NCBI GenBank assembly: GCA_964486505.1
Contig: CAZAMC010000002.1
Coordinates: forward strand, 129,656-193,655
DNA length: 64,000 nucleotides
Direction of reading: 5' to 3'
Source of the DNA: an uncultured Gammaproteobacteria bacterium
GTDB taxonomy: Bacteria; Patescibacteriota; Patescibacteriia; PEXW01
This document shows positions 1 to 64,000 of this stretch, one piece after another. The notes under the pieces are model-generated. The model ran no database searches. It had not been told where the DNA came from and saw nothing but the letters and a program-made list of their open reading frames with translations. Position 1 is the stretch's first letter. Each line of letters opens with the position of its first letter. The position numbers were made by a program, and so were the translations under genes.

Positions 1-79
1 ACAGCCTCGGCGACGGCATTGACGGGTTTTGCCTCTCTCTGCTACGCTGTGTAGTAGATTTAGCAACTGGAGAAATTCT

Positions 80-457
80 ATGGCAAAGCGCGCAATTCCT
101 GGGTTTGGTGAGCTGGAGACGGCTATCCTTGAGGTCGTGTGGCAGAGCCACCCGATTGCGGTTCGGGATGTGCTGGCCAAGCTGAATCGCGGTTGCGCGT
201 ACACCACAATTATGACCGTCATGCAGCGCTTATTTGATAAGGGCGTGCTGCGGCGGACCCTGGTGGATAATGCGTACCAGTACGAGCCGGCGCAACCGAA
301 AGCCGAGTTTGTGCAACGAACGATTCGTTCGACGGTGGACCAACTTGTCTCCGGTTTTGGTGATGTGGCCCTCGCGCACTTTGTGGATGCCCTAGATGAC
401 GTAGACCCCAGGCGTGTAGAGAAACTTCGCCGTACCCTGCGAAAGCATGAAAAGTAG
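80..457 (+). CDS. BlaI/MecI/CopY-family winged-helix transcriptional repressor
   Basis: ORF 29..457, internal Met MAKRAIPGFGELETAILEVVW... is the typical penicillinase-repressor N-terminus. There is no C-terminal CxC metal-binding motif of CopY. The stop overlaps the start of the next gene. Confidence 0.75.
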   Translation: MAKRAIPGFGELETAILEVVWQSHPIAVRDVLAKLNRGCAYTTIMTVMQRLFDKGVLRRTLVDNAYQYEPAQPKAEFVQRTIRSTVDQLVSGFGDVALAHFVDALDDVDPRRVEKLRRTLRKHEK

Positions 458-1400
458 CCGCGTCCTCATGTTCATGGGCGGTGGCAGTGCTGCGCTGATG
501 ATTGGGGCGAGCGTGGTGTTGGCATTCCTCTGGCCCCACGTCGTGAGTACCCTGAGCAATGCGCTACACGCGGTTACCTACGCCTGCCAAGCGGTGTGGC
601 AAGATCTGACACGCGCGCAGTTAGCCTTCGCCAGCCTGAGCGCTGGTGCACTGTTGGGTTTTTTGAGTTGGGTTGGCTACACGGCGTTCCGCGCAATTCG
701 CCTGTCGAAGCGGCTCGCATTTCCCCGACAAGAAGTTCCCGTGCGCGTGCTCTCCATTGCCGCCGACGCGGGCCTCGATCCTAGTCGTTTAACCGTTGTG
801 CAGGACGCGCGGGCATTTGCCATGACGACGGGTGTGCGTTGGCCAGAAGTCTTCCTCTCCACTGCGGCGCTCCGGACCCTTTCCCAGGCCCAGCTCCGGG
901 CCGTCCTTGAGCACGAAGCGCACCACGTCCGCGAGCGTGAACCCCTGCGTCGGCTTGTCCTGGCGCTCGCTTTGCTGTGGGTTCCGTTCCGGCGGTTACG
1001 GGATTACCTCCGGAATAACTACGTGACGGCTTCGGAACTCGAAGCCGATGAGCGCGTGCATGATCAGCACGTGCTGGGGGCCGCGCTCTTGCGCCTCGTT
1101 GCCCCGCCAATAGCGGCCGCTGGTTTTAGCCCGCTTGATGCTCGGGTGGAGCGCCTGGTGAATCCAGCATTCCGCCATACCGGGAAACCCGCGCTGCGCT
1201 TTGCACTGCTTGCTGTGGTCGCCGTGGTCGGGCTCGCCGTGCTGGCTCCGCATGCCATTGCCACGGTGTACGGCGGGCACCCCTCGTCTACCATGGCCGC
1301 CCACCTCGACATGTGCCGTGTGGAGCACGAGCGCATGCTGCAGTCACGAGAAGGGTCGTGCGGGCAGTTTTCCACCCCGCAAACTTGTGCCACGAAGTAG
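447..1400 (+). CDS. BlaR1/MecR1-like M56 zinc metallopeptidase, membrane-bound, lacking the penicillin-binding sensor domain; Cys/His-rich C-terminal tail
   Basis: N-terminal TM helices, HEAHHVRE (HEXXH) motif, 317 aa versus about 585 aa for true BlaR1. C-terminal tail ...HLDMCRVEHERMLQSREGSCGQFSTPQTCATK. Translationally coupled to the BlaI-like gene. Confidence 0.65.
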   Translation: MKSSRVLMFMGGGSAALMIGASVVLAFLWPHVVSTLSNALHAVTYACQAVWQDLTRAQLAFASLSAGALLGFLSWVGYTAFRAIRLSKRLAFPRQEVPVRVLSIAADAGLDPSRLTVVQDARAFAMTTGVRWPEVFLSTAALRTLSQAQLRAVLEHEAHHVREREPLRRLVLALALLWVPFRRLRDYLRNNYVTASELEADERVHDQHVLGAALLRLVAPPIAAAGFSPLDARVERLVNPAFRHTGKPALRFALLAVVAVVGLAVLAPHAIATVYGGHPSSTMAAHLDMCRVEHERMLQSREGSCGQFSTPQTCATK

Positions 1401-1401
1401 C

Positions 1402-2826
1402 ATGCGCACACCCGACGGCCAAGTCCTCCTCGATATCCAGACCAGCGGCATGCACTGCCGGAGCTGTGAGTTGTTGGTTGAGCAGTCTATTCAGAAGCTC
1501 CCCGGCGTTGGCAAGGTGCAAGCGAATGCCGATCGCAATCGGGTTCGCGTACTCTGTGACCAGCAGCACGTGCCCACGCCTCAGCAGATTGGCGAAGCCA
1601 TAAAACCGCACGGGTACACAGTGGTCACTGGTGTGGTCCAGCCAGCAGGCGCGCCAACAGCCAAGCGCCACCCAGGTACCCAAGCCGCAGAGCACCGTGA
1701 GCGTCCGACCGTTGCTCAAATTGCCGGCGCCTTCACTATCGTACTCGTTATTGGCTTTGCTCTCTCGAAGGCCGGGTTCTTGCAATTTAATCAAGCCGTG
1801 GATGGTTCAGCGGGGTTCCTGAGTGTTCTGTTCCTGGGCTTGGTAGCCGCAAGCAGCTCCTGCGTTGCCGTCGCTGGGGGATTGCTCCTCTCCACAGTAG
1901 AGCGCGTGAGTGATCGCTACGGTTTGCTTCCCGGCAAGCAGCGTTTCGTACCCGTCGGCACTTTCGTGGCGGGCCGAATTGTTGGGTACACCGTATTCGG
2001 TGCCCTCATTGCCGGGTTGGGGAAAGCCTTGGCGCTGCCGCCGTGGGCTACTGGCCTTATCACAATTTTGGCCGCGCTTTTCATGCTCGTCATGGGGTTG
2101 GACATGCTTCGCATTGCGCCAACGTGGTTGAAGGTCATCTTGCCCCGGATGCCGAAATTCATTAGCCGCAGAGTGATGAGCGGCGGAGAAGCAGGCAAGG
2201 TGAGCTACGCCACGCCATTCACCTTGGGAGCGCTGACATTCTTCTTGCCCTGTGGGTTTACGCAGGCGTTGCAGCTCTACGTCCTGACCACGGGTAATGT
2301 GGTAGCTGGCGCCCTTACGATGCTCGCCTTCTCTCTCGGTACTGCCCCGGCGCTCTTGGCGCTCGGTTGGGCGTCGAATGCACTGAAGGGTAAGTGGGGG
2401 AAGCTGTTCTTCCGCGTTGCGGGCGCGGCCGTCATTGTCATGGGGCTGTACAACTTCAACAACGGCCTCACGCTTACTGGGCATCCCGTGTCATTCAATT
2501 TTGGTACGGGCAAAGACGCTGCTCCCGTGGCGACGGTTGAGAACGTTGTTCTCGAGGGTGGCGTGCAGGTTGTGAAGACTGCATTCACATCCTCGGGGTA
2601 CTCGCCAGAAACATTTACCGTTGAAGCGGGTAAGCCGGTACGGTGGGAGATTGATGGTAACGGGAATGCAGGCGGGTGCCGCTCGGTCTTTCAGGTGCCG
2701 GCCTTCAAGATCCAGAAATTCATGAGTAATGGATTGACCGTCGCGGAATTCACTCCTGATAAACCCGGTACCTACGCGTTTAGTTGCAGCATGGGCATGT
2801 ATCGGGGGAGTTTTACCGTCATTTAG
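1402..2826 (+). CDS. Fusion protein: HMA metal-binding domain + polytopic membrane domain (DsbD_2/CcdA-like, Cys in two TM helices) + C-terminal cupredoxin-like domain
   Basis: ATG at 1402 immediately after the blaR1-like stop. GMHCRSCE (MxCxxC-type HMA). TM segments with ...ASSSCVAVAGG... and ...FFLPCGFTQA.... C-terminal FSCSMGMYRGSFTVI paralogous to the ORF at 3087. Confidence 0.6.
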   Translation: MRTPDGQVLLDIQTSGMHCRSCELLVEQSIQKLPGVGKVQANADRNRVRVLCDQQHVPTPQQIGEAIKPHGYTVVTGVVQPAGAPTAKRHPGTQAAEHRERPTVAQIAGAFTIVLVIGFALSKAGFLQFNQAVDGSAGFLSVLFLGLVAASSSCVAVAGGLLLSTVERVSDRYGLLPGKQRFVPVGTFVAGRIVGYTVFGALIAGLGKALALPPWATGLITILAALFMLVMGLDMLRIAPTWLKVILPRMPKFISRRVMSGGEAGKVSYATPFTLGALTFFLPCGFTQALQLYVLTTGNVVAGALTMLAFSLGTAPALLALGWASNALKGKWGKLFFRVAGAAVIVMGLYNFNNGLTLTGHPVSFNFGTGKDAAPVATVENVVLEGGVQVVKTAFTSSGYSPETFTVEAGKPVRWEIDGNGNAGGCRSVFQVPAFKIQKFMSNGLTVAEFTPDKPGTYAFSCSMGMYRGSFTVI

Positions 2827-2831
2827 CCAGT

Positions 2832-3029
2832 ATGCAAACGCAGACTCTCCCCCTCAAGAACATGGACTGCGACGCCTGCGAGCGCCTGGTAACCTTGACC
2901 TTGGCCGAACAGCCAGGTGTTCACAAAGTGCAGGCGAATCAGCGCGAAGTTGAGGTTACGTTTGATGAGCAGACGACCTCACCCGACGTGCTGCGCAGTG
3001 CCCTCGACGGCATTGGTCACGCTGCATAG
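2832..3029 (+). CDS. copZ: CopZ-like heavy-metal-associated copper chaperone
   Basis: MQTQTLPLKNMDCDACERLVTL...: MxCxxC motif, about 65 aa ferredoxin-like HMA fold. Confidence 0.7.
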   Translation: MQTQTLPLKNMDCDACERLVTLTLAEQPGVHKVQANQREVEVTFDEQTTSPDVLRSALDGIGHAA

Positions 3030-3086
3030 CCAAATCGCGCCGCCTGGGCTGCGGCAAGGCCTGGCAGATTTTTTCACCCCCGATAG

Positions 3087-3461
3087 ATGCTCACTATGAT
3101 CATCCTTGGCATCATTCTCATTATTCTCATCATCGGCCTCCTCGGGCTGTGGTTGCGCTCGCAACATCAGCAGGAAGCAGCAGTGGTGAACGCCACGGGT
3201 GCGCAGGAGGCAACCATTATCGTCAAAGGCGCATACCAACCGAACGTCGTCACGGTCCAGGCTGGAAAACCGGTTGTTCTCACCTTCGATCGGCAGGAAG
3301 ACGCGGAATGTTCACGGTTCGTTACCATTGACCGCGTGCACATCCGCCAGGATTTGCCCGCGCACCAGAAGACAGCCATTCGCTTCACTCCAGAGAAGCC
3401 TGGCGAATACTCTTTCACTTGCGACATGGGCATGTATCAGGGCCGCCTCATCGTCCAGTAG
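3087..3461 (+). CDS. Membrane-anchored cupredoxin-like protein (putative Cu(I)-binding)
   Basis: N-terminal TM helix, then ...AECSRFV...[15 protein letters not shown], paralogous to the C-terminus of the 1402..2826 protein. Confidence 0.55.
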
Positions 3462-3462
3462 T

Positions 3463-5661
3463 ATGGCTACCTGCGATCTATCCTTGAAGGGCATGCACTG
3501 TGCTTCGTGCAGTCAGCTCATTGAGCTTGCCTTGCGCAAGACCAAAGGCGTTGCCAGCGCCAACGTGAACGTGGCCACGGAGCGTGCGCACGTGGAGTAC
3601 GATGCGAGCGTTGTTGGCGTGCCCGCACTAGAAGCGGCCGTGAAGAAGGTAGGCTACGGCGCGCAGGAGCTGACAGCCGGGGGCGCTGATACCGAGCGGG
3701 CCGAACGGGACAAGGACATGGCCACAACGAAGCGAAAGTTTTTCGTTGCTTTGGCGCTCTCCATTCCCGTCGCCCTCCTGAGCATGGGCATGTACCTAGT
3801 GCCTGCCATTGAGGAGGTTCCGGGCCGGGCCTGGTTGCAGCTGGTGCTCACCACGCCGGTTATGCTCTGGTGCGGCTGGCAGTTTTTCACCGGCTTCTGG
3901 GGCGCGCTGCGAGCACGCACCGCGAACATGGATTCACTCATCGCCCTTGGCACGGGCGCGGCCTTTGTGTATTCCGTATTCGTTACGGTCGGACTCGTAG
4001 ACGGTGAGCTGTACTTCGAGATTGCCGCCATCCTCATTATGTTCGTATTGCTCGGTAAGTGGCTGGAGGCACGAGCAAAAGGCAAGGCGAGCGATGCAAT
4101 CCGAAGTTTGATGCAGCTGCAGGCCAAGACGGCTATTGTCGTGCGGGCTGGGCAGGATGTGGAGGTGCCTATTGAGCAGGTGGTGGCTGGCGACGTTGTG
4201 CGCGTGAAGCCGGGCCAGAAAGTGCCGGTGGATGGCAAAGTGCTAGATGGCCACAGCAGCGTGGACGAGAGCATGGTGACCGGTGAAAGTTTGCCCGTCG
4301 AGAAGCAAGCGGGCGACATCGTTATCGGCAGCACCATAAACGGCAGTGGCAGTTTTACCTTCACGGCCACGAAAGTTGGGAGCGAGACGCTGCTCGCGGG
4401 CATCATTAAGCTGGTTGAACAAGCGCAAGCCAGCAAAGCGCCCATCCAACGCTTTGCGGATCGCGTATCGGCGTACTTCGTGCCCACGGTCATTGCCATT
4501 GCTCTCATCACATTCGTTGCGTGGTACTTTCTGGCGGGCGAGACGTTTGTGGTGAGCCTCCTCAAGTTCGTTGCCGTCCTGGTTATCGCCTGCCCGTGCG
4601 CGCTGGGGCTGGCCACGCCCACAGCGATCATTACCGGCACAGGCTTAGGCGCGCAGAAGGGGATCCTCATTAAAGGTGGTGAGGCGCTGGAAGCCGCGCG
4701 GAAAATTGACGTGGTGGTGTTCGATAAGACCGGCACGCTCACGCACGGCAAGCCGGTGGTGACAGACGTCGTGTCTTTTGATTCAGCGCTTTCTCAGGAC
4801 AGGCTCCTCCAACTCGGGGCCGCCGTAGAACAGCGGTCCGAGCACCCGCTCGCTGCTGCAATTGTGCAGAGCGCGAAAGCGAAGGGGCGCGCGTTAGCCG
4901 AACCGCAGGACTTCCAGAGCGTGACGGGGAAAGGCGTGTCGGCAACTGTAGAAAGGCAGAAGCTCCTGCTCGGTAACCGGGCGCTGTTCGCAGAAGCGAA
5001 GGTATCACTCGGCAGCCACGAAAGCGATATTGCCGTGCTCGAGCGCCAAGGCAAGACCGTTATGCTCATTGCCGTAGACGGTCGGTTCGCCGGTATTATT
5101 GCCGTTGCCGATACCGTGAAGCAGTCGTCCAAGCAGACCGTAGACGCGCTCGCCAAGCTTGGCATTCAGTCTGTTATGATCACGGGTGATAATGAGCGCA
5201 CGGCCCAGGCCATTGCGCAGCAGGTTGGCATTGCGGAAGTGCGGGCGCAAGTATTGCCGCATCACAAGTCCGCGGCGGTCAAAGACCTGCAAGCCCGGGG
5301 CAAACGCGTGGCGTTCGTGGGTGACGGCGTCAACGACGCGCCCGCGCTCGCGCAAGCGGAGCTCGGCATTGCCATTGGCAGCGGCACCGACGTGGCTCTG
5401 GAAACTGGCCAAATCGTCCTCGTGCGAGATGACCTCATGGATGTCGTGCGTGCTATAACCTTGGCACGCCGAACGTTTCGGAAAATAGTTCAGAACTTGT
5501 TCTGGGCGCTGTTCTACAACGTCGCCGGTATTCCCATTGCGGCCGGCGTCTTCGCGGGCATCGGCCTCACCTTGCGGCCAGAGCTCGCGGGGTTGGCTAT
5601 GGCCCTGTCCAGTGTTTCTGTGGTGAGTAATTCGCTCCTCCTCAAGCGCACCCGGTTGTAA
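3463..5661 (+). CDS. copA: Copper-translocating P1B-type ATPase
   Basis: ATG at 3463 ([17 protein letters not shown], an HMA domain), CPC motif ACPCALG, DKTGTLT phosphorylation site, [10 protein letters not shown] hinge. 732 aa. Confidence 0.9.
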
Positions 5662-5666
5662 AAGCA

Positions 5667-5694
5667 AAAGGGAGATCGGGTGATCTCCCTTTTT
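5667..5694. terminator. Bidirectional rho-independent terminator between convergent copA and the AsnRS-like gene
   Basis: Perfect hairpin aaagggagatc-gggt-gatctcccttt followed by TTTT; A-rich on the other side. Confidence 0.7.
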
Positions 5695-5702
5695 GGAAAG
5701 AA

Positions 5703-6743
5703 CTAGTACAGCAGCTCCCGATTTGAGGGCAGGACGACAACCTTGGTGATGTCCGGTTCCGCCAGCAGGTACTGGAAGATGCGGGACATGCCAAAGCCAC
5801 AGCCGGCGTGCGGCACGGACGGGAACTGTTCGAGCATGCCCAGGTACCAGGCAAAGCCCTCTTCGGCGTAAGTGTCCTTCTCCTTGAGACGGGCGAACAT
5901 GGGTGAGGCGAACAGGCGCTCCCGGAACTCATTTGCCGTGTGCACGCGCGCCGCCGAGCCAATGCACTCGCCGCCGAACGGCACAATGCAGTCGCAGCTC
6001 TGTACGTAGTCGGGGTCCTCCGGATCCGGCTGCATGTTGAAGAACTTGATCGCCAACTTGTCCGCTTTGTGCGCGAAGAGCAGCTGCATCTTCTCGCTCA
6101 TCGGGTTGGGGTAGTGGGTGATGAAGATCGGCCCGCCCCCGTGGCTGGTCACGAGGAGCTGCTCCTGGCTGGACGAGAGGTCGCTGCCCCACGGCAGGCG
6201 GAGTTCGGCGATAGCGTCGGCGTACCGAATGCGGGGGAAGCGCTCCGGGTGAGCAGCGAGGTGCCCCAGGTTAGCCGGCAAGGCGTAGGCCGGGCGGTCA
6301 TTCTCGGGCACGGCCAGGACGCTGCGCACGAGGGCGGTGACGAACTGCTCCATCTCCTCCAGCAAATCCTGGAACGAGCCGCGGAACTCGATTTCCACCA
6401 TCTCGAATTCGGTCAGGTGCCGCGTATCGATGGTGGCCTCGGCCCGTGCCGAAGGGCCCACGCAGTAGAGCTTGGGCAAACCACCTTCGCCCAGGAGCGA
6501 CTCCAGGTAGAGCTGGCCAGTCTGGGCAAAGTACGAGCGTTTCCGGCCGCCGTGGAACCAGCGCGGGTCGCCGTTCACGGTGATTTCGAACAGCGTGTCG
6601 ACATTCTCACAGGCACCGCTGGCGGGCACAATGCGCGGTACGGTCACGCGGTAGAAGCCGCGTTCGCGCAAGTGCGCTTCACCCGCCTGCATGAGCCGAT
6701 CGACGAATCGAATAGTGCCGAAGTTCGGCGTGTAGAAACCCAT
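5703..6743 (-). CDS. AsnRS-like catalytic-core protein without anticodon-binding domain (AsnA-type asparagine synthetase, or truncated AsnRS paralog)
   Basis: Class II aaRS motif 2 DTRHLTEFEMVEIEF (AsnRS-type RHLxEFxMxE), motif 3 GCGFGMSRIFQYLL. 346 aa, no N-terminal OB-fold domain. Confidence 0.55.
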   Translation of the reverse strand: MGFYTPNFGTIRFVDRLMQAGEAHLRERGFYRVTVPRIVPASGACENVDTLFEITVNGDPRWFHGGRKRSYFAQTGQLYLESLLGEGGLPKLYCVGPSARAEATIDTRHLTEFEMVEIEFRGSFQDLLEEMEQFVTALVRSVLAVPENDRPAYALPANLGHLAAHPERFPRIRYADAIAELRLPWGSDLSSSQEQLLVTSHGGGPIFITHYPNPMSEKMQLLFAHKADKLAIKFFNMQPDPEDPDYVQSCDCIVPFGGECIGSAARVHTANEFRERLFASPMFARLKEKDTYAEEGFAWYLGMLEQFPSVPHAGCGFGMSRIFQYLLAEPDITKVVVLPSNRELLY

Positions 6744-6804
6744 GTGTTCCTCCTTTGGATTTACGGGTTTTTCATGAACGTTGTGGGGGTTGTTGTTGGG
6801 GTAT

Positions 6805-6832
6805 TAAAAAACGACCCCGTCAGCGACGGGGG
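6805..6832 (-). terminator. Rho-independent terminator (minus strand) downstream of the small ORF 7023..7235
   Basis: gaccccgtc-agc-gacgggg hairpin with an A-run on the plus strand (U-run on minus). Confidence 0.45.
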
Positions 6833-7022
6833 AGTGGCGAAAAAATACCCGGGGTGTCCCGGGCCGGAGTGGCGTCGAGTTCGGTGGCGCACCTGAGGGT
6901 GACCGAACCGTGCGTGCATACTGTGCAGGAGCGTACTCGCTTGAGATGTGCTTGTCAAATGCTCATGAAGAACAGGCAGCGCGGGCTGCCTGTCTGTAAA
7001 GGTCTTGAACGTACATGGTCGT

Positions 7023-7235
7023 TCACCCGTTTGCTCGCCAGATGGTCGGCCGCGCTTTGCGGATCTGGAGCTGGCTCGCTCGCCAGCGGATGCTGTATGC
7101 AGTCCGCTTCAGTTTGCGTTCCAGCCACTTCGTGGGCATGTGCCGGTAGTACTTCCGTAGCACCGCCTCCTCACGCTTGGTCCAGGCCTTCTGGCCACGG
7201 GTAAAGGTATTGCGTTTCGTACGGATTTTACGCAC
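7023..7235 (-). CDS. Small basic hypothetical protein (70 aa)
   Basis: ORF with a downstream minus-strand terminator; very basic (K/R-rich). No recognisable family. Confidence 0.3.
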   Translation of the reverse strand: MRKIRTKRNTFTRGQKAWTKREEAVLRKYYRHMPTKWLERKLKRTAYSIRWRASQLQIRKARPTIWRANG

Positions 7236-7312
7236 CTCAGGTGCCTCCTCAGTTATGAGTATTGGTTTGAGTTTCGGTCTACCTTAAAACGTTGCCTCCC
7301 ACCTGTCAACCA

Positions 7313-7340
7313 TTGACAAAATTCGCCTTTCCGGTATACT
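7313..7340 (+). promoter_or_regulatory. Sigma70-type promoter (TTGACA -16 nt- TATACT)
   Basis: TTGACA at about 7313..7318, 16-nt spacer, TATACT at about 7335..7340. Confidence 0.55.
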
Positions 7341-7433
7341 CAGCTTCGTAAGATTTTCGTCAGCGTGTATCCCAAAACCTGCCCCGTAATGGGGTCAGTA
7401 TAGCTGCTACCAGCGCTATAGGAGGACTGCCAG

Positions 7434-7467
7434 ACGAGAAGAGGTCGACTTACATTCTCGTTTTTTT
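7434..7467 (+). terminator. Intrinsic terminator/attenuator hairpin 19 nt upstream of the RRM gene start
   Basis: acgagaa-[14 nt loop containing gtcgac]-ttctcgt followed by TTTTTTT. Confidence 0.5.
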
Positions 7468-7485
7468 CGATAGATTTTGAAAACA

Positions 7486-7788
7486 ATGGCAAAGAAACTC
7501 TACGTCGGTGGTCTTCCGTACGCGACAACCCAAGAAGAGCTTGGCGAAGCATTCGCTCAGGCTGGGAAGGTCGAGTCCGCAATCATCATCACCGACAAAA
7601 TGTCTGGTCGCTCGAAGGGCTTTGGATTCGTGGAAATGGCCACGGACGAAGATGCTCAGAAGGCGATTGAGATGTTCAACGGCAAAGACTTCAGCGGTCG
7701 CACGCTTACGGTAAACGAAGCGCGCCCCATGGAGCCTCGCGCCCCGCGCGGTGGAAATGGTGGATTCGGCGGCGGTCGCAGCTGGTAA
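7486..7788 (+). CDS. RRM-type RNA-binding protein (RNP-1/RNP-2 motifs) with Gly-rich tail
   Basis: LYVGGL (RNP-2), KGFGFVEM (RNP-1), C-terminal RGGNGGFGGGRSW. Confidence 0.85.
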   Translation: MAKKLYVGGLPYATTQEELGEAFAQAGKVESAIIITDKMSGRSKGFGFVEMATDEDAQKAIEMFNGKDFSGRTLTVNEARPMEPRAPRGGNGGFGGGRSW

Positions 7789-7856
7789 GCATTCCTCAAG
7801 AATCGAAATCAGTCTCACATGTGTGGGGCTGATTTTCGTTGTGCTAAACTACAGGC

Positions 7857-8609
7857 ATGGTTGAGCAGGATGAGCAGCGCAATCCTTCGCCATTGGCACA
7901 GCGGCATTGGTTTAAACCCATGCTCCTCCTGCTGGTGCTTTTTCTCGTGGTTTTCGTCGTTACGGTCATTGTGGTTGATACGCATCGGGTGAAGAAGGCC
8001 ACAGACCCGCTCGCTGAGCTCACCGCGGGGAGCGCCGCTCAGTCAAGTGTTGGGACGCTGCCGAGTGTCAACCGATCTGTAAACCCACAGCTTGAGACTG
8101 CCGACGATCCTGCCCTCGGTCCGGCCGGGGCACCCGTGGTTGTCGTCATGTTCATCGATTTCCAGTGTCCGTACTGCCGCCAAATGTTCCCGGCCTTTCG
8201 CGAACTTGCTGTAGCGTACAGTAATCGCGTGCGTTTCATTGTGCGGGATTTTCCCGTCACGCAGCTGCATGCGGAAGCGCAAGCCGCCTCCGAAGCGGCG
8301 GGCTGTATCTACGAGCTTGGTGGTAATGACAAGTTCTGGGCATACCATGACAAGCTCTACCTAAACCAAGACGCTCTTGGAACGTCCACGTACCGCACGC
8401 TTGCCACGCAAGTAGGTGTAGAGGATCAGGCTTTTACCGCCTGCGTCGAGAGTGGCCGTACGAAGACAGAAGTAGATCAAGACTTCCTCGACGGCATAGC
8501 GCTGGGCGTTACCGGCACCCCCACTTTCTTCTTCAACGGGTATCGGGTGCAGGGCGTGATTGCGAAGGACAAATTTGCAAAAGTGCTCGATCTGCTGTTA
8601 GCCGAGTAG
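7857..8609 (+). CDS. DsbA-like thioredoxin-fold thiol:disulfide oxidoreductase, membrane-anchored (paralog 1)
   Basis: N-terminal TM helix; active site FQCPYCRQ. Confidence 0.75.
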   Translation: MVEQDEQRNPSPLAQRHWFKPMLLLLVLFLVVFVVTVIVVDTHRVKKATDPLAELTAGSAAQSSVGTLPSVNRSVNPQLETADDPALGPAGAPVVVVMFIDFQCPYCRQMFPAFRELAVAYSNRVRFIVRDFPVTQLHAEAQAASEAAGCIYELGGNDKFWAYHDKLYLNQDALGTSTYRTLATQVGVEDQAFTACVESGRTKTEVDQDFLDGIALGVTGTPTFFFNGYRVQGVIAKDKFAKVLDLLLAE

Positions 8610-8635
8610 CGCAAGGGCTGTGGTATACTACGACT

Positions 8636-9082
8636 ATGCTTGTCTTGGGCGCTGATCACGGAGGCTTCGCGCTGAAAGAGTACCTCAAGCACGCGCTTGT
8701 GAAGCGCGGTGTTCATATTGAAGACTTAGGGCCAACGCGCCGAACCCCCGGCGATGACTACCCGTTGATTGCATCGGCAATTTCTCGGCACGTGCGGCGG
8801 ACAACCGGGAGTCGGGGCGTGCTCCTGTGCGGGAGTGGCATTGGCATGTCGGTGGTGGCAAATAAGCACGCTGGCATTCGCGCCGCACTGGTGTGGAGTG
8901 AGAAAGTTGCAGTGCGCAGCCGTCAAGAAGAAGACGCGAATATCCTGGTTTTGCCCGCGCATTTCTTGTCCCGCGCGGCAGCGCTTCGCATTGTTGAGGT
9001 ATGGCTGAAGACGCCGTTCAAGCGCATCCCGCGCTACCGGCGCCGACTTGGCGAAATCGCCCGCATTGAACATAGCGCGTAG
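8636..9082 (+). CDS. rpiB: Ribose-5-phosphate isomerase B
   Basis: MLVLGADHGGFALKEYL...LLCGSGIGMSVVANK: RpiB/LacAB family. Confidence 0.85.
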   Translation: MLVLGADHGGFALKEYLKHALVKRGVHIEDLGPTRRTPGDDYPLIASAISRHVRRTTGSRGVLLCGSGIGMSVVANKHAGIRAALVWSEKVAVRSRQEEDANILVLPAHFLSRAAALRIVEVWLKTPFKRIPRYRRRLGEIARIEHSA

Positions 9083-9085
9083 CGT

Positions 9086-9706
9086 ATGCTTGTTACCCCG
9101 GCTATTCTCGAGACCGATGCAAACGCCCTGAAAGAAAAAGTGAGCCGCATTGAGGCGCACGTGGACCTCGTGCAGATTGACGTGGGCGATGGCCAATTCA
9201 TCCCGACCATCACCGTTCTCCCTCGAGCGCTCGGCGAGTTCCGCCCCCTCACCGCGTTTGAGGTGCACCTCATGGTACAACGCCCGGATCGGTTCATTGC
9301 CGACTGGGCCCACCTCGGCGCATCCAAGGCTATCTTCCACGTTGAAGCGGAAGGTGACCTGGAGCGCTTCATTGCCCAGTGCCGTGACCTCGATTGTGAT
9401 GTGGGCATCGCTCGAAATCCAGGTACCAGTGTGGAAAAGCTGCAGCCGTTCCTAGACTTGGTGGACGAGGTGATGTTCATGACTATTCAGCCCGGAGCGC
9501 AGGGGAACCCATTCCTGCCCGAGGTACTCGAGGATATTCAGGCTTTTCACAAAGCGTTCCCGAGTGTGTCCTTGGCCGTCGATGGCGGTGTGAACCCCCA
9601 AAATCTCAAAGCCCTGCAGGCCGCGGGTGTTCAGCGGGTGTGCGTTGGGAGCACCTTGTGGAAGAGCGCGGATCCACTCGCAACGCTCCAGAAACTGTCT
9701 GCCTAA
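9086..9706 (+). CDS. rpe: Ribulose-phosphate 3-epimerase family protein
   Basis: TIM-barrel Rpe-like: PAILETD...DVGDGQFIP...HLMV...DGGV. Confidence 0.7.
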   Translation: MLVTPAILETDANALKEKVSRIEAHVDLVQIDVGDGQFIPTITVLPRALGEFRPLTAFEVHLMVQRPDRFIADWAHLGASKAIFHVEAEGDLERFIAQCRDLDCDVGIARNPGTSVEKLQPFLDLVDEVMFMTIQPGAQGNPFLPEVLEDIQAFHKAFPSVSLAVDGGVNPQNLKALQAAGVQRVCVGSTLWKSADPLATLQKLSA

Positions 9707-9709
9707 ACT

Positions 9710-10681
9710 ATGCAAACTTTCGATGTCATTACAGTAGGGAGTGCCACGCAGGACGTGTACCTCTTTGCGCCGGGTTTGCGCGCGCAGCGGGATAGCCGTT
9801 CAACCACCGGGTCATCTATCCGGATTCCGGCCGGTGCGAAGATTGAGATTGAGCGCCTCCTCGTTGAAGTCGGCGGTGGCGCAACCAATGCCGCGGCGAC
9901 CTTTCAGCGTTTGGGCCTGCGCACCGCCTGCGCCTGTAAGGTGGGCACCGACGCGGCCGGCGATCATGTCATTCGTACGTTGAAAGAGTTTGGCGTGAGC
10001 ACGCGCTTCGTTGTGCGCGACTATGACGACCCCACCGCCACCTCCGTGCTCTTCCTACACGATCGGGGGGAGCGAACTGCACTCGTGAGCCGGGGCGCCA
10101 GCGCGGATCTCGCTACCCGCATGGTGCCATGGAGTCAGCTGCGCACCAAGTGGTTCTACGTGTCTTCCCTCGGCGGAAACGCGGGTTTTCTGCGGCGCAT
10201 TTTTGCCCATGCCCAGCGCGTGGGCGCTAAGGTCGCTCTCAATCCTGGGAAAGCAGAGCTTCGCCAAAAGCAACTAGCGCCCGTGCTCCGGAAGGCCGAC
10301 GTGCTCCTGCTCAACCGTGAAGAAGCAGAATCTTTCTTCCGACGAAAAGGCCCGCGTCTGCTGCCCGCCGTGGCGGCTTGGCGGAAGGGCCTCGTGGTCA
10401 TCACCGACGCAGACCGTGGTTCCTACGCCGTGAGCTCAGCTGGCGCCATGCGCATGCGGATAAAACCAGTCCGCGCTATAGACACGACCGGCGCTGGTGA
10501 CGCCTTTGGATCCGGCTTTATTTCGGCTTTCGTCCGCCGACCGAACGACATTGGCGCCGCCCTCCGCCTCGGCTCTATTAATAGCGCATCGGTCGTACAA
10601 CAGGTTGGCGCCAAGCACGGCCTCATTAACCGCCGCCTGCCCCGGGGGCCTTGGATGCGGTTGCAGCGCGTTCGTCTCTAA
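9710..10681 (+). CDS. PfkB-family carbohydrate kinase (ribokinase-like)
   Basis: GGGATNAA...DTTGAGDAFGSGFI ribokinase signature. Confidence 0.75.
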   Translation: MQTFDVITVGSATQDVYLFAPGLRAQRDSRSTTGSSIRIPAGAKIEIERLLVEVGGGATNAAATFQRLGLRTACACKVGTDAAGDHVIRTLKEFGVSTRFVVRDYDDPTATSVLFLHDRGERTALVSRGASADLATRMVPWSQLRTKWFYVSSLGGNAGFLRRIFAHAQRVGAKVALNPGKAELRQKQLAPVLRKADVLLLNREEAESFFRRKGPRLLPAVAAWRKGLVVITDADRGSYAVSSAGAMRMRIKPVRAIDTTGAGDAFGSGFISAFVRRPNDIGAALRLGSINSASVVQQVGAKHGLINRRLPRGPWMRLQRVRL

Positions 10682-10702
10682 GGGATTGCATAGTTCTACA
10701 GG

Positions 10703-10734
10703 GTGTAGTAGTATGACTCTACACTTCTCTTTTT
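10703..10734 (+). terminator. Rho-independent terminator after the pfkB-like gene
   Basis: gtgtag-[10 nt]-ctacac followed by ttctcttttt. Confidence 0.45.
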
Positions 10735-10748
10735 AGCCCACGTTTCCT

Positions 10749-11519
10749 ATGGACAATCAGACTTGGCAAAGCGCTCCAAGCGGTGATCCAAACTCCAGCA
10801 TCTTCAACGCACCGCCCAAGATGACCTTCGCCTTAGGGGTAATGGTTGGCATTAGCGCGATTAGTCTTTTTGGTTTCATTTGGTCATTCAGCGCTTACCG
10901 CAACGCCGTTGATGGGGGGACCACCAAAAAAACGGCCACCACGAATACCAATACCACAGCCACGAACACGGCTGTGGACACTGCACCTACCGGACCAATC
11001 GACGTGGCCGTTGCCAACGATGACTGGTCTGACGGTAAGTCCGATGCCAAAGTGACGTTGGTGGAGTTCAGCGATTTTGAGTGTCCCTACTGCAGCCGCT
11101 TCCAGCCCGTCATTGAACAAGTCATGACGGACTACAAAGATCAGGTACGGCTCGTCTACAAGCACTACCCACTCACGAGCATTCACCCGAATGCCCAGAA
11201 GGCCGCGGAAGCCGCCGAGTGTGCCGGCGACCAGGACAAGTTTTGGGAAATGCATGACAAGTTGTTTGCTAATCAGTCCAGCCTGTCGGTTACGAGCTAC
11301 AAAGCCTGGGCCAAGGAGCTGGGCTTGAATGAGAAGAAGTTTGCGACCTGCATAGATAACAGCGAAAAGGCGAATGACGTGAAGTCTGATCAAACGTACG
11401 GTGACAGCATTGGGGTGCAGGGCACGCCGTCGACGTTCGTGAACGGTTACCTCGTCTCAGGTGCCCAGAGCTACGACTACGTGAAGAACCTCATCGACCA
11501 GGAGCTCGCCAAGACCTAA
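10749..11519 (+). CDS. DsbA-like thioredoxin-fold protein, membrane-anchored (paralog 2), N/T-rich linker
   Basis: TM helix, TKKTATTNTNTTATNT low-complexity linker, FECPYCSRF active site. Confidence 0.75.
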   Translation: MDNQTWQSAPSGDPNSSIFNAPPKMTFALGVMVGISAISLFGFIWSFSAYRNAVDGGTTKKTATTNTNTTATNTAVDTAPTGPIDVAVANDDWSDGKSDAKVTLVEFSDFECPYCSRFQPVIEQVMTDYKDQVRLVYKHYPLTSIHPNAQKAAEAAECAGDQDKFWEMHDKLFANQSSLSVTSYKAWAKELGLNEKKFATCIDNSEKANDVKSDQTYGDSIGVQGTPSTFVNGYLVSGAQSYDYVKNLIDQELAKT

Positions 11520-11529
11520 CGTACTTTCC

Positions 11530-12321
11530 ATGTTTGGGTGGCTCACGCACACCCCGCCGGATCCCATCCTCCTTCACGTTGGGGGGTTTTCGGTGCGGTG
11601 GTACGGGGTGATTCTGGCTCTGGCGCTTGTGGCTGGCATTCTCTTAGCCCAGCGTTTAAGCCGGCGCGGACCAGTACGTCCGGAAGACATTGCCGATCTG
11701 GCAATTGTTGTTACCCTGGCGGCAGTTGTGGGGGCCCGCGTAGTGCACGTCTTGGATGAGTGGGGGTACTACGCGCGCCACCTCGGGGAAATCCCGCAAT
11801 TCTGGCGGGGTGGCCTGGCATTCCATGGCGTGCTCCTGGGTGGCATCCTGGCTCTCTGGTTGTTCAGTCGTCGCCGCAAGCTCGCTCCCATCCTCCTCCT
11901 CGACCTCAGCTTCCCGGCCCTCGCGCTGGGGCAGGTGATTGGCCGCTGGGGGAACTGGATAAACCAAGAGCTGTACGGGGAGCCGTCGACGCTCCCGTGG
12001 GCAATCCCGATTGCCCCAGAGAACCGAGTTGCTGAGTACGCGTCGGCGACCAACTTCCACCCGCTCTTCCTCTATGAGTCGCTCGGGAATGCACTCATAC
12101 TGGTACTCCTCCTGCTCCTCTGGCGGTGGCGCGGGCGGCGCCCCGGCGACATCAGCGCGGCCTACCTCATCTTCTCGCCCCTATTACGGTTTAGTCTCGA
12201 TTTCCTTCGGCTCAATCAACCCATGGTTGGGCCAATCACGAACGCGCAACTCTTTAGCTTGCCGCTTGTGGCCGCGGGCCTCATACTCCTAGTAACCCGC
12301 GGGCGACGCTCTCCTCACTAA
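11530..12321 (+). CDS. lgt: Prolipoprotein diacylglyceryl transferase
   Basis: GRWGNWINQELYG signature (Lgt G-x-GN-x-N-x-E motif), 7 TM. Confidence 0.8.
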   Translation: MFGWLTHTPPDPILLHVGGFSVRWYGVILALALVAGILLAQRLSRRGPVRPEDIADLAIVVTLAAVVGARVVHVLDEWGYYARHLGEIPQFWRGGLAFHGVLLGGILALWLFSRRRKLAPILLLDLSFPALALGQVIGRWGNWINQELYGEPSTLPWAIPIAPENRVAEYASATNFHPLFLYESLGNALILVLLLLLWRWRGRRPGDISAAYLIFSPLLRFSLDFLRLNQPMVGPITNAQLFSLPLVAAGLILLVTRGRRSPH

Positions 12322-12331
12322 CGTCACTTCT

Positions 12332-12958
12332 ATGGCGCAGACACGATTTCGTTGGGGCCTCTGGGGCAGCATCCTCGGCATCATTGTCATTGCCGCCGTT
12401 GCTTTTGCATTTACCCGGGGCTCAGGCGTGACCTACGACAACCCGAATAGCCCGCGACCCTTTGCTGGCACGGCTGCTGCTAAGGTCGTTGTTCAGGAGT
12501 ACAGCGATTTCCAGTGCCCAGCCTGCGGTTCTGCATACCCGTACGTGAAGAGCTTGGTGCAGAAGTACGCGAATGACATTCGCTTTGAGTTCAAGCACTA
12601 CCCGCTGACCAAGATACACGCGAACGCCTACAATGCCGCGCTCGCCAGTGAGTGCGCAAACGACCAAAGCAAATTTTGGGAATACCACGACAAGCTCTTC
12701 GAGAATCAGTCGCAGCTGAGTATCGGGAGCCTCAAGCAGTACGCAGCCGATCTTAGCCTCGATGCCACAAAGTTCAATGCGTGCATGGACTCCCGAGCGG
12801 AGAAACCGCTTGTGGATGCCGACATGAAAGCCGGCGACGGTTTGAAGGTGCCCGGCACGCCCACGTTCTTCGTCAATGACACCATGGTTGCCACGGGTGA
12901 TTTGGAGACAGCCATAAAAGCCGCGATTGGTGGGGCGGTCCAGGGCCCCGTGCGCTAG
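12332..12958 (+). CDS. DsbA-like thioredoxin-fold protein, membrane-anchored (paralog 3)
   Basis: TM helix; FQCPACGSAYPYV. Confidence 0.75.
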   Translation: MAQTRFRWGLWGSILGIIVIAAVAFAFTRGSGVTYDNPNSPRPFAGTAAAKVVVQEYSDFQCPACGSAYPYVKSLVQKYANDIRFEFKHYPLTKIHANAYNAALASECANDQSKFWEYHDKLFENQSQLSIGSLKQYAADLSLDATKFNACMDSRAEKPLVDADMKAGDGLKVPGTPTFFVNDTMVATGDLETAIKAAIGGAVQGPVR

Positions 12959-13509
12959 CGCGTTGAGACGAAGAGCAGAACCCCAGCGAGTACGGCCTGC
13001 AGGGCTAAGCCGACTTTGAAGGTGAGGCGTTTTTCTACGTACGCGTGGAACCAGTGGTGCAGCCGCTCGTGGTGGTTGAAGAGTGATTCGAGGCGCGTAA
13101 CGTCCTGGATAATTTTTCGGGCCTGTGGGAAGTGCCGCATGAGGAAATTGCGGTACGCATCGTAGAATGCCCACATGAGGTCGGGGAGGACGGCGCCAAT
13201 GATGGCCGCGAGAGCAACGTTTGGCAGTGGCCAGTCGCCGGTTACGTGCACGGTGTACACGAAGAGTGCGAGGAAGCTAATGTCGGTGAAGAAGGTGAGC
13301 GCGAAGCGCCGGAGGAATTTTTCTTTCACCCAGGCCCCAAGACGCTCGTCGCCGTGGGGGATCATATCCAGGATGTAGTGGGAGAGCAATCCAAGCCCAA
13401 AAGCCACTGGCACGCTATGGACGTGCTGGCTGATGATAATGCCCGCCAGGGCGTGGGTCGAGAGGAACATGCTGGTGTATAGCGTACTAGACACTTCAGG
13501 GGTAGTCAA
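12955..13509 (-). CDS. Membrane-bound metal-dependent hydrolase (YdjM/DUF457-like)
   Basis: Polytopic membrane protein; HYILDMIPHGDE motif. Confidence 0.5.
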   Translation of the reverse strand: MTTPEVSSTLYTSMFLSTHALAGIIISQHVHSVPVAFGLGLLSHYILDMIPHGDERLGAWVKEKFLRRFALTFFTDISFLALFVYTVHVTGDWPLPNVALAAIIGAVLPDLMWAFYDAYRNFLMRHFPQARKIIQDVTRLESLFNHHERLHHWFHAYVEKRLTFKVGLALQAVLAGVLLFVSTR

Positions 13510-13589
13510 AATAGGTTGACAGTGCCGCGAACATTGCGTATGCTAGGCACGCTCCAAAGGGAAAGGGCAATTTGTAATCTGGAGCACTA

Positions 13590-13661
13590 TGCGGGATGGA
13601 GCAGTAGCAGCTCGCCGGGCTCATAATCCGGAGGTCGGGGGTGCAAATCCCCCTCCCGCAC
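13590..13661 (+). tRNA. tRNA-Met (anticodon CAU), CCA encoded; initiator-like anticodon stem but U1-A72
   Basis: Acceptor tgcggga/tcccgca, D-arm gagc-agtagca-gctc, anticodon loop cuCAUaa at 13622..13624, T-arm ggggg-tgcaaat-ccccc, then c-CCA. Confidence 0.85.
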
Positions 13662-13774
13662 CCAACGCGAGTTTTCGGCAACACCGCGAACTTACGATTC
13701 CAAAAGAAGCCGTAGAGCCAGTGCCAGCAAGCGAGATGGTATTCTGGCTGTACGGCTTCTGTCGTTAACAACGT

Positions 13775-13848
13775 GCCAGGGTAGCTCAGTTGGTTAGAGC
13801 GTGGGACTCATAAGCCCAAGGTCGTGGGTTCAAATCCCACCCCTGGTA
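13775..13848 (+). tRNA. tRNA with CAU anticodon (elongator Met or lysidine-modified Ile2), CCA encoded
   Basis: gccaggg acceptor, D-arm TAGCTCAGTTGGTTAGAGC, anticodon CAT at 13809..13811, T-arm gtggg-ttcaaat-cccac, a-CCA. Confidence 0.85.
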
Positions 13849-13852
13849 CCAG

Positions 13853-13936
13853 GCCGGGATGGCGGAACTGGTAGACGCACAGGACTCAAAATCCTGCGAT
13901 CGCAAGGTCATGAGAGTTCGATTCTCTCTCCCGGCA
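13853..13936 (+). tRNA. tRNA-Leu (CAA), type II long variable arm, CCA encoded
   Basis: gccggga...tcccggc acceptor, anticodon loop cuCAAaa, long variable arm gcgatcgcaaggtcatgag, a-CCA. Confidence 0.85.
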
Positions 13937-14041
13937 CCAGCTCGTTTCTCATGTCGAGCTTCGCGCGACGCGGCTTTATCGCATCTCACTTCATCCTTCG
14001 GGCGAAGCCCCGCTTGACGCCACGCTGCCCGTGGGGTAGGA

Positions 14042-14320
14042 ATGGAGTACAAACAAAGGAGTGCACCCATGGGCCCGAAAACCGCAGACGAGCTCATTGC
14101 CATGGCCGAGGATTCATCGGTAGTCGATGACGAATTCATCGCAGCTTTCCTGCACTACGCTCCCAGCGCCGACCACGGCTACGAGCGGTTGCTCTACACC
14201 ATGGCCCTCCACCGACCCCGGGCGATCATGGACATGGGCCTCGACCCCGCGTACGTGCAGCGTACCGCCGATCTCCTCCACGCCCTGCGCGATTTGCAGA
14301 CCTTCCGAAGCGCCTCGTGA
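14042..14320 (+). CDS. Hypothetical protein (92 aa)
   Basis: ORF upstream of parA; no recognisable domain. Confidence 0.3.
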   Translation: MEYKQRSAPMGPKTADELIAMAEDSSVVDDEFIAAFLHYAPSADHGYERLLYTMALHRPRAIMDMGLDPAYVQRTADLLHALRDLQTFRSAS

Positions 14321-14362
14321 CCAAAAACCACGAGGCGTTTTCTTGCTATACTGCTTGTACCT

Positions 14363-15136
14363 ATGGCGCGTGTTATTGCAGTCGTCAATCAGAAGGGGGG
14401 CGTGGGGAAGACCACGACCGCCATTAACCTCGCGGCCGAGCTGGCGGCGCTAGGGAAGTTTGTCCTCCTCGTAGATGTCGATCCGCAAGGCAACGCATCC
14501 TCCGGTATTGGATTGGACCACCGAAACCTCCCGCACGGGGTGTACCACGCGATTATTGGTGAGAAGTCCTTCCGTGACATCATCCAGTCTACAGCCGTGG
14601 ACGGCTTAAAGGCCGCGCCCGCCACTCTGGATCTCGCCGGCGCGAACGTTGAGCTCGTACCGGTGGACCGACGCGAGCACAGGCTGCGGGACGCGTTGGC
14701 CGAAGTGCGCCATGATTTCGACTACATTCTCATCGACTGCCCACCGAGCCTCGGTTTGCTCACGGTGAACGGCCTGGTGGCGGCGGAGGAAATCCTCATC
14801 CCCGTCCAGACCGAGTACTACGCCTTGGAAGGTCTGGGCCAGCTCGTGGAGACGATCGAGCTCATTCGCCAGCATCTGCAACCGGGCCTCACCGTGCTGG
14901 GCGCAGTGATGACCATGTACGATGAGCGCAACAAGCTTTCCCAGGCGGTGTTCAACGAGCTGTACCAGTACTTCCCCAACAAAATTTTTCGTACCGTTAT
15001 CCCGCGCAATGTGAAACTCGCCGAGGCCCCAAGCCACGGCAAAGCTATCCGGCACTTCGACAAGGGCAGCAAAGGGGCGAAGGCCTACGAGAAGCTGGCC
15101 CGGGAAATTTTAGAAACCGAAGCTCCACCGCGGTAA
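14363..15136 (+). CDS. parA: Chromosome partitioning ATPase ParA/Soj
   Basis: Deviant Walker A KGGVGKTTTAINLAAELA. Confidence 0.9.
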   Translation: MARVIAVVNQKGGVGKTTTAINLAAELAALGKFVLLVDVDPQGNASSGIGLDHRNLPHGVYHAIIGEKSFRDIIQSTAVDGLKAAPATLDLAGANVELVPVDRREHRLRDALAEVRHDFDYILIDCPPSLGLLTVNGLVAAEEILIPVQTEYYALEGLGQLVETIELIRQHLQPGLTVLGAVMTMYDERNKLSQAVFNELYQYFPNKIFRTVIPRNVKLAEAPSHGKAIRHFDKGSKGAKAYEKLAREILETEAPPR

Positions 15137-15145
15137 ACTACCCCT

Positions 15146-16006
15146 ATGGCAAATTCCACACTCGGACGCGGGCTTTCCTCACTCATCCCGGGCGCTTCCA
15201 ACGCCAGCTACTGGAGTGGTGACGCCGCAAAGAAATCCGGCGAGCGCATTGAACGCATTCCCACGAATCGCATTGTCGTTAACCCTCACCAGCCGCGCGA
15301 GCGATTTGAGCGACAAGGCATGGAAGAGCTCGTCGCTTCGGTTAAAGAGCATGGGATTCTCCAGCCCCTCATCCTCACCGAAACACCGCGCGGGTACGAA
15401 CTCATTGCCGGTGAGCGACGCTTACGTGCGGCCAAGTTAGCGAATCTGCGCGAGGTGCCCGCAATTATTCGCAGTGCCACGAATCAGCAGAAACTTGAGC
15501 TCGCCCTTGTTGAGAATGTCCAGCGCCAAGACCTGAATGCTCTGGAGCGGGCAAAGGCCTACCAGCGACTGGTGGATGAATTTTCCCTCACGCAGGATGA
15601 GGTGGCGAAGAAAGTTGGCCAGAGCCGTTCGGCCGTGGCGAACATCCTGCGCCTTCTGCACCTCCCCAGCGAAATGCAAGCAGCGATCGCTGAGGGCCAG
15701 TTGAGCGAGGGGCACGCCAAAGTCCTACTTGGCATTGCCGACCTCAAAGCGCGTCAGCAGCTCTTCAAGAAAATTTTGGAAGAAGGTCTTAGCGTGCGAT
15801 CGGTGGAGAGTGAGAAGAAGACCTCGGTGCGGGGGCACACGCGTAAGCAAGCCGACGTAGAAACCCGGGCGCGGGAAGCTCGGCTACGAGAAGCGCTGGG
15901 CACCAAGGTGACCATCAAGCCCGCCGGTAAAGGTGGAAATATCACCATCCACTACAGCGACGCTGAGGAGCTGGAGGGGATAGTGCGGACGGTGGAAGGA
16001 AAGTAG
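15146..16006 (+). CDS. parB: Chromosome partitioning protein ParB/Spo0J
   Basis: GERRLRAA box, HTH, C-terminal dimerisation region. Confidence 0.9.
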   Translation: MANSTLGRGLSSLIPGASNASYWSGDAAKKSGERIERIPTNRIVVNPHQPRERFERQGMEELVASVKEHGILQPLILTETPRGYELIAGERRLRAAKLANLREVPAIIRSATNQQKLELALVENVQRQDLNALERAKAYQRLVDEFSLTQDEVAKKVGQSRSAVANILRLLHLPSEMQAAIAEGQLSEGHAKVLLGIADLKARQQLFKKILEEGLSVRSVESEKKTSVRGHTRKQADVETRAREARLREALGTKVTIKPAGKGGNITIHYSDAEELEGIVRTVEGK

Positions 16007-16151
16007 GCCAAAGGATTTTTTCACCCCGTACTCTTGACAAACGGTGCTTTTTTGCTAGGGTACGTGGCTGGTGTTTGTGGGATATTCCATACACAAGCTA
16101 GCCCAAGACTGAAAACAGCGTACATAATAACCATGCGAATAGGAGACAGAC

Positions 16152-16673
16152 GTGATGGCTACTCAAGTCCGCGGTACGTACCCAGCAGTGATTGAGCCAC
16201 AACCAAAGACCCTGGTGGTACACTGCGCCGATGCCCGATTACGTCGGGCTTTTCGCCTCTTCATTGAAGGGGAGGTGGCTTCTGGAGGCTTGGGGTTGCG
16301 GGAGTCTGACTACGTGAACCTCATTATTCCCGGTGGAGCGGCAACCCTCATGGATACGCACGCCTCACCTGAGGCATACGCATTCTCCATGCAGCAGATT
16401 GAGTTTCTGCTTGAGCACTTCCCCAGCATTACTACAGTCATCGTGGTTAACCACGAAGATTGTGCGGCGTACAAGCACATCTGCCAGGTGGTTGGTCCAG
16501 CTTTCCTCGACGGGTTCAGTACGCTCATCGAGCGTCAAAGGTCGGATCTCATTTCAGTAGCCTTGCAGGTATTACAGCTTGGGCATGCCAAGGCATTCCA
16601 ACTCTTCCTTGCTCGGTTCACCAGTGCAGAGCGCACGCACGTGGAGTTCACCGAAGTTTCATTGCAACCGTAG
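16152..16673 (+). CDS. Divergent beta-class carbonic anhydrase-like protein
   Basis: VVHCADARLRR aligns with beta-CA C[SA]DSR; VIVVNHEDCAAYK aligns with HxxCG. The Cys/His/Cys zinc ligands are conserved but both signature motifs are substituted. Confidence 0.45.
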   Translation: MMATQVRGTYPAVIEPQPKTLVVHCADARLRRAFRLFIEGEVASGGLGLRESDYVNLIIPGGAATLMDTHASPEAYAFSMQQIEFLLEHFPSITTVIVVNHEDCAAYKHICQVVGPAFLDGFSTLIERQRSDLISVALQVLQLGHAKAFQLFLARFTSAERTHVEFTEVSLQP

Positions 16674-16691
16674 CGGAGGCTACGTTTTGTG

Positions 16692-16736
16692 AAGAGTCGC
16701 CTGGGCTGCACCCGCCCCCGCGACTCTTTTATTTTT
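16692..16736 (+). terminator. Rho-independent terminator
   Basis: aagagtcgc-[19 nt loop]-gcgactctt followed by ttttattttt. Confidence 0.6.
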
Positions 16737-16820
16737 CATTACGGGGTTGTCAGAACCGTTGAAGGACGGTAGGCTATTCTCTACGAAAACAAACCCCCGT
16801 CTCAGTGAAAGGAAAGTTTC

Positions 16821-17333
16821 ATGTACGTTGGCAATATTGCGGTACTTGCTTTTCTCACTAGCTTGTCTGGTGACACCGCGAAAGTCGATTCGTCGTCACA
16901 GGGCGCTCCGATCAATCCAGCAGATACACTCGCTGCTACGTTTATTGACGAGCTGCATCCCGAAGTATTGGAGAGCAGCATTACCTCGATTCCCGTGGAG
17001 GTCATTAGAAGGATTTTTGAAAGTGCAGAATACCTCCTGACGCCCACTGCGCGTTCAGCAAAGGAGGGCAGCGGGGTTGTCGAGCGAGCCTTTGATGACC
17101 TTGGCATGCTCCCTGGGGAGATTCGCCGACTATTCCAAGGCGGCGGGTACTTCCTGGATACGAAAACCAAACAGCTTGTGCTGTGTGGAGCAGGGAATGA
17201 TCTCCCTGAGCTGATTGCAGCGGTTTGTACGAACTTTGAAATTCCCGGGTACATTGTCATTACCTACGTACTTACCACCACGGACGGCAGCGCTACTGGG
17301 ATAAGCAGAATTACCACAGTTGATGACGATTGA
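16821..17333 (+). CDS. Hypothetical protein, N-terminal hydrophobic/signal-like segment
   Basis: Good SD (aaaggaaag) 6 nt upstream of ATG; no recognisable family. Confidence 0.4.
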   Translation: MYVGNIAVLAFLTSLSGDTAKVDSSSQGAPINPADTLAATFIDELHPEVLESSITSIPVEVIRRIFESAEYLLTPTARSAKEGSGVVERAFDDLGMLPGEIRRLFQGGGYFLDTKTKQLVLCGAGNDLPELIAAVCTNFEIPGYIVITYVLTTTDGSATGISRITTVDDD

Positions 17334-17347
17334 TTGCACGTTCTCTG

Positions 17348-17377
17348 AAAAGACCTCCGAATCTTGGAGGTCTTTTT
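17348..17377. terminator. Bidirectional terminator between the hypothetical gene (+) and topA (-)
   Basis: aaaagacctcc-gaatctt-ggaggtctttt, a perfect 11-bp stem flanked by A/T runs. Confidence 0.65.
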
Positions 17378-19862
17378 ACTTCTTCCCGCGTCTTCGCTTT
17401 TTGGGTCTGCCTTCGCGTTCGGCCATCAACTCCACGGCTTGCTCGATGGTCACTGACTCGGGCGCTGTGCCTTTGGGGAGGGAGGCGTGCGTCTTGCCGT
17501 CAGACACGTAAGGTCCGTATCGTCCATCCAGTACCTTCACCATTTTTCCAGATTTTGGATGAGCGCCAAGTTCTTTCAGCGTCCGGCCACCCGAACGTCG
17601 GCTGGCTTGCTTGGGTTGGGCCAGGAGTTCCAATGCCTTGGCCTCGGTTATTGTCAGCGGCGATTCGCCATCCGGAATGCTACGCGTGTCCACGCCGGCT
17701 TTGATGTACGGTCCAAATTTTCCATTCGCCGCCAAAATGGGTTCGCCCGCCGCGGTCTTGCCAATGGTGCGGGGCAGTGAGAGGAGCTGCAAGGCCTGGT
17801 CGAGCGTCAGGGTGTCGGCAGACATGCCGGTGAGCAAGGAAGCAGACTTCAGTCTCTCGGCTTTCACCCTGCGCTTCTTGGGTTTTGCACTCTCTTCCTC
17901 TTTCTTCTTCTCTCCAAGTTGCACGTACGTGCCAAAGCGGCCGGTCTTCAGGAAGACACCAAGGCCGGTAGTCGGGTCAATGCCCAGGGGCTTGGCTTCG
18001 GGCAAGGGGGCGTGATTGCCGTCGCGGTCGAGGTTGATGGTGTTCTTGCACTCGGGGTAGCCGGTGCAGGCCAGGAATTTCCCGAAACGACCGAATTTTT
18101 CCACCATAGGCTTGCCGCACTTCTCACAAATCTGGTCGGTGGCTTTTTCGGTGATGTCTTTGCGGGAAATTTCGGCATCCTTGGCCACGAGGTTGCTGTG
18201 GAACTTGTTGTAGAAGCTATGCAGCACCGGTTGCCACTTGGCGTTACCTTCGGCAATGTCATCGAACTGCTGCTCCATGTTGGCCGTGAACTTGTAGTCC
18301 ACAATTTCCGGGAAGTGCTTCACCAGCAGGTCAATGACCAAGTAGGCGACCTCCGTGGGTTTCAGGCGTCGTTCGTCGCGTTCCACGTAGCCACGATCAA
18401 TGACGGTAGAAATTGTTGGTGCGTAGGTTGAGGGTCGGCCAATGCCGTATTCTTCCAAGGCCTTCACAATACTGGCATCGGAGTAGCGGGGTGGGGGTTC
18501 AGTGAAGTGCTGCACGCCTTTCACGTCTTTCGCGATCACCGCGTCGCCGGTTTTCAGCGGTGGGAGGAGGTTCTCCTTGGCACCATCTGGGTACACTTTT
18601 AAGAAACCAGGGAATCGAATAGTGGCACCGGTGGCGCGGAAGATGGCATTGTCTACGCTGGCCCCAACGTCCACACTCGTCTGGTCGATTTGCGCTTCGG
18701 GCATCTGCGAGGCTACGGCCCGGTTCCAGATGAGCTCGTAGAGTTTCGCTTGGTCAGGATCTAGGTGGGTCCGGATGCTGTCCGGGGTGAGGGTGACGTC
18801 CGTGGGCCGGATAGCCTCGTGCGCTTCCTGCGCGCCCTTGGCACTGGTCTTGAAGCGGCGGCCGGTGGGCAGGGCGTAGTCCGCGCCAAAGGTTTTCTGC
18901 AAGAATCCGCGTGCCTCGTTAATGAACTTATCCGCGAGGTTCAAGGAGTCTGTACGCATGTAGGTAATCAAGCCAGTTTGGCCTTTACCACCGAGGTGCA
19001 CACCTTCGTAGAGTTGCTGGGCAATGCGCATCGTGCGGTTCGCCGAAAGGCCCAGGCGGCGGTTCGCATCCATTTGCAATGTCGAGGTGGTGAAAGGCGG
19101 CGCGGGGGAGCGCTTGGCAGTTTTGAGTTGGACATCCGAAATAGCGTACGTTGCGTGCTTGAGTTTTTCCAGGAGGGCATCCGCAGCCTCTTTGTCCCCA
19201 ATGGCAAATTTGTCCAAGCTCTTGCCCGCGAGTTTCAGGAGCTTCGCCTCAAATGCATCCTTGCTATGTTCGAAGACGCCTTCGATTGTCCAGTACTCTT
19301 GCGGTTTGAACGCTTGGATCTCACGTTCGCGCTCCACGATGAGCCGCACCGCGACGGACTGCACGCGCCCTGCGGAAAGCCCGCGGCGCACTTTGCGCCA
19401 CAGGAATGGGGAGAGCTCGTACCCCACCAGCCGGTCCAGGATGCGTCGCGCTTGCTGCGCATCGACGCGCTTGATGTCGAGCGGGCGGGGGTTCGCCAAG
19501 GCGTGATCAATGGCCTCCTTGGTAATTTCGTGGAAGACAATGCGCTGCACCTCCGTGTCCGGAATTTTTAGCAGCTCGGCGAGGTGCCAGGAAATCGCCT
19601 CTCCTTCGCGGTCTTCGTCAGTTGCGAAGTACACCTTGCCCGTGGCTTTGGCAAGTTTTTTCAGCTTCGCAACCGTGGCTTTGTCGTCGCTATCAACGAC
19701 GTATTCGGGTTGGAAGTCCTTCTCGGTATCCACGCCCATTTTGCTCTTCGGCAGGTCGCGGATGTGGCCGAACGACGGCTCCACGCTAAAGTCTTTGCCG
19801 AGGAAACGGCTAATGGTTTTGGCTTTGGTAGGGGATTCGACGATGACGAGTGCTTTCGCCAT
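17376..19862 (-). CDS. topA: DNA topoisomerase I
   Basis: MAKALVIVESPTKAKTI...GHIRDLP TOPRIM start, C-terminal zinc-ribbon and lysine-rich repeats. 828 aa. Confidence 0.9.
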   Translation of the reverse strand: MAKALVIVESPTKAKTISRFLGKDFSVEPSFGHIRDLPKSKMGVDTEKDFQPEYVVDSDDKATVAKLKKLAKATGKVYFATDEDREGEAISWHLAELLKIPDTEVQRIVFHEITKEAIDHALANPRPLDIKRVDAQQARRILDRLVGYELSPFLWRKVRRGLSAGRVQSVAVRLIVEREREIQAFKPQEYWTIEGVFEHSKDAFEAKLLKLAGKSLDKFAIGDKEAADALLEKLKHATYAISDVQLKTAKRSPAPPFTTSTLQMDANRRLGLSANRTMRIAQQLYEGVHLGGKGQTGLITYMRTDSLNLADKFINEARGFLQKTFGADYALPTGRRFKTSAKGAQEAHEAIRPTDVTLTPDSIRTHLDPDQAKLYELIWNRAVASQMPEAQIDQTSVDVGASVDNAIFRATGATIRFPGFLKVYPDGAKENLLPPLKTGDAVIAKDVKGVQHFTEPPPRYSDASIVKALEEYGIGRPSTYAPTISTVIDRGYVERDERRLKPTEVAYLVIDLLVKHFPEIVDYKFTANMEQQFDDIAEGNAKWQPVLHSFYNKFHSNLVAKDAEISRKDITEKATDQICEKCGKPMVEKFGRFGKFLACTGYPECKNTINLDRDGNHAPLPEAKPLGIDPTTGLGVFLKTGRFGTYVQLGEKKKEEESAKPKKRRVKAERLKSASLLTGMSADTLTLDQALQLLSLPRTIGKTAAGEPILAANGKFGPYIKAGVDTRSIPDGESPLTITEAKALELLAQPKQASRRSGGRTLKELGAHPKSGKMVKVLDGRYGPYVSDGKTHASLPKGTAPESVTIEQAVELMAEREGRPKKRRRGKK

Positions 19863-19864
19863 GG

Positions 19865-21043
19865 TTAGTTTCGTGTGTAGTGCATGCTACCGACGTGGCG
19901 GACATGGCCTTGTAACTCCAAGACCGCGAGCGTTGCGGTAATCACGCTTGGGTCACAATCGCACAGGCCAGCGAGTTCGTCAACATGCAGAGGATTATTC
20001 GAAAGATGTTGCAAGATGCTTTTCTCCTCCGGCGTGGTGCCAGTGTACGTCACGGGGGGTGCGGTTTCGTCGTGGCGAGGCTGGAGATTAAGGGCGGTCA
20101 GGATATCATGTGCGTCAGCCACAAGCTGCGCACCCAAGCGGATGAACTTGTTCGTGCCGGCGCTGGTTTCCTGGGTAATGTTGCCCGGAACGCAGAAGAC
20201 CTCCCGGTTCTCATCGAGGGCGAGCTTGGCGGTCAGCAAGGCACCCGATTTCTCGCCCGCCTCCACAACCAGCGTGCCGGCACACATACCGGCGACAATG
20301 CGGTTTCGCTGAGGGAAGTTGTAGGGTTGGGGCCCCGTACCCAAAGGAAATTCGCTGATAACCGCCCCACCCTCTTTTACTATGCGTTCAGCTAATCCAG
20401 CGTGTTGGGGCGGGTAGGTTTGGTCTAAGCCCGTGCCAACCACCGCAAAGGTTTGCCCGCCGGCGGCCAGTGCCGCCTCATGCGCCAGGCCATCAATACC
20501 CAGCGCAAGACCCGAGACAATGCCCAGGCCCGCTCGAGCGAGCGGCTCCACTAAACGAGAGGTGGCGACTTGTCCGTAGGGCGTGGCCACGCGCGTACCC
20601 ACCACCGCCATGAGGATGCTGGTGGGGCGGGGTAGAGTCCCTCGGTAGAAGAGCACCGCCGGCGCATTATGTGTCTCGAGCAGTCGTTGGGGGTAGTCGG
20701 CATCAGCGTGCGTCACCATGCGGACGCCCGCTTGCATGAGCCGCTCCCAGTTTTTCTCAGGGGAAATGTTCTGTCGGTTGGCGAGGATTGCATCAATGAC
20801 CTTGCCTTCGCCCAGCGCTGTGCGGAGTTCGCCAATCGGCGCACGCCACGCACTGCTGAGCTCGCCAAAAGCACTTCGGAGGAGCGCGAAACGCTTGGGT
20901 CCCACTTGCGGGACACTTGCCCAGGCGGCCCAGGCAATGCGTTCGCTTTCCGTAAGTAATTGTGTGTCGGCCATCAATGGCCGGTAGGCTAGCACGGGGA
21001 GTACCAGGATTGTCAAACGCTGAGGATTGACAAGGCACTCCAC
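19865..21043 (-). CDS. dprA: DNA processing protein DprA/Smf
   Basis: Rossmann-like DprA core (VVGTRVATPYG...SGLALGIDGLAHEAAL). True start may be internal (MADTQLL..., about 20974). Confidence 0.8.
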   Translation of the reverse strand: MECLVNPQRLTILVLPVLAYRPLMADTQLLTESERIAWAAWASVPQVGPKRFALLRSAFGELSSAWRAPIGELRTALGEGKVIDAILANRQNISPEKNWERLMQAGVRMVTHADADYPQRLLETHNAPAVLFYRGTLPRPTSILMAVVGTRVATPYGQVATSRLVEPLARAGLGIVSGLALGIDGLAHEAALAAGGQTFAVVGTGLDQTYPPQHAGLAERIVKEGGAVISEFPLGTGPQPYNFPQRNRIVAGMCAGTLVVEAGEKSGALLTAKLALDENREVFCVPGNITQETSAGTNKFIRLGAQLVADAHDILTALNLQPRHDETAPPVTYTGTTPEEKSILQHLSNNPLHVDELAGLCDCDPSVITATLAVLELQGHVRHVGSMHYTRN

Positions 21044-21398
21044 ACATGGTAGCTTTCGGCGTTATAACGTAGGCAAAACCAACATTCCATGGAGGTGTTC
21101 CTTGGCGAAGAAAGGCCCCGACCTGCTGTACCCGGTTGGTCTGCGCGGTGATGCCACGGGCGAGGCTGTGCGCGCCACGTGTTGGACCACAGCCAAGAAG
21201 AAACTCGCTCGGTACCAGCGCGCCTTCGGAAGCAACTACTACCTCATGAACGGCGTACCGTACGCCGAAAATGCAGGTAAGTTCCGGGAGGTATTCGCTG
21301 ATACGCCAGCGCTACCTCCGCCCCCGCGGCAGTCGCACAAAAAAGGCGCACTCGAGCGCCACGAGCGCATGATGCGCCAGATGCGCCTCGATGACTAG
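21027..21398 (+). CDS. Possible small basic protein on the opposite strand within the minus-strand block (start uncertain; a TTG with GGAGGT SD at about 21100 is an alternative)
   Basis: ORF only; no homolog recognised. Located in the 370-nt gap between dprA and mfd. Confidence 0.2.
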   Translation: MTRHSTHGSFRRYNVGKTNIPWRCSLAKKGPDLLYPVGLRGDATGEAVRATCWTTAKKKLARYQRAFGSNYYLMNGVPYAENAGKFREVFADTPALPPPPRQSHKKGALERHERMMRQMRLDD

Positions 21399-21416
21399 CT
21401 CTTGCCAGGCAGCCCC

Positions 21417-24400
21417 TTACGCGGCTGCCTGTTTCTTTTTCCTTTTCTTCTTGGGTTTCTCTTCGCTGGGGACGTCTAGCCCTTTCTCGAAAACCGCAAT
21501 AATTTTCTTCAAGGTGGCTAGCCAGTCTTTGCCCAGGTGCGGCTTATCGATTTTGAGTTGATCCGGCGCCAGCTGCCAACCCTCGGCAATATCGAAGAGC
21601 GGCTTAAGCCGGGCCACGTCGATAGGCCGCAGGAAGCGGATGATGAGGCGCTCGTTTGGCCCGAGCCGCACCAGCTGAATGTTGGTAATGTCGGTCTTCT
21701 GCGCCAGGAGCTTGAGCTCCAGAAGTTTGAAGAGGGATTCCAAAGAGGGCGGGGCGACGCGGTCTTTGAGGAGCTGGTCGTGGTAGTGCCAGAGTTCGCC
21801 CGTGCTGGCCATGTTCGCCAAGTCTTGGTAGATGCGGAGGCGGTTGCGCTCATCCGGTTCAAAGTCTTGTGGGATGCCCACAGAGAGCGGGAGGTCGATG
21901 GTGACGTCATGCGTGCTCGGCATCGCCGCCCCGGTTTTGAGCTCGGCAATTTCTTGGGCGAGCAGGCGCGTGTACAACCCCAGCCCGAGAGCGGCCACGT
22001 GCCCATGCTGCTGGTTGCCCAGGATGTTCCCCGTGCCGCGGATTTCCAAATCGCGGAGCGCCACCTGCATGCCCGAGCCTAGGGCCTTGGCTTCTTCCAG
22101 ACCCACGAGGCGCTGCTTCGCATCCCCGGTGAGCTTCTGGCTGTGGTAGAGGAAGTACGCGTAGGCCTGACGGTTGCCGCGGCCAATGCGCCCGCGGAGC
22201 TGGTAGAGCTGCGAGAGGCCGAACTTCGGCGCTTGGTCCACAATGAGGGTGTTCACGTTGGGAAGGTCTAGGCCGTTCTCAATAATCGTGGAGCATACTA
22301 GCAAGTCCAGCTCATAGGCGTCGAACTTGTGCATGACGTCGGCTAAATCGTCTTCGGGCAGCTGGCCGTGCGCCACGCCAATGCGTGCCTTGGGGAAGAG
22401 CTGCTGGAGTTCACGGGCTTTCTCGTGGATGGTTTCGACGTTGTTGTAGAGGTAGTAGGCCTGGCCTTGGCGAGCGAATTCTCGAGTGAGCGCCTCGGTA
22501 ATGAGGTCATCCGAGAAGGGCGCAATGGTCGTTTCAATGGGCTGTCGGCCTTCCGGGGGCGTCTCGATCATGCTCACGTCCCGGAGGTTGGAGAGCACGA
22601 AGTTGAGGGTGCGGGGGATAGGTGTGGCGCTCATGGTGAGGACGTGCGCCTGCAGGCGGAACTGCTTGAGCTTTTCCTTCTGGCTTACGCCGAAGCGCTG
22701 CTCCTCGTCGATGATGATGAGCCCGAGGTGAGGGAAGCGTACGTCGGCGGAAAGGAGGCGGTGCGTGCCAATGACAATCTGCACCTCGCCAGTGCCAATG
22801 AGCCGAATGGTTTCGTCCTGCTCTTTGCTGGATTCGAAGCGCGAGAGCAGGCCAATCTTGGTGCCCGAGCCGGCCAGGCGTTTGATGAACGTGTCGTAGT
22901 GCTGCTGGACCAGGATAGTGGTGGGTGCGAGGACTGCTACTTGGTAGCCATTGGCCACGGCCTTGAACGCCGCGCGAATGGCGACCTCGGTTTTCCCAAA
23001 GCCCACGTCGCCGCACACCAGCCGGTCCATGGGCCGGTCACCCTGTAGGTCGGCAAAAACTTCTTCGATGGCGCGCAGTTGGTCGGGGGTTTCGTCGTAG
23101 GGGAAGGCGTCGGCCAAAGCCCGTTCTTTGTCTGCAATCGCGCCCATGGGCCGCACCCGCACAAGCTCACGGGCGGCGTAGAGTTTCACCAGCTCCTTGG
23201 CCAGCTTCTGGGTATCTTCGCGCACGCGTCGGGTTACTTGGTACCAGCTGCTGCCGTGCAAGCGGTGGAGGGGCGGGTGGCTGACGCCAATGTACTTGGA
23301 GAGTTTCTCGGCCAGTTCTACGGGCACCGAGAGCCGGTCTTTTTCGGCGTACTCCAGCACGAAGTACTCTTTCGCCACACCATTCACCACGTCGGTGCGC
23401 ATACCGCGGTACACGCCAATGCCGTGGTCCAGGTGCACGGCGTAGTCACCGACTTTGAGTTCGGCGAGGAAGGAGGTGTCCAGATTGCGCGAGCGGATGC
23501 TCGGTGCTTCGCGGGGGAAAATTTCTCGGTCGGTGAGCACCAGGAGCTTTGCACGCTCACTCCGGAAGCCCGCCACGGGTTGATTGGGCTCCACGGTCCA
23601 GCATTCGGGCAGCGCAAAGTCATGCTCCTTCGCGAGCGCCGTAAGCTGGTCTGCTCGGGCCGTGAGGATGACCACCCGTCGGTTCTTCTGCTTTGCCCAC
23701 TGCTTGGCGTCAGTAACGAGGCGGGTGTACTGGCCGGCGTACAGGGGCGCCGGCCGAACGTCGAGGTCGATATCGGCCGAACCGCCGCCGAACGTCCGGA
23801 GGTGGAGGGCCGGCAAGCGTTGGAGCATTTTTACGGCCGTCTGCGCATCTTCATCCAGCACGTCGTCAATGTCGGTGAGGACACTGAGGGTTTGCTTGGC
23901 ATCAAGGTAATCACGGAGGTTGGTCTGGTCATCGCGGGCGGGCATGCGGGCCGGCGGGACAACCACGTGGCCGAGTTCGTGGCTCGCTTTGTTTGCATGG
24001 TCTACCTGGTGGAGCGAGTCGATTGTCCGGTCATCAAATTCCACGCGGATGGGCGCGTGTGCCCCCACGGGAAAAATGTCCATTACCCCTCCACGCCGTG
24101 CAAATTCCCCCGGGCCAGCCACCATCGACTCGGCCATGTAGCCGTGCTCAACCAAGTGTCGGGAGAGGTCGGTGGTTGACCCAGCGGCGTGTGGCCGAAG
24201 GTGCAGGATGCCGCTGCGGAAGTGCGTGAGGGTGGGGAGAGGCGTGAGGAGGGTGCGCGCCTGGATGACCAGGGTCATGGGCTGCTGCGTGAGCAGGCCG
24301 GCGAGTACCGGCGGGGTCACTTCGGTTGCAATGGGTTGGCCATCAGCAATGTGGAGGGCATGCAAAGCGGCTACGACGCGGCGTTGGTGGTCTTCATCCT

Positions 24401-24587
24401 CCACCAGCCAGAGCAGTGTACTCCGCGGAGCGACGCGCAGGGCCTCACCCACCAAGGCCACCTGGGCAGTGATCTCCGGAATGCCGGTGGTACGCACAAC
24501 CTTGCCTGCCTGCAGAGCGGTGCGGGTGGCGGGGGTTAGGCTGAGGTGGATGGGGTCTGGGTGTGTGGGCATACAAGGGCTACCCAA
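21417..24587 (-). CDS. mfd: Transcription-repair coupling factor
   Basis: RecG-like SF2 helicase motifs DVGFGKTEVAIRAAFKAV, DEEQRFGV; 1056 aa with UvrB-homology and TRCF domains. Confidence 0.9.
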   Translation of the reverse strand: MGSPCMPTHPDPIHLSLTPATRTALQAGKVVRTTGIPEITAQVALVGEALRVAPRSTLLWLVEDEDHQRRVVAALHALHIADGQPIATEVTPPVLAGLLTQQPMTLVIQARTLLTPLPTLTHFRSGILHLRPHAAGSTTDLSRHLVEHGYMAESMVAGPGEFARRGGVMDIFPVGAHAPIRVEFDDRTIDSLHQVDHANKASHELGHVVVPPARMPARDDQTNLRDYLDAKQTLSVLTDIDDVLDEDAQTAVKMLQRLPALHLRTFGGGSADIDLDVRPAPLYAGQYTRLVTDAKQWAKQKNRRVVILTARADQLTALAKEHDFALPECWTVEPNQPVAGFRSERAKLLVLTDREIFPREAPSIRSRNLDTSFLAELKVGDYAVHLDHGIGVYRGMRTDVVNGVAKEYFVLEYAEKDRLSVPVELAEKLSKYIGVSHPPLHRLHGSSWYQVTRRVREDTQKLAKELVKLYAARELVRVRPMGAIADKERALADAFPYDETPDQLRAIEEVFADLQGDRPMDRLVCGDVGFGKTEVAIRAAFKAVANGYQVAVLAPTTILVQQHYDTFIKRLAGSGTKIGLLSRFESSKEQDETIRLIGTGEVQIVIGTHRLLSADVRFPHLGLIIIDEEQRFGVSQKEKLKQFRLQAHVLTMSATPIPRTLNFVLSNLRDVSMIETPPEGRQPIETTIAPFSDDLITEALTREFARQGQAYYLYNNVETIHEKARELQQLFPKARIGVAHGQLPEDDLADVMHKFDAYELDLLVCSTIIENGLDLPNVNTLIVDQAPKFGLSQLYQLRGRIGRGNRQAYAYFLYHSQKLTGDAKQRLVGLEEAKALGSGMQVALRDLEIRGTGNILGNQQHGHVAALGLGLYTRLLAQEIAELKTGAAMPSTHDVTIDLPLSVGIPQDFEPDERNRLRIYQDLANMASTGELWHYHDQLLKDRVAPPSLESLFKLLELKLLAQKTDITNIQLVRLGPNERLIIRFLRPIDVARLKPLFDIAEGWQLAPDQLKIDKPHLGKDWLATLKKIIAVFEKGLDVPSEEKPKKKRKKKQAAA

Positions 24588-24789
24588 AGGTTGGGTAAGG
24601 CTTGACAGGGCTTCAGGTGGGTGCTAGGGTGATGGGCTCTTAAAGTTTTGGAGTACGTTGGTATCCCGCGTCCACGAGCAAGCATGGGGTTACCCCTCCT
24701 AATACCTTCATGCTTACTCACGCGAGCGTCTCGGTCTCCGATGATGTTCTGCACGTGGACGTGGGGTACCAGTGTGCTCGCCCCGTGGC

Positions 24790-25443
24790 CTATGGCGACG
24801 GGCTTTTTTTTGGCGCCGCGTTAAACTGGTTTGCGGCCACGGTGGGGGACTGCTGGAGGGCAAGCATCAGGGCGTCGGCAACCCGCTGGATGATGGTCGG
24901 CAGGTCGGCAGTCTGCATGGGGTCGAAGTCAGCGAGGACGTATTCCGCGGTGTCGTACTTGGCCATGGCCCACTCTCGGGAATCCACGCGGCCGTCGGCG
25001 TTTGCATCCATGAGGCGCGGTCGGCCAATGCCTACGCGGAAGCGCCAGAAACTCTGGGTGTGGAGGTCACGAATGATAGAGCGGATGCCATTGTGGCCAC
25101 CATCTGAAAGGTTCTGGTGGATGCGAACTTCGCCAAAGGGAATGTCCATGTCGTCGTGCACGATCCAGGTTTGTTCCACGGGAATGCTGTAGAATCGGCT
25201 CACCGCCGATACCGACTCGCCCGATTCGTTCATGAACGTTGAGGGTTTGCAGAGCCACGCTCGCGGGGCTTGGGTTTTTGCGGTGAGCATGCTCTGGAGC
25301 CGTCGGTTCTCGGCAAACGGGGGGAGCTGCCAAGCCGCAACCAGCGCATCCAGAACCCGGAAACCAAAATTGTGCCGGTTGTTGGCGTACTGCTCGCCGG
25401 GATTGCCAAGGCCGACGATGAGGGTCGTGGTTGGGGTGGTCAT
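24790..25443 (-). CDS. pth: Peptidyl-tRNA hydrolase
   Basis: LIVGLGNPGEQYANNRHNFGF signature. Confidence 0.9.
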   Translation of the reverse strand: MTTPTTTLIVGLGNPGEQYANNRHNFGFRVLDALVAAWQLPPFAENRRLQSMLTAKTQAPRAWLCKPSTFMNESGESVSAVSRFYSIPVEQTWIVHDDMDIPFGEVRIHQNLSDGGHNGIRSIIRDLHTQSFWRFRVGIGRPRLMDANADGRVDSREWAMAKYDTAEYVLADFDPMQTADLPTIIQRVADALMLALQQSPTVAANQFNAAPKKSPSP

Positions 25444-26789
25444 ACGGATTTTGCGAAAGGTTGCTGGATGCGAACGCGGATAGGTGTGCCGGTGAAGGGC
25501 ACGGTGGCACGCAAGGCTTTCTCAACCACGCGGGCGTACGATGCGGGCAGCGCCTCGCGTTTGTCGGTGCGGAGGGTAAAGGTTGGGGGTGTGGTGCCGG
25601 TTTGCGTGAGGTAACTGGTGATGCGCTTTCGTCCGCCCTTCCTCGGTGAGTTGAGTTTCTGGCCTGGCTTCAGGGCCAGCGCTCGGTGCTGTACCTGGTC
25701 TAGCACTGCTTGCGGAATGGTACGTTCGCGCTCACGGCCAATGGCCAGCGCGGTTTCCAAGATGCGGTGGATGTGGAGTTTGCTAGGCGCTGCGGTAACA
25801 ATGTGCGGGGCCCAGGTGATGAACGGAAGTGAGCGCCGGAACTCGCGTTCGGTACCGAGCATGGTTGTGGGAGTTTTTTTGGGGACGCGGTCCCACTGGT
25901 TGCCAACGATGAGGAGGCCTTTCCCGTCCTCAACCACGTCGCCTGCGAGCGCTTTCTCTACCAGGCCCACGCCCTCGGGGACGCTGTAGACCAACACGGC
26001 AACGTCGGCATCGCGGAGCGCATCGCGGGTGTGGTGCAAACTCAGAGCTTCCACGCGCGAACCAGTTTTTCCACGGGCGCGGACGCCCGCGGTGTCCACG
26101 AGCGTGAGCGGTGTACCGTGGTAGGTGATATCAAAGGCGGCGGCGTCGCGGGTGGTGTGGGGCTGGCTCGAGACAACGCGCACGTCGTCGTGGAGCAGGG
26201 CATTCGTCAGTGCGGACTTCCCCACATTCGTCCGGCCAATGAGCACCACGCGGAGCTTCCGCGTCCGTTGGCTTTCCGGCATGCGCGTGCCTACCGCGCG
26301 CGCGATAGCATCCAGCACATCGCCGGAACCGCCGCCATTCTTGGCCGAAACCCCAATGACGGGAACTTTGCCGTGGGCGTAACCTGCCAGCGTATTGCTG
26401 GATTGGCGGTCAGCCGGGGAGTCGATTTTATTCACCGCGATGATTGCGGGTATGCCCGCGGCCTGCAGGCGTGCCAGTTCCTGGCGTTCTTCTTTGCGCA
26501 GTCCAATGGGGTGTTCCACGACCAGTACTACGACGGCGGCGTGGGCGAGCTCCCGTCGGACCATGCGCAGGACATTTGCGTGCAGATTATCGGGGCGGTC
26601 AATGTCAAAGCCGCCGCTGTCGATGAGGGTGAAATTACTGCCGCCCCACGCCACGGTCCGGCGCTGCAGGTCACGCGTGGTGTGGGGCTGGGCGTCGGCG
26701 ATAGCAAAGCGGCCGCCGACGAGGCGGTTGAACAATGAAGATTTTCCGACATTCGTCCGCCCGAGGAGGAGGACGGCAGGGAGAGCCAT
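25440..26789 (-). CDS. der: Ribosome-associated GTPase Der/EngA (two tandem GTPase domains + KH-like)
   Basis: Two P-loops GRTNVGKSSLFN and GRTNVGKSALTN. Confidence 0.9.
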   Translation of the reverse strand: MALPAVLLLGRTNVGKSSLFNRLVGGRFAIADAQPHTTRDLQRRTVAWGGSNFTLIDSGGFDIDRPDNLHANVLRMVRRELAHAAVVVLVVEHPIGLRKEERQELARLQAAGIPAIIAVNKIDSPADRQSSNTLAGYAHGKVPVIGVSAKNGGGSGDVLDAIARAVGTRMPESQRTRKLRVVLIGRTNVGKSALTNALLHDDVRVVSSQPHTTRDAAAFDITYHGTPLTLVDTAGVRARGKTGSRVEALSLHHTRDALRDADVAVLVYSVPEGVGLVEKALAGDVVEDGKGLLIVGNQWDRVPKKTPTTMLGTEREFRRSLPFITWAPHIVTAAPSKLHIHRILETALAIGRERERTIPQAVLDQVQHRALALKPGQKLNSPRKGGRKRITSYLTQTGTTPPTFTLRTDKREALPASYARVVEKALRATVPFTGTPIRVRIQQPFAKSV

Positions 26790-26797
26790 ACGACCGG

Positions 26798-28339
26798 TTA
26801 CGTGGAGCTGGCAGGAGGGAGGTTACGAGATGCGCTTGGGTAAGAATTACTCGCGATGCTGATGGCCGTCTTGCCCAGGACGAGCAGGACTTTTGGGGCG
26901 GCTATCTCGGTATTGGTGTTCTGGTTGTGGTTGGCATTGCCGTTGGTCACGGTGGTGCCGGCGGTGAGCGGTACATCGGTGGGCAGGATAGTGGTGACGG
27001 TGCCACCGTACTTCTGCTGCAGCGCCGCCACGGTTTGCGTTGCCGTGCCGTTGGAGAGGTCGACGATGACTGTATTGTCGTACCGTGTGGTTTTCGGCGC
27101 CTGGGCGTAGGAGCGTACGTTGTAGGCAAACCCGCGCAGGAAGGTGCTCACGGAACTCGCCAGACCGGCCTCGCCCGTCGCATTCACCACTTGCACCGGA
27201 GCGGCTTCGCGCAGCACCGCGTTGTTCTGGAAGATGTTCGCTGCAAGTTCATGAATTTCTGCGTAGTTGCCAAGGCCCAAGCGGGGCTGGATGACGTAGG
27301 CGCCATCAAGACCCGTGCCTTGGCGAACCAGGTTATCCGTGGAGGTTTCCAGCACCCGTGTCACCAGACGTTCGGGGCTCAGGTCTTTGGCAATGCTGGC
27401 CAGGCGGGCAACTTCCCAGAGTTCAAACGTCGTGTTCACGTGGCTGCCCAGCGAATCCAGGAGGCCGCTGATTTTCCCAGGGTTGGTGAGGGTGCCGAGG
27501 GACAGAGTTTTCTCGCGGAGAGCGAGCAGGAGCTTCTGCTGCCGCTTGGAGCGAGCGAAGTCCGAGCCTTCGCCATTCGTGCCATGCCGCGAGCGGGAGA
27601 ATTGCAGAGCCCGCTCACCGTCGAAGTGCTGTGTCCCAGTTTCGAAGCGAATAGTTTGGTAGCCGTAGTTGTACGTGGGGTACTCGTAGTCAACGAATGG
27701 TACGTCGACGGTCACGTCTATGCCGCCGACTGCGTCCACGGCTTGCTTAAAGCCGTTGAAGTCCACGCGCGTGAAGTAGTGCACAGTCTGGCCCGTAACC
27801 GACTCAACGATTTTTGTCATGAGCGCGTCTCCGCCGGTGGGTTCGGCCGTTGTGTTACCAAAGGCCAGGGCGTTGTTGATCTTCCGGTAGCCGTACCCTG
27901 GGATGTCCACCAAAAAGTCCCGAGGTATCGAGAGCATCGCCACATCCTGTGTGGTGTTGTCGATGCTCGCCAAGATAATGGTGTCCGCTAAGTATGGGCC
28001 CTCATGTCCTGGGCCGCCGTGACCAACCAGGAGGATGTTCGTACGGTTCTTGTCGTCGTGTTTGAGTTCCCGATCGCCCGGTACAATGAGCTTACCGAGT
28101 TGCTCAAGGGGGGAGGCGTTATTCGTCCCACCAAAAACATCCGCGCTCACTCGCAGTAACTTCCAGCCCAAGCCAATGGCCACCACGGCAACTACACCGG
28201 CCGTAGCCACGGCGAGGTGCCACCAGTGAAAGTGGTAACGCCGCTTTTTCAACGGTAAAGCTCCCGGTCCTGGGGTGAGGTCCGGTGGGGTTGGCGTTGT
28301 TGCTTTTTTTCCTTTTCCTTCAGGTGCTTTCAGGGCCAT
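26798..28339 (-). CDS. LytR-CpsA-Psr (LCP) family cell-envelope phosphotransferase with C-terminal LytR_C domain
   Basis: Internal Met MALKAPEGKG... at 28339 chosen as start (short cytoplasmic tail + TM). LCP core LLVGHGGPGHEGPYLADTIILASID...MLSIPRD. Confidence 0.8.
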   Translation of the reverse strand: MALKAPEGKGKKATTPTPPDLTPGPGALPLKKRRYHFHWWHLAVATAGVVAVVAIGLGWKLLRVSADVFGGTNNASPLEQLGKLIVPGDRELKHDDKNRTNILLVGHGGPGHEGPYLADTIILASIDNTTQDVAMLSIPRDFLVDIPGYGYRKINNALAFGNTTAEPTGGDALMTKIVESVTGQTVHYFTRVDFNGFKQAVDAVGGIDVTVDVPFVDYEYPTYNYGYQTIRFETGTQHFDGERALQFSRSRHGTNGEGSDFARSKRQQKLLLALREKTLSLGTLTNPGKISGLLDSLGSHVNTTFELWEVARLASIAKDLSPERLVTRVLETSTDNLVRQGTGLDGAYVIQPRLGLGNYAEIHELAANIFQNNAVLREAAPVQVVNATGEAGLASSVSTFLRGFAYNVRSYAQAPKTTRYDNTVIVDLSNGTATQTVAALQQKYGGTVTTILPTDVPLTAGTTVTNGNANHNQNTNTEIAAPKVLLVLGKTAISIASNSYPSASRNLPPASST

Positions 28340-28591
28340 AGAACACGCAAAACGGCTCGCGCTTGTGGGTGCACCGTACCAATTTCCTACCGCCGAGTCA
28401 AGGACGAGAGGGCAAGGGGCTGGGCTTGCGTGAAGTGAAAAATGTGCTACAATTCGGCACATTCGCGCGATTTTTCTGTGCGGGCACGTTGCGCCACTGG
28501 GTCTCGCCATCAGGCAGACGAGTGTGGCCCATCGCGAGCGTCCAGGGGATAGCGCTCCACCACACGTTCTCGTGCACATCTGCACTCCTGC

Positions 28592-28665
28592 GGGTATGTA
28601 GCTCAGCTGGTTAGAGCGCGCCGTTCACATCGGCGAGGTCCCTGGTCCGAATCCAGGCATGCCCA
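28592..28665 (+). tRNA. tRNA-Val (CAC), CCA encoded
   Basis: gggtatg/catgccc acceptor, D-arm GCTCAGCTGGTTAGAGC, anticodon loop uuCACau, T-arm cctgg-tccgaat-ccagg, a-CCA. Confidence 0.85.
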
Positions 28666-28838
28666 CCACGCGTCATCGCTTGCTCGCCCTTCGTCCCGCC
28701 ATACGGCAGGACTCCGGACTCCGCCAACGTGCCGCTTTACCCCAGCACCGCGTACTCGTCCCGTAGATACGGGGCTGCGTGCCACGCTGCTGGGCCCCGG
28801 TAAGCACTCGGTAGCATTTCATCATTCACCCGAAGCAC

Positions 28839-29417
28839 ATGCCAACTGATTTGAAGAAGTTTAAGCTCCAGGGTGGTTGGCTCATGCTCTGGGAGGTTGT
28901 GAAGGTCGTGGCTATGGCCTTGGTTATTGTTGTAGTTGTGAAGCACTTCCTCTTCCAGCCGTTCTACGTGAAAGGCGCGTCCATGGAGCCCAACTATGAG
29001 GATCACGAGTACCTCATCATTGATGAGTTGACGTATCGGTTCCGTGAGCCAACCCGGGGTGAAGTGGTCGTCTTCCACTACCCCAACGATCCTAGCCAGT
29101 ACTTCATCAAGCGCGTGATCGGTTTGCCAGGCGAAACGGTGGTGGTGGATGACGACGGGGTCATGGTGAATGGCCAGCGCCTGAATGAATCGGTGTACTT
29201 AAGCTCGGACGTGCTCACCGTTGGGGATACAGACGTTACGTTGGGCGCCGACCAGTACTTCGTCATGGGGGACAATCGGCCTTCAAGCTTAGACTCTCGG
29301 ATATTCGGTCCCATTGAACGCTCACGCATTGTTGGCCGCACGTGGTTCCGCGCGTGGCCCTTTAGCCGACTCACTCACTTCACCGCCCCGGCCTACCTCC
29401 CGGTCAGTGCGCTCTAG
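28839..29417 (+). CDS. lepB: Signal peptidase I
   Basis: GASMEPN (Ser box), KRVIGLPGE, GDNRPSSLDSR boxes. Confidence 0.9.
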   Translation: MPTDLKKFKLQGGWLMLWEVVKVVAMALVIVVVVKHFLFQPFYVKGASMEPNYEDHEYLIIDELTYRFREPTRGEVVVFHYPNDPSQYFIKRVIGLPGETVVVDDDGVMVNGQRLNESVYLSSDVLTVGDTDVTLGADQYFVMGDNRPSSLDSRIFGPIERSRIVGRTWFRAWPFSRLTHFTAPAYLPVSAL

Positions 29418-29428
29418 CCATCACCCCT

Positions 29429-30808
29429 ATGCTACCGAAGAAAGCCCCTCCCGTTCCTGAACCTTTTGTCCCGAAGAAGGGGAAGACCCCTATGCTCGTC
29501 CGCGGTATGAAGGACATCCTCCCGGTCGACTGGCCGTGGTGGAACCTGGTGACCCAGAAGGTCATTGACGTGGCCCGGGATTTTGGTTTTGAGCGGATTG
29601 AAACGCCCATTCTTGAAGAGAACACCACCTTTGTGCGGAGCGTGGGCAAGGATACCGACATCGTTGAGAAGGAACTCTTCAACTTCACCGATCGGGGTGG
29701 CGATATGGTGGCCATGCGTCCCGAGGGGACAGCGGGCGTTGTGCGGGCCTACTTGGAGCACGGCATGCTCACCATGCCCCAGCCGGTGAAGCTTTTCTAC
29801 ATTGGCCCAATGTTCCGCTACGACCGGCCCCAGAGCGGCCGATACCGGCAGTTCTGGCAATTTGGCTTTGAGATCATTGGGGATGGTCACCCGGTCGTTG
29901 ACGCCGAGCTCATTGCCATTGGCGCCACCGTATACCAGGAGTTAGGCGTACCAGTGCGCGTACAGGTGAATTCGGTCGGGGACGCGCCGTCCCGCGCGGC
30001 GTACATCAAAGTGCTCACCGAGTACTTCAAGCCCCGCCGCAACCGGCTGTGTGAAGACTGCAAGAAGCGCCTGCAGAAAAATCCACTGCGCATCCTCGAC
30101 TGCAAGGTCGCCGACTGCCAATTACTCGCGCAGGATGTGCCGCCGTTCCTGGACCACCTCTCCGAACCCGCACGGGAGCACTTTGTGAAAGTTCTTGAGC
30201 ACTTGGACGATATGGAAGTAGCCTACGATTTAAATCCCCGCATCGTACGTGGTCTCGATTACTACACGCACACCGCGTTTGAGTACACCATTGCCGATGA
30301 CGTGGGGGTAGAGAAGCAACAGAGCGCCGTTGGGGGCGGCGGGCGGTACGACGGGCTCGTGGAGCTCTTCGGCGGTCGGCCAACACCGGCAATAGGCTTT
30401 GCCGGGGGCCTAGAGCGGACCGTGATGCAGCTGAAGGCCCGCGGCATCCAGCCACCAACGCCTATTCGGCCCGATGTGTTCCTGGCACAACTCGGGGATG
30501 CCGCACGGCGCAAGGCCATAAAGCTCTTCCGCGAGCTCCGCAGTTTGGGTATCCGTACGGCGGCCACGTTCTCGAAGACCAGCATTAAGGGCCAGCTCGA
30601 GGCCGCTAACCGCATGCGGGCGCCCTTTACCCTCATCCTCGGCCAGAAGGAGATGGTCGACAATACCATCCTCGTCCGGGACATGGAGAGCGGCATTCAG
30701 GAAGTTGTGGACTTTAACAAGGCCGTTGCGGAAGTGCAGAAGCGGGTACAGAAGGCGAATGGCGAAAAGCAGCTCGTGAACGGTGAAGCAGCTGAACCCC
30801 AGGAGTGA
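29429..30808 (+). CDS. hisS: Histidyl-tRNA synthetase
   Basis: Class II aaRS HisS motifs, C-terminal anticodon-binding domain. N-terminal start may be the internal MLVRGMKD. Confidence 0.9.
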   Translation: MLPKKAPPVPEPFVPKKGKTPMLVRGMKDILPVDWPWWNLVTQKVIDVARDFGFERIETPILEENTTFVRSVGKDTDIVEKELFNFTDRGGDMVAMRPEGTAGVVRAYLEHGMLTMPQPVKLFYIGPMFRYDRPQSGRYRQFWQFGFEIIGDGHPVVDAELIAIGATVYQELGVPVRVQVNSVGDAPSRAAYIKVLTEYFKPRRNRLCEDCKKRLQKNPLRILDCKVADCQLLAQDVPPFLDHLSEPAREHFVKVLEHLDDMEVAYDLNPRIVRGLDYYTHTAFEYTIADDVGVEKQQSAVGGGGRYDGLVELFGGRPTPAIGFAGGLERTVMQLKARGIQPPTPIRPDVFLAQLGDAARRKAIKLFRELRSLGIRTAATFSKTSIKGQLEAANRMRAPFTLILGQKEMVDNTILVRDMESGIQEVVDFNKAVAEVQKRVQKANGEKQLVNGEAAEPQE

Positions 30809-30811
30809 GGT

Positions 30812-31135
30812 ATGGACTGCGTGTTCTGCAAAATCGCCGAGGGCGTCGTGCCGGCCAAGCGCGTGTGGGAGAACGAGCTCTTCGTCGCTTTTGAAGACCT
30901 CCGTCCGAAAGCGCCGGTCCACGTCCTCATAGCCCCGCGGCAACACATCGTGAGCCTGAATGATGCGCCCGCTAGCATTCTGCAGGCGCTCGGGCAGAGT
31001 ATCCTCGCGGTTGCTGAGTATACCGGGGTGAAGGCGCGGGGGTACCGCACCATCATTAATACCGGCGTTGAGGGTGGCCAAGAAGTGCAGCACCTCCACG
31101 TACACGTCCTAGGCGGGAAGCCTCTTGGCATCTAG
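30812..31135 (+). CDS. HIT-family (histidine triad) hydrolase
   Basis: HVHVLGG histidine triad. Confidence 0.8.
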   Translation: MDCVFCKIAEGVVPAKRVWENELFVAFEDLRPKAPVHVLIAPRQHIVSLNDAPASILQALGQSILAVAEYTGVKARGYRTIINTGVEGGQEVQHLHVHVLGGKPLGI

Positions 31136-31227
31136 TGCTGGAAGGGCGGGGGAAGGCCCTTGCCTTTTTTGATTTGTCGTGTCATAGTGCATTCATCCCT
31201 ACCGTAGTTTGAAAGGAGGTTTCCCCT

Positions 31228-31518
31228 GTGGTTGAAGTAAAGAAGAAAGAGAACGAGTCGTCGGAAAGTCTCATCCGTCGATTCAATCGCCGCGTGCAGC
31301 AAAGCGGGGTTCTACTCCGAACCAAGAAAGACCAGTACTTCGAACCGGCGCCCAATGAGCGACTGCTCAAGCAGAAGGCTATTCGCCGAACGAAGATCCG
31401 TGAGAAGAAAGAGTACTTACGGAAAATTGGTAAACTCGACGAGCTCATGGCCAAGACGAAAGGCCGTGGCCGGACGCGTAGTCTCGCAAAGCTTTTGAAC
31501 GTGAAATTCAAGAAATGA
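31228..31518 (+). CDS. rpsU: 30S ribosomal protein S21 (GTG start)
   Basis: SLIRRFNRRVQQSGVLLRTKKDQYFEPAPNERLLKQKAIRR: bS21 family. Confidence 0.8.
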   Translation: MVEVKKKENESSESLIRRFNRRVQQSGVLLRTKKDQYFEPAPNERLLKQKAIRRTKIREKKEYLRKIGKLDELMAKTKGRGRTRSLAKLLNVKFKK

Positions 31519-31961
31519 CCTTAGCGCAGCGTATTGAGGCCGACCTGACGACGGCACTGAAGGCCCACCAAGCCCAACATGTGGAGGTGCTTCGATTCCT
31601 GAAGAGCAGCCTCCAGAATGCCAAGATTGCGAAGCGTGATGACCTCACCGATGCTGACGTCGAGAAAGCTATTGCGACCGAGGTGAAGCGCCGTACGGAA
31701 GCCGTGGAGCAATTTCGGGCGGGTGGCCGCGAGGAGCTCGCTGCGGCCGATGTCGCCGCCATCGATATCTTGAAAGTCTACCTCCCGCAACCGCTCACCG
31801 AAGCCGAGATTGCAGCACTGGTTCAGGCACAGGTGCAGGCTACGGGTGCCAAGGGCCCGGCTGACTTTGGCAAAGTTATGGGGCCGGTCATGGCCCAGGT
31901 CGGTACACGGGCGGACGGCAAAGCTGTCCAAGCTGTGGTCAAGAAGGTTCTTACCCCCTAA
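31515..31961 (+). CDS. yqeY: GatB/YqeY domain protein
   Basis: Typical S21-YqeY pairing; whole-length YqeY similarity. Confidence 0.8.
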   Translation: MTLAQRIEADLTTALKAHQAQHVEVLRFLKSSLQNAKIAKRDDLTDADVEKAIATEVKRRTEAVEQFRAGGREELAAADVAAIDILKVYLPQPLTEAEIAALVQAQVQATGAKGPADFGKVMGPVMAQVGTRADGKAVQAVVKKVLTP

Positions 31962-32010
31962 AGCATCTCCTCTCCATTCATGCACTGCTGTTCGCTTGTC
32001 GGCACGCAGC

Positions 32011-35000
32011 ATGCCCACCACCAACCCTAACGCTCGACGTGCGTTTCTCCTCGGCCTCAGCGGTACGCTGCTGGCCGTGGTTGGGTTGTTCCTGCTGGCG
32101 CAAGTAACCAACGCCATCACCGTTGAAGATGTGGGTGGCACGTTGGGCTTGGGGAATGCTGATCTCAAGCAGACCATTGTCAACGTGGTGAAGTGGGCTT
32201 TGGGCTTGCTGGGTTTGGTGGCGATCATTGTCATGCTGTACGGTGGCTTCCTCTGGATGACGTCACGGGGGAACGAGAAGCAAATTGAAAAAGCGAAGCG
32301 CACGCTCATTAACGGGGCCATTGGCCTGGTCATCATCTTGGTGTCCTGGGCAATTGTCCTGTTCATCCAACGGTTCATCACGAACGCCACGGGGAATGCC
32401 CAAGCCTCCGGGCAGTGCCAGATGAGCTTGCCGGCCGAGTGGGGCTACTGCAACTTGTGTGACGATACCTTGGACCCCCGGCCGGACTTTGGCTTCCTCG
32501 TACCAGACCCATCCTGCATTACGCCAGATTCCAATACGTATTACGCGGACTGGCAGAATCCAGTGCACGAGGAAGCGGACGTGAGCCTGTGCTCGGCGGT
32601 GTCCGCCCACTTCACTGGCCTTACGCCTGCCGCGGCCAACGACATTAGCATTAGTAGCACCTTCCCGGTCACGGATGGCTCGGGGAATTCGCCGACGCAC
32701 ACTGTGAATTTCTTTGGCCCAACTGCTGAGTTCGTCCACCCCACCGAAGACTTCCTGCCCAATACGCAGTACAGCGTTGATGTGAACGGGATTATCAGCA
32801 GCGATGGCACAGCCGCCACGCAGCCGCCAGGGGGGTGGACATTTACAACGGGCACCACGAGCGACGAAGATCCGCCAACCGTGTCGCTGACTGCACCGAC
32901 GAACAACGAAACGATTCAGTGTTTGTCACCGGTCATCGAGGTGCGGTTCAGCGAGTCCATGCTCGCGTCGAGCATGTACAATCCCGCAAACTTCCGCATT
33001 ACGCCCGCCGACGCGGCCGTGGCACGCATCGACATGCCCCGTTCCGATACCTTGCAAATCACCTTGGATAAGCCTTTGGTGAAGAACCGCACGTACACGA
33101 TTACCCTCAATGCAGACACCGACCCCAACGCAACGGGCGGCTTCTACTCCGGGTACAAGGACACGTGCATTAACGCGCTGGATGGCGACAGTGATGGGAC
33201 GGCTGAAGATGGTGATGGCCAACCGAACACCCTGCCGCCGGACGACGACTTCTCGTGGGTCTTCACGACGGCGGACACCGACACCGTTGACTGCACGCCG
33301 GTGATTACCAGCGTCACCACGCCGGCCTACCATGGGAACCCCACTGACCCCAACCGCGTGGTGGTTCGGGGCTCCAACTTTGGGTTAACGCCACGCGTGC
33401 GCTTCAGCGGCAACGTGCTGGCCACGGACATTGGCGGGACAAACAGTTTGTGCTTCGACGATAACAACATCCCGCAGCGCACAGGTTCGCCAGCCTGCAT
33501 CCACACCGACCCGGCTATACCCACGCCCACGTCGGCGCGCATCGATGCCATGGTACCCACAGGTCCTCTTGCCTACGCGCCGAATGGCGCTATGACTGGC
33601 CCGGTAACCGTGGAAGTCGCCGGCCGCTCGAGCCCGCCCTCATCCAACGTGGAGGTGCGCAGCCCACACATCACGGGCATTTACCCGCGCGAGGGGAAGG
33701 CGGGTCGATTCGTGACCATCTTCGGTGAAAATTTTGGAGTCAATGGGCGCGTCCGCTTCCGCATTCCGGGTGGTTCTAACCTCCTCGCCTCCACGCCCAG
33801 CTGCTCATCAACGCCGTGGTCAGATACGCAAATTTTGGTCCAGGTGCCGGAAGGCTTCACCTTTGGCGACACGACGTTCATCCAAGTTGACACGGATACC
33901 TACGCCGACGTACGGGGGATGAGCAACCTGGCGCAGTTCGACATCCGCGATGTGAGCGGGCCAAACCTCTGCAGTATCAACCCGAGTAGCAGCAATGACC
34001 CCAGCGCTTCACTGGACGCCCTCGGCGACGGCTTTGGCACAAACCCCGCAGTGGTTTCCACCCGCTACAGCTCGTTCGCCGGCAACCTCGTGTCGCTCAC
34101 CGATGACCAGCACCTCAGGGCCGCTCCGGGGGCGCCACTTGCCAATGGCACGTACAACTTCTTCGTAACCGTGAATGGCGTAGCCTCGAACCCGTTGCAG
34201 TACCGCATCCCCCGCGATCCGGCACCGGCGGTGGTCTTCGACAGTTCCTGCAGCACAAGTGTGCCAGTCATTCGTTCGCCAAACCCACTTCCCGATACGG
34301 CCGATGCTTGTCGGAACCTCGGCGTGGCCGTTCGGTTTACCGAATCTATGAACCCGGCCGCGGCGGGTGGCACAACCGACCCGACTCTCTTCTACGTTAG
34401 TCGGTGCAATAACACCGCGACATTCGATCCCGCCGCCTGCAGCGGCACGGTGAATGGTACGCGGGCAAATGCCACCTATAACCAGAGCGACGACCTCGTC
34501 GCCTTTGCTCCAGCCGGTGACCGTTTCGACGATGGGTACTGGTACCAAGTAACCGTGAAGGCGGGCATCCCGAGCGCTGCCGGGGCCCTCTTGCCGCAGG
34601 ATGTTGTGTGGCACTTCCGCGTTCGGGAGACCGGCGGGGACTGTCAGGCCGAGGCTGTCGGTGTAACGCCGCCACAAATTGGGCCTCTCGCTACCGGCCA
34701 GTCGGGTGTTTTCACGGCGCTTGCAACGAACAACTCCTGCTCGATTCTCCTGGGGCTTCCTGGTGATTTCAACTGGAGTTCGAGTGACACGTCAATGGCC
34801 AGCGATCCCACTGAGTCAACTGTTCCTGCTGGTGCTCAGCCGGCGGATAACACCGGCACGACCACCGTGCAACCCGGAAGCATAGACGGCACGGCGAACA
34901 TCAGCGCCACGTACAGCGGCCTCACCGGGAGTGGCAACCTCATTGTCCAGCGCAACTACTGCGAGACCAATACGGACTGCGCTACGCGGACGAATAGCTA

Positions 35001-38000
35001 CGGCGATGTGTGCACGGGCGCAATTTGCAACGTTGCCTTGCGGACATGTGAACCGCGGGTACTCACACTCCAATCTGGCTCACAGACTGGCACCGCGGTG
35101 AACGGCCCAGCGGGGAATATGATCAACGTTCGCGGGTGTTACTTTGGCGGCGGCATGGGTGCGAATGGCAAAGTGACCTTCACGAACGGCGGGAACATTG
35201 CTGACGGCAGCTTTGCTATCTGCGGCCCAGCCGGCTGGACGAATGACCTCATTCGCGTCCAGGCCATGCCCGATACTGATCCGCCCGCCTCAGCGAACAC
35301 CATCTGGAGCGTGCAGGTGTTGGCCGATAATGGCTTAGGCAGCAACAACGACACCACCTACACCATCAGCTCCCAGTGTACGACCCCAACGAATGGCACG
35401 ACGTCTGTTCCGGGAACGGGCGTGCCTATCCTTTGTGGCACCCTGCCACCTGCCGGTCGGGAAGGGGATGCGATTCAGTACCAAGGGGCGCGTTTCACGG
35501 CGAGTAGCGAGGCCTTCTTCTCCGAGGCGAATGGCCCGCTCAATCAGCTGCCCCTTCCGGGCGCAGCCACTACGGTAACCCCGCCGAGCACCGCTATGAG
35601 CCACGTCGCCGTGGATACCGGTATCCCGACTGGTGGTACTACCGCGGCGACCACGATTGGCGTACCCACTGGGGGAGACTTCTGCATTGCCACGCCGGTG
35701 GACTTTAGCGTGAGCTGCACCCAGAACAGCGAGTGTGGCACCACTGGTTGCTGTGTCGGTAACGCGTGCCGACCGACCGCTGTGTGTACCAATGGGCTTA
35801 TCAGCGGTATTACGCCGGGCGCCGGCACGCTCCAGTGCCGCAACCAGAATTTCGTCGTCACGTTCAACAAGTCCATGCGCCCAGAGACGGTGACCAACAC
35901 CACCGTCTACCTCTACGACGCCAACACAAATGCCCCAGTGCCAACCTCGTTCGCCTTTGACGGAACCAACGCCACCTTTACTGCTACCGATGCGCTTCCG
36001 AATGGGACCTACCGCATCCGCGTCGTGGGTGGGTCCGCGGGTGTGACCGCCACCGACAACACGTTCCTCCCCGCTGACTACGTGTGGCCGCAAGGGGCGG
36101 GAGTCTACACAGTGGATGCATCGTCACGAGTTTGCACTGTTGCACGCGTGAACATCCTCGAAATCCCCCCGCAAACAGTAATTACGCAAGATTTGTTCAC
36201 TTGCACCAGCGATTCGTGTGCCGGCGACGACGATCCGGTTGCTGGGAATCAACATCGCTACCGCGTGGCTGCGTATGACAGCCAGGATAACGAGCTCGGT
36301 CTCGCGAACCAATCGTGGGTAGAAGCAGATCCCGCAGGCGGGACGTACGCCTCGTCACCGGCGGGTACGTACTGCCCCGGGAATACGACGAGTAGCTTCT
36401 ACTGTGCTCTAGCGCGGAATATTCCAGAGGGGACCGAGCAACTAACCGTGAACATCACCGCAACCCAGAGCGCCGGAACGGGTACGGCGAGCATGCCCAT
36501 TCGCGCGTACATGTGCGCCAGCCCCTGGCCGGCGCCGCCTGCCTGGCCGTTCCGCGATCCGGACACCGGCACTGAACCCACGCACAACTTTACCTTCTCC
36601 TTCTGTCGCGATGGGGGAGTGAATGGGTATACCCTCAGCAACCCCATTCCGAGCTTGGCGCCGACGGGCAACATCCGGAAGGAGTACATCATGGCGGTTC
36701 TTGATGATACGGGTCGCAACATTGGCGATGCGATTGGTATCCGTATTGAGTCAAACCTGCGAGATCTCTCACCCACGCGCTGGTACAACCAGAAGTTCGA
36801 TCCGGATACGGGTGGTGGGGTTACGGAGGTTGACGGGTACCCCGCCCTCCGTGAAGGTCGGACAGTGTACGTGACTGCCGACAACTACGCGCCGCAAGAC
36901 GCGGCCCGGCCATGGTCGTACCCCAATGTCTACGTGGTTTCCCACACGGCGAATCCGCGCCCCGAAACCGTGGCGATCTTTGACCAGATTTTGAAGAACC
37001 TGAAGTTCAATGACGAGGCTACACCGTTACCGCAGCAGCTCCTCAGTGACCTTCGCTATGACGTGAAGCGCATCCACGCCTACAGCGAGATCGTCTACGC
37101 CATTCAGGCCTACAAGGAGGCGCACAACGGTGCTTTCCCCAACCTCGAGTCCGGCTCGTACTTGAAGAACCTCACCATGACCGCCTGGCCATCCTGGCAA
37201 GAGAACCTGGGTGCCCAGATTGGCATTACCATGCCGCAGGATCCGCAGAAGCTCTGGGACCCCCAGACCACACCACGACAGGCACCCGCCATGTGCGGCA
37301 CGGGCTTCGACCAGAATACGTGCTGGAATGAGGAGGACAAGGTTGCGCAATTCCCGAATCGCAGTCCCTATACCGGCACCGCGCCGCGGGAGTCTACGGG
37401 CATGATTTACCGTTCTGGTCCGGTGGGCTCCAACACGTCACCGTTCCACCTCATTGGCACGGTCAGCGACCACTTTGTCTGGCACTACTTGAATAGCGGT
37501 TTCATGGATGCGTGGTTGGATTGCATTGATATTACGAACAAGGCAACCGACGTGTGTCCAGGTGATTCTGTTTGCACTGGCTTCAACATGGCCCTCTGCT
37601 CAGATTCTTTCGGCCGGATTAACGCCCTGCGCAACCCATCGCCGGCTGACAGCACGCAGCCCACCATTGCCAGCGTAGAACCCGCATCGGGTACTCGCCT
37701 CGGTGGCACGGTGCAGTTTAAAGTTTCGGCGAGTGATAATCCCGGTGGGAGCGGTATTGGTCGGGTGGAGTTCGTGGTGCGACGCGGCGGGGCGATCGTG
37801 GCCCAGAGCACGTCAAGCCGACCGGATAGGGATGGCAAGTACGTTTGGTCGTGGGACTCACGGACCGTATTGAATAATACTGGGTACAGTTTGACCGTCA
37901 CGGCATTCGACGTCGCGGGGAACGCGGCGGTGTTCGCTCCCGCCCCGACCTACGAAGTCGCAAACGCACCCGGTGATCCAACCGCCCCGGTCATTACCCT

Positions 38001-40302
38001 CGGGAACCCGAATGCCAATGGTTACGTATTCACCGGCGCCGACGTGACGCTCACTGCCTCGGCCACGGACAGCGGCGGCAGTAATACGGGCGTTAGCCAC
38101 GTAGACTTCTACCTCGGCACGTCCCGCCTTGGACAGGCTCCAGACCCAGCGTGCACGACGGGCTGTCCGGGCTCCTTTAACGCTAGCGTTGCCGTTCCGG
38201 GTTCGACCATTCGGACCTTCCCGAATGGAAGCTACACGTATTCGGTGGTGGCGTACGATGCGTATGGTAACTCCAGCATTCGGCAGCTCTCGGTGAGTGT
38301 GAACGTGCTGCCAGAAACTACTCCGCCGGCGGTGAGCTTCGTATCACCCGATCCGGCGCCGGGCATTAGCGGTAGCACTGCCAACGTCGTCGTTTCGGCC
38401 ACTGACGCGAGCGGCGTCAACCGGGTTGAGATATTCATCGGTACAGAGTCCACTCCCCGAACAACCGACGTGGCCTCTCCCTACACGTACACGTGGCCCC
38501 TCGCTGGGTACGTCGATGGCCAGACCTACACAGTGCGGGCCGTAGCCTATGACCGATACGGGAACAACGCGACCGCGACGTTGAATGTCCAGTACCATGC
38601 TTCCGCAGGACCCGACATTGAGCGACCAACAATCACCGATGTGACAGTTGAGCTGCAGAGTGGTTCGGTGGTGCCAATGGAAGGGGCCTCGCTGGAGGAA
38701 CTGGTGCACCTCCGCGCCACCTTCACCGATAACGTCGCTATCCAGAAAGCCGAACTACGCATTGATAACGTACCGATCCCGTTAACGGGCAGTGCGTATA
38801 CGCCCGTGACACCGCCGCGAGTGTTCGCCATGAACTACGGCTGGAACACCCTGCCCGAAATCCTCGGGCCGCACACGGTTACCATAACCGCGTACGATAC
38901 AACGAATAATGCCACCACGATTACCCGCTCGGTTTCGGTGAATAATCGGGCGTCGTTAGAAATTACTACACCACGACCGGGCGCCACCGTTGCTGATAAT
39001 CCCACGGTACCTATTACCCTCAATATCACCCGAACCTGTGATGGGACACTCCGCATGTCACACGTGTACCTCGGACTCATGGGTGAGCCGCTCGCCTTTG
39101 CAGATCTGACCACGTGCAACCGTACCTGCACGTACAACTGGACTTCCCGCAATACGACGGCCAATGGTCCCCAGACGCTCTGGGCAATTGGCTACGACGC
39201 AACGGGTTGTTGGGGTGGCAGTAAAGTAGCCATTGTGGTGAACAACGCGACGAACGACACCACGCCGCCCACTATTGATGCGAATGTCACGTTCGACGGT
39301 ACGCCGTGGCCGGGGAGTGGGCCGTACTACGTCAATCGTGCGGGCACCATTACTGCGCTAGCTGACGACAATAATGGCGGTAGCGGCTTAGCGGAGGTGC
39401 GCATTGAGGTGCAGCAGAGTGGCACGACGCTCTACTCGCAGTCGTGTACTTCGGCCCCCCAAAGCCCATGCCAGTTAACCTGGAACATTCCCGCCGACCA
39501 CACCCAAGATGGGGCCTACACGGTTGTGGTGAATGCCAGTGACGTAGCAGGGAACGATGCCCCGGCCGTAACCAAGACGGTGAATGTGGATACGGGCGCA
39601 CCGACGGCCGCCTGGGTTGGGCCTGCTTCTGGCACGACGGTATTTAGTCCGGCAACTATTACCATGCAAGCCAGCGGCACTGATCCGCAGTGGAACAGCT
39701 ACGCATCCGGCATTAGCCGCATCGAGTACTTCAACGGTGCAACCCGTATTGCCACGGGCTCCATCGAGAATCCGGGTGGCAGCGGGATCTACCCGGCTAT
39801 TCTATCCGCGGTTGGAACCTACCAGGTCATTGCCCAGGTGTTTGATAACGCCAACAACATGTCGGCGACGGCACCGGCAACAACCCTCACCATTAGCGGA
39901 GCCGATACGACACCGCCCAACGTTAGCATAACGAATCCCGCCAATGACAACTGGTTCTGGAGTGGCATTATGTCCGTCGTTGCATCGGCAACGGATGCCG
40001 GCTCGGGGATGCGTGATGTGCAGTTCTACCTGGATGGCGTGCCCTTTGGGCCGCTGGACACTGCGAGTCCGTACTGGGTTGATTGGAATACAACCCTCTA
40101 TGCAAATGGTCAAACTGTGAGCTTCACAGCACGAGCCTGTGATAATGCCGGGAATTGTGCAACGTCCGCTCCCCGTTTAGCCCGGGCGTGGAATGGTGCC
40201 GGCGCCATTTGCCGAACCAATATTTGCTCTGGTTCAACGCCCAACTGCTGCAGCGGGACCTGCCAAGCGCAGGCCTGTGCGCAGCAAGAGCCACAACTGT
40301 AA
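32011..40302 (+). CDS. Giant (2764 aa) cell-surface protein: N-terminal T4SS-pilin (TrbC/VirB2)-like membrane hairpin, IPT/TIG domains, Cys-rich knots, eight tandem Ig-like repeats, Cys-rich C-terminal tail
   Basis: ATG at 32011 (MPTTNPNARRAFLLGLSGTLLAVVGL...). The ORF-track start 31810 is a TTG extension overlapping yqeY and is rejected. N-terminus ...VKWALGLLGLVAIIVMLYGGFLWMTSRGNEKQIEKAKRTLINGAIGLVIILVSWAIV matches the two-helix pilin-like domain common at N-termini of candidate-phyla-radiation giant proteins. TIG-like PVITSVTTP...VVVRGSNFG and PHITGIYPREGKAGRFVTIFGENFG. Confidence 0.85.
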   Translation: MPTTNPNARRAFLLGLSGTLLAVVGLFLLAQVTNAITVEDVGGTLGLGNADLKQTIVNVVKWALGLLGLVAIIVMLYGGFLWMTSRGNEKQIEKAKRTLINGAIGLVIILVSWAIVLFIQRFITNATGNAQASGQCQMSLPAEWGYCNLCDDTLDPRPDFGFLVPDPSCITPDSNTYYADWQNPVHEEADVSLCSAVSAHFTGLTPAAANDISISSTFPVTDGSGNSPTHTVNFFGPTAEFVHPTEDFLPNTQYSVDVNGIISSDGTAATQPPGGWTFTTGTTSDEDPPTVSLTAPTNNETIQCLSPVIEVRFSESMLASSMYNPANFRITPADAAVARIDMPRSDTLQITLDKPLVKNRTYTITLNADTDPNATGGFYSGYKDTCINALDGDSDGTAEDGDGQPNTLPPDDDFSWVFTTADTDTVDCTPVITSVTTPAYHGNPTDPNRVVVRGSNFGLTPRVRFSGNVLATDIGGTNSLCFDDNNIPQRTGSPACIHTDPAIPTPTSARIDAMVPTGPLAYAPNGAMTGPVTVEVAGRSSPPSSNVEVRSPHITGIYPREGKAGRFVTIFGENFGVNGRVRFRIPGGSNLLASTPSCSSTPWSDTQILVQVPEGFTFGDTTFIQVDTDTYADVRGMSNLAQFDIRDVSGPNLCSINPSSSNDPSASLDALGDGFGTNPAVVSTRYSSFAGNLVSLTDDQHLRAAPGAPLANGTYNFFVTVNGVASNPLQYRIPRDPAPAVVFDSSCSTSVPVIRSPNPLPDTADACRNLGVAVRFTESMNPAAAGGTTDPTLFYVSRCNNTATFDPAACSGTVNGTRANATYNQSDDLVAFAPAGDRFDDGYWYQVTVKAGIPSAAGALLPQDVVWHFRVRETGGDCQAEAVGVTPPQIGPLATGQSGVFTALATNNSCSILLGLPGDFNWSSSDTSMASDPTESTVPAGAQPADNTGTTTVQPGSIDGTANISATYSGLTGSGNLIVQRNYCETNTDCATRTNSYGDVCTGAICNVALRTCEPRVLTLQSGSQTGTAVNGPAGNMINVRGCYFGGGMGANGKVTFTNGGNIADGSFAICGPAGWTNDLIRVQAMPDTDPPASANTIWSVQVLADNGLGSNNDTTYTISSQCTTPTNGTTSVPGTGVPILCGTLPPAGREGDAIQYQGARFTASSEAFFSEANGPLNQLPLPGAATTVTPPSTAMSHVAVDTGIPTGGTTAATTIGVPTGGDFCIATPVDFSVSCTQNSECGTTGCCVGNACRPTAVCTNGLISGITPGAGTLQCRNQNFVVTFNKSMRPETVTNTTVYLYDANTNAPVPTSFAFDGTNATFTATDALPNGTYRIRVVGGSAGVTATDNTFLPADYVWPQGAGVYTVDASSRVCTVARVNILEIPPQTVITQDLFTCTSDSCAGDDDPVAGNQHRYRVAAYDSQDNELGLANQSWVEADPAGGTYASSPAGTYCPGNTTSSFYCALARNIPEGTEQLTVNITATQSAGTGTASMPIRAYMCASPWPAPPAWPFRDPDTGTEPTHNFTFSFCRDGGVNGYTLSNPIPSLAPTGNIRKEYIMAVLDDTGRNIGDAIGIRIESNLRDLSPTRWYNQKFDPDTGGGVTEVDGYPALREGRTVYVTADNYAPQDAARPWSYPNVYVVSHTANPRPETVAIFDQILKNLKFNDEATPLPQQLLSDLRYDVKRIHAYSEIVYAIQAYKEAHNGAFPNLESGSYLKNLTMTAWPSWQENLGAQIGITMPQDPQKLWDPQTTPRQAPAMCGTGFDQNTCWNEEDKVAQFPNRSPYTGTAPRESTGMIYRSGPVGSNTSPFHLIGTVSDHFVWHYLNSGFMDAWLDCIDITNKATDVCPGDSVCTGFNMALCSDSFGRINALRNPSPADSTQPTIASVEPASGTRLGGTVQFKVSASDNPGGSGIGRVEFVVRRGGAIVAQSTSSRPDRDGKYVWSWDSRTVLNNTGYSLTVTAFDVAGNAAVFAPAPTYEVANAPGDPTAPVITLGNPNANGYVFTGADVTLTASATDSGGSNTGVSHVDFYLGTSRLGQAPDPACTTGCPGSFNASVAVPGSTIRTFPNGSYTYSVVAYDAYGNSSIRQLSVSVNVLPETTPPAVSFVSPDPAPGISGSTANVVVSATDASGVNRVEIFIGTESTPRTTDVASPYTYTWPLAGYVDGQTYTVRAVAYDRYGNNATATLNVQYHASAGPDIERPTITDVTVELQSGSVVPMEGASLEELVHLRATFTDNVAIQKAELRIDNVPIPLTGSAYTPVTPPRVFAMNYGWNTLPEILGPHTVTITAYDTTNNATTITRSVSVNNRASLEITTPRPGATVADNPTVPITLNITRTCDGTLRMSHVYLGLMGEPLAFADLTTCNRTCTYNWTSRNTTANGPQTLWAIGYDATGCWGGSKVAIVVNNATNDTTPPTIDANVTFDGTPWPGSGPYYVNRAGTITALADDNNGGSGLAEVRIEVQQSGTTLYSQSCTSAPQSPCQLTWNIPADHTQDGAYTVVVNASDVAGNDAPAVTKTVNVDTGAPTAAWVGPASGTTVFSPATITMQASGTDPQWNSYASGISRIEYFNGATRIATGSIENPGGSGIYPAILSAVGTYQVIAQVFDNANNMSATAPATTLTISGADTTPPNVSITNPANDNWFWSGIMSVVASATDAGSGMRDVQFYLDGVPFGPLDTASPYWVDWNTTLYANGQTVSFTARACDNAGNCATSAPRLARAWNGAGAICRTNICSGSTPNCCSGTCQAQACAQQEPQL

Positions 40303-40304
40303 CC

Positions 40305-40865
40305 ATGCCCCAACCCGAAGACATTTTCCAAAGCACTGATCCCAAGCAAACGGCTGCCCCGCCTGTTCGTCCAGTGCCAAGTGCACCAGTGCGGCCCCAG
40401 GCCGCCCCCGCACCGCACGGTTCGGCCCGTCGGTGGCTGTGGCCCGCGATTGGCGGGTTTGTGCTCGTCATTGGTATCGGCGTGGTTGTCGTGCTCCGCC
40501 TGCGACAGGAACCCGCTACCACGACGACTGCGAATAGTAACGTTGCTGCCTCCACAAGTACGAATACGCCGCAGTCCACCACATCGGCAGCGAGCGCAGA
40601 GATTACGGGGGTGGCGGATGCCGACAAGGATGGGCTACTCGATGACGAAGAAACACAGCTCGGGACGAAAGTCGACCTCGCCGATACCGATCGCGATGGC
40701 CTAGGGGATGGGGAAGAGGTGCGCGTGTATAAGAGTGATCCCAAACGTCCAGATACGGATGGCGATGGCAACCGAGATGGCGCAGAGGTGCAGAAAGGGT
40801 ATAATCCAACAGGTACCGGCGTCCTTCTCAACTTCACCGAGGCTCGCGAAGCACTTACTAAGTAA
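40305..40865 (+). CDS. Single-pass membrane protein with three TSP3/calcium-binding DxDxDG-type repeats
   Basis: ATG 3 nt after the giant-protein stop. TM helix WLWPAIGGFVLVIGIGVVVVL. DADKDGLLDDEE, DTDRDGLGDGEE, DTDGDGNRDGAE. Confidence 0.6.
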   Translation: MPQPEDIFQSTDPKQTAAPPVRPVPSAPVRPQAAPAPHGSARRWLWPAIGGFVLVIGIGVVVVLRLRQEPATTTTANSNVAASTSTNTPQSTTSAASAEITGVADADKDGLLDDEETQLGTKVDLADTDRDGLGDGEEVRVYKSDPKRPDTDGDGNRDGAEVQKGYNPTGTGVLLNFTEAREALTK

Positions 40866-40890
40866 CTTTTCTCCTTCACTACGTACGGCT

Positions 40891-42048
40891 ATGTTTGAAT
40901 CCATCACCCCAGCACCCAAAGGCAATCTCCCTCCCCAAGCGCCCACACCGCCGACAACGCCCCTGGAGATTCATGCCATGCCCGAGCGTTTCTTGGGCAG
41001 CAAGTCTGTGGTGGGGAAACCGTCCACCCCAGGCGGGAAAGGCAGCAGCAAAAAGCTGATTATCGCCATAATCATTATTATTGTGGTGGCTCTGGGTGTG
41101 GCTGCGGCGCTGCTTTTCACGGGCGTACTGAACCGGAATGCCGCGAATACCAACAACACGAACCTCGTGACGAACACGCCGGTTACCAATCAGAATGCGA
41201 ACGCGAACCGGAACCTGAACGCGAACCAGAATGTAAACAGCGCGGCGAATGCGAATGGAAACGCGAACAGTAACGGGAATGAGAATGGGAACGCAAATGC
41301 CAATAGCAATGGGAATAGCAACGGGAACGCCAATGTGAATGCGACGACGAACGTCAACAGCAACCCGCAAGCACAATCCAGCACCGACGCCGACAAGGAC
41401 GGGCTTACTGATGCGGAGGAGCTTGTTTTCACCACCAACCCCAGCAGTTCCGATAGCGACGGCGACAGCTTCTTGGATGGGAGCGAAGTGAAGCTTGGCT
41501 TCTCGCCAAAGGGTTCAGGCAAGCTTGCGGCAAGCAGCCTGGTGAACACGTTCATGAATTCCCTCTACGGTGCAAGCGTCATTTACCCCAAAGGTTGGAA
41601 TTCGGTGGCCCGCTCCAGCACCGAGCAGCTCCTTTCCAACGCCACCGGTGATGAAACCGTCACCATTTCTGTTGAGGACAATCCAGCTCGCCTTACGGCG
41701 AAGCAGTGGTACGTCACCAAGGCCCCAACGATAGACCCCACGACGCTCGTGGACGCCACGGCCTGGGACGGGAAGAGCACGGGTATTGTGAGCCCCGATG
41801 GTCTGGCGTACTACTTTGCAAACGGGAGCCAGGTCTACGTCATCTCCTTGAGCTACGGATTGAAGCCCACCGTGGATTCGAGAACGACCTTTGAAATGGT
41901 TGCGCGGAGTTTGGTGGTCGACTCAACGAAGGTGAACCTCAACACGAATACGGCCAACCAGAACGCTAACCAAAACGTGAACCTCAATGCGAATGGCAAC
42001 ACGAATACCAACGCTAACAGCAACACGAATTCGAACGTGAACACGTAA
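40891..42048 (+). CDS. Single-pass membrane protein with Asn-rich low-complexity regions and DxDxDG calcium-binding-type repeats
   Basis: TM helix LIIAIIIIIVVALGVAAALLF. NANANRNLNANQNVNS...NGNANSNGNENGN.... DADKDGLTDAEE, DSDGDSFLDGSE. Second N-rich tail at the C-terminus. Confidence 0.55.
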   Translation: MFESITPAPKGNLPPQAPTPPTTPLEIHAMPERFLGSKSVVGKPSTPGGKGSSKKLIIAIIIIIVVALGVAAALLFTGVLNRNAANTNNTNLVTNTPVTNQNANANRNLNANQNVNSAANANGNANSNGNENGNANANSNGNSNGNANVNATTNVNSNPQAQSSTDADKDGLTDAEELVFTTNPSSSDSDGDSFLDGSEVKLGFSPKGSGKLAASSLVNTFMNSLYGASVIYPKGWNSVARSSTEQLLSNATGDETVTISVEDNPARLTAKQWYVTKAPTIDPTTLVDATAWDGKSTGIVSPDGLAYYFANGSQVYVISLSYGLKPTVDSRTTFEMVARSLVVDSTKVNLNTNTANQNANQNVNLNANGNTNTNANSNTNSNVNT

Positions 42049-42049
42049 G

Positions 42050-42502
42050 ATGGAGTTCCACGTCGTACGGGAGACGCGCCGGCGCTTGCCGGCCGTTCCC
42101 TGGCAGCGACTGTTCGCCGCTGTACAACGGAAGCAGCGAGCCGCGCCGAGGACGAGTGTTGCGCTCGTCCTTACAACGCCTGGGCGAATGGCCTTCTTGA
42201 ATCGGGCCTACCACGGAGGACGGGGGCCGACTGACGTCCTCGCCTTTCCCTCTGAGCCGGGTGCCCCGCAGCACACCGGCAGTGGGGACGTCATCATTTG
42301 CCCGGCAGTGCTGGGCCGCGGTGTTACCGCACGCCCATTTTCCCTGCTTCTCGCCCATCGTTTCGTGCACGCCCTGCTCCACCTGCACGGTTACCAGCAC
42401 GACACCCCAAAGCAAGCGGCGGCTATGGAAGCAGAGGTCCAGAAGCATCTCCGAACCCTACCCACTTATGGTCGCCATTACCCCTCACGGCGTAAAGAAT
42501 AG
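42050..42502 (+). CDS. ybeY: Endoribonuclease YbeY (rRNA maturation factor)
   Basis: HALLHLHGYQHD zinc-binding H3xH5xH motif. Confidence 0.8.
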   Translation: MEFHVVRETRRRLPAVPWQRLFAAVQRKQRAAPRTSVALVLTTPGRMAFLNRAYHGGRGPTDVLAFPSEPGAPQHTGSGDVIICPAVLGRGVTARPFSLLLAHRFVHALLHLHGYQHDTPKQAAAMEAEVQKHLRTLPTYGRHYPSRRKE

Positions 42503-42842
42503 CTTCCGCTATGCCCTCCGCGGGCTCCGCCATACGTTTCAGACGCAGCAGAGCTTTCGCATCCAAGTATTCGCGGCCGTGGTTGTGGTCATCGCTATGC
42601 TCCTGGTGGGCGTCACGGTGCGGGATGCGGTTATCCTCATTGTCGTTACTGCCATTGTGCTCATCCTGGAGCTCGTGAACACCGTCGTGGAGCACCTTAC
42701 AGACATTGTGAGCGGCCGACTTTCCCCAGTGGCCCAAGCCGTGAAAGATGCCATGGCGGCTGCTGTCCTCTTTGCCTCCATCGTCGCTTTGGTGGTCGGC
42801 GTCCTGGTCTTTTGGCCCTACCTCACCCACGCGGCGCTATGA
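42468..42842 (+). CDS. dgkA: Diacylglycerol/undecaprenol kinase family protein
   Basis: Internal Met MVAITPHG... Three TM helices and the ELVNTVVE (DgkA E-L-x-N-[ST]-A-[IV]-E) motif. 35-nt overlap with ybeY. Confidence 0.65.
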   Translation: MVAITPHGVKNSFRYALRGLRHTFQTQQSFRIQVFAAVVVVIAMLLVGVTVRDAVILIVVTAIVLILELVNTVVEHLTDIVSGRLSPVAQAVKDAMAAAVLFASIVALVVGVLVFWPYLTHAAL

Positions 42843-42884
42843 TTGTCCGGACCGCAAAATTCCGCTATACTGCAGCTAAGAAAT

Positions 42885-44120
42885 ATGTCCCGTGAAGCAC
42901 CACTCGTAGGCCTTGATCTCGGCTCGACGACGGTCCGAGTCGTCGTCGCTACGCCAACAGAAACGAATCAGCTCCAAGTTCTTGGCGTCGGCGAACACGC
43001 TGCCGATGGTATTAGTAAGGGCGCGATTACGAGCATCGAAGACGCCATTTCCTCAATTTCGGGTGCCCTCGAGCAAGCGGAGCGGATGACCGGTGTGCCA
43101 GTGACGCACGCCTTCGTTGGCATTAACGGAACGCACATTTCTTCGCAAGAGGTTCACGGAGTAGTGGCGGTTGCGAAAGCCGATGGGGAGATCCGCGAGG
43201 AAGATGTTGAGCGGGTCATTGAAGCGGCCCAGACCACGGTGAGCCCCTCGAATGTTGAAATCCTCCATGTCATCCCGCGGACATTTACGGTCGACAATCA
43301 GAAAGGCATTAAAGATCCCATCGGTATGTCGGGCATTCGTTTGGAGGCCGATGCCCAGGTTATCCAGGGCCTTACGGCGCAAGTGAAAAATCTCACCAAA
43401 TGCGTGTACCGCACGGGCGTGGAAATTGACGACCTCGTCCTGGGGGTGCTGGCTGCCTCTGAGGCAGTGCTGACGAAACGGCAAAAAGAAATTGGCGTCG
43501 CTCTCTTGAATCTCGGGGCGTCAACTTCCAGCCTCATTGTTTTTGAAGAAGGTGACGTGCTCCACACGGCCATCATTCCAGTTGGCGCGGGGCACATCAC
43601 CAATGACATTGCCATTGGCCTGCGCACGTCCATAGACGTAGCGGAAAAAGTGAAGTTGGACTTTGGTACCGCGTTGCCTGAAGAAGTTGGGAAGCGGGAT
43701 GAGATTAACTTGGCGGACATTGACCCCAAAGAAACCGGTGTGGTTTCCCGAAAACACGTTGCCGAGATTATCGAAGCTCGGGTCGTTGAGCTCTGTAGTA
43801 TGGTCGACAAGGAACTGCAGAAAGTTGACCGCTCGGGCCTGCTGCCCTCGGGCGTGATGCTCATCGGTGGTGGCGCCAAGTTGCCTGGGCTCGTGGATGT
43901 GGCCAAGCGAGAGTTCCGCCTCCCCGCCGCCGTGGGCAATCCCCAGAACATCATCACCGCAATCGACAAGGTGCACGAGCCGGAGTACGCTACGGCTGTT
44001 GGCCTTGCCATGTGGGGGGCCGCTCTCCAGCAGGGTGGTGGCGCACGACCCTCGAAGTTCTCCACGGTGAATGTGGTCCTGGGGAAAATTCGAGGCTGGA
44101 TGAAGCACATAACTTCGTAA
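42885..44120 (+). CDS. ftsA: Cell division protein FtsA
   Basis: Actin-like ATPase; [21 protein letters not shown]...[17 protein letters not shown]. The ORF track starts at TTG 42843; the ATG at 42885 fits the FtsA N-terminus. Confidence 0.8.
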
Positions 44121-44124
44121 TTGC

Positions 44125-45315
44125 ATGGCCCGTAGCACTATGGAAATCAAGCCGGATATCGAAACCTTTGCGAAGATCAAGGTCGTTGGCGTTGGCGGTT
44201 CTGGCGGGTCGGCAATTGACCGCATGATCACCTCGAAAATTCGCGGGGTGGAGTTCATTGCGATTAACACCGATGCGCAAGCCCTGCACCACTCCAAGGC
44301 GCCGACGAAGATACACATTGGCAAAACCGTCACGCGGGGCCTCGGTGCGGGCATGGATCCAGAGCTGGGTCGGAAGGCAGCGGAAGAGAGCCAGGACGAA
44401 ATCCACGAGGCGCTAAAGGGTTCGGACATGGTGTTCATCACCTGTGGCTTAGGCGGTGGTACGGGGACGGGCGCCGCGCCCGTGGTTGCGGAAATTGCCC
44501 AGGATGTGGGCGCGCTGACCGTGGCTGTGGTCACCAAGCCTTTTGCCTTTGAAGGCGCCCAGCGCAAGGGGATTGCTGATGGTGGGCTGGGGGACCTCTC
44601 GGACCGCGTCGACACTCTTATTACCATCCCCAACGACCGCTTGCTGCAGATCATTGATAAGAAGACAAGTCTTCTGGATGCCTTCGGCACTGTGGACGAG
44701 GTGCTCCGCCAGGGCGTGCAGGGGATTAGCGAACTCATCACCATTCCCGGGCTCATTAACGTGGACTTTGCAGACGTGAAGTCCATCATGGAAGATGCCG
44801 GTTCGGCGCTCATGGGTATTGGGAAGGGCACCGGGGAGAGCCGCGCGGTGGACGCCGCTAAGGCTGCTATTGATAGCCCCCTCCTGGAGCTTTCGATTGA
44901 TGGCGCCAAGGGCATTCTCTTCACTGTTACGGGTGGTCCCGACCTGGGCATGTACGAGGTGAACGAAGCGGCGCGGGTCATCACTGCGTCGGTTGACCCG
45001 AACGCCAAGGTTATCTTCGGCACAGTCATCGACGAAGCGCTGAAGGGCGAAGTCCGCATTACCGTTATCGCCACCGGCTTTGGTAAAGGGGGCACAGCGG
45101 TACAGCGGCCGGCAAAGAAGATCACCCCGACTGGTTTTGATGCCTATGAGCCGGTAAAAGAACCCGAACGTCGCTCTGCCACACGGCCCACACCCGCCCC
45201 CCGGCCCACCGCACCCAAAGTAGAGCCCTTTACACCGGCGGCGAAGCCCGAGCCACCCAAGAAGCCCGAAGAAGACCTGGAAATTCCGGCCTTCATCCGG
45301 CGGAAGATGATGTAG
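44125..45315 (+). CDS. ftsZ: Cell division GTPase FtsZ
   Basis: [13 protein letters not shown] and the tubulin signature [13 protein letters not shown]. Confidence 0.95.
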
Positions 45316-45423
45316 GGCGATCTCCACAAGGCGCCGGTGGCGTCGGAATCACCACCCTAAAGCGACACAGGCAAAACCACGTATCCACGGGCCCAACGAC
45401 GCTCGGGGAATTTTGGGTTTCTC

Positions 45424-45478
45424 TTGACAACACTATATGTAGTGGTATAATGCCCTTGTACAACACTATATCTAGTAG
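45424..45478 (+). promoter_or_regulatory. Consensus sigma70 promoter (TTGACA -16- TATAAT) overlapped by two tandem NrdR boxes
   Basis: TTGACA about 45424..45429, TATAAT about 45446..45451. Box 1 ACACTATATGTAGT (45430..45443) lies in the spacer. Box 2 ACACTATATCTAGT (45463..45476) lies just downstream of -10. The boxes are 33 bp apart start to start. Confidence 0.7.
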
Positions 45479-45703
45479 AACTAGGGCGTTGGGCCCTAGC
45501 CCCGCTACTCGGCGGGGGGAGCGTGCCTCGCTTGTCACTCACGCTTCTTTCAAAAATGAACACCACGTCAGGCTTGAGGGAGGCAGTTTGCGCTCCAGCT
45601 TGCCCGCCGTTCCCTCCTGCACACCCAGCCGCCATCTTGGCGGCGGGCCCACATCGTTGTACGATAGTGGCCCGCCCAGCTGGGGCTTTGCCTCTGCACG
45701 CTC

Positions 45704-46192
45704 ATGAAGTGCCCTGCTTGTCACAAACCTGATACGCGTGTGATGGATTCCCGGCTTGTTGAAGACGGGATGGCCATTCGCCGCCGCCGAGAGTGCAACC
45801 GGTGCAGCTTCCGCTTCTCGACCGTGGAAGAGGCCGAAATCCTCAACCTCGCCGTGGTCAAGCGGGACGGCCGACGTGAGCCGTATAGCCGCGAGAAGCT
45901 TGAAACCGGTCTGCGGCGCTCTTTCCAGAAGCTCCCCATCACTCAGGACGAGTTCAAGCGCCTGGTGAACCGCATTGAACGAGACATTCAGATTACCGGC
46001 CGGCAGGAAATTACCTCCCACGCTATTGGAGAGATCGTCATGCGCCACCTGAAGCGTGCTAACCAGGTTGCCTACATCCGTTTTGCCTCGGTGTACCGGT
46101 CCTTCAAAGATGCTGAGACCTTCCAACGTGAGCTCAAAGGCCTTCTAAAGCCCAGCCGCGCGCGCGCCACCCGGTCCCGCCGCCGCACCTAA
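45704..46192 (+). CDS. nrdR: Transcriptional repressor NrdR
   Basis: [18 protein letters not shown] zinc ribbon + ATP-cone. Confidence 0.9.
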
Positions 46193-46242
46193 GCCCACCC
46201 TCCTTCCGTCATCTCTCTCCTCACCCTAACCACCCTGCAACC

Positions 46243-49200
46243 ATGCCGAACGTTACCCTCCGTGAGTCTACGACCCTGACCGCAACGGAGCGCTACCCGG
46301 CACATGGTTTGCGCATTACCCGCCGTCATACTACTGCCGGCACCGATCCGCTCTCGCAAGTGCAGTACGAAAAGCGGACCTCGGTCATCAAGGGCACAGA
46401 CGGCCGCATCCTGTACGAAATTACCGACGTGGAAGTTCCGGTAACCTGGTCTCAAGTGGCTACGGATATTTTGGCGCAGAAGTACTTCCGCAAAGCGGGC
46501 GTGCCCGTTGTTGACGAGCACGGCGCACCGGTGCTGGATGCACAGGGGAACGTGGTGACCGGATCGGAGAAGAGCGCTGCTCAAGTCGTGCATCGCATGA
46601 CGCAGTGCTGGCGCTGGTGGGGCGAGCAGTATGGGTACTTTGCCTCGCCGGAAGACGCCCAGGCCTACCAGGATGAAATGGCATACTTCCTCATCCACCA
46701 GATGGGCGCGCCGAACTCGCCGCAGTGGTTTAACACGGGTCTGCACACGGCCTACGGCATCACCGGCCGGCCCCAGGGGCACTACTACGTTGTGCCAGAG
46801 ACCGGGGAAGTGGTGAAGTCGGAAGACGCCTACACCCACCCCCAGCCGCACGCCTGTTTCATCCAGAGCGTAAACGATGACCTGGTTGGCGAAGGCGGCA
46901 TCTTTGATCTCGTTACCCGCGAGGCCCGCCTTTTCAAGTTTGGCTCGGGAACCGGCAGCAACTTCTCCAGTCTCCGCGCCCGCGGTGAGAAGCTTGGCGG
47001 TGGCGGTACTTCCTCGGGCATGATGTCGTTCCTTCACGTCTTCGACAAAGCCGCCGGCGCTATTAAGAGCGGCGGCACCACTCGCCGCGCGGCCAAGATG
47101 GTCATTGTGAACGTTGACCACCCCGACGTGGAAGAATTTATTAGCTGGAAGGTGAAAGAAGAGCAGAAGGTTGCCGACCTCGTGACCGGCAGCAAGATTA
47201 ATGCGCGCTACTTGCAGGACATCATGGCGACCGCTCACGCGGAAGGAGCCACGAGCATCGGTCAGTCGGCCAAGCTCAAAGCCGTGGTGCAGCAGGCAGT
47301 GCAGCGTAACGTCCCACTCAACTACATTGCCCGCGTCTTGGATTTGGTTCGCCAGGGCCAGAAGACTATCGATTTCCCCGTGCTCGATACCCACTTCGAA
47401 GGGGAGGCGTACGCCACGGTATCGGGGCAGAACAGCAACAACACCGTGCGCGTCACCAATGACTTCATGGACGCGGTGCGCGTGAATGCCCCCTGGAACC
47501 TCACCGCACGCGTGAGCGGGGAAGTTGTGAAGACCGTGCCTGCCCGTCAGCTGTGGGACCAAATTAGCTACGCGGCGTGGTCCTGCGCTGATCCGGGTTT
47601 GCAGTTCGATACCACGGTGAACGAGTGGCACACCTGCCCGGCGGACGGCCGCATCAACGGGTCTAACCCGTGCAGCGAGTACATGTTCCTGGATGACACG
47701 GCGTGCAACCTCGCGTCCATGAACTTGGCCAAATACCTGGATGCTGAAGCCGGCCACTTCGACGTCGATAGCTACCGCCATAGCATTCGGCTGTGGACCA
47801 TTACCTTGGAGCTCTCCGTGCTCATGGCGCAGTTCCCCGGCAAGGAGATTGCCCGCCGCAGTTACGCCTACCGCACGCTCGGCCTTGGCTACGCCAACCT
47901 GGGCACCGTGCTCATGACCATGGGCATTCCCTACGATTCCGAAGAAGCGCGGGCTATCGCCGGCTCCCTCACGGCCATTATGACCGGCGAGAGCTACGCT
48001 ACGAGCGCCGAAATGGCAAGTGTCGTTGGTTCTTTCCCGGCCTACGAGCGCAACAAGCGCCACATGCTCCGCGTTATCCGCAACCACCGCCGGGCCGCCT
48101 ACGACGCGCCCGCGGACGAGTACGAAGGCCTCACCATTACCCCGCAGGGCATTGATCACACGGCGGTTCCGCCCTACCTCGGTGATGCCGCCAAGCTGGC
48201 CTGGGACCGGGCCATTGCCCTGGGCGAGCAGCATGGCTTCCGCAATGCGCAGACGACGGTCATTGCGCCCACCGGCACCATTGGCCTCATCATGGATTGC
48301 GACACCACGGGTATTGAACCCGACTTTGCCCTGGTGAAGTTCAAGAAACTCGCTGGCGGCGGCTTCTTCAAGATTGCTAACCAGTCCATGGCCACTGCTC
48401 TGCGCCGCTTGGGCTATACCGAAGCGCAAGTACGGGATATGGAGAACTACGCCAAAGGTCACGGCACGCTGGATGGTTGTCCGACGATTAACCCCGAAGT
48501 GCTTGCGCAGAAGGGGCTCAATGAAGCCGATCTAGCCAAAGTAGAGGCGAGCCTGAAGACCGCGTTCGACATTCGTTTTGCCTTTACGCCGTTTGCCCTG
48601 GGCGAAGAGACGCTGAAGCGCGTTGGCCTCACCGACGAGCAGCTAGCCGACCGCGAGCTCAATGTCCTGAAAGCCATTGGCTTCTCGGATGCGGACATCG
48701 CGGCGGCGAACGAGTACGTCTGCGGCACCATGACCATTGAAGGTGCGCCCCACCTGAAACCCGAGCACCTGCCTGTCTTCGACTGCGCCAACAAGTGCGG
48801 CGCCAAAGGTACCCGGTATATCCCGTACGACGCGCACCTCAAGATGATGGCCACGGCCCAGCCCTTTATTTCCGGCGCCATCTCTAAGACCATCAACATG
48901 CCCAACGAGGCTACGCTCGTGGACATCGACGCCGCCTACCAGAAGAGCTGGAAGTACATGCTCAAAGCCGTGGCGCTCTACCGCGATGGCTCGAAGCTCT
49001 CGCAACCGCTCAACAGCCTTTCGGGCCTGGATGAGATTGGCCAAGCCGAAACCCAAGAGGAAGAGGTGAATGAGCAGGTTACGCCTCAGCAGGTGAGCGA
49101 CGCCACGGCGGCGCAAGCGGCAGGCCAGGCCATTCGCCGCGCCTTGCCCAACAAGCGGCACGGGTTTGTGCAGAAGGCCTACGTGGGCGGGCACAAGGTG

Positions 49201-49764
49201 TACCTCCGCACGGGCGAGTACAACAACGGCCAGCTCGGCGAAATCTTCATTGACATGTACAAAGAGGGGACGGCCTACCGCAGTCTGCTTTCGATGTTCG
49301 CCATTTCCATTTCCAAAGGTTTGCAGTACGGCATCCCGCTGGAAGAGTACGTGGACACCTTCACCTACACGCGCTTCGAACCAGCTGGCCCTATCCAAGG
49401 CCACGACAACGTGAAGATGGCTACGTCAATTCTGGACTACGTCTTCCGCGTGCTGGGCTTTGAGTACCTGGGCCGCACCGACCTGGTGCACGTGAAGCCC
49501 GAGCCCAAGGAGAAGACCATGGACCTGCATACCCCCGCTCCGGTGCAGCAAGCCACTCTGCCCATTACCGTGCAGACCGCAGCGCAGAAAGAAGCCGTGA
49601 AGAGCAACGTGAGCTTTGGCATGGAGCAGGTGGAAGCCAAGCACGAGGCGCGGCAGCAGGGCTTTACCGGCGACCAGTGCGTGGCCTGCGGGAGCATGAA
49701 GATGAAGCGCAATGGCACCTGCATCCTTTGCTTAGACTGCGGCGAGACCACCGGGTGTAGCTAG
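46243..49764 (+). CDS. nrdJ: Class II (adenosylcobalamin-dependent) ribonucleotide reductase, long form (1172 aa) with C-terminal Cys4 zinc ribbon
   Basis: [21 protein letters not shown] active-site region, B12-dependent RNR architecture, C-terminal [27 protein letters not shown]. No intein motifs seen. Confidence 0.85.
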
Positions 49765-49786
49765 AGGAACAACCTTGCAACGATAA

Positions 49787-49812
49787 AGAGCGGATCCGTA
49801 TGGGTCCGCTCT
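49787..49812. terminator. Hairpin between convergent nrdJ (+) and the membrane protein gene (-)
   Basis: agagcggatcc-gtat-gggtccgctct (one mismatch). Confidence 0.4.
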
Positions 49813-50424
49813 TTAGGAAAGAAGTTTTTTTGGATGACGTTGGGCAAGGAGGCCAACACCACCATGGAGTATGAGACAGAGGACTGGGTACACCAGTTGG
49901 TACGGCCCATCATCTAATCGCGGGTCAAATTTCCATTGCAGGAAGATGGCCGTGAGGCTGAATACGTAGGCGCCGCTCCAGAGGTACCAGGGAAGGACGC
50001 GCTGTTCGGTGGTGGGGTCACGCCAGACACCACGGTAGGTTGGATAAAACGAGATGACGATGGGGATTTGCAGGAGGAGGTACGCTGCTTTTGAGCTCTG
50101 GAAAATAATCCATACACCTGCAGCAATGCAGCCAAAGGTGAGCGCCGTGACCTCGTACCGGTCGAGAGCTTTGAACTTCCCCAGTCGGAGCGCATTGAGG
50201 AAAAGGTACAGCGTCACCACGGTGCTCACGAGGGGTAGCGCGCTCTTAATGACATCATGCGTACTCGCGAGGTAGGTGGCGCAATTTAGTGTGCTCAAGA
50301 TAACCCAGAGCGTCCACGTTGCTGGATTGGGTGTGGATGTACCCCGTCTCATATTCCGGTTGTAAAGGAAAACTGCCGCGACATGCATCAACGCGGCAAT
50401 AATTGCAAACGTTGCTGCAAGCAC
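49813..50424 (-). CDS. Polytopic membrane protein (about 6 TM), uncharacterised
   Basis: Hydrophobic helices throughout; no recognisable family. Confidence 0.45.
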   Translation of the reverse strand: MLAATFAIIAALMHVAAVFLYNRNMRRGTSTPNPATWTLWVILSTLNCATYLASTHDVIKSALPLVSTVVTLYLFLNALRLGKFKALDRYEVTALTFGCIAAGVWIIFQSSKAAYLLLQIPIVISFYPTYRGVWRDPTTEQRVLPWYLWSGAYVFSLTAIFLQWKFDPRLDDGPYQLVYPVLCLILHGGVGLLAQRHPKKLLS

Positions 50425-50665
50425 AACAATCCTTTCGTTTTGGGTTTGTGTTAGCCGATGAGTCTAGCAAAAATGAAGATATTGTCAATCAGCTGGATAT
50501 GGATAGAGCGGACCGGGGAGGCCCGCCCTTTTGCATTGACAAAACCAGCAACTGGCGTTACATTGCGAGGCCTGTTCTTTGACACTCGGCCAGCGGAAGG
50601 CTGGCTGGTTAGCCCGTAACCAATTCTGGCGGAAGGCCAGAGAGTATGTGAAAGGAGGTACCCGC

Positions 50666-51613
50666 ATGCGGTACCAAACGTCCACGCGCGTGCAGCAGTT
50701 GCAAGCGCAGTTCCCTGAACTCCAACACATCATCCCGCGCTTCAAGCGTGGCGATGGTCCGCAGCACCGTATTCGCATCCTGGTGCAGCGGGCCGATCCG
50801 GCCTTCTTGTACACGTATGCAGAGACGGCAGATGGCGAGCGCAGCCACTGTGAGCCGTTGCCGAAAGAAACGCATCTGCAGGGTTGCATCGCTACGCGTT
50901 ACAAGCACCTGTTCTTCGTCTTGCCGGATGGCACGATCGACAGCCAGGTTACCTGGGAAGACTTCCACGCGTCGTACTGCATTGATTTTCTGCGTAAGCG
51001 GAAACACTTGCTGCCGACGCTGAGTCGGGTGGTCGTGCTCGCCGTGCTCACGTGGTACAAGCGGCAGGACCCGCTTACTACCATGAGTTACCTCGGTGCG
51101 TACCAGAGCACTGATCTGGAGATCACCATCCACCAAGCGCCGACGTGCGGGTGGTCGGAACTCGTCGCCACCACAGACTTGAGCAAGAACGTACCGATGG
51201 GCTTTCGGGATCTCATCGTCGCGGGTTGCCGCTACGAGCGCCCAGACGTGAGACGCTACAATGACGCGCTCACGGAGATTGCTACGCTGTTTAGCACCCA
51301 GGTATACGCCAATGGTTTGAAGACGCTCATTGACGCGTCGAAAATCGCGGGTATGTCCGGTATGTTCAACGGCGTGGAGCTCATGAGTTGGGTTTCCGCG
51401 GGGCGCATTCCCATGACGGTGCAGCGCGGGAACATTGATGTAACGTTCAAATCCCTCGAAGGCGAGTACTACGAGGCCGGTGTGCACAGCATGCACGGGA
51501 CGGTAGAGGAAGTACGCGCGCTCGTGAACGACCTGGTTGCTGGCTGGACGGCGCTCTCGCAGGAGCAGCGCGCTAGCCAGTATAAGGACAACAAGAACGT
51601 CAGCATGTTCTGA
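50666..51613 (+). CDS. Hypothetical protein (315 aa), no recognisable domain
   Basis: ATG at 50666 preceded by a strong SD AAAGGAGGT. TTGACA-17-TACATT promoter-like at about 50537..50565. Confidence 0.5.
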   Translation: MRYQTSTRVQQLQAQFPELQHIIPRFKRGDGPQHRIRILVQRADPAFLYTYAETADGERSHCEPLPKETHLQGCIATRYKHLFFVLPDGTIDSQVTWEDFHASYCIDFLRKRKHLLPTLSRVVVLAVLTWYKRQDPLTTMSYLGAYQSTDLEITIHQAPTCGWSELVATTDLSKNVPMGFRDLIVAGCRYERPDVRRYNDALTEIATLFSTQVYANGLKTLIDASKIAGMSGMFNGVELMSWVSAGRIPMTVQRGNIDVTFKSLEGEYYEAGVHSMHGTVEEVRALVNDLVAGWTALSQEQRASQYKDNKNVSMF

Positions 51614-51620
51614 TCATTGC

Positions 51621-51648
51621 AAAAGGACTGTCGCAAGACAGTCCTTTT
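51621..51648. terminator. Bidirectional terminator (perfect 12-bp stem); second hairpin at 51660..51684
   Basis: aaaaggactgtc-gcaa-gacagtcctttt, and agagcag-[11 nt]-ctgctct. Confidence 0.65.
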
Positions 51649-51702
51649 CATTTCGAAGAAGAGCAGGCCTGGAAGGTCTGCTCTCTTAAAAGGTGCTGGG
51701 GG

Positions 51703-52134
51703 CTAGAACTCCGCCTGCAAGGTTTGGCACAGTTCCACCACGTCCTGCTGGGGCAAGGGATCGGGCACGCCAATGAGCCCGAAGATTTTGGCCCCACGGA
51801 ACTCCACGGCAAGGTCAGCGGCGCGGGGAATGAAGTGCACGTGGACGTGCTCGTGGCCCGGGGCCTCGGCCAAGCAGATGATGTACTCCTTCGTGCAGCG
51901 AAAGTGCGCGTGGAGAATGGAAACAATTTTTGGGGTGAGCTCCTGGAGCTCCGAAAATTCTTGGACCGTTAGCTCGTGGAGCGCGGCGGCGTGGCGCTTG
52001 AGCACTAGCACGAGCCAGCCCCGAACTTTCACTGGGTACGTGTGCTCCAGTACCCAGTACTCGCCGTTGTAAATTGCTTCACCTGGTGAAATGCGATGCA
52101 CGCCCGAAAGTGACGCGCAGGTTTTGCATTCCAT
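51703..52134 (-). CDS. HIT-superfamily protein with N-terminal CxxC
   Basis: HEHVHVHFIPR histidine triad. Own promoter TTGACA-17-TAGAGT (minus strand, plus-strand coordinates about 52166..52194) and SD GAGGAGG. Confidence 0.65.
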   Translation of the reverse strand: MECKTCASLSGVHRISPGEAIYNGEYWVLEHTYPVKVRGWLVLVLKRHAAALHELTVQEFSELQELTPKIVSILHAHFRCTKEYIICLAEAPGHEHVHVHFIPRAADLAVEFRGAKIFGLIGVPDPLPQQDVVELCQTLQAEF

Positions 52135-52252
52135 GGTTGTCCTCCTCAGTATTTGTTTTCGTATGTTGCACGCTACTCTATGGTTTCTTCACTGCTTTGT
52201 CAATGTGAGAATGAAAAAGAGCGAGCTGGGGCGGCTCGCTCTTCGGTAACGA

Positions 52253-52615
52253 TCAGCTCGTCGGTTGCTGCGTGGCACTGCGCTGCCAAACGCGCTTGAA
52301 GGCAAGGGCCAGGCCAATGATGACGGCTACAGCCCACGCAAGTGTGAGGATCAGCTGCGCCTCTTTGGGGAACGCGTACACCAGGTAGCCGAGCGGGAGC
52401 ACCGTGGCGGCGACGCCCATCCAGAAGGGTGCAGTCTTCTGCGCCTGCGTGCCGTTTATCCAGGCAACGCCCAGGCAGAAGCTGCCACAGAGAATGGTAT
52501 AGGCGAGCGTGACCCAGAATGCGCCGCCAAGTTCGATTGCGGCTTGGAAGCCGAGCAGGAGCATCCCGGCGCCAAAGCCGGCGCCCCAACGTACTCTTTT
52601 CCAGGAAAACTGCAT
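52253..52615 (-). CDS. Small membrane protein (120 aa), uncharacterised
   Basis: 3-4 TM helices. SD GGAAGGAG upstream; minus-strand terminator (agagcgagc...gctcgctct + T-run) downstream at about 52205..52234. Confidence 0.45.
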   Translation of the reverse strand: MQFSWKRVRWGAGFGAGMLLLGFQAAIELGGAFWVTLAYTILCGSFCLGVAWINGTQAQKTAPFWMGVAATVLPLGYLVYAFPKEAQLILTLAWAVAVIIGLALAFKRVWQRSATQQPTS

Positions 52616-52719
52616 GCGATCTCCTTCCTGTGGAACGGTGTGTTTTGTTCAACCCTGCCACGCGTGGCGCTGCATGTCAATGGAAAAGAAGCCACGCGGT
52701 GTACACGTGGCTTCTGCAC

Positions 52720-53127
52720 TTAGGCCTCGGCCGATTCCTTCAGGCGGTCGAGGATGTCGGGGAACTTTTCGTCTACGTCTTCCAGAATCGCCATCTTCGC
52801 CACAATTCGGTCGAAAATTTCGTAGCGGTAGCTGGCGAACAAACGGAGGACCGTGGCGAGATCTTCGTACTCCGCATTCCCCAGGGTGTGTACCCAGAAG
52901 AGGTACTCAATGTACACGTGGGGCACTTCCCGGATGGGGATGAGAACCGAGAGGACCGCACACGGTGTCAGGTGTTCCAGGGCTTCGCAGGTCATGTCCG
53001 CCAGCGTCGTCTGGTGGCGCACCACTCGGGGCACGTGCTCCTGGTAGAGCTCGTAGATTCTCTCGTACGAAATGGGCTCTGTTGCGGTAAGCGTCTGGAG
53101 CGATTCGTGGAAGGACAGTTCAGCCAT
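52720..53127 (-). CDS. Hypothetical soluble protein (135 aa)
   Basis: ATG at 53127 with SD GGAGG. Terminator hairpin gaagccacg...cgtggcttc + T-run downstream (about 52670..52705). Confidence 0.4.
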   Translation of the reverse strand: MAELSFHESLQTLTATEPISYERIYELYQEHVPRVVRHQTTLADMTCEALEHLTPCAVLSVLIPIREVPHVYIEYLFWVHTLGNAEYEDLATVLRLFASYRYEIFDRIVAKMAILEDVDEKFPDILDRLKESAEA

Positions 53128-53231
53128 GCATCCTCCTTTCACGGACGTTTCTTTGTTCACACTCTGCCGGAGTCCTCACGAGCCGTCAATAGCAAAAAAA
53201 GACCGCTTCGTTCCCGAAGCGGCGAAATAGG

Positions 53232-53579
53232 TTAGGCAGGGGCATTTGCTTTGGATGTTTCTCGCGCAGCGCGAGAGCGCTTGGTGGTGAGCATCCACAG
53301 CCGGATTGCAATGAACATGCTAGCAACAGTTACCCAGGCCAGAATGCCGAGGGCAACGTGCAGGCCCCACGCCAAGGAGAAGGGAACGACCACGCGGTCA
53401 TCAAGTGCCCGTTGGGCAAGCATGGTGAAGTGGCGTGAACTTCGGTACCCCGGCTCTTCATTATCGAGAATGATGTAGAGCGGCCAGGAAAAGAGCACCC
53501 AGAGCTTCCAGCGAATCCACAGGCACGCAATGCCAAGGTACAAGAGGAGACCCAGAACCCATGACCAGATCATACACAC
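53232..53579 (-). CDS. Small membrane protein (115 aa), uncharacterised
   Basis: SD GGAGGTG. Upstream promoter TTGACG-16-TAGGAT on the minus strand. Terminator ccgcttcg...cgaagcgg + T7 downstream (about 53195..53225). Confidence 0.45.
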   Translation of the reverse strand: MCMIWSWVLGLLLYLGIACLWIRWKLWVLFSWPLYIILDNEEPGYRSSRHFTMLAQRALDDRVVVPFSLAWGLHVALGILAWVTVASMFIAIRLWMLTTKRSRAARETSKANAPA

Positions 53580-53683
53580 CTCCGTTTGTGTTCGTTTCTA
53601 TCCTACACAGGCTCGCCTGAGCGTCAAGACTGCGGAAAAAGAAAACCGCCCCAGGGGTGCAGGCGGTTTGTCGACGGAGCTGC

Positions 53684-53989
53684 TCACTGTGTCGACTTGA
53701 CCAGGCGCACCGGTATTGGTGCGGCTTCCGGCATGGGCGCGGGCGCATCCAGGCGCGGGCCGACCGTGGACCACAGGTGCGGGTAGAGGGCGATGCTGCC
53801 CAGGATGGTCAGGATGCACGTGATGGCCGCAAATACTTTGGCCACCATCGTACCGAAGATCATCCCGAATGCAGCGGCGAGGGCGGTCGCCAGGCAGATG
53901 GCGACGAAGCAGAAGGCACACTTGAGGAAGGTGTTGCTTTCCCCTAAGCGGTCCATCGCGTTGCTAAAGAGCGTGAAGCTTTTCTTCAC
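53684..53989 (-). CDS. Small membrane protein (101 aa; GTG start), uncharacterised
   Basis: SD AAGGAGG 5 nt upstream of GTG. Two TM helices. Terminator aaccgcc...ggcggtt + T-run downstream (about 53640..53670). Confidence 0.4.
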   Translation of the reverse strand: MKKSFTLFSNAMDRLGESNTFLKCAFCFVAICLATALAAAFGMIFGTMVAKVFAAITCILTILGSIALYPHLWSTVGPRLDAPAPMPEAAPIPVRLVKSTQ

Positions 53990-54164
53990 TAGTACCTCCT
54001 TGTAGGTGTCTCTTTTTGGAACTGGACACCGTACACCGGGGTTGCCGATGTGTCAAGGGTACATACTCCCGGTCTGGAGGGTATTTCCAGGCGTTAACAC
54101 CAGTGTGCCAGTGTTTGCATATGAAAGCCCTCCACCGAAGTGGAGGGCCAGAAGAAGGAGGAGA

Positions 54165-54392
54165 TCACGGGAACGAAATTTCGAGGTGTGCATCATCCAG
54201 AGCAGTGACGTCTGGAATGGTGGTGAGTACGTACTCTCGGGTTGCTGCCCACGCCAGCGGGATGGCGTACGGCGCGCGGGGAATGTGGAATTCATCCCAG
54301 CGGATTTCGAGTTTCTCCCACTTGCGGCCACGAATGACCGCCCCGAGGAGTGTGAGGGTGTAGTAGACTCGCATTACTATGCGCCTTTCCAT
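54165..54392 (-). CDS. Hypothetical small protein (75 aa)
   Basis: ORF only; weak translation signals. Confidence 0.2.
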   Translation of the reverse strand: MERRIVMRVYYTLTLLGAVIRGRKWEKLEIRWDEFHIPRAPYAIPLAWAATREYVLTTIPDVTALDDAHLEISFP

Positions 54393-54523
54393 TGGCGCGT
54401 CCTATGCGAGGTTACAGCCGTCGTCCTATGCACGACCGATAGAAAGAACAGTGGACCGGCCACTCTAGCGGATTTTACGCCGGGTGTCAATAAGAACTCC
54501 CGTCAGGGTTGACGGGAGTCTTG

Positions 54524-54733
54524 CTAGTGTGCGCGGGAACGATATCTGGCTCGATTCCGGCAGAATTTTTCTGCAAGTTCCGCATGGTTGGTTTCACGCA
54601 GGATAGAGCAGATTTGGTCTTTCTCTTCTGCGGTGATTGTCGCCGTACGTTTTTCGGCCATGATGGTTGCAACAATGTCCTCGTCCTTTGTATTTCCGTT
54701 CGCGCACAATTCGCGAAATGCTGGTAAATCCAT
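54524..54733 (-). CDS. Hypothetical small protein (69 aa)
   Basis: SD GAGGG upstream. 10-bp hairpin (actcccgtca-gggt-tgacgggagt) just downstream of the stop. Confidence 0.35.
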   Translation of the reverse strand: MDLPAFRELCANGNTKDEDIVATIMAEKRTATITAEEKDQICSILRETNHAELAEKFCRNRARYRSRAH

Positions 54734-54787
54734 ACTACCCTCGGTTCCGTTTGTGCTCCGATGTTGGCCCCACTATACGGAAGGCCT

Positions 54788-54821
54788 AAAAAAAGCACAA
54801 CCCCCGTCGAGGCGGGGGTTG
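54788..54821 (-). terminator. Strong rho-independent terminator (minus strand)
   Basis: caacccccg-tcgagg-cgggggttg 9-bp GC stem, followed on the minus strand by U7. Confidence 0.7.
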
Positions 54822-54824
54822 CAT

Positions 54825-54956
54825 TTACGCAGAAGTGGTTTCAGGTTCCTTATCCAGCTCCTGGTTAAGTTGCGCGAGCGCGTGGATGACCTCGAGAGCA
54901 TTGAGCTCGGGGCGGTCTTCGGTGAGGCGCTCCGCATGCGCGTACAAACTGTCCAT
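54825..54956 (-). CDS. Candidate 43-aa small protein immediately upstream of the strong terminator
   Basis: MDSLYAHAERLTEDRPELNALEVIHALAQLNQELDKEPETTSA; below the ORF-track size cutoff. The terminator begins 4 nt after the stop. No clear SD. Confidence 0.3.
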   Translation of the reverse strand: MDSLYAHAERLTEDRPELNALEVIHALAQLNQELDKEPETTSA

Positions 54957-55156
54957 AAAGTATTTGTAAAGACGAACCGGATACCCTAGCACGGCCGCCC
55001 GAATCCGTCAAGGCTGGGACACTGGAGGAGTCTGGAAAAAAAACGGCCCCAGCGCAGTCGACTTCCACACCACTAGGGGGAGAGTGGGTGGAATGCGCGT
55101 GGGGCCGGGGAAATGCACGAGTTGTATTTTTTCTTCGTTCTCGTACTCTACAAGGC

Positions 55157-55744
55157 ATGGCTCCTATGGTCAAACGCATTGCCCCCAAACGCCTGCGACC
55201 ATTCCCCCACGGCATTACCGTGGCGTACATTGGCGATGGCAAAGGAAAAACCACAGCCGCGGTTGGCGTGGCGACCCGTGCCATTGGCTATGGGTGGAAG
55301 ACCTTATTCTTCCAGTTCTTCAAGAGCCCCCAGTGGCCCTCGGGGGAGCGAGACGCCTTGCGGAAGCTGGGTGCCACGGTGGAAGTGCATGGCGAAGGCT
55401 TCGTTGGTATTCTGGGCGATCGCAAAGACCTCCGAGAGCACCAAGCGGCGGCTCGCGCTGCGCTCCAGCGGGCCTGGCGCCACCTGACGTCGGGACAGTA
55501 CCAACTCGTGGTTCTCGATGAAGTCATTTCCTGCTTGGAGCAGAAACTTTTCCCAGTAAGTGCTCTCGTGCAGTTTCTGCAGAAGCGGCGCCACCACGCC
55601 AAGGCCAAGAATGTCCACCTCGTGCTCACCGGCCACCAAAAATTTCCCGCCGTCCTGCAGCTGTGCGATGTGGTTTCGGAAATGAAAATGGTGAAGCACC
55701 CTTACTACAAAGGTTTCATTGCCGTGAAGGGGATTGATTACTAG
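55157..55744 (+). CDS. cobA: ATP:cob(I)alamin adenosyltransferase (CobA/CobO/BtuR type)
   Basis: ITVAYIGDGKGKTTAAVG P-loop and overall similarity to CobA/BtuR (...LDEV...VLTG...VKGIDY). Confidence 0.75.
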   Translation: MAPMVKRIAPKRLRPFPHGITVAYIGDGKGKTTAAVGVATRAIGYGWKTLFFQFFKSPQWPSGERDALRKLGATVEVHGEGFVGILGDRKDLREHQAAARAALQRAWRHLTSGQYQLVVLDEVISCLEQKLFPVSALVQFLQKRRHHAKAKNVHLVLTGHQKFPAVLQLCDVVSEMKMVKHPYYKGFIAVKGIDY

Positions 55745-56477
55745 CATGCGGCGATTCGTACTCGGCACGGGTATCGTCGTTGTCTTTAGCGTACTCACGG
55801 GGTGTGCCGCGACAACGATCAATCAGAACCTGCACCAAGCCGTTGCCGATGCGAACGTGGTCAGTAACCAGAACGTGAATAGTACCGTGCCAGTGAACGT
55901 GCCTCTGAACGTGAACACCGCCACACATGTGCAACCAACACCCGCGAATACGAACGTGCAGTTACCCGCTGCACTCGTAAGCCCGCTTGACCAAAGAGCC
56001 GAGCGCGTTACGAAGAAGCTGTTTGGCACGTACATCACGCCCGCAACCTCGCCCATCCAGCCCGAACGCTTCACTGGCTACCACACTGGCCTCGACTACG
56101 AGACGTTTGCAAGTGAAGCAAAGTTGGATGTGCCCGTCGTGGCGGCGTGCACAGGGAAAGTCCGGGCTCGGCAGACCGTGTCTGGCTACGGTGGCGTGCT
56201 TGTCCAGCAGTGCGTGGTGGCCGGACAGACTGTCACGGCCCTCTACGGCCACATTCGCTTGTCGTCGGTGAAGGCGAAGGTTGGCACAGAGCTCAAAGCT
56301 GGTGCGCAGTTCGCCGTTCTTGGTACAGGTTTTTCTTCAGAGACGAGCGGTGAGCGCAAGCACCTCCACTTCAGCCTGCATAAAGGCGCGACGATAAACT
56401 GGCGTGGGTACGTGGGCTCGAAAGCCGCGTTGGGGGAGTGGTTGGATCCATCGCCACTTTTTTCGCAGAGTATTTAG
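55734..56477 (+). CDS. M23-family (LytM-like) metallopeptidase lipoprotein
   Basis: Lipobox LTGC, N-rich linker, GYHTGLDY...HLHFSLH M23 zinc-ligand motifs. Confidence 0.75.
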   Translation: MITSMRRFVLGTGIVVVFSVLTGCAATTINQNLHQAVADANVVSNQNVNSTVPVNVPLNVNTATHVQPTPANTNVQLPAALVSPLDQRAERVTKKLFGTYITPATSPIQPERFTGYHTGLDYETFASEAKLDVPVVAACTGKVRARQTVSGYGGVLVQQCVVAGQTVTALYGHIRLSSVKAKVGTELKAGAQFAVLGTGFSSETSGERKHLHFSLHKGATINWRGYVGSKAALGEWLDPSPLFSQSI

Positions 56478-56724
56478 GCGTTTTGTCCCTTCCCACCGGG
56501 GTGTGCTACACTCTGGAGGCTTTGACAACCAAGCAGGTAAGCCGGTGAGAATCCGGTACGGTCCCGCCACGGTATCCCGACCCAGCATTGGGTGCAGGGG
56601 AGTCCGACGCCTATCCTGCGTTCCGCAGGATGAAGACAAATCCTTCGGGAAAAGGTCGAACAAGGATGGATATATCCTGCGACTGCCCTGATGTTGCAGG
56701 TTTTTCGTAACTAGCAAATTTTTT

Positions 56725-57135
56725 ATGGATCAACAGCAACCGGTTATGAAGAAGCAGCGTTCCCTATGGTGGCTCGTCGTACTCGTTGTGGCTGCTTTGG
56801 GCGTGAGCATATGGTCGTGGGTAAGCAAAGATAGCGCGAACAGCAATACTGCCCCGACCAATACCGCAACGCAGAACGTTAACGTTGCGCCCACAACATA
56901 CACGTACCCAGGCCAGGATGGGAAGAATGCCCTCGAACTCCTGAAGACTGCCTACCCGAATACGACCACCAAGACGTCGAGCCTGGGCGAGTACGTGACG
57001 GCGATTAATGGCGTCGAGGCGGCGAGTAACCAGGGCTGGGTGTACACCGTGAACGGCGCTGAAGTGACAGTGGGTGCAGACAAGTACGTCACCAAGTCGG
57101 CCGATATTGTTGAGTGGAAGCTCACTTCGTTCTAA
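56725..57135 (+). CDS. Secreted DUF4430 (transcobalamin-like C-terminal domain) protein
   Basis: Signal/TM anchor, N/T-rich linker, ...SLGEYVTAINGVEAASNQGWVYTVNGAEV...DIVEWKL matches the DUF4430 pattern. Confidence 0.5.
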   Translation: MDQQQPVMKKQRSLWWLVVLVVAALGVSIWSWVSKDSANSNTAPTNTATQNVNVAPTTYTYPGQDGKNALELLKTAYPNTTTKTSSLGEYVTAINGVEAASNQGWVYTVNGAEVTVGADKYVTKSADIVEWKLTSF

Positions 57136-57145
57136 GTCCACGTCT

Positions 57146-57688
57146 ATGCGTCTTCGCCCCCTCCTTACTCCGACGAACCTCATTGCTTTCAGCTTGGTAG
57201 CCTTTGCGGCAGTGGCGCGGTTCTTGCCACACCCGCCGAATTTTGCACCGGTGGCCGCGATTGCCCTGTTCAGCGGAGTGTACCTCAGCAAACGCGTGTC
57301 GCTCGTCGTGCCCTTCGTCGCCATGGTCATATCCGACGTCTTCCTGGGCTTCCACAGCACGATTGGCTTCACCTGGGGCGGTATGATTCTGGTGGGGCTC
57401 ATTGGCTGGGCCGTCCAGAAACGGAAGACGGTCGCTACCGTTTTCGCCGGTGCGCTCGGGGCTTCGGTAACATTCTTCCTGCTTACGAACTTCGGGGTAT
57501 GGCTGGTTGGCAATATGGGCATGTACCCCAAAACACTTCCTGGTTTACTGGAAGCGTATACCATGGGCTTGCCGTTCTTCCGGAATACCCTGGCTGGTGA
57601 CCTCTTCTACGTGGCAGTTTTCTTTGGGGCTGCGGAGTTGGCCTTTGCCTGGGCACGCCGGCGGGCACGCATTGCCTCACATACCTAG
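57146..57688 (+). CDS. Polytopic membrane protein, possible ECF-transporter S-component-like substrate carrier
   Basis: Internal Met MRLRPLL.... 5-6 TM helices. Family assignment is tentative. Confidence 0.35.
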   Translation: MRLRPLLTPTNLIAFSLVAFAAVARFLPHPPNFAPVAAIALFSGVYLSKRVSLVVPFVAMVISDVFLGFHSTIGFTWGGMILVGLIGWAVQKRKTVATVFAGALGASVTFFLLTNFGVWLVGNMGMYPKTLPGLLEAYTMGLPFFRNTLAGDLFYVAVFFGAAELAFAWARRRARIASHT

Positions 57689-57770
57689 AATTCGCCTTTC
57701 CGATGAGTGCCAACGGCCCTGGGAGACGGGGCCGTTGCCATTCCGGAGCGCGCGCAGTACACTAGCCGCC

Positions 57771-58667
57771 ATGCGGAACTACCGCCGTTACACCTCCGGA
57801 ACTGGCCCTACATTTGGGTCCCCACGCCAGCGCGGCAAGGCCCGCCGGCCCCTTGTGGCCTTCCTGTTGTTTGTGGCTATTGTGGGCTTGGTATACGCGT
57901 ACATCCGGTCCGGGAAGCGGGTGAGCAACGTCAACGAATCGTCCACCAATGTGAATACCGTGAGCACCCAGGTTGCTCGGCCAGCCGCCCTCACAACGGC
58001 CGCGTGCCCCGACGAGCTCCCAGGCGTGACCACAACGGAAAAGATTGTGGCGCTCACTTTTGATGTCGGCACGCTCCCGGGGGACCTGACGAAAACTGTG
58101 CCAGCCGTGAAAGCGGCGAATGTGCCGGCGACGTTCTTCGTGACTGGCAAGCTTGTGGAGACGGATCGCGCCGCCGTAGAGGCCATTCACACTGCCGGCT
58201 TCCCGATTTACAATCATACCTACGATAATTTGCGATTCTCCAAGCTCACGCCCAAGGAAGTGCAGGCGCAGCTGCAAGCCACCGATGACCTCATCCGGGG
58301 GGTGACGAATGCAACCACGAAGCCGTACGCGCGTATTCCTTTTGGGGACAGCACGCCCGAAGCGCTCACCGCTATGCGGGAGGCGGGGTACTGCGGTCTC
58401 ACCTGGACTGTTGATGGTTTAGATATCGAAAGTACAGCGACGGTAACGAGTGTTGTGCAGCGCGTCCAGCGGTACGTTCGGCCCGGGGCAATTGTTCTCC
58501 TCCACGCGGGTAGCGACCTCGCCGCCACCGCGACACCGCAGATGGTAGCGGCACTCCAGGAGGCGGGATATCGGTTTGTCTCTCTGGATGATCTTTTCCG
58601 CGCGCAGGCACAGAGTACGAATACGAACACCAGCGCTGGCAATCAAAACGTGAACGCCGCGGCCTAG
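57771..58667 (+). CDS. Polysaccharide deacetylase (NodB homology, CE4) with N-terminal membrane anchor
   Basis: ALTFDVG, ...PIYNHTYDN..., ...LLHAG... NodB motifs; N/T-rich linkers. Confidence 0.7.
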   Translation: MRNYRRYTSGTGPTFGSPRQRGKARRPLVAFLLFVAIVGLVYAYIRSGKRVSNVNESSTNVNTVSTQVARPAALTTAACPDELPGVTTTEKIVALTFDVGTLPGDLTKTVPAVKAANVPATFFVTGKLVETDRAAVEAIHTAGFPIYNHTYDNLRFSKLTPKEVQAQLQATDDLIRGVTNATTKPYARIPFGDSTPEALTAMREAGYCGLTWTVDGLDIESTATVTSVVQRVQRYVRPGAIVLLHAGSDLAATATPQMVAALQEAGYRFVSLDDLFRAQAQSTNTNTSAGNQNVNAAA

Positions 58668-58788
58668 CAGGGCCTTCAGCAATTCTTCAGGTACGGGTAT
58701 TACCGTTGTCTGCACATGTCACCGTTGCTTTGCCTACTACACGGTGTGGTATACTTGCTCGTGACGCTCGCATTTATGTGAACGCCAT

Positions 58789-60021
58789 ATGAACGACTCC
58801 CTTCCCCCAACACCCCCGAAACCCCAACCTCGTTTTTCGCAAGTGACACTCACCGTTGCCGTCCTGCTGAGTCTTGTGCTGGGCACGATTGGTGGTGGCG
58901 TTGCAGGCGCTGTGGTAACGGGAAAGCTTGGCACCTGGTTTCACCGAACGCCCCAGGTCACGGTCGCCGATGCCACGGGCAGCAGCACGACGCTCCAGGT
59001 GGAGGAAGAGTCCGCCACAATAAGCGTGGTGGAGAAGGCCCAGAAATCGGTGGTGAGCATCGTCGCCACCAAAGACTTGAGCAAGGTTAACAGCCAGCAG
59101 GGAAGTCTGTTCCCCTTTGAAGACTTCTTCGGTTTTAGCACTCCCCAAGTACCACAAGGCAAGCAGGAGGTAAGCAGCGGCACGGGTTTCATTGTAAGTA
59201 CGGATGGCTATGTTATTACCAACAAGCACGTGGTAGAAGACAAAGATGCGGAATACACCATCATCATGAATGATGGACAGCGCTACGCCGCTACGGTTGT
59301 GGCCACAGATCCGGTGAATGACTTAGCCATTGTGAAGTTTACGGCCGAGAACCTCACCGCTCTGGAGCTTGGCGATTCGTCGAAACTCGAGACCGGTCAG
59401 ACGGTCATTGCAATTGGGAATGCGCTGGGATACCGCAATACGGTAACAAAGGGTGTGGTTTCTGGACTCGCACGGCGTGTGACCGCAGGCAATGGGCAGT
59501 CAGCTGAGACTCTAGAAGACGTCATTCAAACGGACGCGGCCATTAACTTTGGGAATTCCGGCGGGCCACTGCTCAACCTCGCCGGCCAAGTGGTGGGCGT
59601 GAATACCGCGGTCAGCCAGGAGGGACAGCTCATTGGCTTTGCCATCCCGGTGAGTCAGGCAAAGCTGGTGTTCGAGAGCGTGAAAGCTACGGGAAAAGTG
59701 GTGCGGTCGTACATTGGAGTGCGTTACATTCCCATAACCAAGAACCTCCAAGAGCAGAATAAGCTCACTGTGGACTACGGCGTCCTTATCCAACGGGGGA
59801 CGAACCAGAGTGAACTCGCCATCATCCCCTCCAGCCCGGCAGACAAAGCTGGCCTGCAAGAGAATGACATCATTTTGGAAATTGATGGAGTGAAGCTCGA
59901 TAGTGAGCACTCGCTCACTGGCGAAGTGCAGAAGCATAAGCCTGGCGACACGGTTGAGCTCAAGGTGCTGAGCAAAGGCAAAGAAAAAACTGTAACCGTT
60001 ACGTTGGAGGAGTTGAAGTAA
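58789..60021 (+). CDS. HtrA/DegP-family serine protease with one PDZ domain
   Basis: Catalytic triad context ITNKHVV, DLAIVKF, GNSGGPLLN; C-terminal PDZ. Confidence 0.85.
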   Translation: MNDSLPPTPPKPQPRFSQVTLTVAVLLSLVLGTIGGGVAGAVVTGKLGTWFHRTPQVTVADATGSSTTLQVEEESATISVVEKAQKSVVSIVATKDLSKVNSQQGSLFPFEDFFGFSTPQVPQGKQEVSSGTGFIVSTDGYVITNKHVVEDKDAEYTIIMNDGQRYAATVVATDPVNDLAIVKFTAENLTALELGDSSKLETGQTVIAIGNALGYRNTVTKGVVSGLARRVTAGNGQSAETLEDVIQTDAAINFGNSGGPLLNLAGQVVGVNTAVSQEGQLIGFAIPVSQAKLVFESVKATGKVVRSYIGVRYIPITKNLQEQNKLTVDYGVLIQRGTNQSELAIIPSSPADKAGLQENDIILEIDGVKLDSEHSLTGEVQKHKPGDTVELKVLSKGKEKTVTVTLEELK

Positions 60022-60038
60022 CCTTCTGCTTCACAAAG

Positions 60039-60069
60039 AAACCCCCGGCCAAGATTGGACGGGGGTTTT
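60039..60069. terminator. Bidirectional terminator between htrA (+) and glnA (-)
   Basis: aacccccg-[12 nt]-cgggggtt followed by TTTT. Confidence 0.6.
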
Positions 60070-60072
60070 CGT

Positions 60073-61497
60073 CTACAGGAAAGGTGCGTAGGTTGCAATT
60101 TCGTACGGGTGAACAGTACGGTTGAAGTCAGAGAGCTCCTGGCGCTTGCTGGCCAGGAGGCGTTCGAACAGGTGGTCACCCACCAGCTGCCGTACCCGCG
60201 TTGACTGCTGGAAATCCTCCATTGTGCCCCGCAGTGTGCCGTGGAGCGAACGGATGTTGCGGGCCGCCCGGGCCGCGTCGTCCAGGTGGTAGAGGTCGTC
60301 TTCGGCCGGGTCCTCCAAAGTGAGGCCCTCGGCAATGCCGTGCAGACCCATGTCCAGCATGGCGGCGAAGGCGAGGTACGGATTGCAACCGGGGTCGGCG
60401 TTGCGCAGCTCGATGCGCGTGGCCTTGTCTTTCCCCGGCTGGTACTCCGGAATGCGCACGAGCGCCGACCGGTTTTTCTGCCCCCAGGCAACGTAGACCG
60501 GTGCTTCGAAACCCGGCACCAACCGCTTGTATGAGTTCACCCACTGGTTGAGCAGCAGCTGGTACTCGCGGATGTAGCGGAAGATGCCAGCAACGTAGGA
60601 CCGAGCGGTGCCGGAGAGGAAGTACGGTGCCGCGTCTTTGTCGAAGAAAGCGTTCACCTCGCCCGTGAAGAGCGACTGGTGCACGTGCATGCCCGAGCCA
60701 TTCTCCCCGAAAAGCGGCTTAGGCATGAAGCAGGCCCAGAGCTGCCGCTGCGCCGCCAGGTCTTTCACCACCATGCGGTAGAGCACGGCGATGTCCGCCA
60801 TGCGCAGAGCGTCACTGTAGCGCAGGTCAATTTCCTGCTGCGACGGCGCCACTTCGTGGTGGTGCCCCTCCACGTGAATGTCCATGGCCTCGAGAGCATC
60901 CACGACTTCCTGCCGAGCCGCGTCACCTTCGTGCGTCATGGTGAAGCTGAAGTACCCTTCGGCATCCAGCGTCTGCGGCGGACAGGTGTCTGGGCGGAAG
61001 TAGAAGTACTCAATTTCCGGCCCGCAGTAGAAATGGTCGAAGTCCATGCTCTTCGCCCGGTCGAGCGCGCGCTGCAGCACCCAGCGAGAGTCGCCGGCGA
61101 ACGGCTGCGTGTCGGCATTGCAGACGTTGCAGAACGCCACAGCCGTCGGGGCGCCGCCGGGGGAGTAGGGCAACACCCAGAAGCTCTCGAGATCCGGCCA
61201 GAGCACTTTGTCGCTCTCGTGGATGCGGACGAAGCCCTCGATGGATGAACCATCGAAGCCCTGGCCGCGTTCCAGCACGTTTGCGAATTCTTTCCGGGTG
61301 ACGATCTGCCCTTTCAGTCGGCCCAGCGGGTCGACGAAGAGTAGACGAATGGACTTCACCTTCCCGTCATCCAGGAGTGTATTCACCTTCTGGACGCGGT
61401 CATCTGTGTAGGTCAATGGAAACCTCCTTACGGTTATCAGTTCATGGTTGGGAATGGGCGTTTTCTGCAAAAACGACGAAATGCCTGTTCCGCCCAA
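60073..61497 (-). CDS. glnA: Glutamine synthetase type I
   Basis: KPLFGENGSGMHVHQSL and NRSALVRIP signatures. The ORF begins with TTG and has a roughly 25-aa N-terminal extension of uncertain reality. Confidence 0.85.
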   Translation of the reverse strand: MGGTGISSFLQKTPIPNHELITVRRFPLTYTDDRVQKVNTLLDDGKVKSIRLLFVDPLGRLKGQIVTRKEFANVLERGQGFDGSSIEGFVRIHESDKVLWPDLESFWVLPYSPGGAPTAVAFCNVCNADTQPFAGDSRWVLQRALDRAKSMDFDHFYCGPEIEYFYFRPDTCPPQTLDAEGYFSFTMTHEGDAARQEVVDALEAMDIHVEGHHHEVAPSQQEIDLRYSDALRMADIAVLYRMVVKDLAAQRQLWACFMPKPLFGENGSGMHVHQSLFTGEVNAFFDKDAAPYFLSGTARSYVAGIFRYIREYQLLLNQWVNSYKRLVPGFEAPVYVAWGQKNRSALVRIPEYQPGKDKATRIELRNADPGCNPYLAFAAMLDMGLHGIAEGLTLEDPAEDDLYHLDDAARAARNIRSLHGTLRGTMEDFQQSTRVRQLVGDHLFERLLASKRQELSDFNRTVHPYEIATYAPFL

Positions 61498-61620
61498 GGG
61501 GTTGGAGCACGGCGTGTGTGTTTTTGCGACGCGGGGGCCGCGCCGATGGCGGGAGTGTACTGGGGGAATGGCCGGTCGTCAAGCCTTGCTCCCCGGCAGA
61601 GCGCGCGGTACACTGCGCCC

Positions 61621-62716
61621 ATGCCCAGCCTTCCTGACCAGATCCGCGACCTCCAGGCGAAGCTTGCTTCGGCTTGGAGGTTACTTTGACCTTGATCAGC
61701 GTCGGCAACGGCTTGGTGAGCTTGATGACCAGATGGCGCAAGCGGATTTTTGGTCTGACCAAGAGCACGCGCGGGGCGTGAGCCAGCAGGCGGAGGCGCT
61801 GCGGAAAGAAGTGGGGGAATGGCAGCAGCTGAAAGCCAATCTGGATGACCTCGGCCACCTGGCAGGCGAGGTTGGAGACGACGCGAAGCTTACGGCCGAG
61901 ATAACCGAACAATTCCAACAGTTGAAGACGCAGTACGACGGTTTGGAATTTCAAGTACTCCTGGCGGGCGAGTACGATGAGCGTGATGTCATTTTCGCGG
62001 TCCACGCAGGCACGGGCGGCACCGATGCGCAGGACTGGGCAGAAATGCTCTTGCGAATGCTCCTGCGTTTCTGCGAGCGGCATGGTTGGAGCGCACGGGT
62101 TGTGGATGAGTCGAAGGGGCAAGAGGCCGGTGTGAAGAGTGCCACGGTGATTGTGCGTGGTCGCTGGGCGTACGGGTACCTGAAGAGCGAAGCGGGTGTG
62201 CACCGGCTTGTGCGTATCTCGCCCTTCGATGCCGAGAAGATGCGGCATACCTCCTTTGCGCTTGTGGAAGTGCTGCCCGAATTTGCCGATGTGGCAGAGC
62301 AACCCATTGATGACAAAGACTTGCGCATTGATACTTACCTCTCGTCTGGCCACGGTGGGCAGAGCGTGCAGACAACGTACTCAGCCGTGCGTATCGTGCA
62401 CATTCCTACCGGCATTACCGTGAGTTGCCAGAACGAACGTTCGCAGAAGCAGAACAAGGAAACGGCCCTGAGCATTCTGCGGGCCAAGCTTCACCAATTG
62501 GAAATCGCCAAGCAACAGGATGAGAAGCAAGCCCTGCGCGGCGCGTACAGTGAGGCAGCGTGGGGCAACCAAATTCGTAGCTACGTGCTGCAGCCGTACC
62601 AGTTAGTGAAAGACCACCGCACAAACGTGGAGACCACTGATCCCGACGATGTGCTGAACGGCCATTTGGAACCTTTCATCGAAGGCTACCTGCGCTGGCA
62701 AGCCGGGAAGAAGTAG
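61621..62716 (+). CDS. prfB: Peptide chain release factor 2 with programmed +1 ribosomal frameshift: join(61621..61686, 61688..62716)
   Basis: Frame 0: MPSLPDQIRDLQAKLASAWRLL then UGA. Site GGAGG-tta-CTT-TGA-C (SD-like 61676..61680, CUU 61684..61686, UGA 61687..61689). +1 frame continues DLDQRRQRLGELDD...SPF...GGQ... to 62716. Total 364 aa. Confidence 0.9.
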
Positions 62717-62815
62717 CCTGGAGGGTTTTTGACACCCACCTACCCACGCGGTAAGGTGGTTTTCACCAAACACCGAAACATGAACGTTATTTGATAAACC
62801 GAAAGGAGTCACCCT

Positions 62816-64000
62816 ATGTGTGGCGTAGAAGGGTACGTTGGCCGTCAGGCCGCTGTCCCGGTTCTCATTAATGGATTGAAACGGGTTGAGTACCGTGGGT
62901 ACGACTCGAGCGGCATTGCGATTGTGGTAAACGGTGAGCTCTGCATTGTCAAACGCGTTGGGAAGATTATCAATCTGATCAACGCGCTGACCGGCAAAGT
63001 ACTTGACGAAGCAACGTCAGGTATTGCACACACCCGTTGGGCAACGCACGGCCCGCCGTCCGATGCAAACGCTCATCCGCACGCTTCGTGCCGGAACCAC
63101 GTGGCGGTGGTGCACAATGGCATCATTACCAATCACGGGACGCTGCGGCAGATGCTAAAAGGCCGTCAGCACATCTTCCGTTCGGAAACCGATACAGAGG
63201 TGCTTGCCCACCTCATCGGCGAGTACTTGAACGGCGATCCGATGGAGGCCGTGCGCACCGCGCTCACGGAGGTCGAAGGAACGTACGCGCTCGCGGTTAT
63301 GTTCCGGGATTATCCGAACACCATCGTCTTTGCGAAGAACGGGAAGTGCCCGCTGCGCCTCGGCATTGGTGACGGAGAGTACTTCGTCGCTTCCGATGCA
63401 GCGTCGTTCCGGGAGTACACCGATCAGTACATTCTCGTGGAGGATGGGCAGATGGGGTACATCTGTCCGAGCGGCTACCAGATTACCGACATGAATAAAG
63501 TGCCGGTGTCACCGAAGGTGGAGAGAATCGAGTGGGAGCTCAGCCAAATTGAGAAGGGTGGGGAGCCACACTTCATGCTCGGTGAGATCAAGGGGCAGCC
63601 TCTGAGCGTTGCCACGGCTATTGCGGGTAAGCTCGCGGATGATGGCCTGGTGAAGTTCGGCGGTCTGGAAGACCAGCGTTTGGTCTTGCAAACTGCATCG
63701 AACGTCATTCTCGCGGCCGCGGGCACGTCGCTCAATTCCGCACGGTATGGCGCTATCTTGTTCCAAGAAATTGCTGGTCTTCCAGCGCAGTATGCAAATG
63801 CGTCGGAGCTGGCGAATCAGCAAAAACCCTGTTTCATTCCGGGCTCAATTGCTTGGGCCATAAGTCAGTCGGGCGAGACCGCCGACTTACTCCATGCCAT
63901 GGGCACCCTCCGAAGACTGGAGATTCCTATCTTCGGTCTGGTGAATGTGGTGGATAGCACGATTGCCCGCGAGACGCTGGCAGGCGCGTACCTCCATGTC
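62816..64000 (+). CDS. glmS: Glutamine--fructose-6-phosphate aminotransferase (5' portion; continues beyond the window)
   Basis: MCGVEGYVG...RVEYRGYDSSGIAIV Ntn-glutaminase start; SIS domain begins. SD AAAGGAG. No stop within the window. Confidence 0.85.
   Translation, partial: MCGVEGYVGRQAAVPVLINGLKRVEYRGYDSSGIAIVVNGELCIVKRVGKIINLINALTGKVLDEATSGIAHTRWATHGPPSDANAHPHASCRNHVAVVHNGIITNHGTLRQMLKGRQHIFRSETDTEVLAHLIGEYLNGDPMEAVRTALTEVEGTYALAVMFRDYPNTIVFAKNGKCPLRLGIGDGEYFVASDAASFREYTDQYILVEDGQMGYICPSGYQITDMNKVPVSPKVERIEWELSQIEKGGEPHFMLGEIKGQPLSVATAIAGKLADDGLVKFGGLEDQRLVLQTASNVILAAAGTSLNSARYGAILFQEIAGLPAQYANASELANQQKPCFIPGSIAWAISQSGETADLLHAMGTLRRLEIPIFGLVNVVDSTIARETLAGAYLHV

Follow-up and report, generated by a model that had tools for sequence, protein, structure and literature searches.

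A copper operon headed by a BlaI/BlaR1-type repressor and protease pair in Patescibacteria: a putative proteolytic copper switch

What turns on copper export in an uncultured bacterium whose copper operon opens with a repressor and a membrane protease? The window analyzed here, a whole stretch of 64,000 nt, had been predicted to contain a copper-handling operon in which a BlaI/BlaR1-type switch takes the place of a classical copper sensor. This small uncultured Patescibacteria bacterium seems to induce copper export and two envelope-repair genes through cleavage of a repressor by a membrane protease. Our preferred reading, to which we give a probability of about 60%, is that two genes form a proteolytic switch like BlaI/BlaR1 and PetR/PetP, in which copper would act on an outer Cys/His module.

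The copper operon and its relatives

Six open reading frames lie at 80-5661, all on the + strand, and each assignment was backed by Pfam or NCBIfam, which bore out the original prediction of a six-gene co-directional block. The first two encode a BlaI-family repressor of 125 aa (80..457) and a sensor-less membrane gluzincin of the M48/M56 superfamily with an HEAHH motif (317 aa; 447..1400). They are followed by an HMA–DsbD_2–Cupredoxin_1 fusion (Pfam; 474 aa; 1402..2826), a CopZ-type HMA metallochaperone with an MDCDAC motif (2832..3029; Pfam HMA, 35.9 bits), a CupA-type membrane-anchored Cu(I) chaperone (124 aa; 3087..3461), and CopA, a P1B-1 Cu(I)/Ag(I)-exporting ATPase (3463..5661). The intergenic gaps are, in order, -11, 1, 5, 57, and 1 nt. 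The first two genes, originally described as translationally coupled, were confirmed to overlap by 11 nt, with the repressor stop codon (455-457) inside the start region of the protease gene (ATG at 447). Upstream of the repressor ATG, GGAG is found at 69-72.

The operon partners of the pair are Cu(I) specific. CopA scored 646.9 bits against TIGR01511 (cut-off, 397), and its translation contains the P1B-1 motifs CPC in TM4, N-x6-YN-x4-P, and M-xx-SS-x5-N. The gene that had been called a cupredoxin does encode that domain (Cupredoxin_1) and is more precisely a CupA homolog. Its product matched Streptococcus pneumoniae CupA (2mry/4f2e; E value, 2.3e-13) in its cupredoxin fold, with the Cys and C-x-M-x-M ligands aligned, and has an N-terminal TM anchor at residues 3-22. 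For the CopZ-type gene, the top NCBIfam scores were those of MerP (32.2 bits) and CopZ (31.6 bits), each under its cut-off. In the fusion protein, the DsbD_2 part is CcdA-like, with TM residues Cys154 and Cys284, and the cupredoxin part is CupA-like. Hydropathy and the positive-inside rule suggest seven TM helices for this protein, three of them under the 1.5 hydropathy threshold, with the HMA domain inside and the cupredoxin outside.

In each relative that we examined, the repressor/protease pair stands first in the copper operon. The core of repressor, protease, and DsbD_2-cupredoxin gene was kept at 10 of 10 related Patescibacteria places, among which the protease is 39-72% identical, and the CopA ATPase was present in 9 of the 9 places reaching far enough (the L097 contig ends earlier). 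At each of these places, the start of the protease gene either overlaps the repressor stop or lies directly against it. The DsbD_2-cupredoxin gene lies directly 3' of the protease gene in all but L097, where a DsbA gene of the same paralog type as that at 10749-11519 of the window comes between the two. The description of the block as an island did not hold: GC content is uniform (0.54-0.62 in 1-kb bins over positions 1-14000), and synteny with relatives extends to the flanking genes.

The stretch between copZ and cupA contains a hairpin that has a T-run (3044-3073), as well as hexamers resembling a promoter (3071-3100). In two close relatives, L001 and L004, a further gene, of the CsoR/RcnR family and with an operator of its own, stands there, ahead of cupA-copA. 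Thus, cupA-copA may be partly under separate control. That the pair is present instead of a classical copper sensor is correct for the window, but these two relatives have the CsoR/RcnR-family gene as well.

The repressor and the protease as a pair

The repressor, which has a winged-helix N terminus and a helical dimerization domain, belongs to the Penicillinase_R family (PF03965), with a score of 83.1 bits over residues 10-121 (cut-off, 22.6). Its closest solved relative is Mycobacterium tuberculosis BlaI (Rv1846c; 2g9w; E value, 4e-11), and 1okr and 1sd4 also matched. CopY senses Cu(I) directly through a C-terminal CxCxxxxCxC site. The repressor lacks this site, as had been predicted, and scored 30.2 bits against CopY_TcrY (TIGR02698), far under the cut-off of 121.95. 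Its single Cys (C39) is in the DNA-binding domain and is Ser in one ortholog, there is no Cys at the C terminus, and a comparison of the repressor orthologs gave neither a conserved Cys nor a conserved His/Met cluster. These data support a repressor that would be unable to sense copper by the CopY route.

S. pneumoniae has a copY-cupA-copA operon, reportedly described by Fu et al. in 2013 (CupA structures 4f2e and 2mry). There, as here, the operon for a membrane-anchored CupA chaperone and a CopA ATPase opens with a repressor of this Pfam family. However, the S. pneumoniae CopY has the CxCxxxxCxC site and is not known to have a partner protease. Direct copper sensing by the repressor in the manner of CopY, next to a protease that is inactive or unrelated to regulation, would fit the shared family and the copY-like position of the gene. 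Besides the missing site and the lone, nonconserved Cys, it has against it that the catalytic residues of the protease and the translational coupling are kept in every relative and that copper does not affect DNA binding by PetR, a copper-linked relative from Synechocystis (bioRxiv 10.1101/2020.07.31.226407). We regard it as highly improbable.

The zinc site of the protease, H156-E-A-H-H160 and E197-L-E-A-D201, is invariant in 22 close and 131 distant homologs. A catalytically dead protease is disfavored, since every catalytic residue is kept, as is the coupling to the repressor in every relative. The original name, M56 peptidase, stands at the superfamily level but not by Pfam: Peptidase_M56 (PF05569) gave 20.9 bits, under its cut-off of 31, and Peptidase_M48 (PF01435) gave 30.2 bits, above its cut-off of 20.3. 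A profile search against the PDB found HtpX (E value, 1.4e-4) and BlaR1 only marginally (E value, 0.64). By structure match, BlaR1 was the best solved fold, and both the TM and the protease regions are BlaR1-like. There are three TM helices, at about residues 6-28, 59-80, and 247-268. We confirmed that the 317-aa protein has no penicillin-binding domain: 48 residues follow the last TM helix, with no domain match. Together, these results support a BlaI/BlaR1-type anatomy for the two genes.

BlaI/BlaR1 and MecI/MecR1 of Staphylococcus aureus and Bacillus licheniformis resemble the present pair in repressor fold and family, in the order of repressor and then protease, in an HEXXH/ExxxD gluzincin placed between TM helices, and in an autoregulated promoter with a dyad operator. 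BlaR1 and MecR1 differ in having about 585-600 aa and a transpeptidase-type sensor domain. BlaI and MecI differ in operator spacing, and the targets here are not beta-lactamase or PBP2a. The BlaI/MecI cleavage site between N101 and F102 aligns with H100 and F101 of the repressor. F101 is invariant in this clade, PetR, BlaI, and MecI; the residue before it is His here and Ala in PetR. The bond between H100 and F101 is a candidate cleavage position.

Control through proteolysis of a repressor is familiar from antibiotic sensing, and the concept of a copper-triggered BlaI/BlaR pair is not new. In Synechocystis sp. PCC 6803, PetP degrades PetR only with copper (Garcia-Canas et al., bioRxiv 10.1101/2020.07.31.226407; PNAS 2021). 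PetR, like the present repressor, is of the BlaI/CopY family, lacks the Cys site of CopY, and has a conserved Phe where BlaI is cleaved. Its gene is likewise followed by an overlapping gene for an M48/M56 membrane protease that has no penicillin-binding domain, and both pairs have a copper context. The dyad geometry is 3-5-3 in both, GAC-N5-GTC for PetR (bioRxiv 10.1101/2020.07.31.226407) and TAC-N5-GTA here. The protease domain is homologous to PetP orthologs (hhalign probability, 97%; E value, 8.5e-11), and the repressor is 25-28% identical to PetR.

What is different here is the putative sensor part, which is Cys based. PetP orthologs, at 284-286 aa, stop just past their final TM helix; they have no Cys/His tail and no Cys in loop 1. 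Their sensor anatomy consists of four TM helices and a short outer loop with two conserved Met residues, proposed as ligands by the authors (bioRxiv 10.1101/2020.07.31.226407). The protease here instead has three such helices, an invariant Cys in a loop of 29 residues, and a Cys/His tail of 48 residues. The regulons differ as well. PetRP controls petE, petJ, and two small genes, and copper homeostasis genes are said to lie outside its control (bioRxiv 10.1101/2020.07.31.226407), whereas the sites in this nonphotosynthetic Patescibacteria genome precede the cop operon, dsbA-lgt, and probably htrA.

Putative operators and the genes behind them

The operon promoter has a -35 hexamer, TTGACG (19..24, + strand), whose first five letters, TTGAC, do not vary among 7 aligned upstream regions. 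The CTAC-N5-GTAG dyad that had been noticed upstream of the repressor is present at 42-54 and extends to a 7-5-7 form, CTGCTAC-N5-GTAGTAG. This putative operator, O-cop (CTGCTAC-GCTGT-GTAGTAG; 39..57, unstranded), overlaps the -10 hexamer TACGCT (43-48). Its half-sites are identical in 9 of 9 readable loci (the window, L001-L005, L007, L096, and L097) while the flanks diverge. The -35 element is likewise invariant in 9 of 9 loci, and its distance to the operator is constant in them. The 13-bp dyad core occurs twice in the 64 kb (0.33 expected), and with up to 2 mismatches allowed the dyad occurs three times (0.31 expected), each time in an intergenic region. In 277 kb of more distant loci, CTAC-N5-GTAG had no match. 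These observations support the dyad as a conserved, putative operator that overlaps the promoter.

A second putative operator, O-dsbA (GTTCTAC-AGGGT-GTAGTAG; 10693..10711, unstranded), sits between a -35 hexamer, TTGCAT, and a -10 hexamer, TAGTAT. It was conserved in 4 of 4 readable loci, and L001, L002, and L006 share the 19-mer without a change amid diverged intergenic DNA. Downstream on the + strand are a gene for a DsbA-like thiol-disulfide oxidoreductase (10749-11519; Thioredoxin_4, 106.5 bits; DSBA, 79.6 bits) and, 10 nt after it, lgt (11530-12321; LGT, 229.6 bits). The regulon appears to take in both of these genes.

The third site, CTACTAC-ACGGT-GTGGTAT (58734..58752, unstranded), is weaker and only operator-like; it overlaps an extended -10 element (TGgTATACT). 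It precedes a gene on the + strand for an HtrA/DegP-type serine protease with a PDZ domain (58789..60021; Trypsin_2, 119.4 bits; PDZ_2, 59.6 bits), a candidate regulon member. The weaker dyad form was found upstream of htrA in 4 of 4 loci. In three orthologous upstream regions, whose HtrA proteins are 67-78% identical, the block CTACTACA-N4-GTGGTATACT is invariant; the right half of the site could be kept for the promoter alone. We consider htrA probably part of the regulon.

The outer loop, the tail, and the signal

The four invariant Cys residues of the protease, C47, C290, C305, and C314, are all predicted to lie outside. Alignment of the homologs places C47, together with the invariant residues P30 and Y45, in outer loop 1 (residues 29-57; 531..617, + strand), which is net negative and lies between two TM helices flanked by K/R-rich segments. 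The other three Cys residues are in the C-terminal tail (residues 270-317; 1254..1397, + strand). The Cys/His-rich stretch quoted in the original prediction corresponds exactly to residues 286-317. A predicted helix (280-301) sets H286, C290, and H294 at i, i+4, and i+8, and the disordered end, of which the last 16 residues were modeled at a pLDDT of around 40, bears C305 and C314. The three tail Cys are invariant in the 22 homologs; H286 and H294 are found in at least 90% and are not strictly invariant. The three-helix topology and the position of the sensor domain in BlaR1 would place the tail outside the cell, next to C47.

From these features, we propose the following switch. With no signal, a dimer of the BlaI-family repressor would sit on the 7-5-7 dyad (consensus, CT[A/G]CTAC-N5-GTAG[T/C]AG), overlapping promoter elements, and would repress its own operon, the DsbA-like gene with lgt, and probably htrA. 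The catalytic domain of the protease would be cytoplasmic, and its loop and 48-residue tail would face outward, where BlaR1 has its penicillin-binding domain. Extracellular copper would act on this Cys/His module by coordination or by copper-catalyzed thiol oxidation and so activate the protease. The active protease would cut the repressor near H100 and F101, in the dimerization domain, and the cut repressor would leave the DNA, which would induce copper export and envelope protein repair. Copper is proposed as the signal by its association with the operon's genes. Since the regulon seems to include the DsbA-like gene and lgt, and probably htrA, the signal may be envelope or thiol damage provoked by copper and not copper binding alone.

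The Cys residues themselves are not all tied to copper. Of 131 distant representatives, the top scorers in a family of more than 1,600 clusters, 128 have C47, and in this set C47 and C290 are conserved about as well as the catalytic residues. Sampled sensor-less members often lie away from copper genes (L011 and L012). Because the C47/C290 pair is kept across this large sensor-less BlaR-like family, it is not copper specific, and it could be a structural disulfide. H286, H294, C305, and C314 alone are specific to the copper-linked clade. Copper sensors outside the cytoplasm mostly use His and Met ligands, not Cys.

The same switch could therefore operate with a Cys module that reads the thiol-disulfide or folding state of the envelope without binding copper directly. 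Copper would then be one of several stresses, tripping the switch, for example, by catalyzing wrong disulfides. The breadth of the C47/C290 pair, the lack of copper linkage in most sampled family members, and a regulon with a DsbA-like oxidoreductase and probably HtrA agree with this, as do the CcdA-like DsbD_2 core of the gene after the protease and a Redoxin gene 3' of petP in two cyanobacteria. A distant pair on a Limnocylindria contig (L008) also fits: there, the same dyad precedes two Redoxin-containing operons, DsbD_TM-Redoxin and Amidase_3-Redoxin. However, all switches of the subfamily head operons made up largely of Cu(I)-specific proteins (CopZ, CupA-type domains, and P1B-1 ATPase), their tails have gained two His and two Cys, and PetP, the sole tested sensor-less relative, needs copper. 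We hold an envelope-state sensor possible, if unlikely.

Copper might also be sensed in the cytoplasm, with CopZ or CupA passing Cu(I) to the protease domain or the repressor and the outer tail being structural only. Two cytoplasmic Cu(I) chaperones are cotranscribed with the pair, the cytoplasmic domain of the protease has about 5 His on average, and PetP functions without any tail. In Enterococcus, CopZ feeds CopY, which offers a parallel. However, that domain has no conserved Cys (mean, 0.5 per protein), unlike the outside of the protein, and the repressor offers no conserved ligand set. The separate CsoR/RcnR-family cytoplasmic regulator in close relatives further suggests that the BlaI/protease pair covers another compartment or signal. 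This route is quite improbable in our estimation.

A broader proposal, which we consider rather unlikely, is that C47/C290 is a general extracytoplasmic thiol sensor of most orphan sensor-less BlaR-like proteases and that the Patescibacteria clade reveals its signal and a Cpx-like output. If true, this clade would be the first in which genomic context shows the sensor's input, either copper itself or thiol damage that copper drives. Metal efflux, DsbA, and HtrA would then form a Cpx-like output, brought about by regulated proteolysis in bacteria that have very few regulators.

Other sensor-less BlaIR systems, M. tuberculosis Rv1846c/Rv1845c, Clostridioides difficile CenIR (PMC13492132), and Pseudomonas aeruginosa PvmSR (bioRxiv 10.64898/2026.08.03.742534), also join an M56-type protease without a transpeptidase domain to a BlaI-like repressor. 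CenIR, like the switch proposed here, is tied to the cell envelope (PMC13492132). Such links as are reported for these systems are to energy metabolism, lysis, or virulence, and none is reported to control copper export. For the present pair, by contrast, the genomic context points to a likely signal and to residues that may sense it.

The cop cluster and its relatives

Through ORF listing and Pfam/NCBIfam searches of the window, we confirmed and extended the six-gene copper cluster, with its BlaI-like repressor and membrane protease, that had been recognized in the original prediction. The six genes are co-directional on the + strand. The first encodes a 125-aa BlaI-family repressor (80-457), and the HMM search that had been suggested as a check returned Penicillinase_R at 83.1 bits. 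The second encodes a 317-aa HEAHH membrane protease (447-1400) and overlaps the repressor stop by 11 nt. The earlier assignment of this protein to M56 held only in part: Peptidase_M56 scored 20.9 bits, below its 31-bit threshold, but Peptidase_M48 scored 30.2 bits, above threshold. These genes are followed by an HMA-DsbD_2-Cupredoxin_1 fusion (1402-2826; Pfam), a CopZ-type HMA protein (2832-3029; Pfam), a 124-aa cupredoxin (3087-3461), and a copper ATPase (3463-5661). The cupredoxin is homologous to CupA, the Cu(I) chaperone of S. pneumoniae (E 2.3e-13), with the Cys and C-x-M-x-M ligands aligned. The ATPase scored 646.9 bits with TIGR01511 (cut-off, 397), and the P1B-1 signatures CPC, N-x6-YN-x4-P, and M-xx-SS-x5-N are visible in its translation.

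The names of homologues place the organism in the Patescibacteria (CPR). We compared seven genome loci and three more places reached through more divergent homologues. The common order is a phosphorylase gene, repressor, protease, HMA-DsbD_2-cupredoxin protein, optional CopZ and CupA, and CopA, with a DsbA gene nearby, and the repressor-protease junction overlaps or abuts at every related place. At the Patescibacteria locus L097, the DsbA gene is the immediate downstream neighbor of the protease gene, the DsbD_2-cupredoxin protein lacks an HMA domain and is followed by a small HMA gene, and the contig stops short of any visible CopA. The cluster had been described as an island. However, because GC content is flat along the region and the upstream phosphorylase gene and the downstream genes also flank the cluster in relatives, we regard it as resident and rejected horizontal acquisition.

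Of all partners of the switch, the fusion protein is the most constant. In its CcdA-like core it has one Cys in each of two transmembrane helices (C154 and C284), and hydropathy suggests seven such helices, with the HMA domain inside and the CupA-like C...CxMxM domain outside. This predicted layout would suit a trans-membrane relay of Cu(I) or reducing equivalents; we know of no characterized example. The 57-nt gap between copZ and cupA (3030-3100 region) contains a weak hairpin with a T-run (3044-3073) and sigma-70-like hexamers (3071-3100), and the operon may thus be split into two expression units. Beyond copA lie a class-II aminoacyl-tRNA-synthetase-like gene without an anticodon-binding domain (5703-6743, - strand; tRNA-synt_2, 124 bits), probably of the AsnA type, and an ORF whose translation resembles a small RNA-binding protein of the RRM type with a tail rich in Gly (7477-7788, + strand). 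Three clustered tRNA genes are at 13590-13936 (+ strand).

We also observed a plastocyanin/azurin-like blue-copper protein of 165 to 172 aa in L096 (7329-7832), another related Patescibacteria locus; L097 and the P0025 place have equivalents. Its gene lies just upstream of the phosphorylase gene, beside SUF/NifU/ferredoxin genes; the window begins too late to reveal whether such a gene is present there. CPR bacteria have no respiratory chains, and such a protein is therefore unexpected in them.

Operators and repressor

The CTAC-N5-GTAG dyad at 42-54, put forward earlier as a candidate operator, proved to be the core of a 19-bp element, CTGCTAC-N5-GTAGTAG (39-57), whose half-sites do not vary among the nine loci where the DNA could be read. 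Some 14 to 15 bp farther upstream is a -35 element, TTGAC, and the -10 hexamer (TACGCT or TACACT) shares bases with the left half-site; the remaining intergenic DNA is unconserved. In three relatives (L002 885-911, L003 7609-7635, and L097 6451-6477), the repressor ATG comes 2 nt after the operator, and therefore the mRNA has to be leaderless or nearly so. The window, by contrast, has a 22-nt spacer with GGAG at this point.

Three dyad sites with at most two mismatches were found in the window, against 0.31 expected. The second, GTTCTAC-AGGGT-GTAGTAG (10693-10711), is in the promoter spacer upstream of a DsbA-like gene and lgt and is the same base for base in the relatives L001, L002, and L006. 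The third, CTACTAC-ACGGT-GTGGTAT (58734-58752), precedes the gene of an HtrA-type protease and is unchanged in three orthologous regions, but it is less certain because its right half falls on an extended -10. We judged its conservation on these closer homologues and not on 80 metagenome loci (277 kb; HtrA at most 57% identical), where the more distant HtrA genes had no dyad. We retained only these three sites, each with a score of 12 or more. Lowering the cut-off to 11/14 gave 8 hits versus about 4 from a restricted shuffle count in which one perfect core was required, and the further copies were rejected, among them a cop-like one at 51279, which is inside a coding ORF. A second DsbA-like paralogue (7857-8609), with a CPYC motif, is nearer the cop operon and has no dyad upstream; the same paralogue type occurs in L096 downstream of copA, after a 699-aa gene without a Pfam match.

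The repressor was said to be without the metal site through which CopY senses copper, and we agree. We sought a C-terminal Cys motif in its sequence and found none, its sole cysteine (C39) is in the DNA-binding domain and is Ser in one orthologue, and the CopY_TcrY equivalog model gave 30 bits against a cut-off of 122. Direct CopY-like sensing was thus rejected on sequence. The closest solved structure is M. tuberculosis BlaI (2g9w, E 4e-11). In an alignment with BlaI, MecI, and the PetR sequences from the supplement of the PetRP paper, the Phe of the BlaI/MecI cleavage site, N101|F102, is invariant (F101 here), and the surrounding block GDVALAHFVDALD is unchanged in six of the seven clade members compared, with one Leu-to-Ile change in L007. 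Together, the switch anatomy and the conserved operator lend partial support to the BlaR1-style route that had been proposed. We consider it very likely (roughly 0.85) that the two proteins function as a repressor/protease switch at the cop promoter.

Protease, sensor module, and family

Across 22 homologues of the protease (39 to 72% identity), H156, E157, H160, S196, E197, E199, A200, and D201 are kept, as are four cysteines (C47, C290, C305, and C314); H286 and H294 are conserved in at least 90%. In the AlphaFold model (pLDDT 80), two long N-terminal helices precede the protease domain and a third transmembrane helix (247-275), followed by a polar helix (280-301) with H286, C290, and H294 on one face and a disordered end bearing C305 and C314. 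From hydropathy and the positive-inside rule, we infer three transmembrane helices, an inside location of the N terminus and the protease domain, and an outward-facing loop 1 and tail. With this topology, the tail would sit where BlaR1 has its sensor domain.

When 1.84 billion representatives were searched with a profile, the tail-bearing subfamily accounted for only 6 clusters at E <=1e-30, with sensor-less relatives in 1,664 clusters at E <=1e-10 and 6,484 at E <=1e-3. Among the 131 best-scoring distant representatives, a ranking that favors matches to the Cys columns of the profile, C47 was kept in 128 and C290 in 110, while the catalytic H, E, H, E, and D and R233 were kept in all. The Cys pair is therefore an old family feature. 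Only one of three sampled distant contexts was copper-linked (L008, Limnocylindria; not L011 or L012), which argues that copper linkage is subfamily-specific. Judged from these comparisons, H286, H294, C305, and C314, together with the copper linkage, are specific to the clade of the window protease.

The BlaI/M56 pair of L008 lies in a copper island that also encodes multicopper oxidases, CsoR-CopA-CopZ, and YHS proteins. There, the same dyad, CTACTAC-N5-GT.GTAG, fronts Amidase_3-Redoxin and DsbD_TM-Redoxin operons (4123-4141 and 10155-10173), and the operator half-site appears conserved across phyla.

The signal and comparison with PetR/PetP

The physiological inducer is probably copper, acting directly or via thiol damage. 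That copper binds the loop/tail module directly is a more tentative proposal, to which we give somewhat less than even odds. In the main rival reading, the switch is the same but responds to envelope thiol or folding stress; this reading is favored by the family-wide Cys pair, the presence of DsbA and HtrA among the targets, and the recurrent DsbD/Redoxin neighbors. Two close relatives have, between copZ and cupA, an extra 98-aa CsoR/RcnR-family gene (L001 6161-6489, L004 10658-10990; Trns_repr_metal, 66.6 bits) that is absent from the window. Its fingerprint, H3-C42-H67-H71, is RcnR-like, unlike the x-C-H-C pattern of CsoR, and the palindrome ATACCCCC(T/A)GGGGGTAT precedes it, so that cupA-copA is there under a second regulator, presumably a cytoplasmic one. 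This argues against the BlaI/protease pair merely replacing a cytoplasmic copper sensor; it is more likely to read a different compartment or a different signal.

Synechocystis PetR/PetP likewise consists of a BlaI-family regulator and a sensor-less M48/M56 protease. Degradation of PetR requires both PetP and copper, its operator is GAC-N5-GTC, and two loop Met residues of PetP are proposed to sense copper (bioRxiv 10.1101/2020.07.31.226407). We recovered two PetP orthologues via PetR homologues. Their protease domains are homologous to that of the window (hhalign probability 97%, E 8.5e-11), but unlike the window protease they have no loop Cys and end directly after the last transmembrane helix. 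The two systems therefore share their logic and differ in sensor module and targets.

Reviews from 2023 and 2026 still list PetR/PetP as the sole copper BlaIR system, and the former adds that copper homeostasis is not under its control and that heterotroph homologues are uncharacterized. According to the CenIR (PMC13492132) and PvmSR (bioRxiv 10.64898/2026.08.03.742534) work, most BlaR-like proteins have no beta-lactam domain and their signals are unknown; PetP is the only sensor-less one with a defined signal, copper, and copper homeostasis is outside its control. In the open-access literature we found neither a BlaIR pair controlling copA nor copper regulation in CPR. The locus offers a second, independent copper-linked BlaIR system, and it is the first that we have found connected to genes for copper export and envelope repair. 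Its operator is sharply defined, its regulon is small and can be inferred, and the candidate sensing residues are few. It would count among the rare regulatory circuits worked out in Patescibacteria and suggests that these bacteria couple copper export with envelope protein repair.

In copper-starved M. tuberculosis without sigC, blaI and predicted BlaI-regulon genes (atpE and rv1305) are up-regulated (PMC7924339), which faintly hints that copper status may be a signal for the sensor-less BlaIR of mycobacteria as well. In two cyanobacteria, a Redoxin/AhpC-TSA gene lies directly 3' of petP (L098 3789-4259, L099 3807-4310), which echoes the thiol-redox neighbors at other sensor-less pairs.

What the first reader, a model, noticed from the sequence alone, without database searches (positions are those of the whole stretch)
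1402..3461. Two paralogous cupredoxin-like domains with a Cys...Cys-x-Met-Gly-Met site and no His ligands, one fused to an HMA domain and a DsbD/CcdA-like membrane module
The C-terminus of the 1402..2826 protein (...GGCRSVF...FSCSMGMYRGSFTVI) and the stand-alone 3087..3461 protein (...AECSRFV...[15 protein letters not shown]) share a conserved motif. It resembles the cupredoxin C-terminal loop, but the two His ligands of blue-copper sites are replaced by Cys and Met. That suggests a thiolate/thioether Cu(I) site rather than an electron-transfer centre. The fusion partner has two transmembrane cysteines, like CcdA/DsbD thiol-reductant transporters, and carries an N-terminal HMA domain. This may be a periplasmic copper-delivery or copper-reduction relay. 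I do not recognise the architecture as a described family.
Basis: partly seen in the sequence, partly recalled or inferred. Interest (0 to 1): 0.55.

Follow-up and report, generated by a model that had tools for sequence, protein, structure and literature searches.

The report
CupA-type copper sites on both membrane faces
Both domains are real relatives of the known pneumococcal copper chaperone CupA, not a new fold; one sits on the cytoplasmic side next to the copper pump, and the other is fused outside the cell to an uncharacterised cysteine-bearing membrane module that probably passes copper (or reducing power) across the membrane.

Summary
The 1402-2826 product is HMA + one extra TM helix + a 6-TM DsbD_2 (PF13386) core + Cupredoxin_1. 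The 3087-3461 product is a TM anchor + Cupredoxin_1. The two cupredoxin domains are 38% identical and share an invariant Cys...Cys-x-Met-Gly-Met site with no conserved His.

Both domains are homologues of S. pneumoniae CupA and the CopA metal-binding domain (PDB 4F2E/4F2F; E 2e-13; TM-score 0.91 and 0.82). In CupA the same residues (C74, C111, M113, M115) hold a binuclear Cu(I) site.

New points:
- Predicted topology puts the stand-alone copy in the cytoplasm, like CupA, and the fused copy outside the cell.
- All three cysteine sets of the fusion are invariant in 65 homologues: HMA CxxC, C154 in TM1 and C284 in TM4, and the cupredoxin site.
- The fusion sits next to copA in most of 83 loci from Patescibacteria and DPANN archaea.
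- A two-domain version (DsbD_2 + cupredoxin) with an adjacent HMA gene occurs on Streptomyces, Mycolicibacterium and Deinococcus plasmids.

My best reading is a Cu(I) thiolate relay across the membrane (about 0.4). The main rival is a DsbD-like reductant relay that keeps the outer site reduced (about 0.3). The domain is known; the architecture is undescribed in the literature I could search.

The parts
29..457 (+). BlaI/MecI/CopY-type winged-helix repressor (142 aa). It has no C-terminal CxC metal motif.
   Evidence: PF03965 Penicillinase_R 82.5 bits. It scores far below cut-off for CopY_TcrY (29.7 vs 121.95 bits). The sequence ends ...RRTLRKHEK with no Cys.
447..1400 (+). BlaR1-like M48/M56 membrane metalloprotease (HEAHH) with no penicillin-binding sensor domain. 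A conserved Cys3/His tail follows the last TM helix. Candidate copper sensor / anti-repressor.
   Evidence: PF01435 30.2 bits; PF05569 20.9 bits, below cut-off. The tail H..AHLxxC..EHERMLQS..C..STPQTC is conserved in 7 homologues. It overlaps the repressor gene by 11 nt and ends 1 nt before the fusion gene.
1402..2826 (+). Three-domain membrane protein (474 aa): HMA - TM0 - 6-TM DsbD_2 core - CupA-type cupredoxin domain.
   Evidence: Pfam. AF2 model: pLDDT 82.8, pTM 0.77, seven TM helices. More than 3300 homologues.
1444..1620 (+). Cytoplasmic HMA domain with the motif GMHC19RSC22.
   Evidence: PF00403 41 bits. C19 and C22 are conserved in 63/63 sequences that have the domain. There is no signal peptide. 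The following linker is K/R-rich.
1711..1770 (+). TM0, an extra TM helix (aa 104-123). It carries the chain from the cytoplasmic HMA to the outward-facing start of the 6-TM core.
   Evidence: Kyte-Doolittle 2.15. AF2 helix 104-123 with pLDDT >90. TM0 is absent from the actinobacterial and Deinococcus two-domain relatives, where HMA is a separate gene.
1807..2475 (+). 6-TM DsbD_2 core. Invariant C154 (codon 1861-1863, TM1) and C284 (codon 2251-2253, TM4, motif LPCG) both sit at helix breaks. TM3 carries the Met ladder M228/M231/M235.
   Evidence: PF13386 120.5 bits; PF02683 25.3 bits, just under its 27.1 cut-off. Invariance. Helix breaks at 150-152 and 282-284. Positive-inside rule: K+R 14.9 in the predicted inner loops vs 2.2 in the outer loops.
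2545..2826 (+). Extracytoplasmic CupA-type cupredoxin domain with C426 (2677-2679), C462 (2785-2787), M464 and M466.
   Evidence: Foldseek best hits are 4F2E (TM 0.82, rmsd 2.2) and 4F2F. The family profile hits CupA at E 1.4e-13. The ligands align with CupA C74/C111/M113/M115.
2832..3029 (+). CopZ-like HMA copper chaperone (65 aa, motif MDCDAC).
   Evidence: PF00403 35.9 bits. Sequence.
3087..3461 (+). Membrane-anchored, cytoplasm-facing CupA homologue. The TM anchor covers aa 1-23 and the cupredoxin aa 40-123. Ligands are C75 (3309-3311), C112 (3420-3422), M114 and M116. The true start is probably 3096.
   Evidence: phmmer vs PDB: CupA 2.3e-13, CopA-MBD 2.6e-9. AF2 pLDDT 87.3. Foldseek 4F2E TM 0.91, rmsd 0.9. 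0-1 K/R before the anchor and 1 after it in the window copy, 2-5 after it in the homologues. Fusion proteins with anchor + CupA-like + HMA + CopA and no intervening TM exist (P0179, P0164).
3463..5661 (+). P1B-1 Cu(I)-exporting ATPase CopA with a classical HMA N-terminal domain, not a cupredoxin one.
   Evidence: TIGR01511 646.9 bits (cut-off 397). Pfam HMA + E1-E2_ATPase + Hydrolase. Motifs CASC, CPC377, DKTGT421, YN685 and MALSS713.

Best explanation
This is a copper-detoxification operon: repressor, BlaR1-like protease, 7-TM fusion, copZ, cupA-like, copA. It contains CupA-type Cu(I) sites on both faces of the membrane.

(1) The 3087-3461 protein is a membrane-anchored, cytoplasm-facing CupA homologue. 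It holds Cu(I) on a Cys75/Cys112 bis-thiolate site and a Cys75/Met114/Met116 site. Together with CopZ it feeds the adjacent CopA pump.

(2) The 1402-2826 protein is a three-station thiolate relay across the membrane. Cu(I) bound by the cytoplasmic HMA CxxC is handed to the invariant Cys154/Cys284 pair at the helix breaks of a CcdA/DsbD-fold core. It is released on the outside to the tethered CupA-type domain (Cys426, Cys462-x-Met-Gly-Met). That domain holds Cu(I) at the cell surface or passes it on.

Shown here: domain identities, fold, ligand conservation, an odd number of TM helices, charge-based topology, and linkage to copA and to HMA.

Inferred: that the species handed over is Cu(I) rather than electrons; the outward direction, which is the weakest step; and the energy source.
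For: CupA identity:
- Sequence.
- Fold.
- Ligand alignment with identical 37-residue Cys-Cys spacing in the stand-alone copy.
- CupA site chemistry: PMC5646241, PMC7558416.

Topology:
- Seven TM helices in a confident AF2 model.
- K+R 14.9 in the predicted cytoplasmic loops vs 2.2 in the outer loops, averaged over 65 sequences.
- The N-terminal HMA has no signal sequence, even in homologues with two HMA-like domains.
- Six-TM relatives lack TM0 exactly when HMA is a separate gene.
- P0169 has a K-rich linker flanked by TM helices after the first cupredoxin domain.
- Stand-alone copy: 0-1 K/R before the anchor and 1 after it in the window copy, 2-5 after it in the homologues. Natural fusions have anchor-CupA-HMA-CopA with no intervening TM.

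Relay:
- All three cysteine sets are invariant.
- The cytoplasmic partner is a metallochaperone domain (GMxCxxC), not a thioredoxin. The partnership is kept either by fusion (CPR, DPANN) or by gene adjacency, 3/3 plasmid loci in Actinomycetota and Deinococcus.
- A Met ladder at i, i+3, i+7 in TM3 is conserved in the CPR family.

Copper context:
- CopA lies within the flanks of 69/83 loci, and directly downstream on the same strand in 57/83.
- Regulators include CsoR, a Cu(I) sensor, in 13 loci.

Precedent (my own knowledge): the MerP-MerT-NmerA thiol relay for Hg(II), and pmf-driven metal exporters in the LysE superfamily, to which DsbD-like folds belong.
Against: - No experiment exists on any member.
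- The membrane module belongs to a superfamily whose characterised members (CcdA, DsbD, ScsB) move reducing equivalents, not metal.
- A passive Cu(I) relay would run inward when external copper is high. Export needs an unidentified driving force or sink.
- CopA already provides export, so the relay looks redundant.
- The TM3 Met ladder is not conserved in the actinobacterial and Deinococcus relatives.
- One relative lies near merB, so Hg or import is possible in some lineages.
- Model coordinates and PAE were not available. I could not check that C154 and C284 are adjacent, or that either soluble domain docks on them.
Confidence: 0.4

Rival explanations
1. Reductant relay, analogous to DsbD beta-gamma or ScsB. 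The Cys154/Cys284 pair carries reducing equivalents, not copper, from the cytoplasm to the tethered external CupA-type domain. This keeps its Cys426/Cys462 pair reduced in an oxidising exterior. The domain can then bind Cu(I) expelled by CopA, or reduce Cu(II) to Cu(I).
For: - Homology to DsbD_2, and marginally to DsbD_TM, with Cys in TM1 and TM4 next to helix breaks and a Pro-Cys motif.
- A C-terminal extracytoplasmic Cys-pair domain sits where DsbD carries its gamma domain.
- The organism encodes a membrane-anchored DsbA-like thiol oxidase 2 kb away, so external thiols would be oxidised.
- CupA's cysteines reduce Cu(II) and become oxidised, and their electron source is unknown (PMC5646241).
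- Precedent: the copper-induced ScsB/ScsC system and CueP in Salmonella (PMC10907172).
Against: - The conserved cytoplasmic partner is an HMA metallochaperone domain, not a thioredoxin fold. It stays the partner even when encoded separately.
- PF02683 (true CcdA/DsbD) scores below its cut-off.
- Related plasmid loci already carry separate CcdA and TlpA genes for the reductive pathway.
Confidence: 0.3
2. Inward thiophilic-metal uptake, like MerP/MerT. The external cupredoxin site captures Cu(I), Ag(I) or Hg(II) at the surface. It passes the metal through the Cys pair to the cytoplasmic HMA domain, from where CopZ and CopA (or MerA in other hosts) dispose of it.
For: - The arrangement is the same three-station thiol geometry as MerP-MerT-NmerA (my own knowledge).
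- A Deinococcus relative lies near merB.
- A passive relay would naturally run down the external-to-internal gradient.
Against: - Importing copper only to pump it out with CopA is futile.
- No mercuric reductase gene lies in the window operon, and none is among the called genes of the three relatives' loci inspected.
- Regulators such as CsoR imply induction by excess cytoplasmic copper.
Confidence: 0.1
3. The database annotation is right and the protein is a sulfite/organosulfonate exporter of the TauE/SafE family. Alternatively, the cupredoxin domains are ordinary blue-copper electron carriers.
For: Source names read 'sulfite exporter TauE/SafE family protein'. Cupredoxin_1 and weak halocyanin/plastocyanin hits appear.
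Against: - Pfam gives DsbD_2, not TauE.
- No His ligands are conserved.
- The best structural and sequence matches are the Cu(I) chaperone CupA.
- The genomic context is uniformly copper efflux.
Confidence: 0.03

Closest known systems
[quoted passage not shown]
   Same: - Cupredoxin fold (TM 0.91 and 0.82) and significant sequence similarity.
- The same ligand set, Cys + Cys-x-Met-x-Met. In the stand-alone copy the Cys-Cys spacing is the same (37 residues) and the numbering nearly so (C75/C112 vs C74/C111).
- The stand-alone copy has a single N-terminal TM anchor with a cytoplasmic domain.
- The gene lies directly upstream of copA, behind a BlaI/CopY-type repressor.
   Different: - CopA here has a classical HMA domain, not a cupredoxin one, and a CopZ is also present. 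The cupredoxin-cupredoxin pairing described for pneumococcus is therefore absent.
- The second copy is extracytoplasmic and fused to a 7-TM protein.
- The family is said to occur in only a few streptococci (PMC5646241, PMC7558416). A profile of the stand-alone copy's close homologues (alignment A2), however, finds 2098 clusters (50% identity) at E<=1e-10. The fusion was confirmed in 587 stretches of species-representative genomes.
CcdA / DsbD / ScsB thiol-disulfide (reductant) transporters
   Same: - Related membrane fold: PF13386, clan relative PF02683 at 25.3 bits.
- A six-TM core with one essential-looking Cys in TM1 and one in TM4 at helix breaks.
- A Cys-pair domain attached on the extracytoplasmic C-terminal side, as in DsbD-gamma.
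- ScsB is likewise copper-induced and works with the copper-binding proteins ScsC and CueP (PMC10907172).
   Different: - No thioredoxin-fold domain on either side. HMA takes the place of thioredoxin and a cupredoxin takes the place of DsbD-gamma.
- The score is below the PF02683 gathering threshold.
- No solved relative of the membrane module was found by sequence.
MerP-MerT(-NmerA) mercury thiol relay and MerTP / MerT-CopZ fusion proteins
   Same: An HMA CxxC domain coupled, by fusion or as a partner, to a small membrane protein that carries the metal on transmembrane cysteines. Metal moves by successive thiol ligand exchange.
   Different: - No sequence homology in the membrane part. The NCBIfam MerTP and MerT_CopZ hits cover only the HMA domain.
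- HMA is cytoplasmic here and the outer station is a cupredoxin.
- The context is copper efflux.
HMA + DsbD_2 + DUF2318 membrane proteins (COG2836) of the Firmicutes CsoR regulon
   Same: An HMA-DsbD_2 fusion under a copper-responsive repressor, sometimes in an operon with copA, annotated only as heavy-metal transport/detoxification (PMC4938975).
   Different: The C-terminal module is DUF2318 there and a CupA-type cupredoxin here. Neither protein has been characterised.

Membership tests
CupA-type cupredoxin Cu(I) chaperone / CopA-MBD (PDB 4F2E, 4F2F) | Cupredoxin beta-sandwich fold superposable on CupA | tested here: met
   The AF2 models are confident. Foldseek top hits are 4F2E and 4F2F for both domains: TM 0.91/0.90 with rmsd 0.9 for the stand-alone copy, and TM 0.82/0.81 for the fused copy.
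CupA-type cupredoxin Cu(I) chaperone / CopA-MBD (PDB 4F2E, 4F2F) | Significant sequence homology to CupA | tested here: met
   phmmer gives E 2.3e-13 for the stand-alone copy. The fused copy gives 1.4e-4 alone and 1.4e-13 with the family profile.
CupA-type cupredoxin Cu(I) chaperone / CopA-MBD (PDB 4F2E, 4F2F) | Ligand set Cys (site 1 and bridging) + Cys-x-Met-x-Met, conserved and aligned with C74/C111/M113/M115 | tested here: met
   Alignment A3 and the HMMER alignment. The ligands are invariant in both families. In the fused domain the first Cys is offset by one alignment column.
CupA-type cupredoxin Cu(I) chaperone / CopA-MBD (PDB 4F2E, 4F2F) | Single N-terminal TM anchor with the soluble domain in the cytoplasm | tested here: inconclusive
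   The stand-alone copy meets this by prediction and by natural anchor-CupA-HMA-CopA fusions. The fused copy does not: it follows seven TM helices and is predicted to lie outside. There is no experimental topology.
CupA-type cupredoxin Cu(I) chaperone / CopA-MBD (PDB 4F2E, 4F2F) | [quoted passage not shown] | tested here: not met
   CopA at 3463-5661 has an HMA domain at aa 7-65 and no Cupredoxin_1 hit.
CupA-type cupredoxin Cu(I) chaperone / CopA-MBD (PDB 4F2E, 4F2F) | Binds a binuclear Cu(I) cluster and is needed for copper resistance | not testable with these tools
   This needs metal-binding assays and genetics.
Pfam Cupredoxin_1 (PF13473) | Score above the gathering threshold (27 bits) | tested here: met
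   80.2 bits for the stand-alone copy and 41.7 bits for the fused copy.
CcdA/DsbD thiol-disulfide transporters (PF02683 DsbD_TM) | Score above the PF02683 gathering threshold | tested here: not met
   25.3 bits vs a 27.1 cut-off. The sister family DsbD_2 (PF13386) is met at 120.5 bits.
CcdA/DsbD thiol-disulfide transporters (PF02683 DsbD_TM) | Six-TM core with one conserved Cys in TM1 and one in TM4 | tested here: met
   C154 and C284 are invariant in 65/65 and also in 3 distant relatives. Helix breaks lie beside both.
CcdA/DsbD thiol-disulfide transporters (PF02683 DsbD_TM) | Thioredoxin-fold electron donor and acceptor partners or domains | tested here: not met
   The fused or adjacent partners are HMA and cupredoxin, with no thioredoxin-fold domain in the protein. 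A cytosolic thioredoxin donor cannot be excluded.
CcdA/DsbD thiol-disulfide transporters (PF02683 DsbD_TM) | Transfers reducing equivalents across the membrane | not testable with these tools
   This needs thiol-trapping and redox-state experiments.
Type-1 blue copper electron-transfer cupredoxins | His, Cys, His, Met ligand set | tested here: not met
   No conserved His in either domain family.
TauE/SafE sulfite exporters (the name given by the source databases) | Match to the TauE/SafE family model | tested here: not met
   No TauE hit at E<=0.1 in Pfam or NCBIfam. The membrane module matches DsbD_2.
MerT-type mercury transporters | Homology of the membrane part to MerT | tested here: not met
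   The NCBIfam MerTP and MerT_CopZ hits cover only residues 4-74, which is the HMA domain.

The most novel reading that the evidence does not exclude
The HMA - CcdA/DsbD-fold - CupA-type cupredoxin protein is a new class of ATP-independent copper transporter. In it, the transmembrane cysteine pair that moves electrons in CcdA/DsbD has been re-used to carry Cu(I) itself. The metal travels from a cytoplasmic metallochaperone domain to an extracellular Cu(I) chaperone domain. The system is widespread in the reduced genomes of Patescibacteria and DPANN archaea, and present as a split system in Actinomycetota and Deinococcus.
Probability: 0.35. Interest if true: 0.8.

Novelty: new variant of a known kind. 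Interest (0 to 1): 0.55.

Why it matters
- CupA is treated in the literature as a streptococcal oddity. These data show that CupA-type Cys/Met cupredoxin sites form a large family: 2098 clusters at E<=1e-10. They occur as anchored chaperones, as N-terminal CopA domains and as external domains of membrane proteins.
- The fusion physically links three copper-type thiolate sites across a membrane on a CcdA/DsbD-like scaffold. Either it reveals a non-ATPase route for Cu(I) across the membrane, or it supplies the missing electron source that resets the cysteines of a CupA-type site. That source is an open point in PMC5646241.
- The two-domain version exists in cultivable Streptomyces, Mycolicibacterium and Deinococcus, so both readings can be tested directly.
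- The fusion is also one of the few metal-homeostasis modules retained across both CPR bacteria and DPANN archaea.

Tried and rejected
- Model coordinates and PAE are not exposed. I could not measure the C154-C284 distance or assess domain docking.
- The look-up of encoding contigs had no record for the exact window protein, so homologues were used instead.
- The Fu et al. 2013 and 2016 primary CupA papers are not held. CupA facts are cited from PMC5646241 and PMC7558416.
- Literature searches for PF13386; for DsbD_2 with copper; for Patescibacteria with cupredoxin; for CcdA with HMA; and for TauE with cupredoxin found nothing on this architecture. The one exception is the COG2836 mention in PMC4938975.
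- The TM3 Met ladder looked like a Cu(I) conduit, but it is not conserved outside the CPR family. It is only weak support.
- C. glutamicum cg3283-cg3282-copB (PMC3140484) looked like a possible characterised homologous cluster. I could not obtain the cg3283 sequence, so this lead is untested.
- The terminator-like hairpin between copZ and cupA is not above shuffle expectation.
- The blue-copper and TauE/SafE readings are rejected.
Full report
**1. Observation**

The + strand of window 29-5661 carries six tightly packed genes:
- a BlaI/CopY-type repressor (29-457);
- a BlaR1-like M48/M56 membrane protease (447-1400);
- the 474-aa protein of the finding (1402-2826);
- a 65-aa CopZ-like HMA protein (2832-3029);
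- the 124-aa protein of the finding (3087-3461, more likely starting at 3096);
- a P1B-1 Cu(I) ATPase CopA (3463-5661). It scores 646.9 bits on TIGR01511 and has CPC, DKTGT, YN and MALSS motifs and an HMA N-domain.

The 474-aa protein has HMA (aa 15-73), DsbD_2 (aa 142-350, 120.5 bits) and Cupredoxin_1 (aa 388-473). The small protein has Cupredoxin_1 at 80.2 bits.

The two cupredoxin domains are 38% identical, E 3e-18. The Cys...Cys-x-Met-Gly-Met site is invariant in 65 homologues of the fusion. In 33 homologues of the small protein the two Cys are invariant and the two Met are kept in 32 of 33. Neither family has a conserved His. The two transmembrane cysteines, C154 and C284, are invariant too.

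**2. What the domains are**

The small protein hits S. pneumoniae CupA (PDB 2MRY/4F2E) at E 2.3e-13 and the cupredoxin-like metal-binding domain of pneumococcal CopA (4F2F) at 2.6e-9. The fused domain hits CupA at 1.4e-4 alone and at 1.4e-13 with its family profile.

The AlphaFold models are confident: pLDDT 87.3 and 82.8, with pTM 0.77 for the whole 474-aa protein. Their best PDB matches are 4F2E and 4F2F, with TM 0.91/0.90 and rmsd 0.9 for the small protein, and TM 0.82/0.81 for the fused domain. These score ahead of CuA domains and the B. anthracis Cupredoxin_1 protein.

In CupA, C74 and C111 form the high-affinity bis-thiolate Cu(I) site. C74, M113 and M115 form the second site (PMC5646241, PMC7558416). 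These align with C75/C112/M114/M116 of the small protein, with identical 37-residue spacing, and with C426/C462/M464/M466 of the fusion.

**3. Topology: the two copies face opposite sides**

*The fusion.* The model has seven TM helices:
- TM0, aa 104-123;
- then a six-helix core: 136-173, 178-210, 214-235, 270-297, 300-324 and 331-358;
- TM1 and TM4 are broken next to C154 and C284.

An odd helix count puts HMA and the cupredoxin domain on opposite faces.

Averaged over 65 sequences, the loops predicted to be cytoplasmic carry 14.9 K+R and the outer loops 2.2. The HMA domain has no signal sequence. This holds even in homologues with an additional degenerate HMA-like domain before it. So HMA is inside and the cupredoxin domain is outside.

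Two independent observations agree with this:
- Relatives on Mycolicibacterium, Deinococcus and Streptomyces plasmids are DsbD_2 + Cupredoxin_1 proteins of 335-363 aa. They start directly with TM1, lack TM0, and are each followed by a separate HMA gene. TM0 therefore exists only where a cytoplasmic HMA has to be joined to an outward-starting core.
- In P0169 the first cupredoxin domain is followed by a TM helix, a lysine-rich linker, another TM helix and a second cupredoxin domain.

*The small protein.* It has a hydrophobic anchor with 0-1 K/R before it. One R follows the anchor in the window copy, and 2-5 K/R in the homologues (motif WLRFQRKQE). This predicts N-out/C-in.

Natural proteins exist in which this same anchor and CupA-like domain are joined to HMA and a CopA ATPase. 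In P0179, whose sequence I checked, the join is a hydrophilic linker with no TM helix (P0179 and P0164). This type of CupA domain must therefore share the cytoplasm with HMA and the ATPase, as described for pneumococcal CupA.

**4. Distribution and context**

The three-domain fusion has more than 3300 homologues in the metagenomic protein collection. Almost all are from Patescibacteria MAGs and are named 'sulfite exporter TauE/SafE family protein'.

They come from many CPR lineages and also from DPANN archaea, with Woesearchaeota and Nanoarchaeota titles at 37-39% identity over the full length.

Counts in the 83 loci examined:
- CopA lies within the flanks in 69, and directly downstream on the same strand in 57. 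It lies upstream in the archaeal loci.
- The stand-alone CupA-like gene is present in 22.
- A CsoR is present in 13.
- The BlaI + M56 pair is present in 7-8.

The conserved core is therefore the fusion plus copA, with interchangeable copper regulators.

A profile of the stand-alone family finds 2098 clusters (50% identity) at E<=1e-10. Architectures include tandem cupredoxins and N-terminal CopA fusions. This contrasts with the statement that CupA occurs in only a few streptococci (PMC5646241, PMC7558416).

**5. Mechanism**

*Shown.* The protein has three invariant sulfur sites arranged in, within and outside the membrane. It has constant linkage to a Cu(I) pump and to copper regulators. Its partnership with an HMA metallochaperone is conserved by fusion or by adjacency.

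*Best inference (about 0.4).* Cu(I) itself is relayed from HMA CxxC to the C154/C284 pair and then to the external CupA-type site, working alongside CopA. The small protein and CopZ serve CopA on the cytoplasmic side.

Points in favour:
- The cytoplasmic partner is a GMxCxxC metallochaperone domain rather than a thioredoxin.
- The CPR family has a Met ladder on one face of TM3 (M228/M231/M235).
- The MerP-MerT-NmerA thiol relay is a precedent, as are pmf-driven metal exporters in the LysE superfamily (my own knowledge).

Points against:
- The characterised relatives of the fold move electrons.
- A passive relay would run inward under copper stress.
- The Met ladder is not kept in distant relatives.
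- The direction and the energy source are unknown.

*Main rival (about 0.3).* This is a DsbD-like reductant relay that keeps the external Cys pair reduced.

Points in favour:
- An adjacent DsbA-like oxidase at 7857-8609.
- The unknown electron source for CupA's cysteines (PMC5646241).
- The copper-induced ScsB/ScsC and CueP systems (PMC10907172).

*Other readings.* An inward Mer-like uptake role (about 0.1) is suggested by a merB neighbour in Deinococcus, but it is futile next to CopA. The database name TauE/SafE and a blue-copper role are rejected.

**6. Comparison with known families and novelty**

The small protein is a new, phylogenetically remote member of the CupA family. One defining feature is not met: its CopA has an HMA N-domain, not a cupredoxin one, and a CopZ coexists.

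The fusion is a new variant. It is a CupA-type site placed outside the cell on a DsbD_2 scaffold with a cytoplasmic HMA. It is not a bona fide CcdA/DsbD: it scores below the PF02683 threshold and has no thioredoxin-fold partners. It is also not homologous to MerT.

I found no description of it in the searchable literature and no curated NCBIfam model. The nearest mention is the uncharacterised HMA-DsbD_2-DUF2318 group in the Firmicutes CsoR regulon (PMC4938975).

**7. Verdict**

The feature is real and conserved. The domain is already known, and the architecture and its two-sided arrangement are undescribed. Function is inferred only. Interest is moderate to good (0.55), because the two leading mechanisms can be separated experimentally in cultivable hosts that carry the two-domain version.

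Noticed in passing
window 447-1400 (with 29-457): The BlaR1-like M48/M56 protease has no penicillin-binding sensor domain. Instead it ends in a ~50-aa tail after the last TM helix, with a conserved H..AHLxxC..EHERMLQS..C..STPQTC motif (three Cys plus His) kept in 7 CPR homologues. Together with a BlaI-type repressor that lacks the CopY CxC motif, this looks like a proteolytic copper-sensing switch controlling a cop operon. Streptomyces plasmid pFRL6 also has an M56 + BlaI pair beside its homologous gene (L089).
   Followed up: partly
window 7857-8609: A membrane-anchored DsbA-like thiol oxidase (Thioredoxin_4/DSBA, motif FQCPYC) lies 2 kb downstream of the cop operon, in the same position in locus L001. 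It implies that extracytoplasmic thiols are actively oxidised in this organism.
   Followed up: partly
loci L064-L066, L072, L077, L078, L084: Full-length homologues of the three-domain fusion (37-39% identity) occur in DPANN archaeal MAGs (Woesearchaeota, Nanoarchaeota). In several of these loci (L064, L066, L078, L084) copA lies upstream rather than downstream. This suggests exchange of the module between CPR bacteria and DPANN archaea. Several 'uncultured Gammaproteobacteria' record titles among the hits look like placeholder taxonomy.
   Followed up: no
proteins P0179, P0164, P0167, P0169: CupA-like domains occur in other architectures: TM anchor + one or two CupA-like domains, with HMA (P0179, P0164) or without it (P0167), fused to the N-terminus of CopA; and DsbD_2 + cupredoxin + TM + lysine-rich linker + TM + second cupredoxin (P0169). 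P0169 has two Cys in TM1 (motif SFHCVAMCG).
   Followed up: partly
homologues P0015, P0016, P0021, P0038, P0063, P0092: [quoted passage not shown] It sits ahead of the functional HMA domain.
   Followed up: no
window 3044-3073: A terminator-like hairpin (7-bp stem, then T6) lies in the 57-nt gap between copZ and the cupA-like gene, followed by weak promoter-like hexamers at 3071-3100. The operon may be read as two units, but the counts are not above shuffle expectation.
   Followed up: partly
window 3087-3096: The stand-alone cupredoxin gene more likely starts at the second ATG (3096, 121 aa). The database copy P0121 and all homologues begin there.
   Followed up: yes
loci L087 (Mycolicibacterium pJCM15296), L088 (Deinococcus sp. 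QL22), L089 (Streptomyces pFRL6): Cultivable bacteria carry the DsbD_2 + CupA-type cupredoxin gene followed by a separate HMA gene. The neighbours include P1B ATPases, TlpA, CcdA, an ArsR/SmtB regulator, a MerR-type heavy-metal regulator and merB. All are annotated 'sulfite exporter TauE/SafE family protein', which looks like a misnomer.
   Followed up: partly
window 5703-6743 (- strand): A 346-aa class II aminoacyl-tRNA-synthetase-like protein consists of the catalytic core only (tRNA-synt_2, no anticodon-binding domain). It is convergent with copA and syntenic in L001. It may be an AsnA, EpmA or other aaRS paralogue.
   Followed up: no

Follow-up and report, generated by a model that had tools for sequence, protein, structure and literature searches.

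A probable riboswitch-controlled cobalamin salvage module serving the B12-dependent ribonucleotide reductase NrdJ in a Patescibacteria bacterium

The characterised vitamin B12 ECF transporter is ECF-CbrT (PDB 6FNP, Santos et al. 2018), which transports cobalamin (Cbl). Its gene cbrT is part of the nrdJ-cbrS-cbrT-pduO cluster of Lactobacillales, and CbrT binds and transports cobinamide (Cbi) as well as cobalamin (PMC5997447). BtuM from Thiobacillus denitrificans (PDB 6FFV, Rempel et al. 2018) is another small six-helix membrane protein with the S-component fold, which binds cobalt via a cysteine residue. This transporter, found in bacteria that have no ECF modules, was predicted from its co-localisation with btuB and is thought to work alone (PMC6072759). 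With regard to the capture of the vitamin, the isolated beta domain of human transcobalamin binds Cbl and Cbi by itself (PMC5599065).

A locus that resembles these systems is found in a stretch of 64 kb of DNA from a Patescibacteria bacterium, hereafter the window. It probably constitutes a riboswitch-controlled module for cobalamin salvage that serves the B12-dependent NrdJ. Its features are the following:

45704..46192, + strand: NrdR transcriptional repressor, upstream of nrdJ (Pfam Zn_ribbon_NrdR E 5e-19, ATP-cone E 2e-23)
46243..49764, + strand: NrdJ, class II adenosylcobalamin-dependent ribonucleotide reductase (RNR), the consumer of the cofactor (Pfam Ribonuc_red_lgC E 1e-124, Ribonuc_red_2_N E 4.5e-36, TSCPD)
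55157..55744, + strand: CobA/BtuR-type ATP:cob(I)alamin adenosyltransferase (PF02572 E 1.9e-49, P-loop GDGKGKTTAA)
55734..56477, + strand: M23 peptidase (PF01551 E 1.9e-10)
56497..56633, + strand: cobalamin riboswitch aptamer, compact variant (RF00174, 25.7 bits, sub-threshold)
56634..56712, + strand: putative expression platform, including a candidate intrinsic terminator (56676-56705), as read from the letters themselves
56725..57135, + strand: DUF4430 protein, CbrS-like (PF14478 E 4.3e-15)
57146..57688 (ORF from 57074), + strand: DUF6580 membrane protein of 180 aa (PF20221 E 1.7e-49)

The Pfam search placed the CobA, M23, DUF4430 and DUF6580 genes at the expected coordinates, all four on the + strand. 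The initial annotation had noted a B12-dependent nrdJ some 5 kb from the module, and this reductase does end 5.4 kb upstream of cobA; unrelated genes of the opposite strand lie in between. The M23 gene shares 11 nt with the 3' end of cobA, and DUF6580 starts 10 nt past the stop codon of DUF4430. NrdR occupies the identical place in the related loci L085-L087. The order NrdR-NrdJ-...-CobA-(M23)-DUF4430-DUF6580 is found again in relatives that share only ~60-78% protein identity, which argues against a chance grouping, and in more distant Patescibacteria NrdJ, CobA, DUF4430 and DUF6580 are directly contiguous. The grouping, at first regarded as suggestive, is thus backed by a gene order kept across Patescibacteria relatives. 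The intervening M23 peptidase was correctly recognised. Its gene is found in three of the six close genomes (the window, L002 and L087) and is absent from the other three (L001, L085 and L086), and it was therefore rejected as a member of the module and is an optional passenger. Pfam searches found no cob/cbi genes within the 64 kb window.

The assignment of the adenosyltransferase to the CobA/BtuR family holds. The protein matches PF02572 with 168.6 bits (cutoff 25.7) over profile positions 3-172 of 172, and GDGKGKTTAA can be read in its translation; this is a modified P-loop, G-x-G-K-G-K-T-T, a motif characteristic of CobA. The ORF spans 55088-55744, and the probable start is the ATG at 55157, giving a protein of 195 aa; orthologues of 193-195 aa occupy the matching position in L085-L087. 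The protein scores below the NCBIfam equivalog cutoff of TIGR00708 (139.9 bits vs 167.75) and below that of NF004637 (145.2 vs 185). Judged by these scores, CobA is a divergent family member, for which the family assignment stands and strict equivalence is uncertified.

The DUF4430 protein had been recognised from a sequence pattern and likened to transcobalamin, and both suggestions are borne out. The strings GEYVTAING, GWVYTVNG and IVEW are all present in the translation, and PF14478 is matched with 56.3 bits (cutoff 23.8) over profile positions 1-71 of 72. The protein consists of a predicted N-terminal membrane anchor, an Asn/Thr-rich linker and a transcobalamin-beta-like domain at about residues 57-136. 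In the AF2 model, residues 57-136 have a pLDDT >90 and residues 13-32 form a helix; this is the one hydrophobic helix of the N-terminus, and a low-complexity linker follows it. In a fold search, the top 19 PDB matches were all transcobalamin beta, haptocorrin, intrinsic factor or 3U7Z, nearly all of them with an rmsd of 1.4-1.8 A (about 1.5 A for the transcobalamin beta domain). A single-sequence search of the PDB gave only spurious Kelch-repeat matches, owing to the low-complexity linker, and the corresponding search with DUF6580 gave no matches. Since single-sequence searches were uninformative for both proteins, profile searches of the PDB were needed, and the DUF4430 family profile matched transcobalamins only. 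Furthermore, the protein is similar to the L. helveticus DUF4430 protein in the cbrS position (BLASTP E 3e-5). The homologues P0136 and P0137 carry LAAC and LVAC, respectively, read by eye as a lipoprotein-type cysteine motif, and in the relatives L036, L050 and L055 the operon additionally encodes an alpha/alpha-toroid + DUF4430 protein. NCBIfam holds no model for DUF4430 or DUF6580. Literature searches returned nothing on PF14478 and no B12-binding measurement for a bacterial DUF4430 protein, and we know of none that has been published. Fold and genomic context suggest that DUF4430 may act as a cell-surface B12 catcher.

The membrane protein had been thought to be a possible ECF-type S component. 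The AF2 model of its 180 aa (pLDDT 94) is all-helical with six membrane helices, and its top fold matches are the S-components RibU, FolT, BioY and ThiT, with TM-scores of 0.53-0.64 and probabilities of 0.97-1.0 but weak E-values of 0.05-1. The only PDB match of the DUF6580 family profile is CbrT (6FNP_A), with an E-value of only 2.3e-4, and HHalign aligns the DUF6580 and CbrT families over 146 columns (95.2%, E 2.8e-8); the motifs R...P-N-x-x-P and M..S[DN]..LGF are common to both. The protein has no match to Pfam ECF_trnsprt (PF12822), PF20221 being the only family reported. CbrT homologues carry PF12822, and one DUF6580 homologue, P0072, has both families. The S-component fold and the kinship to ECF-type proteins are therefore upheld, whereas the family is a separate one. 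On profile evidence, DUF6580 is a remote homologue of CbrT, a proven B12 S-component, and it is proposed here as a putative cobalamin transporter. The family comprises ~6,500 clusters at 50% identity and has no experimentally characterised member; literature searches returned nothing on DUF6580 or PF20221, nor on ECF in combination with Patescibacteria.

A B12 riboswitch had been suspected between 56480 and 56724, and Infernal indeed located an aptamer at 56497-56633. The match covers the full RF00174 model (1-189) with 25.7 bits vs the gathering score of 31.5, and its E-value is 9.5e-5 when 401 nt are searched and 8e-4 for 3.4 kb. A scan of the whole window at the Rfam gathering threshold did not report it. 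Its identity as a cobalamin riboswitch is supported by conservation and covariation. The aptamer hardly varies in sequence among 5 other related genomes, and neither does an RNA region of ~220 nt across all six, where the flanking proteins are ~60-78% identical and hence less conserved than the RNA. RNAalifold predicted 35 pairs for the six genomes, 7 of them with compensatory changes on both sides, few of which are independent, given how closely related the six sequences are. The 3' end of the aptamer lies 92 nt upstream of the start codon of the DUF4430 gene, in the same orientation. At the equivalent position, riboswitches above the threshold are found in L003, L004, L012, L016, L024, L028, L038, L062 and L065, and sub-threshold ones in L002 (26.5 bits), L015 (29.4) and L053 (30.8). 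The Rfam threshold overlooks the compact variant of this lineage; a literature search for Patescibacteria, cobalamin and riboswitch found nothing.

The candidate terminator is formed by the arms CCUGCGAC (56676-56683) and GUUGCAGG (56693-56700), separated by a 9-nt loop and followed by UUUUU, and this region is almost invariant in the six genomes. A simple terminator scan did not report the candidate at 56676-56705 because its loop is longer than the limit of 8 nt. An alternative long hairpin, which uses the same CCUGCGAC segment, competes with the candidate terminator and is favoured over it by minimum-free-energy folding. The riboswitch would probably act by transcription termination.

The wider context of DUF6580 was surveyed in 80 loci, 56 of which were scanned for riboswitches. 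DUF4430 lies directly upstream of DUF6580 in 30 of the 80 loci, which are of the Patescibacteria type, and a TonB-dependent receptor is found ≤1.5 kb from DUF6580 in another 32, from two-membrane bacteria; both neighbours together were found in none of the 80. In two-membrane bacteria, DUF6580 appears in or beside operons of TonB-dependent receptors under cobalamin riboswitches. Riboswitches of the cobalamin clan above the threshold lie within ~6 kb in 34 of the 56 scanned loci, in 24 cases upstream and in the same orientation. NrdJ and/or CobA precede DUF6580 in many loci, with NrdJ upstream on the same strand in ~25 of the 80. Neither the 64 kb window nor the surroundings of DUF6580 in the 80 loci contained EcfA/EcfT genes; ABC-ATPase-like ORFs appeared in only 2 of 88 sequences, in neither case in an operon with DUF6580.

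In the proposed mechanism, the roles of DUF4430 and DUF6580 in B12 uptake are inferred from fold and context. DUF4430, presumably tethered outside the membrane by its N-terminal helix, would capture cobalamin with its transcobalamin-beta-like domain and hand it to the adjacent six-helix DUF6580, which would carry it across the membrane. The energy might come from an ECF module encoded elsewhere, or there may be no such source, as for BtuM. CobA would then convert cob(I)alamin into adenosylcobalamin, the cofactor of NrdJ, which is the established function of its family. When B12 is sufficient, the riboswitch in the DUF4430-DUF6580 leader would turn the uptake genes off.

A variant of this reading, which we regard as unlikely, keeps the same module and changes its cargo to cobinamide, an incomplete corrinoid, or to the lower ligand, the cofactor being remodelled or finished inside the cell. 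It would fit the binding of cobinamide by both CbrT and the transcobalamin beta domain, as well as the fact that CobA-type enzymes accept several corrinoids. However, neither the 64 kb window nor the syntenic loci of 20 kb contain genes of the CobU/CobS/CobT/CobC type, CobA and NrdJ are the sole B12-related neighbours, and biosynthesis in Patescibacteria is strongly reduced. Far less probable is the import of heme or another tetrapyrrole by the DUF4430/DUF6580 pair, for which a precedent is the heme uptake proposed for the ECF-like system Lsa1836-1840 of L. sakei, with its transcobalamin-like binders (bioRxiv 10.1101/864751). Against this, a cobalamin riboswitch precedes the pair here and in many relatives, the pair adjoins CobA and NrdJ, the nearest solved homologue of DUF6580 is the B12-specific CbrT, and the receptor operons that accompany DUF6580 in two-membrane bacteria are also under cobalamin riboswitches. 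Equally improbable, and strongly disfavoured, is a coincidental adjacency in which DUF6580 is unrelated to B12 and the riboswitch match is due to chance: the sub-threshold Rfam score and the uncharacterised status of DUF6580, also missing from the literature found, would allow it, but the gene order is kept across Patescibacteria lineages, the RNA exceeds its flanking proteins in conservation and carries compensatory changes, and the share of DUF6580 loci with a nearby riboswitch (34/56) compares with an estimate of well under 0.1 such riboswitches per random 10 kb stretch.

Salvage of cobalamin itself is thus the preferred reading, and it has several implications. For ultra-small bacteria without corrin synthesis, it would provide a probable route to B12 for class II RNR, and hence for DNA synthesis; the B12 supply of Patescibacteria also matters for attempts to cultivate them and for their reliance on hosts or communities. 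The large uncharacterised family DUF6580 likely gains a concrete, testable function. A transcobalamin-beta-like surface protein as a recurring partner of B12 S-components would be relevant to the transporter mechanism as well as to the origin of the eukaryotic B12 carriers. A broader proposal, offered tentatively and quite possibly wrong, is that DUF6580 represents a third widespread family of S-component-like B12 transporters, which would work without an ECF ATPase, like BtuM, and would receive B12 from a tethered DUF4430 'bacterial transcobalamin' in single-membrane Patescibacteria or, in two-membrane bacteria, from an outer-membrane receptor of the BtuB type. If true, the partnership between binder and S-component would be ancient and common to two divergent S-component families (CbrS-CbrT and DUF4430-DUF6580). 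Such a partnership would contradict the textbook view that transporters of the S-component type do without an extracytoplasmic binding protein.

Compared with RF00174 (clan CL00101, which includes AdoCbl-II, RF01689), the window aptamer matches over the full length of the model, with the conserved core GCCGGUGAGAAUCCGG...GGUCCCGCCACGGUA and a B12-box-like GGGAGUCCGACGCC, and is placed upstream of B12 uptake genes. It differs in a peripheral extension that is much shorter (16 nt vs ~60 expected by the model), and its expression platform of ~90 nt is unusually invariant. With regard to the transcobalamin, haptocorrin and intrinsic factor beta domain (5NO0, 4KKI, 2BB5 and 2PMV), the fold of the window DUF4430 protein matches over ~76 residues with probability 1.0; the sequences are also weakly similar around GEYVTAING and around the conserved tryptophans. 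Whereas the eukaryotic members are soluble carriers with receptor uptake, the window protein is a beta domain only, on a predicted membrane tether and devoid of the alpha domain. The context of BtuM is similar to that of DUF6580 in two-membrane bacteria, with adjacent riboswitch-controlled TonB-dependent receptors and no ABC ATPase nearby. DUF6580 was nonetheless rejected as a BtuM member: its profile did not match 6FFV at E-values up to 10, a 36-sequence alignment holds no invariant cysteine, and 6FFV is not among its top 50 fold matches.

The closest parallel is the nrdJ-cbrS-cbrT-pduO cluster, whose genes cbrS and cbrT were reportedly named by Rodionov in 2009. In L. helveticus the order is class II RNR, DUF4430, CbrT and PduO, and CbrS is taken to be the DUF4430 protein on account of this gene order. 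The window DUF4430 gene is placed as cbrS is, directly upstream of the S-component gene, with nrdJ and an adenosyltransferase gene linked to it. Both loci thus follow the same logic, with a class II RNR, a small DUF4430 protein with a predicted membrane anchor (136 aa in each), a protein of the S-component fold directly downstream and a corrinoid adenosyltransferase; the invariant R, P-N-x-x-P and S[DN]..LGF are common to CbrT and DUF6580. The S-component belongs to PF12822 in Lactobacillus and to PF20221 in the window, and the adenosyltransferase is of the PduO type (PF01923) in the former and of the CobA type (PF02572) in the latter. Furthermore, the window has a cobalamin riboswitch ahead of the uptake pair, its nrdJ is set apart from the rest by ~5 kb of unrelated genes, and the host belongs to the Patescibacteria rather than the Lactobacillales. 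With the same logic as the Lactobacillus cluster, this tiny-genome member of the Patescibacteria probably has a compact, B12-sensing set of genes by which B12 is caught, imported and activated for its DNA-precursor enzyme.

The initial annotation had proposed a B12 salvage module made up of CobA, a DUF4430 protein and a membrane carrier, lying near the B12-dependent NrdJ. The genes of this grouping were confirmed, the peptide strings quoted for them are all found in the window translations, and the salvage reading is supported. The features concerned are:

45704-46192, + strand, NrdR
46243-49764, + strand, class II NrdJ (Pfam Ribonuc_red_2_N, 'class II vitamin B12-dependent RNR', E 4.5e-36)
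55157-55744, + strand, CobA/BtuR adenosyltransferase (PF02572, E 1.9e-49; P-loop GDGKGKTTAA)
55734-56477, + strand, M23 peptidase
56676-56705, + strand, candidate intrinsic terminator (arms CCUGCGAC and GUUGCAGG with a 9-nt loop between them, then UUUUU)
56725-57135, + strand, DUF4430 protein (PF14478, E 4.3e-15)
57146-57688, + strand, DUF6580 membrane protein of 180 aa (PF20221, E 1.7e-49), beginning 10 nt past the DUF4430 gene

The top protein matches are from Patescibacteria MAGs. Within the 64 kb of the window, neither an ABC ATPase nor EcfT was found, and cobA is the only cob/cbi gene. The remainder encodes a polysaccharide deacetylase, HtrA, glutamine synthetase, FtsA/FtsZ and several DsbA-like proteins. 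An envelope redox and metal gene cluster (447-5661 and 7857-12958) encodes the prolipoprotein diacylglyceryl transferase Lgt, a heavy-metal P-type ATPase, three paralogous DsbA-like thioredoxins and a DsbD-like membrane protein that carries fused HMA and cupredoxin domains. A giant ORF of 2,830 aa (31810-40302) begins with a type IV secretion pilin domain, contains numerous bacterial Ig-like domains (Big_7, Big_5, Big_13) and probably encodes a surface or attachment protein.

The gap of ~5.4 kb between nrdJ and cobA is filled with small genes, most of which lie on the opposite strand. Its 49813-54000 portion is a variable island of such genes, including a 203-aa membrane protein, a 344-aa protein (50579-51613, + strand), a HIT-family protein (51703-52134) and several ORFs of 100-150 aa that have no Pfam match. 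Three close relatives (L085-L087) retain the wider gene order of the window and carry other small ORFs and a DUF559 gene at the island position; in more distant Patescibacteria nrdJ adjoins cobA. The M23 peptidase is a passenger, since its gene is present in only three of the six close genomes.

The Pfam search does not place the window's DUF6580 protein in ECF_trnsprt. Its AlphaFold model is all-helical (pLDDT 94), and the best matches in the PDB are the ECF S-components RibU, FolT, BioY and ThiT, with TM-scores of 0.53-0.64 and probabilities of 0.97-1.0. A DUF6580 profile built from 36 members and searched against the PDB at E up to 10 returned one match only, chain A of 6FNP, the structure of the vitamin B12 transporter ECF-CbrT from L. 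delbrueckii (PMC5997447). The matched segment of 130 residues is 99% identical to an L. delbrueckii-type protein, and the homologues of this protein in other lactobacilli bear the name 'ECF transporter S component'. When the DUF6580 and CbrT families were compared profile against profile, the probability was 95.2% (E 2.8e-8, 146 columns), in an alignment that pairs the invariant motifs of both families, R...P-N-x-x-P and M..S[D/N]..LGF. Residues R25, H29, N32, S63, D64, H70, N115, W119, R146, N147 and D152 of DUF6580 are invariant. A sequence relation to BtuM, a solitary B12 transporter of S-component fold, was rejected: the same kind of profile search (PDB, E up to 10) detects no sequence relation, and the DUF6580 alignment has no invariant cysteine. 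Clustered at 50% identity, the family numbers 6,537 representatives (E up to 1e-3); a literature search found no paper naming it, and its NCBI name goes no further than 'DUF6580 family putative transport protein'. B12 transport is a well-supported prediction for a large uncharacterised family, and the main value of the analysis lies in this prediction of function and in the transport hypothesis given below.

The model of the DUF4430 protein has a helix near the N-terminus (residues 13-32), followed by an Asn/Thr-rich linker of low confidence and by a domain at 57-136 with pLDDT >90. In a PDB fold search, every one of the 19 best matches is either a beta domain, from transcobalamin, haptocorrin or intrinsic factor, or 3U7Z, a structural-genomics DUF4430 protein, with a probability of 1.0 throughout and, for nearly all, an rmsd of 1.4-1.8 A over ~76 residues. 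A profile of 28 homologues retrieves only transcobalamins from the PDB (best E 1e-3). The isolated beta domain of human transcobalamin binds cobalamin and cobinamide unaided (PMC5599065). In two homologues, P0136 and P0137, a putative lipoprotein-type cysteine motif, read by eye, replaces the anchor helix, which would fit a surface-tethered protein. Three Patescibacteria-type operons encode an extra protein of ~600 aa upstream of DUF4430-DUF6580 (L036:4190-5926, L050:3049-4899, L055:3107-4984), in which an alpha/alpha-toroid region (prenyltransferase / squalene-hopene cyclase-like) is joined to a DUF4430 domain, an architecture like the two-domain one of complete transcobalamin; in L055 an AdoCbl riboswitch (RF01482, 57.6 bits) immediately precedes its gene.

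With regard to regulation, the Rfam scan of the window at gathering threshold gave tRNAs only and no riboswitch. Under permissive settings, the interval upstream of the DUF4430 gene in which the initial annotation had suggested a search yielded a full-length RF00174 match at 56497-56633, which scores 25.7 bits where the gathering score is 31.5 (E 8e-4 for 3.4 kb searched; 9.5e-5 for 401 nt). This putative riboswitch is supported by three independent lines, namely conservation, covariation and position. A stretch of ~220 nt, which starts with the aptamer and stops just short of the DUF4430 start codon, is nearly invariant in five other genomes, in which the DUF4430 and DUF6580 proteins encoded beside it reach only ~60-78% identity and the sequence further 5' does not align. 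RNAalifold predicted 35 pairs from the six aptamers, of which 7 show compensatory changes on both sides, for example in the terminal hairpin (CUGC/GCAG, CAUC/GAUG, CGCC/GGCG) and in a CCGG/CUGG hairpin, though these represent few independent events because the six sequences are closely related. At the same spot, directly 5' of DUF4430-DUF6580, more distant Patescibacteria carry RF00174 above the gathering threshold (L003, L016, L024, L028), others of them carry AdoCbl-II above it (L004, L012, L038, L062, L065), and three loci have sub-threshold matches of 26.5-30.8 bits (L002, L015, L053).

The stretch of ~90 nt that separates the aptamer from the DUF4430 gene's start codon (56634-56712, with counterparts in the close relatives L001, L002 and L085-L087) is almost 100% identical in the six genomes, whose neighbouring proteins share only ~60-78% identity, and this conservation exceeds the needs of a simple terminator. 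Two mutually exclusive folds are possible, the candidate terminator competing with an alternative long hairpin, and the six genomes offer no covariation to discriminate between them. The candidate terminator, missed by a simple scan because of its loop length, suggests that the uptake genes may be switched off by transcription termination.

An HMM search of 80 DUF6580-encoding genome loci revealed two kinds of neighbourhood. DUF4430 lies immediately upstream in 30 loci, all of Patescibacteria type, and a TonB-dependent receptor lies within 1.5 kb in 32 (Ignavibacteriota, Bacteroidota, Omnitrophota, Proteobacteria); no locus has both and 18 have neither. NrdJ is found upstream on the same strand in ~25 of the 80 and CobA in ~14, and NrdJ-CobA-DUF4430-DUF6580 is contiguous in L003, L016, L024, L028, L053 and L067. 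The Rfam scan at gathering threshold covered 56 of the loci and detected cobalamin-clan riboswitches in 34, upstream on the same strand in 24; they stand directly before DUF4430-DUF6580 or DUF6580 in L025, L026, L030, L031 and L034, and before a TonB-receptor-DUF6580 operon in L010, L011, L017, L018, L022, L029 and L035, the TonB-dependent receptors being confirmed by Pfam. ABC-ATPase-like ORFs appeared in only 2 of 88 sequences examined, neither in an operon with DUF6580.

Further arrangements were observed. In four Bacteroidota/Chitinophagaceae loci (L025, L030, L031, L034), DUF6580 lies between two separate cobalamin riboswitches, both strong (75-109 bits), of which the first precedes DUF6580 itself and the second a downstream TonB-dependent receptor. 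Four Patescibacteria-type loci have a cobalamin riboswitch just downstream of DUF6580 (L005:7163-7240, L019:7089-7213, L048:6432-6571, L077:6539-6611), and a further gene there would therefore be B12-regulated. Loci labelled Gammaproteobacteria (L005, L019, L036, L044, L047, L071) or Nanoarchaeia (L065) show the Patescibacteria-type order NrdJ-(riboswitch)-DUF4430-DUF6580, and their labels are probably binning or labelling errors; an AdoCbl-II riboswitch such as that of L065 would be unusual if the contig did come from an archaeon.

The observed family assignments, folds, CbrT homology, conserved synteny and riboswitch association can be set beside a scheme in which the DUF4430 protein would catch cobalamin at the cell surface, DUF6580 would bind it and, by toppling as S-components typically do, carry it across the membrane, and CobA would make adenosylcobalamin for NrdJ, with the riboswitch repressing the uptake pair when B12 is plentiful. 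Cobinamide is a possible cargo, since both CbrT (PMC5997447) and the transcobalamin beta domain (PMC5599065) bind it, but no nucleotide-loop assembly genes were seen in the vicinity. For an ECF-like system of L. sakei that has transcobalamin-like binders, the proposed cargo is heme (bioRxiv 10.1101/864751); for the DUF4430/DUF6580 pair, however, both the cobalamin riboswitches and the setting beside NrdJ and CobA contradict heme as the cargo. Coincidental adjacency of the module genes is strongly disfavoured by the census.

As to how cobalamin would be transported, we lean towards DUF6580 working alone like BtuM, rather than with an ECF module encoded elsewhere, because it is frequent in two-membrane phyla beside BtuB-like receptors, with no ABC genes nearby. 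To our knowledge, these phyla are generally devoid of ECF modules. The analysis also yields a testable hypothesis, that of ECF-independent B12 transport aided by a surface binder. BtuM itself was first singled out by its co-localisation with btuB (PMC6072759), and the TonB-dependent receptors beside DUF6580 provide an argument of the same kind.

The closest known system is the nrdJ-cbrS-cbrT-pduO cluster described by Santos et al. (PMC5997447). In L. helveticus, CbrT (PF12822) is surrounded by a class II RNR (744 aa), a DUF4430 protein (136 aa) and a PduO-type adenosyltransferase, an order from which it follows that the gene in the cbrS position encodes the DUF4430 protein. As this protein aligns with that of the window (BLASTP E 3e-5), the window module repeats the logic of the Lactobacillus cluster, with another S-component family and another adenosyltransferase family. 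The system is thus supported as a variant of the known CbrS/CbrT-type B12 salvage cluster, one that employs DUF6580 as a remote homologue, a CobA-type adenosyltransferase and a compact riboswitch, in a Patescibacteria host.
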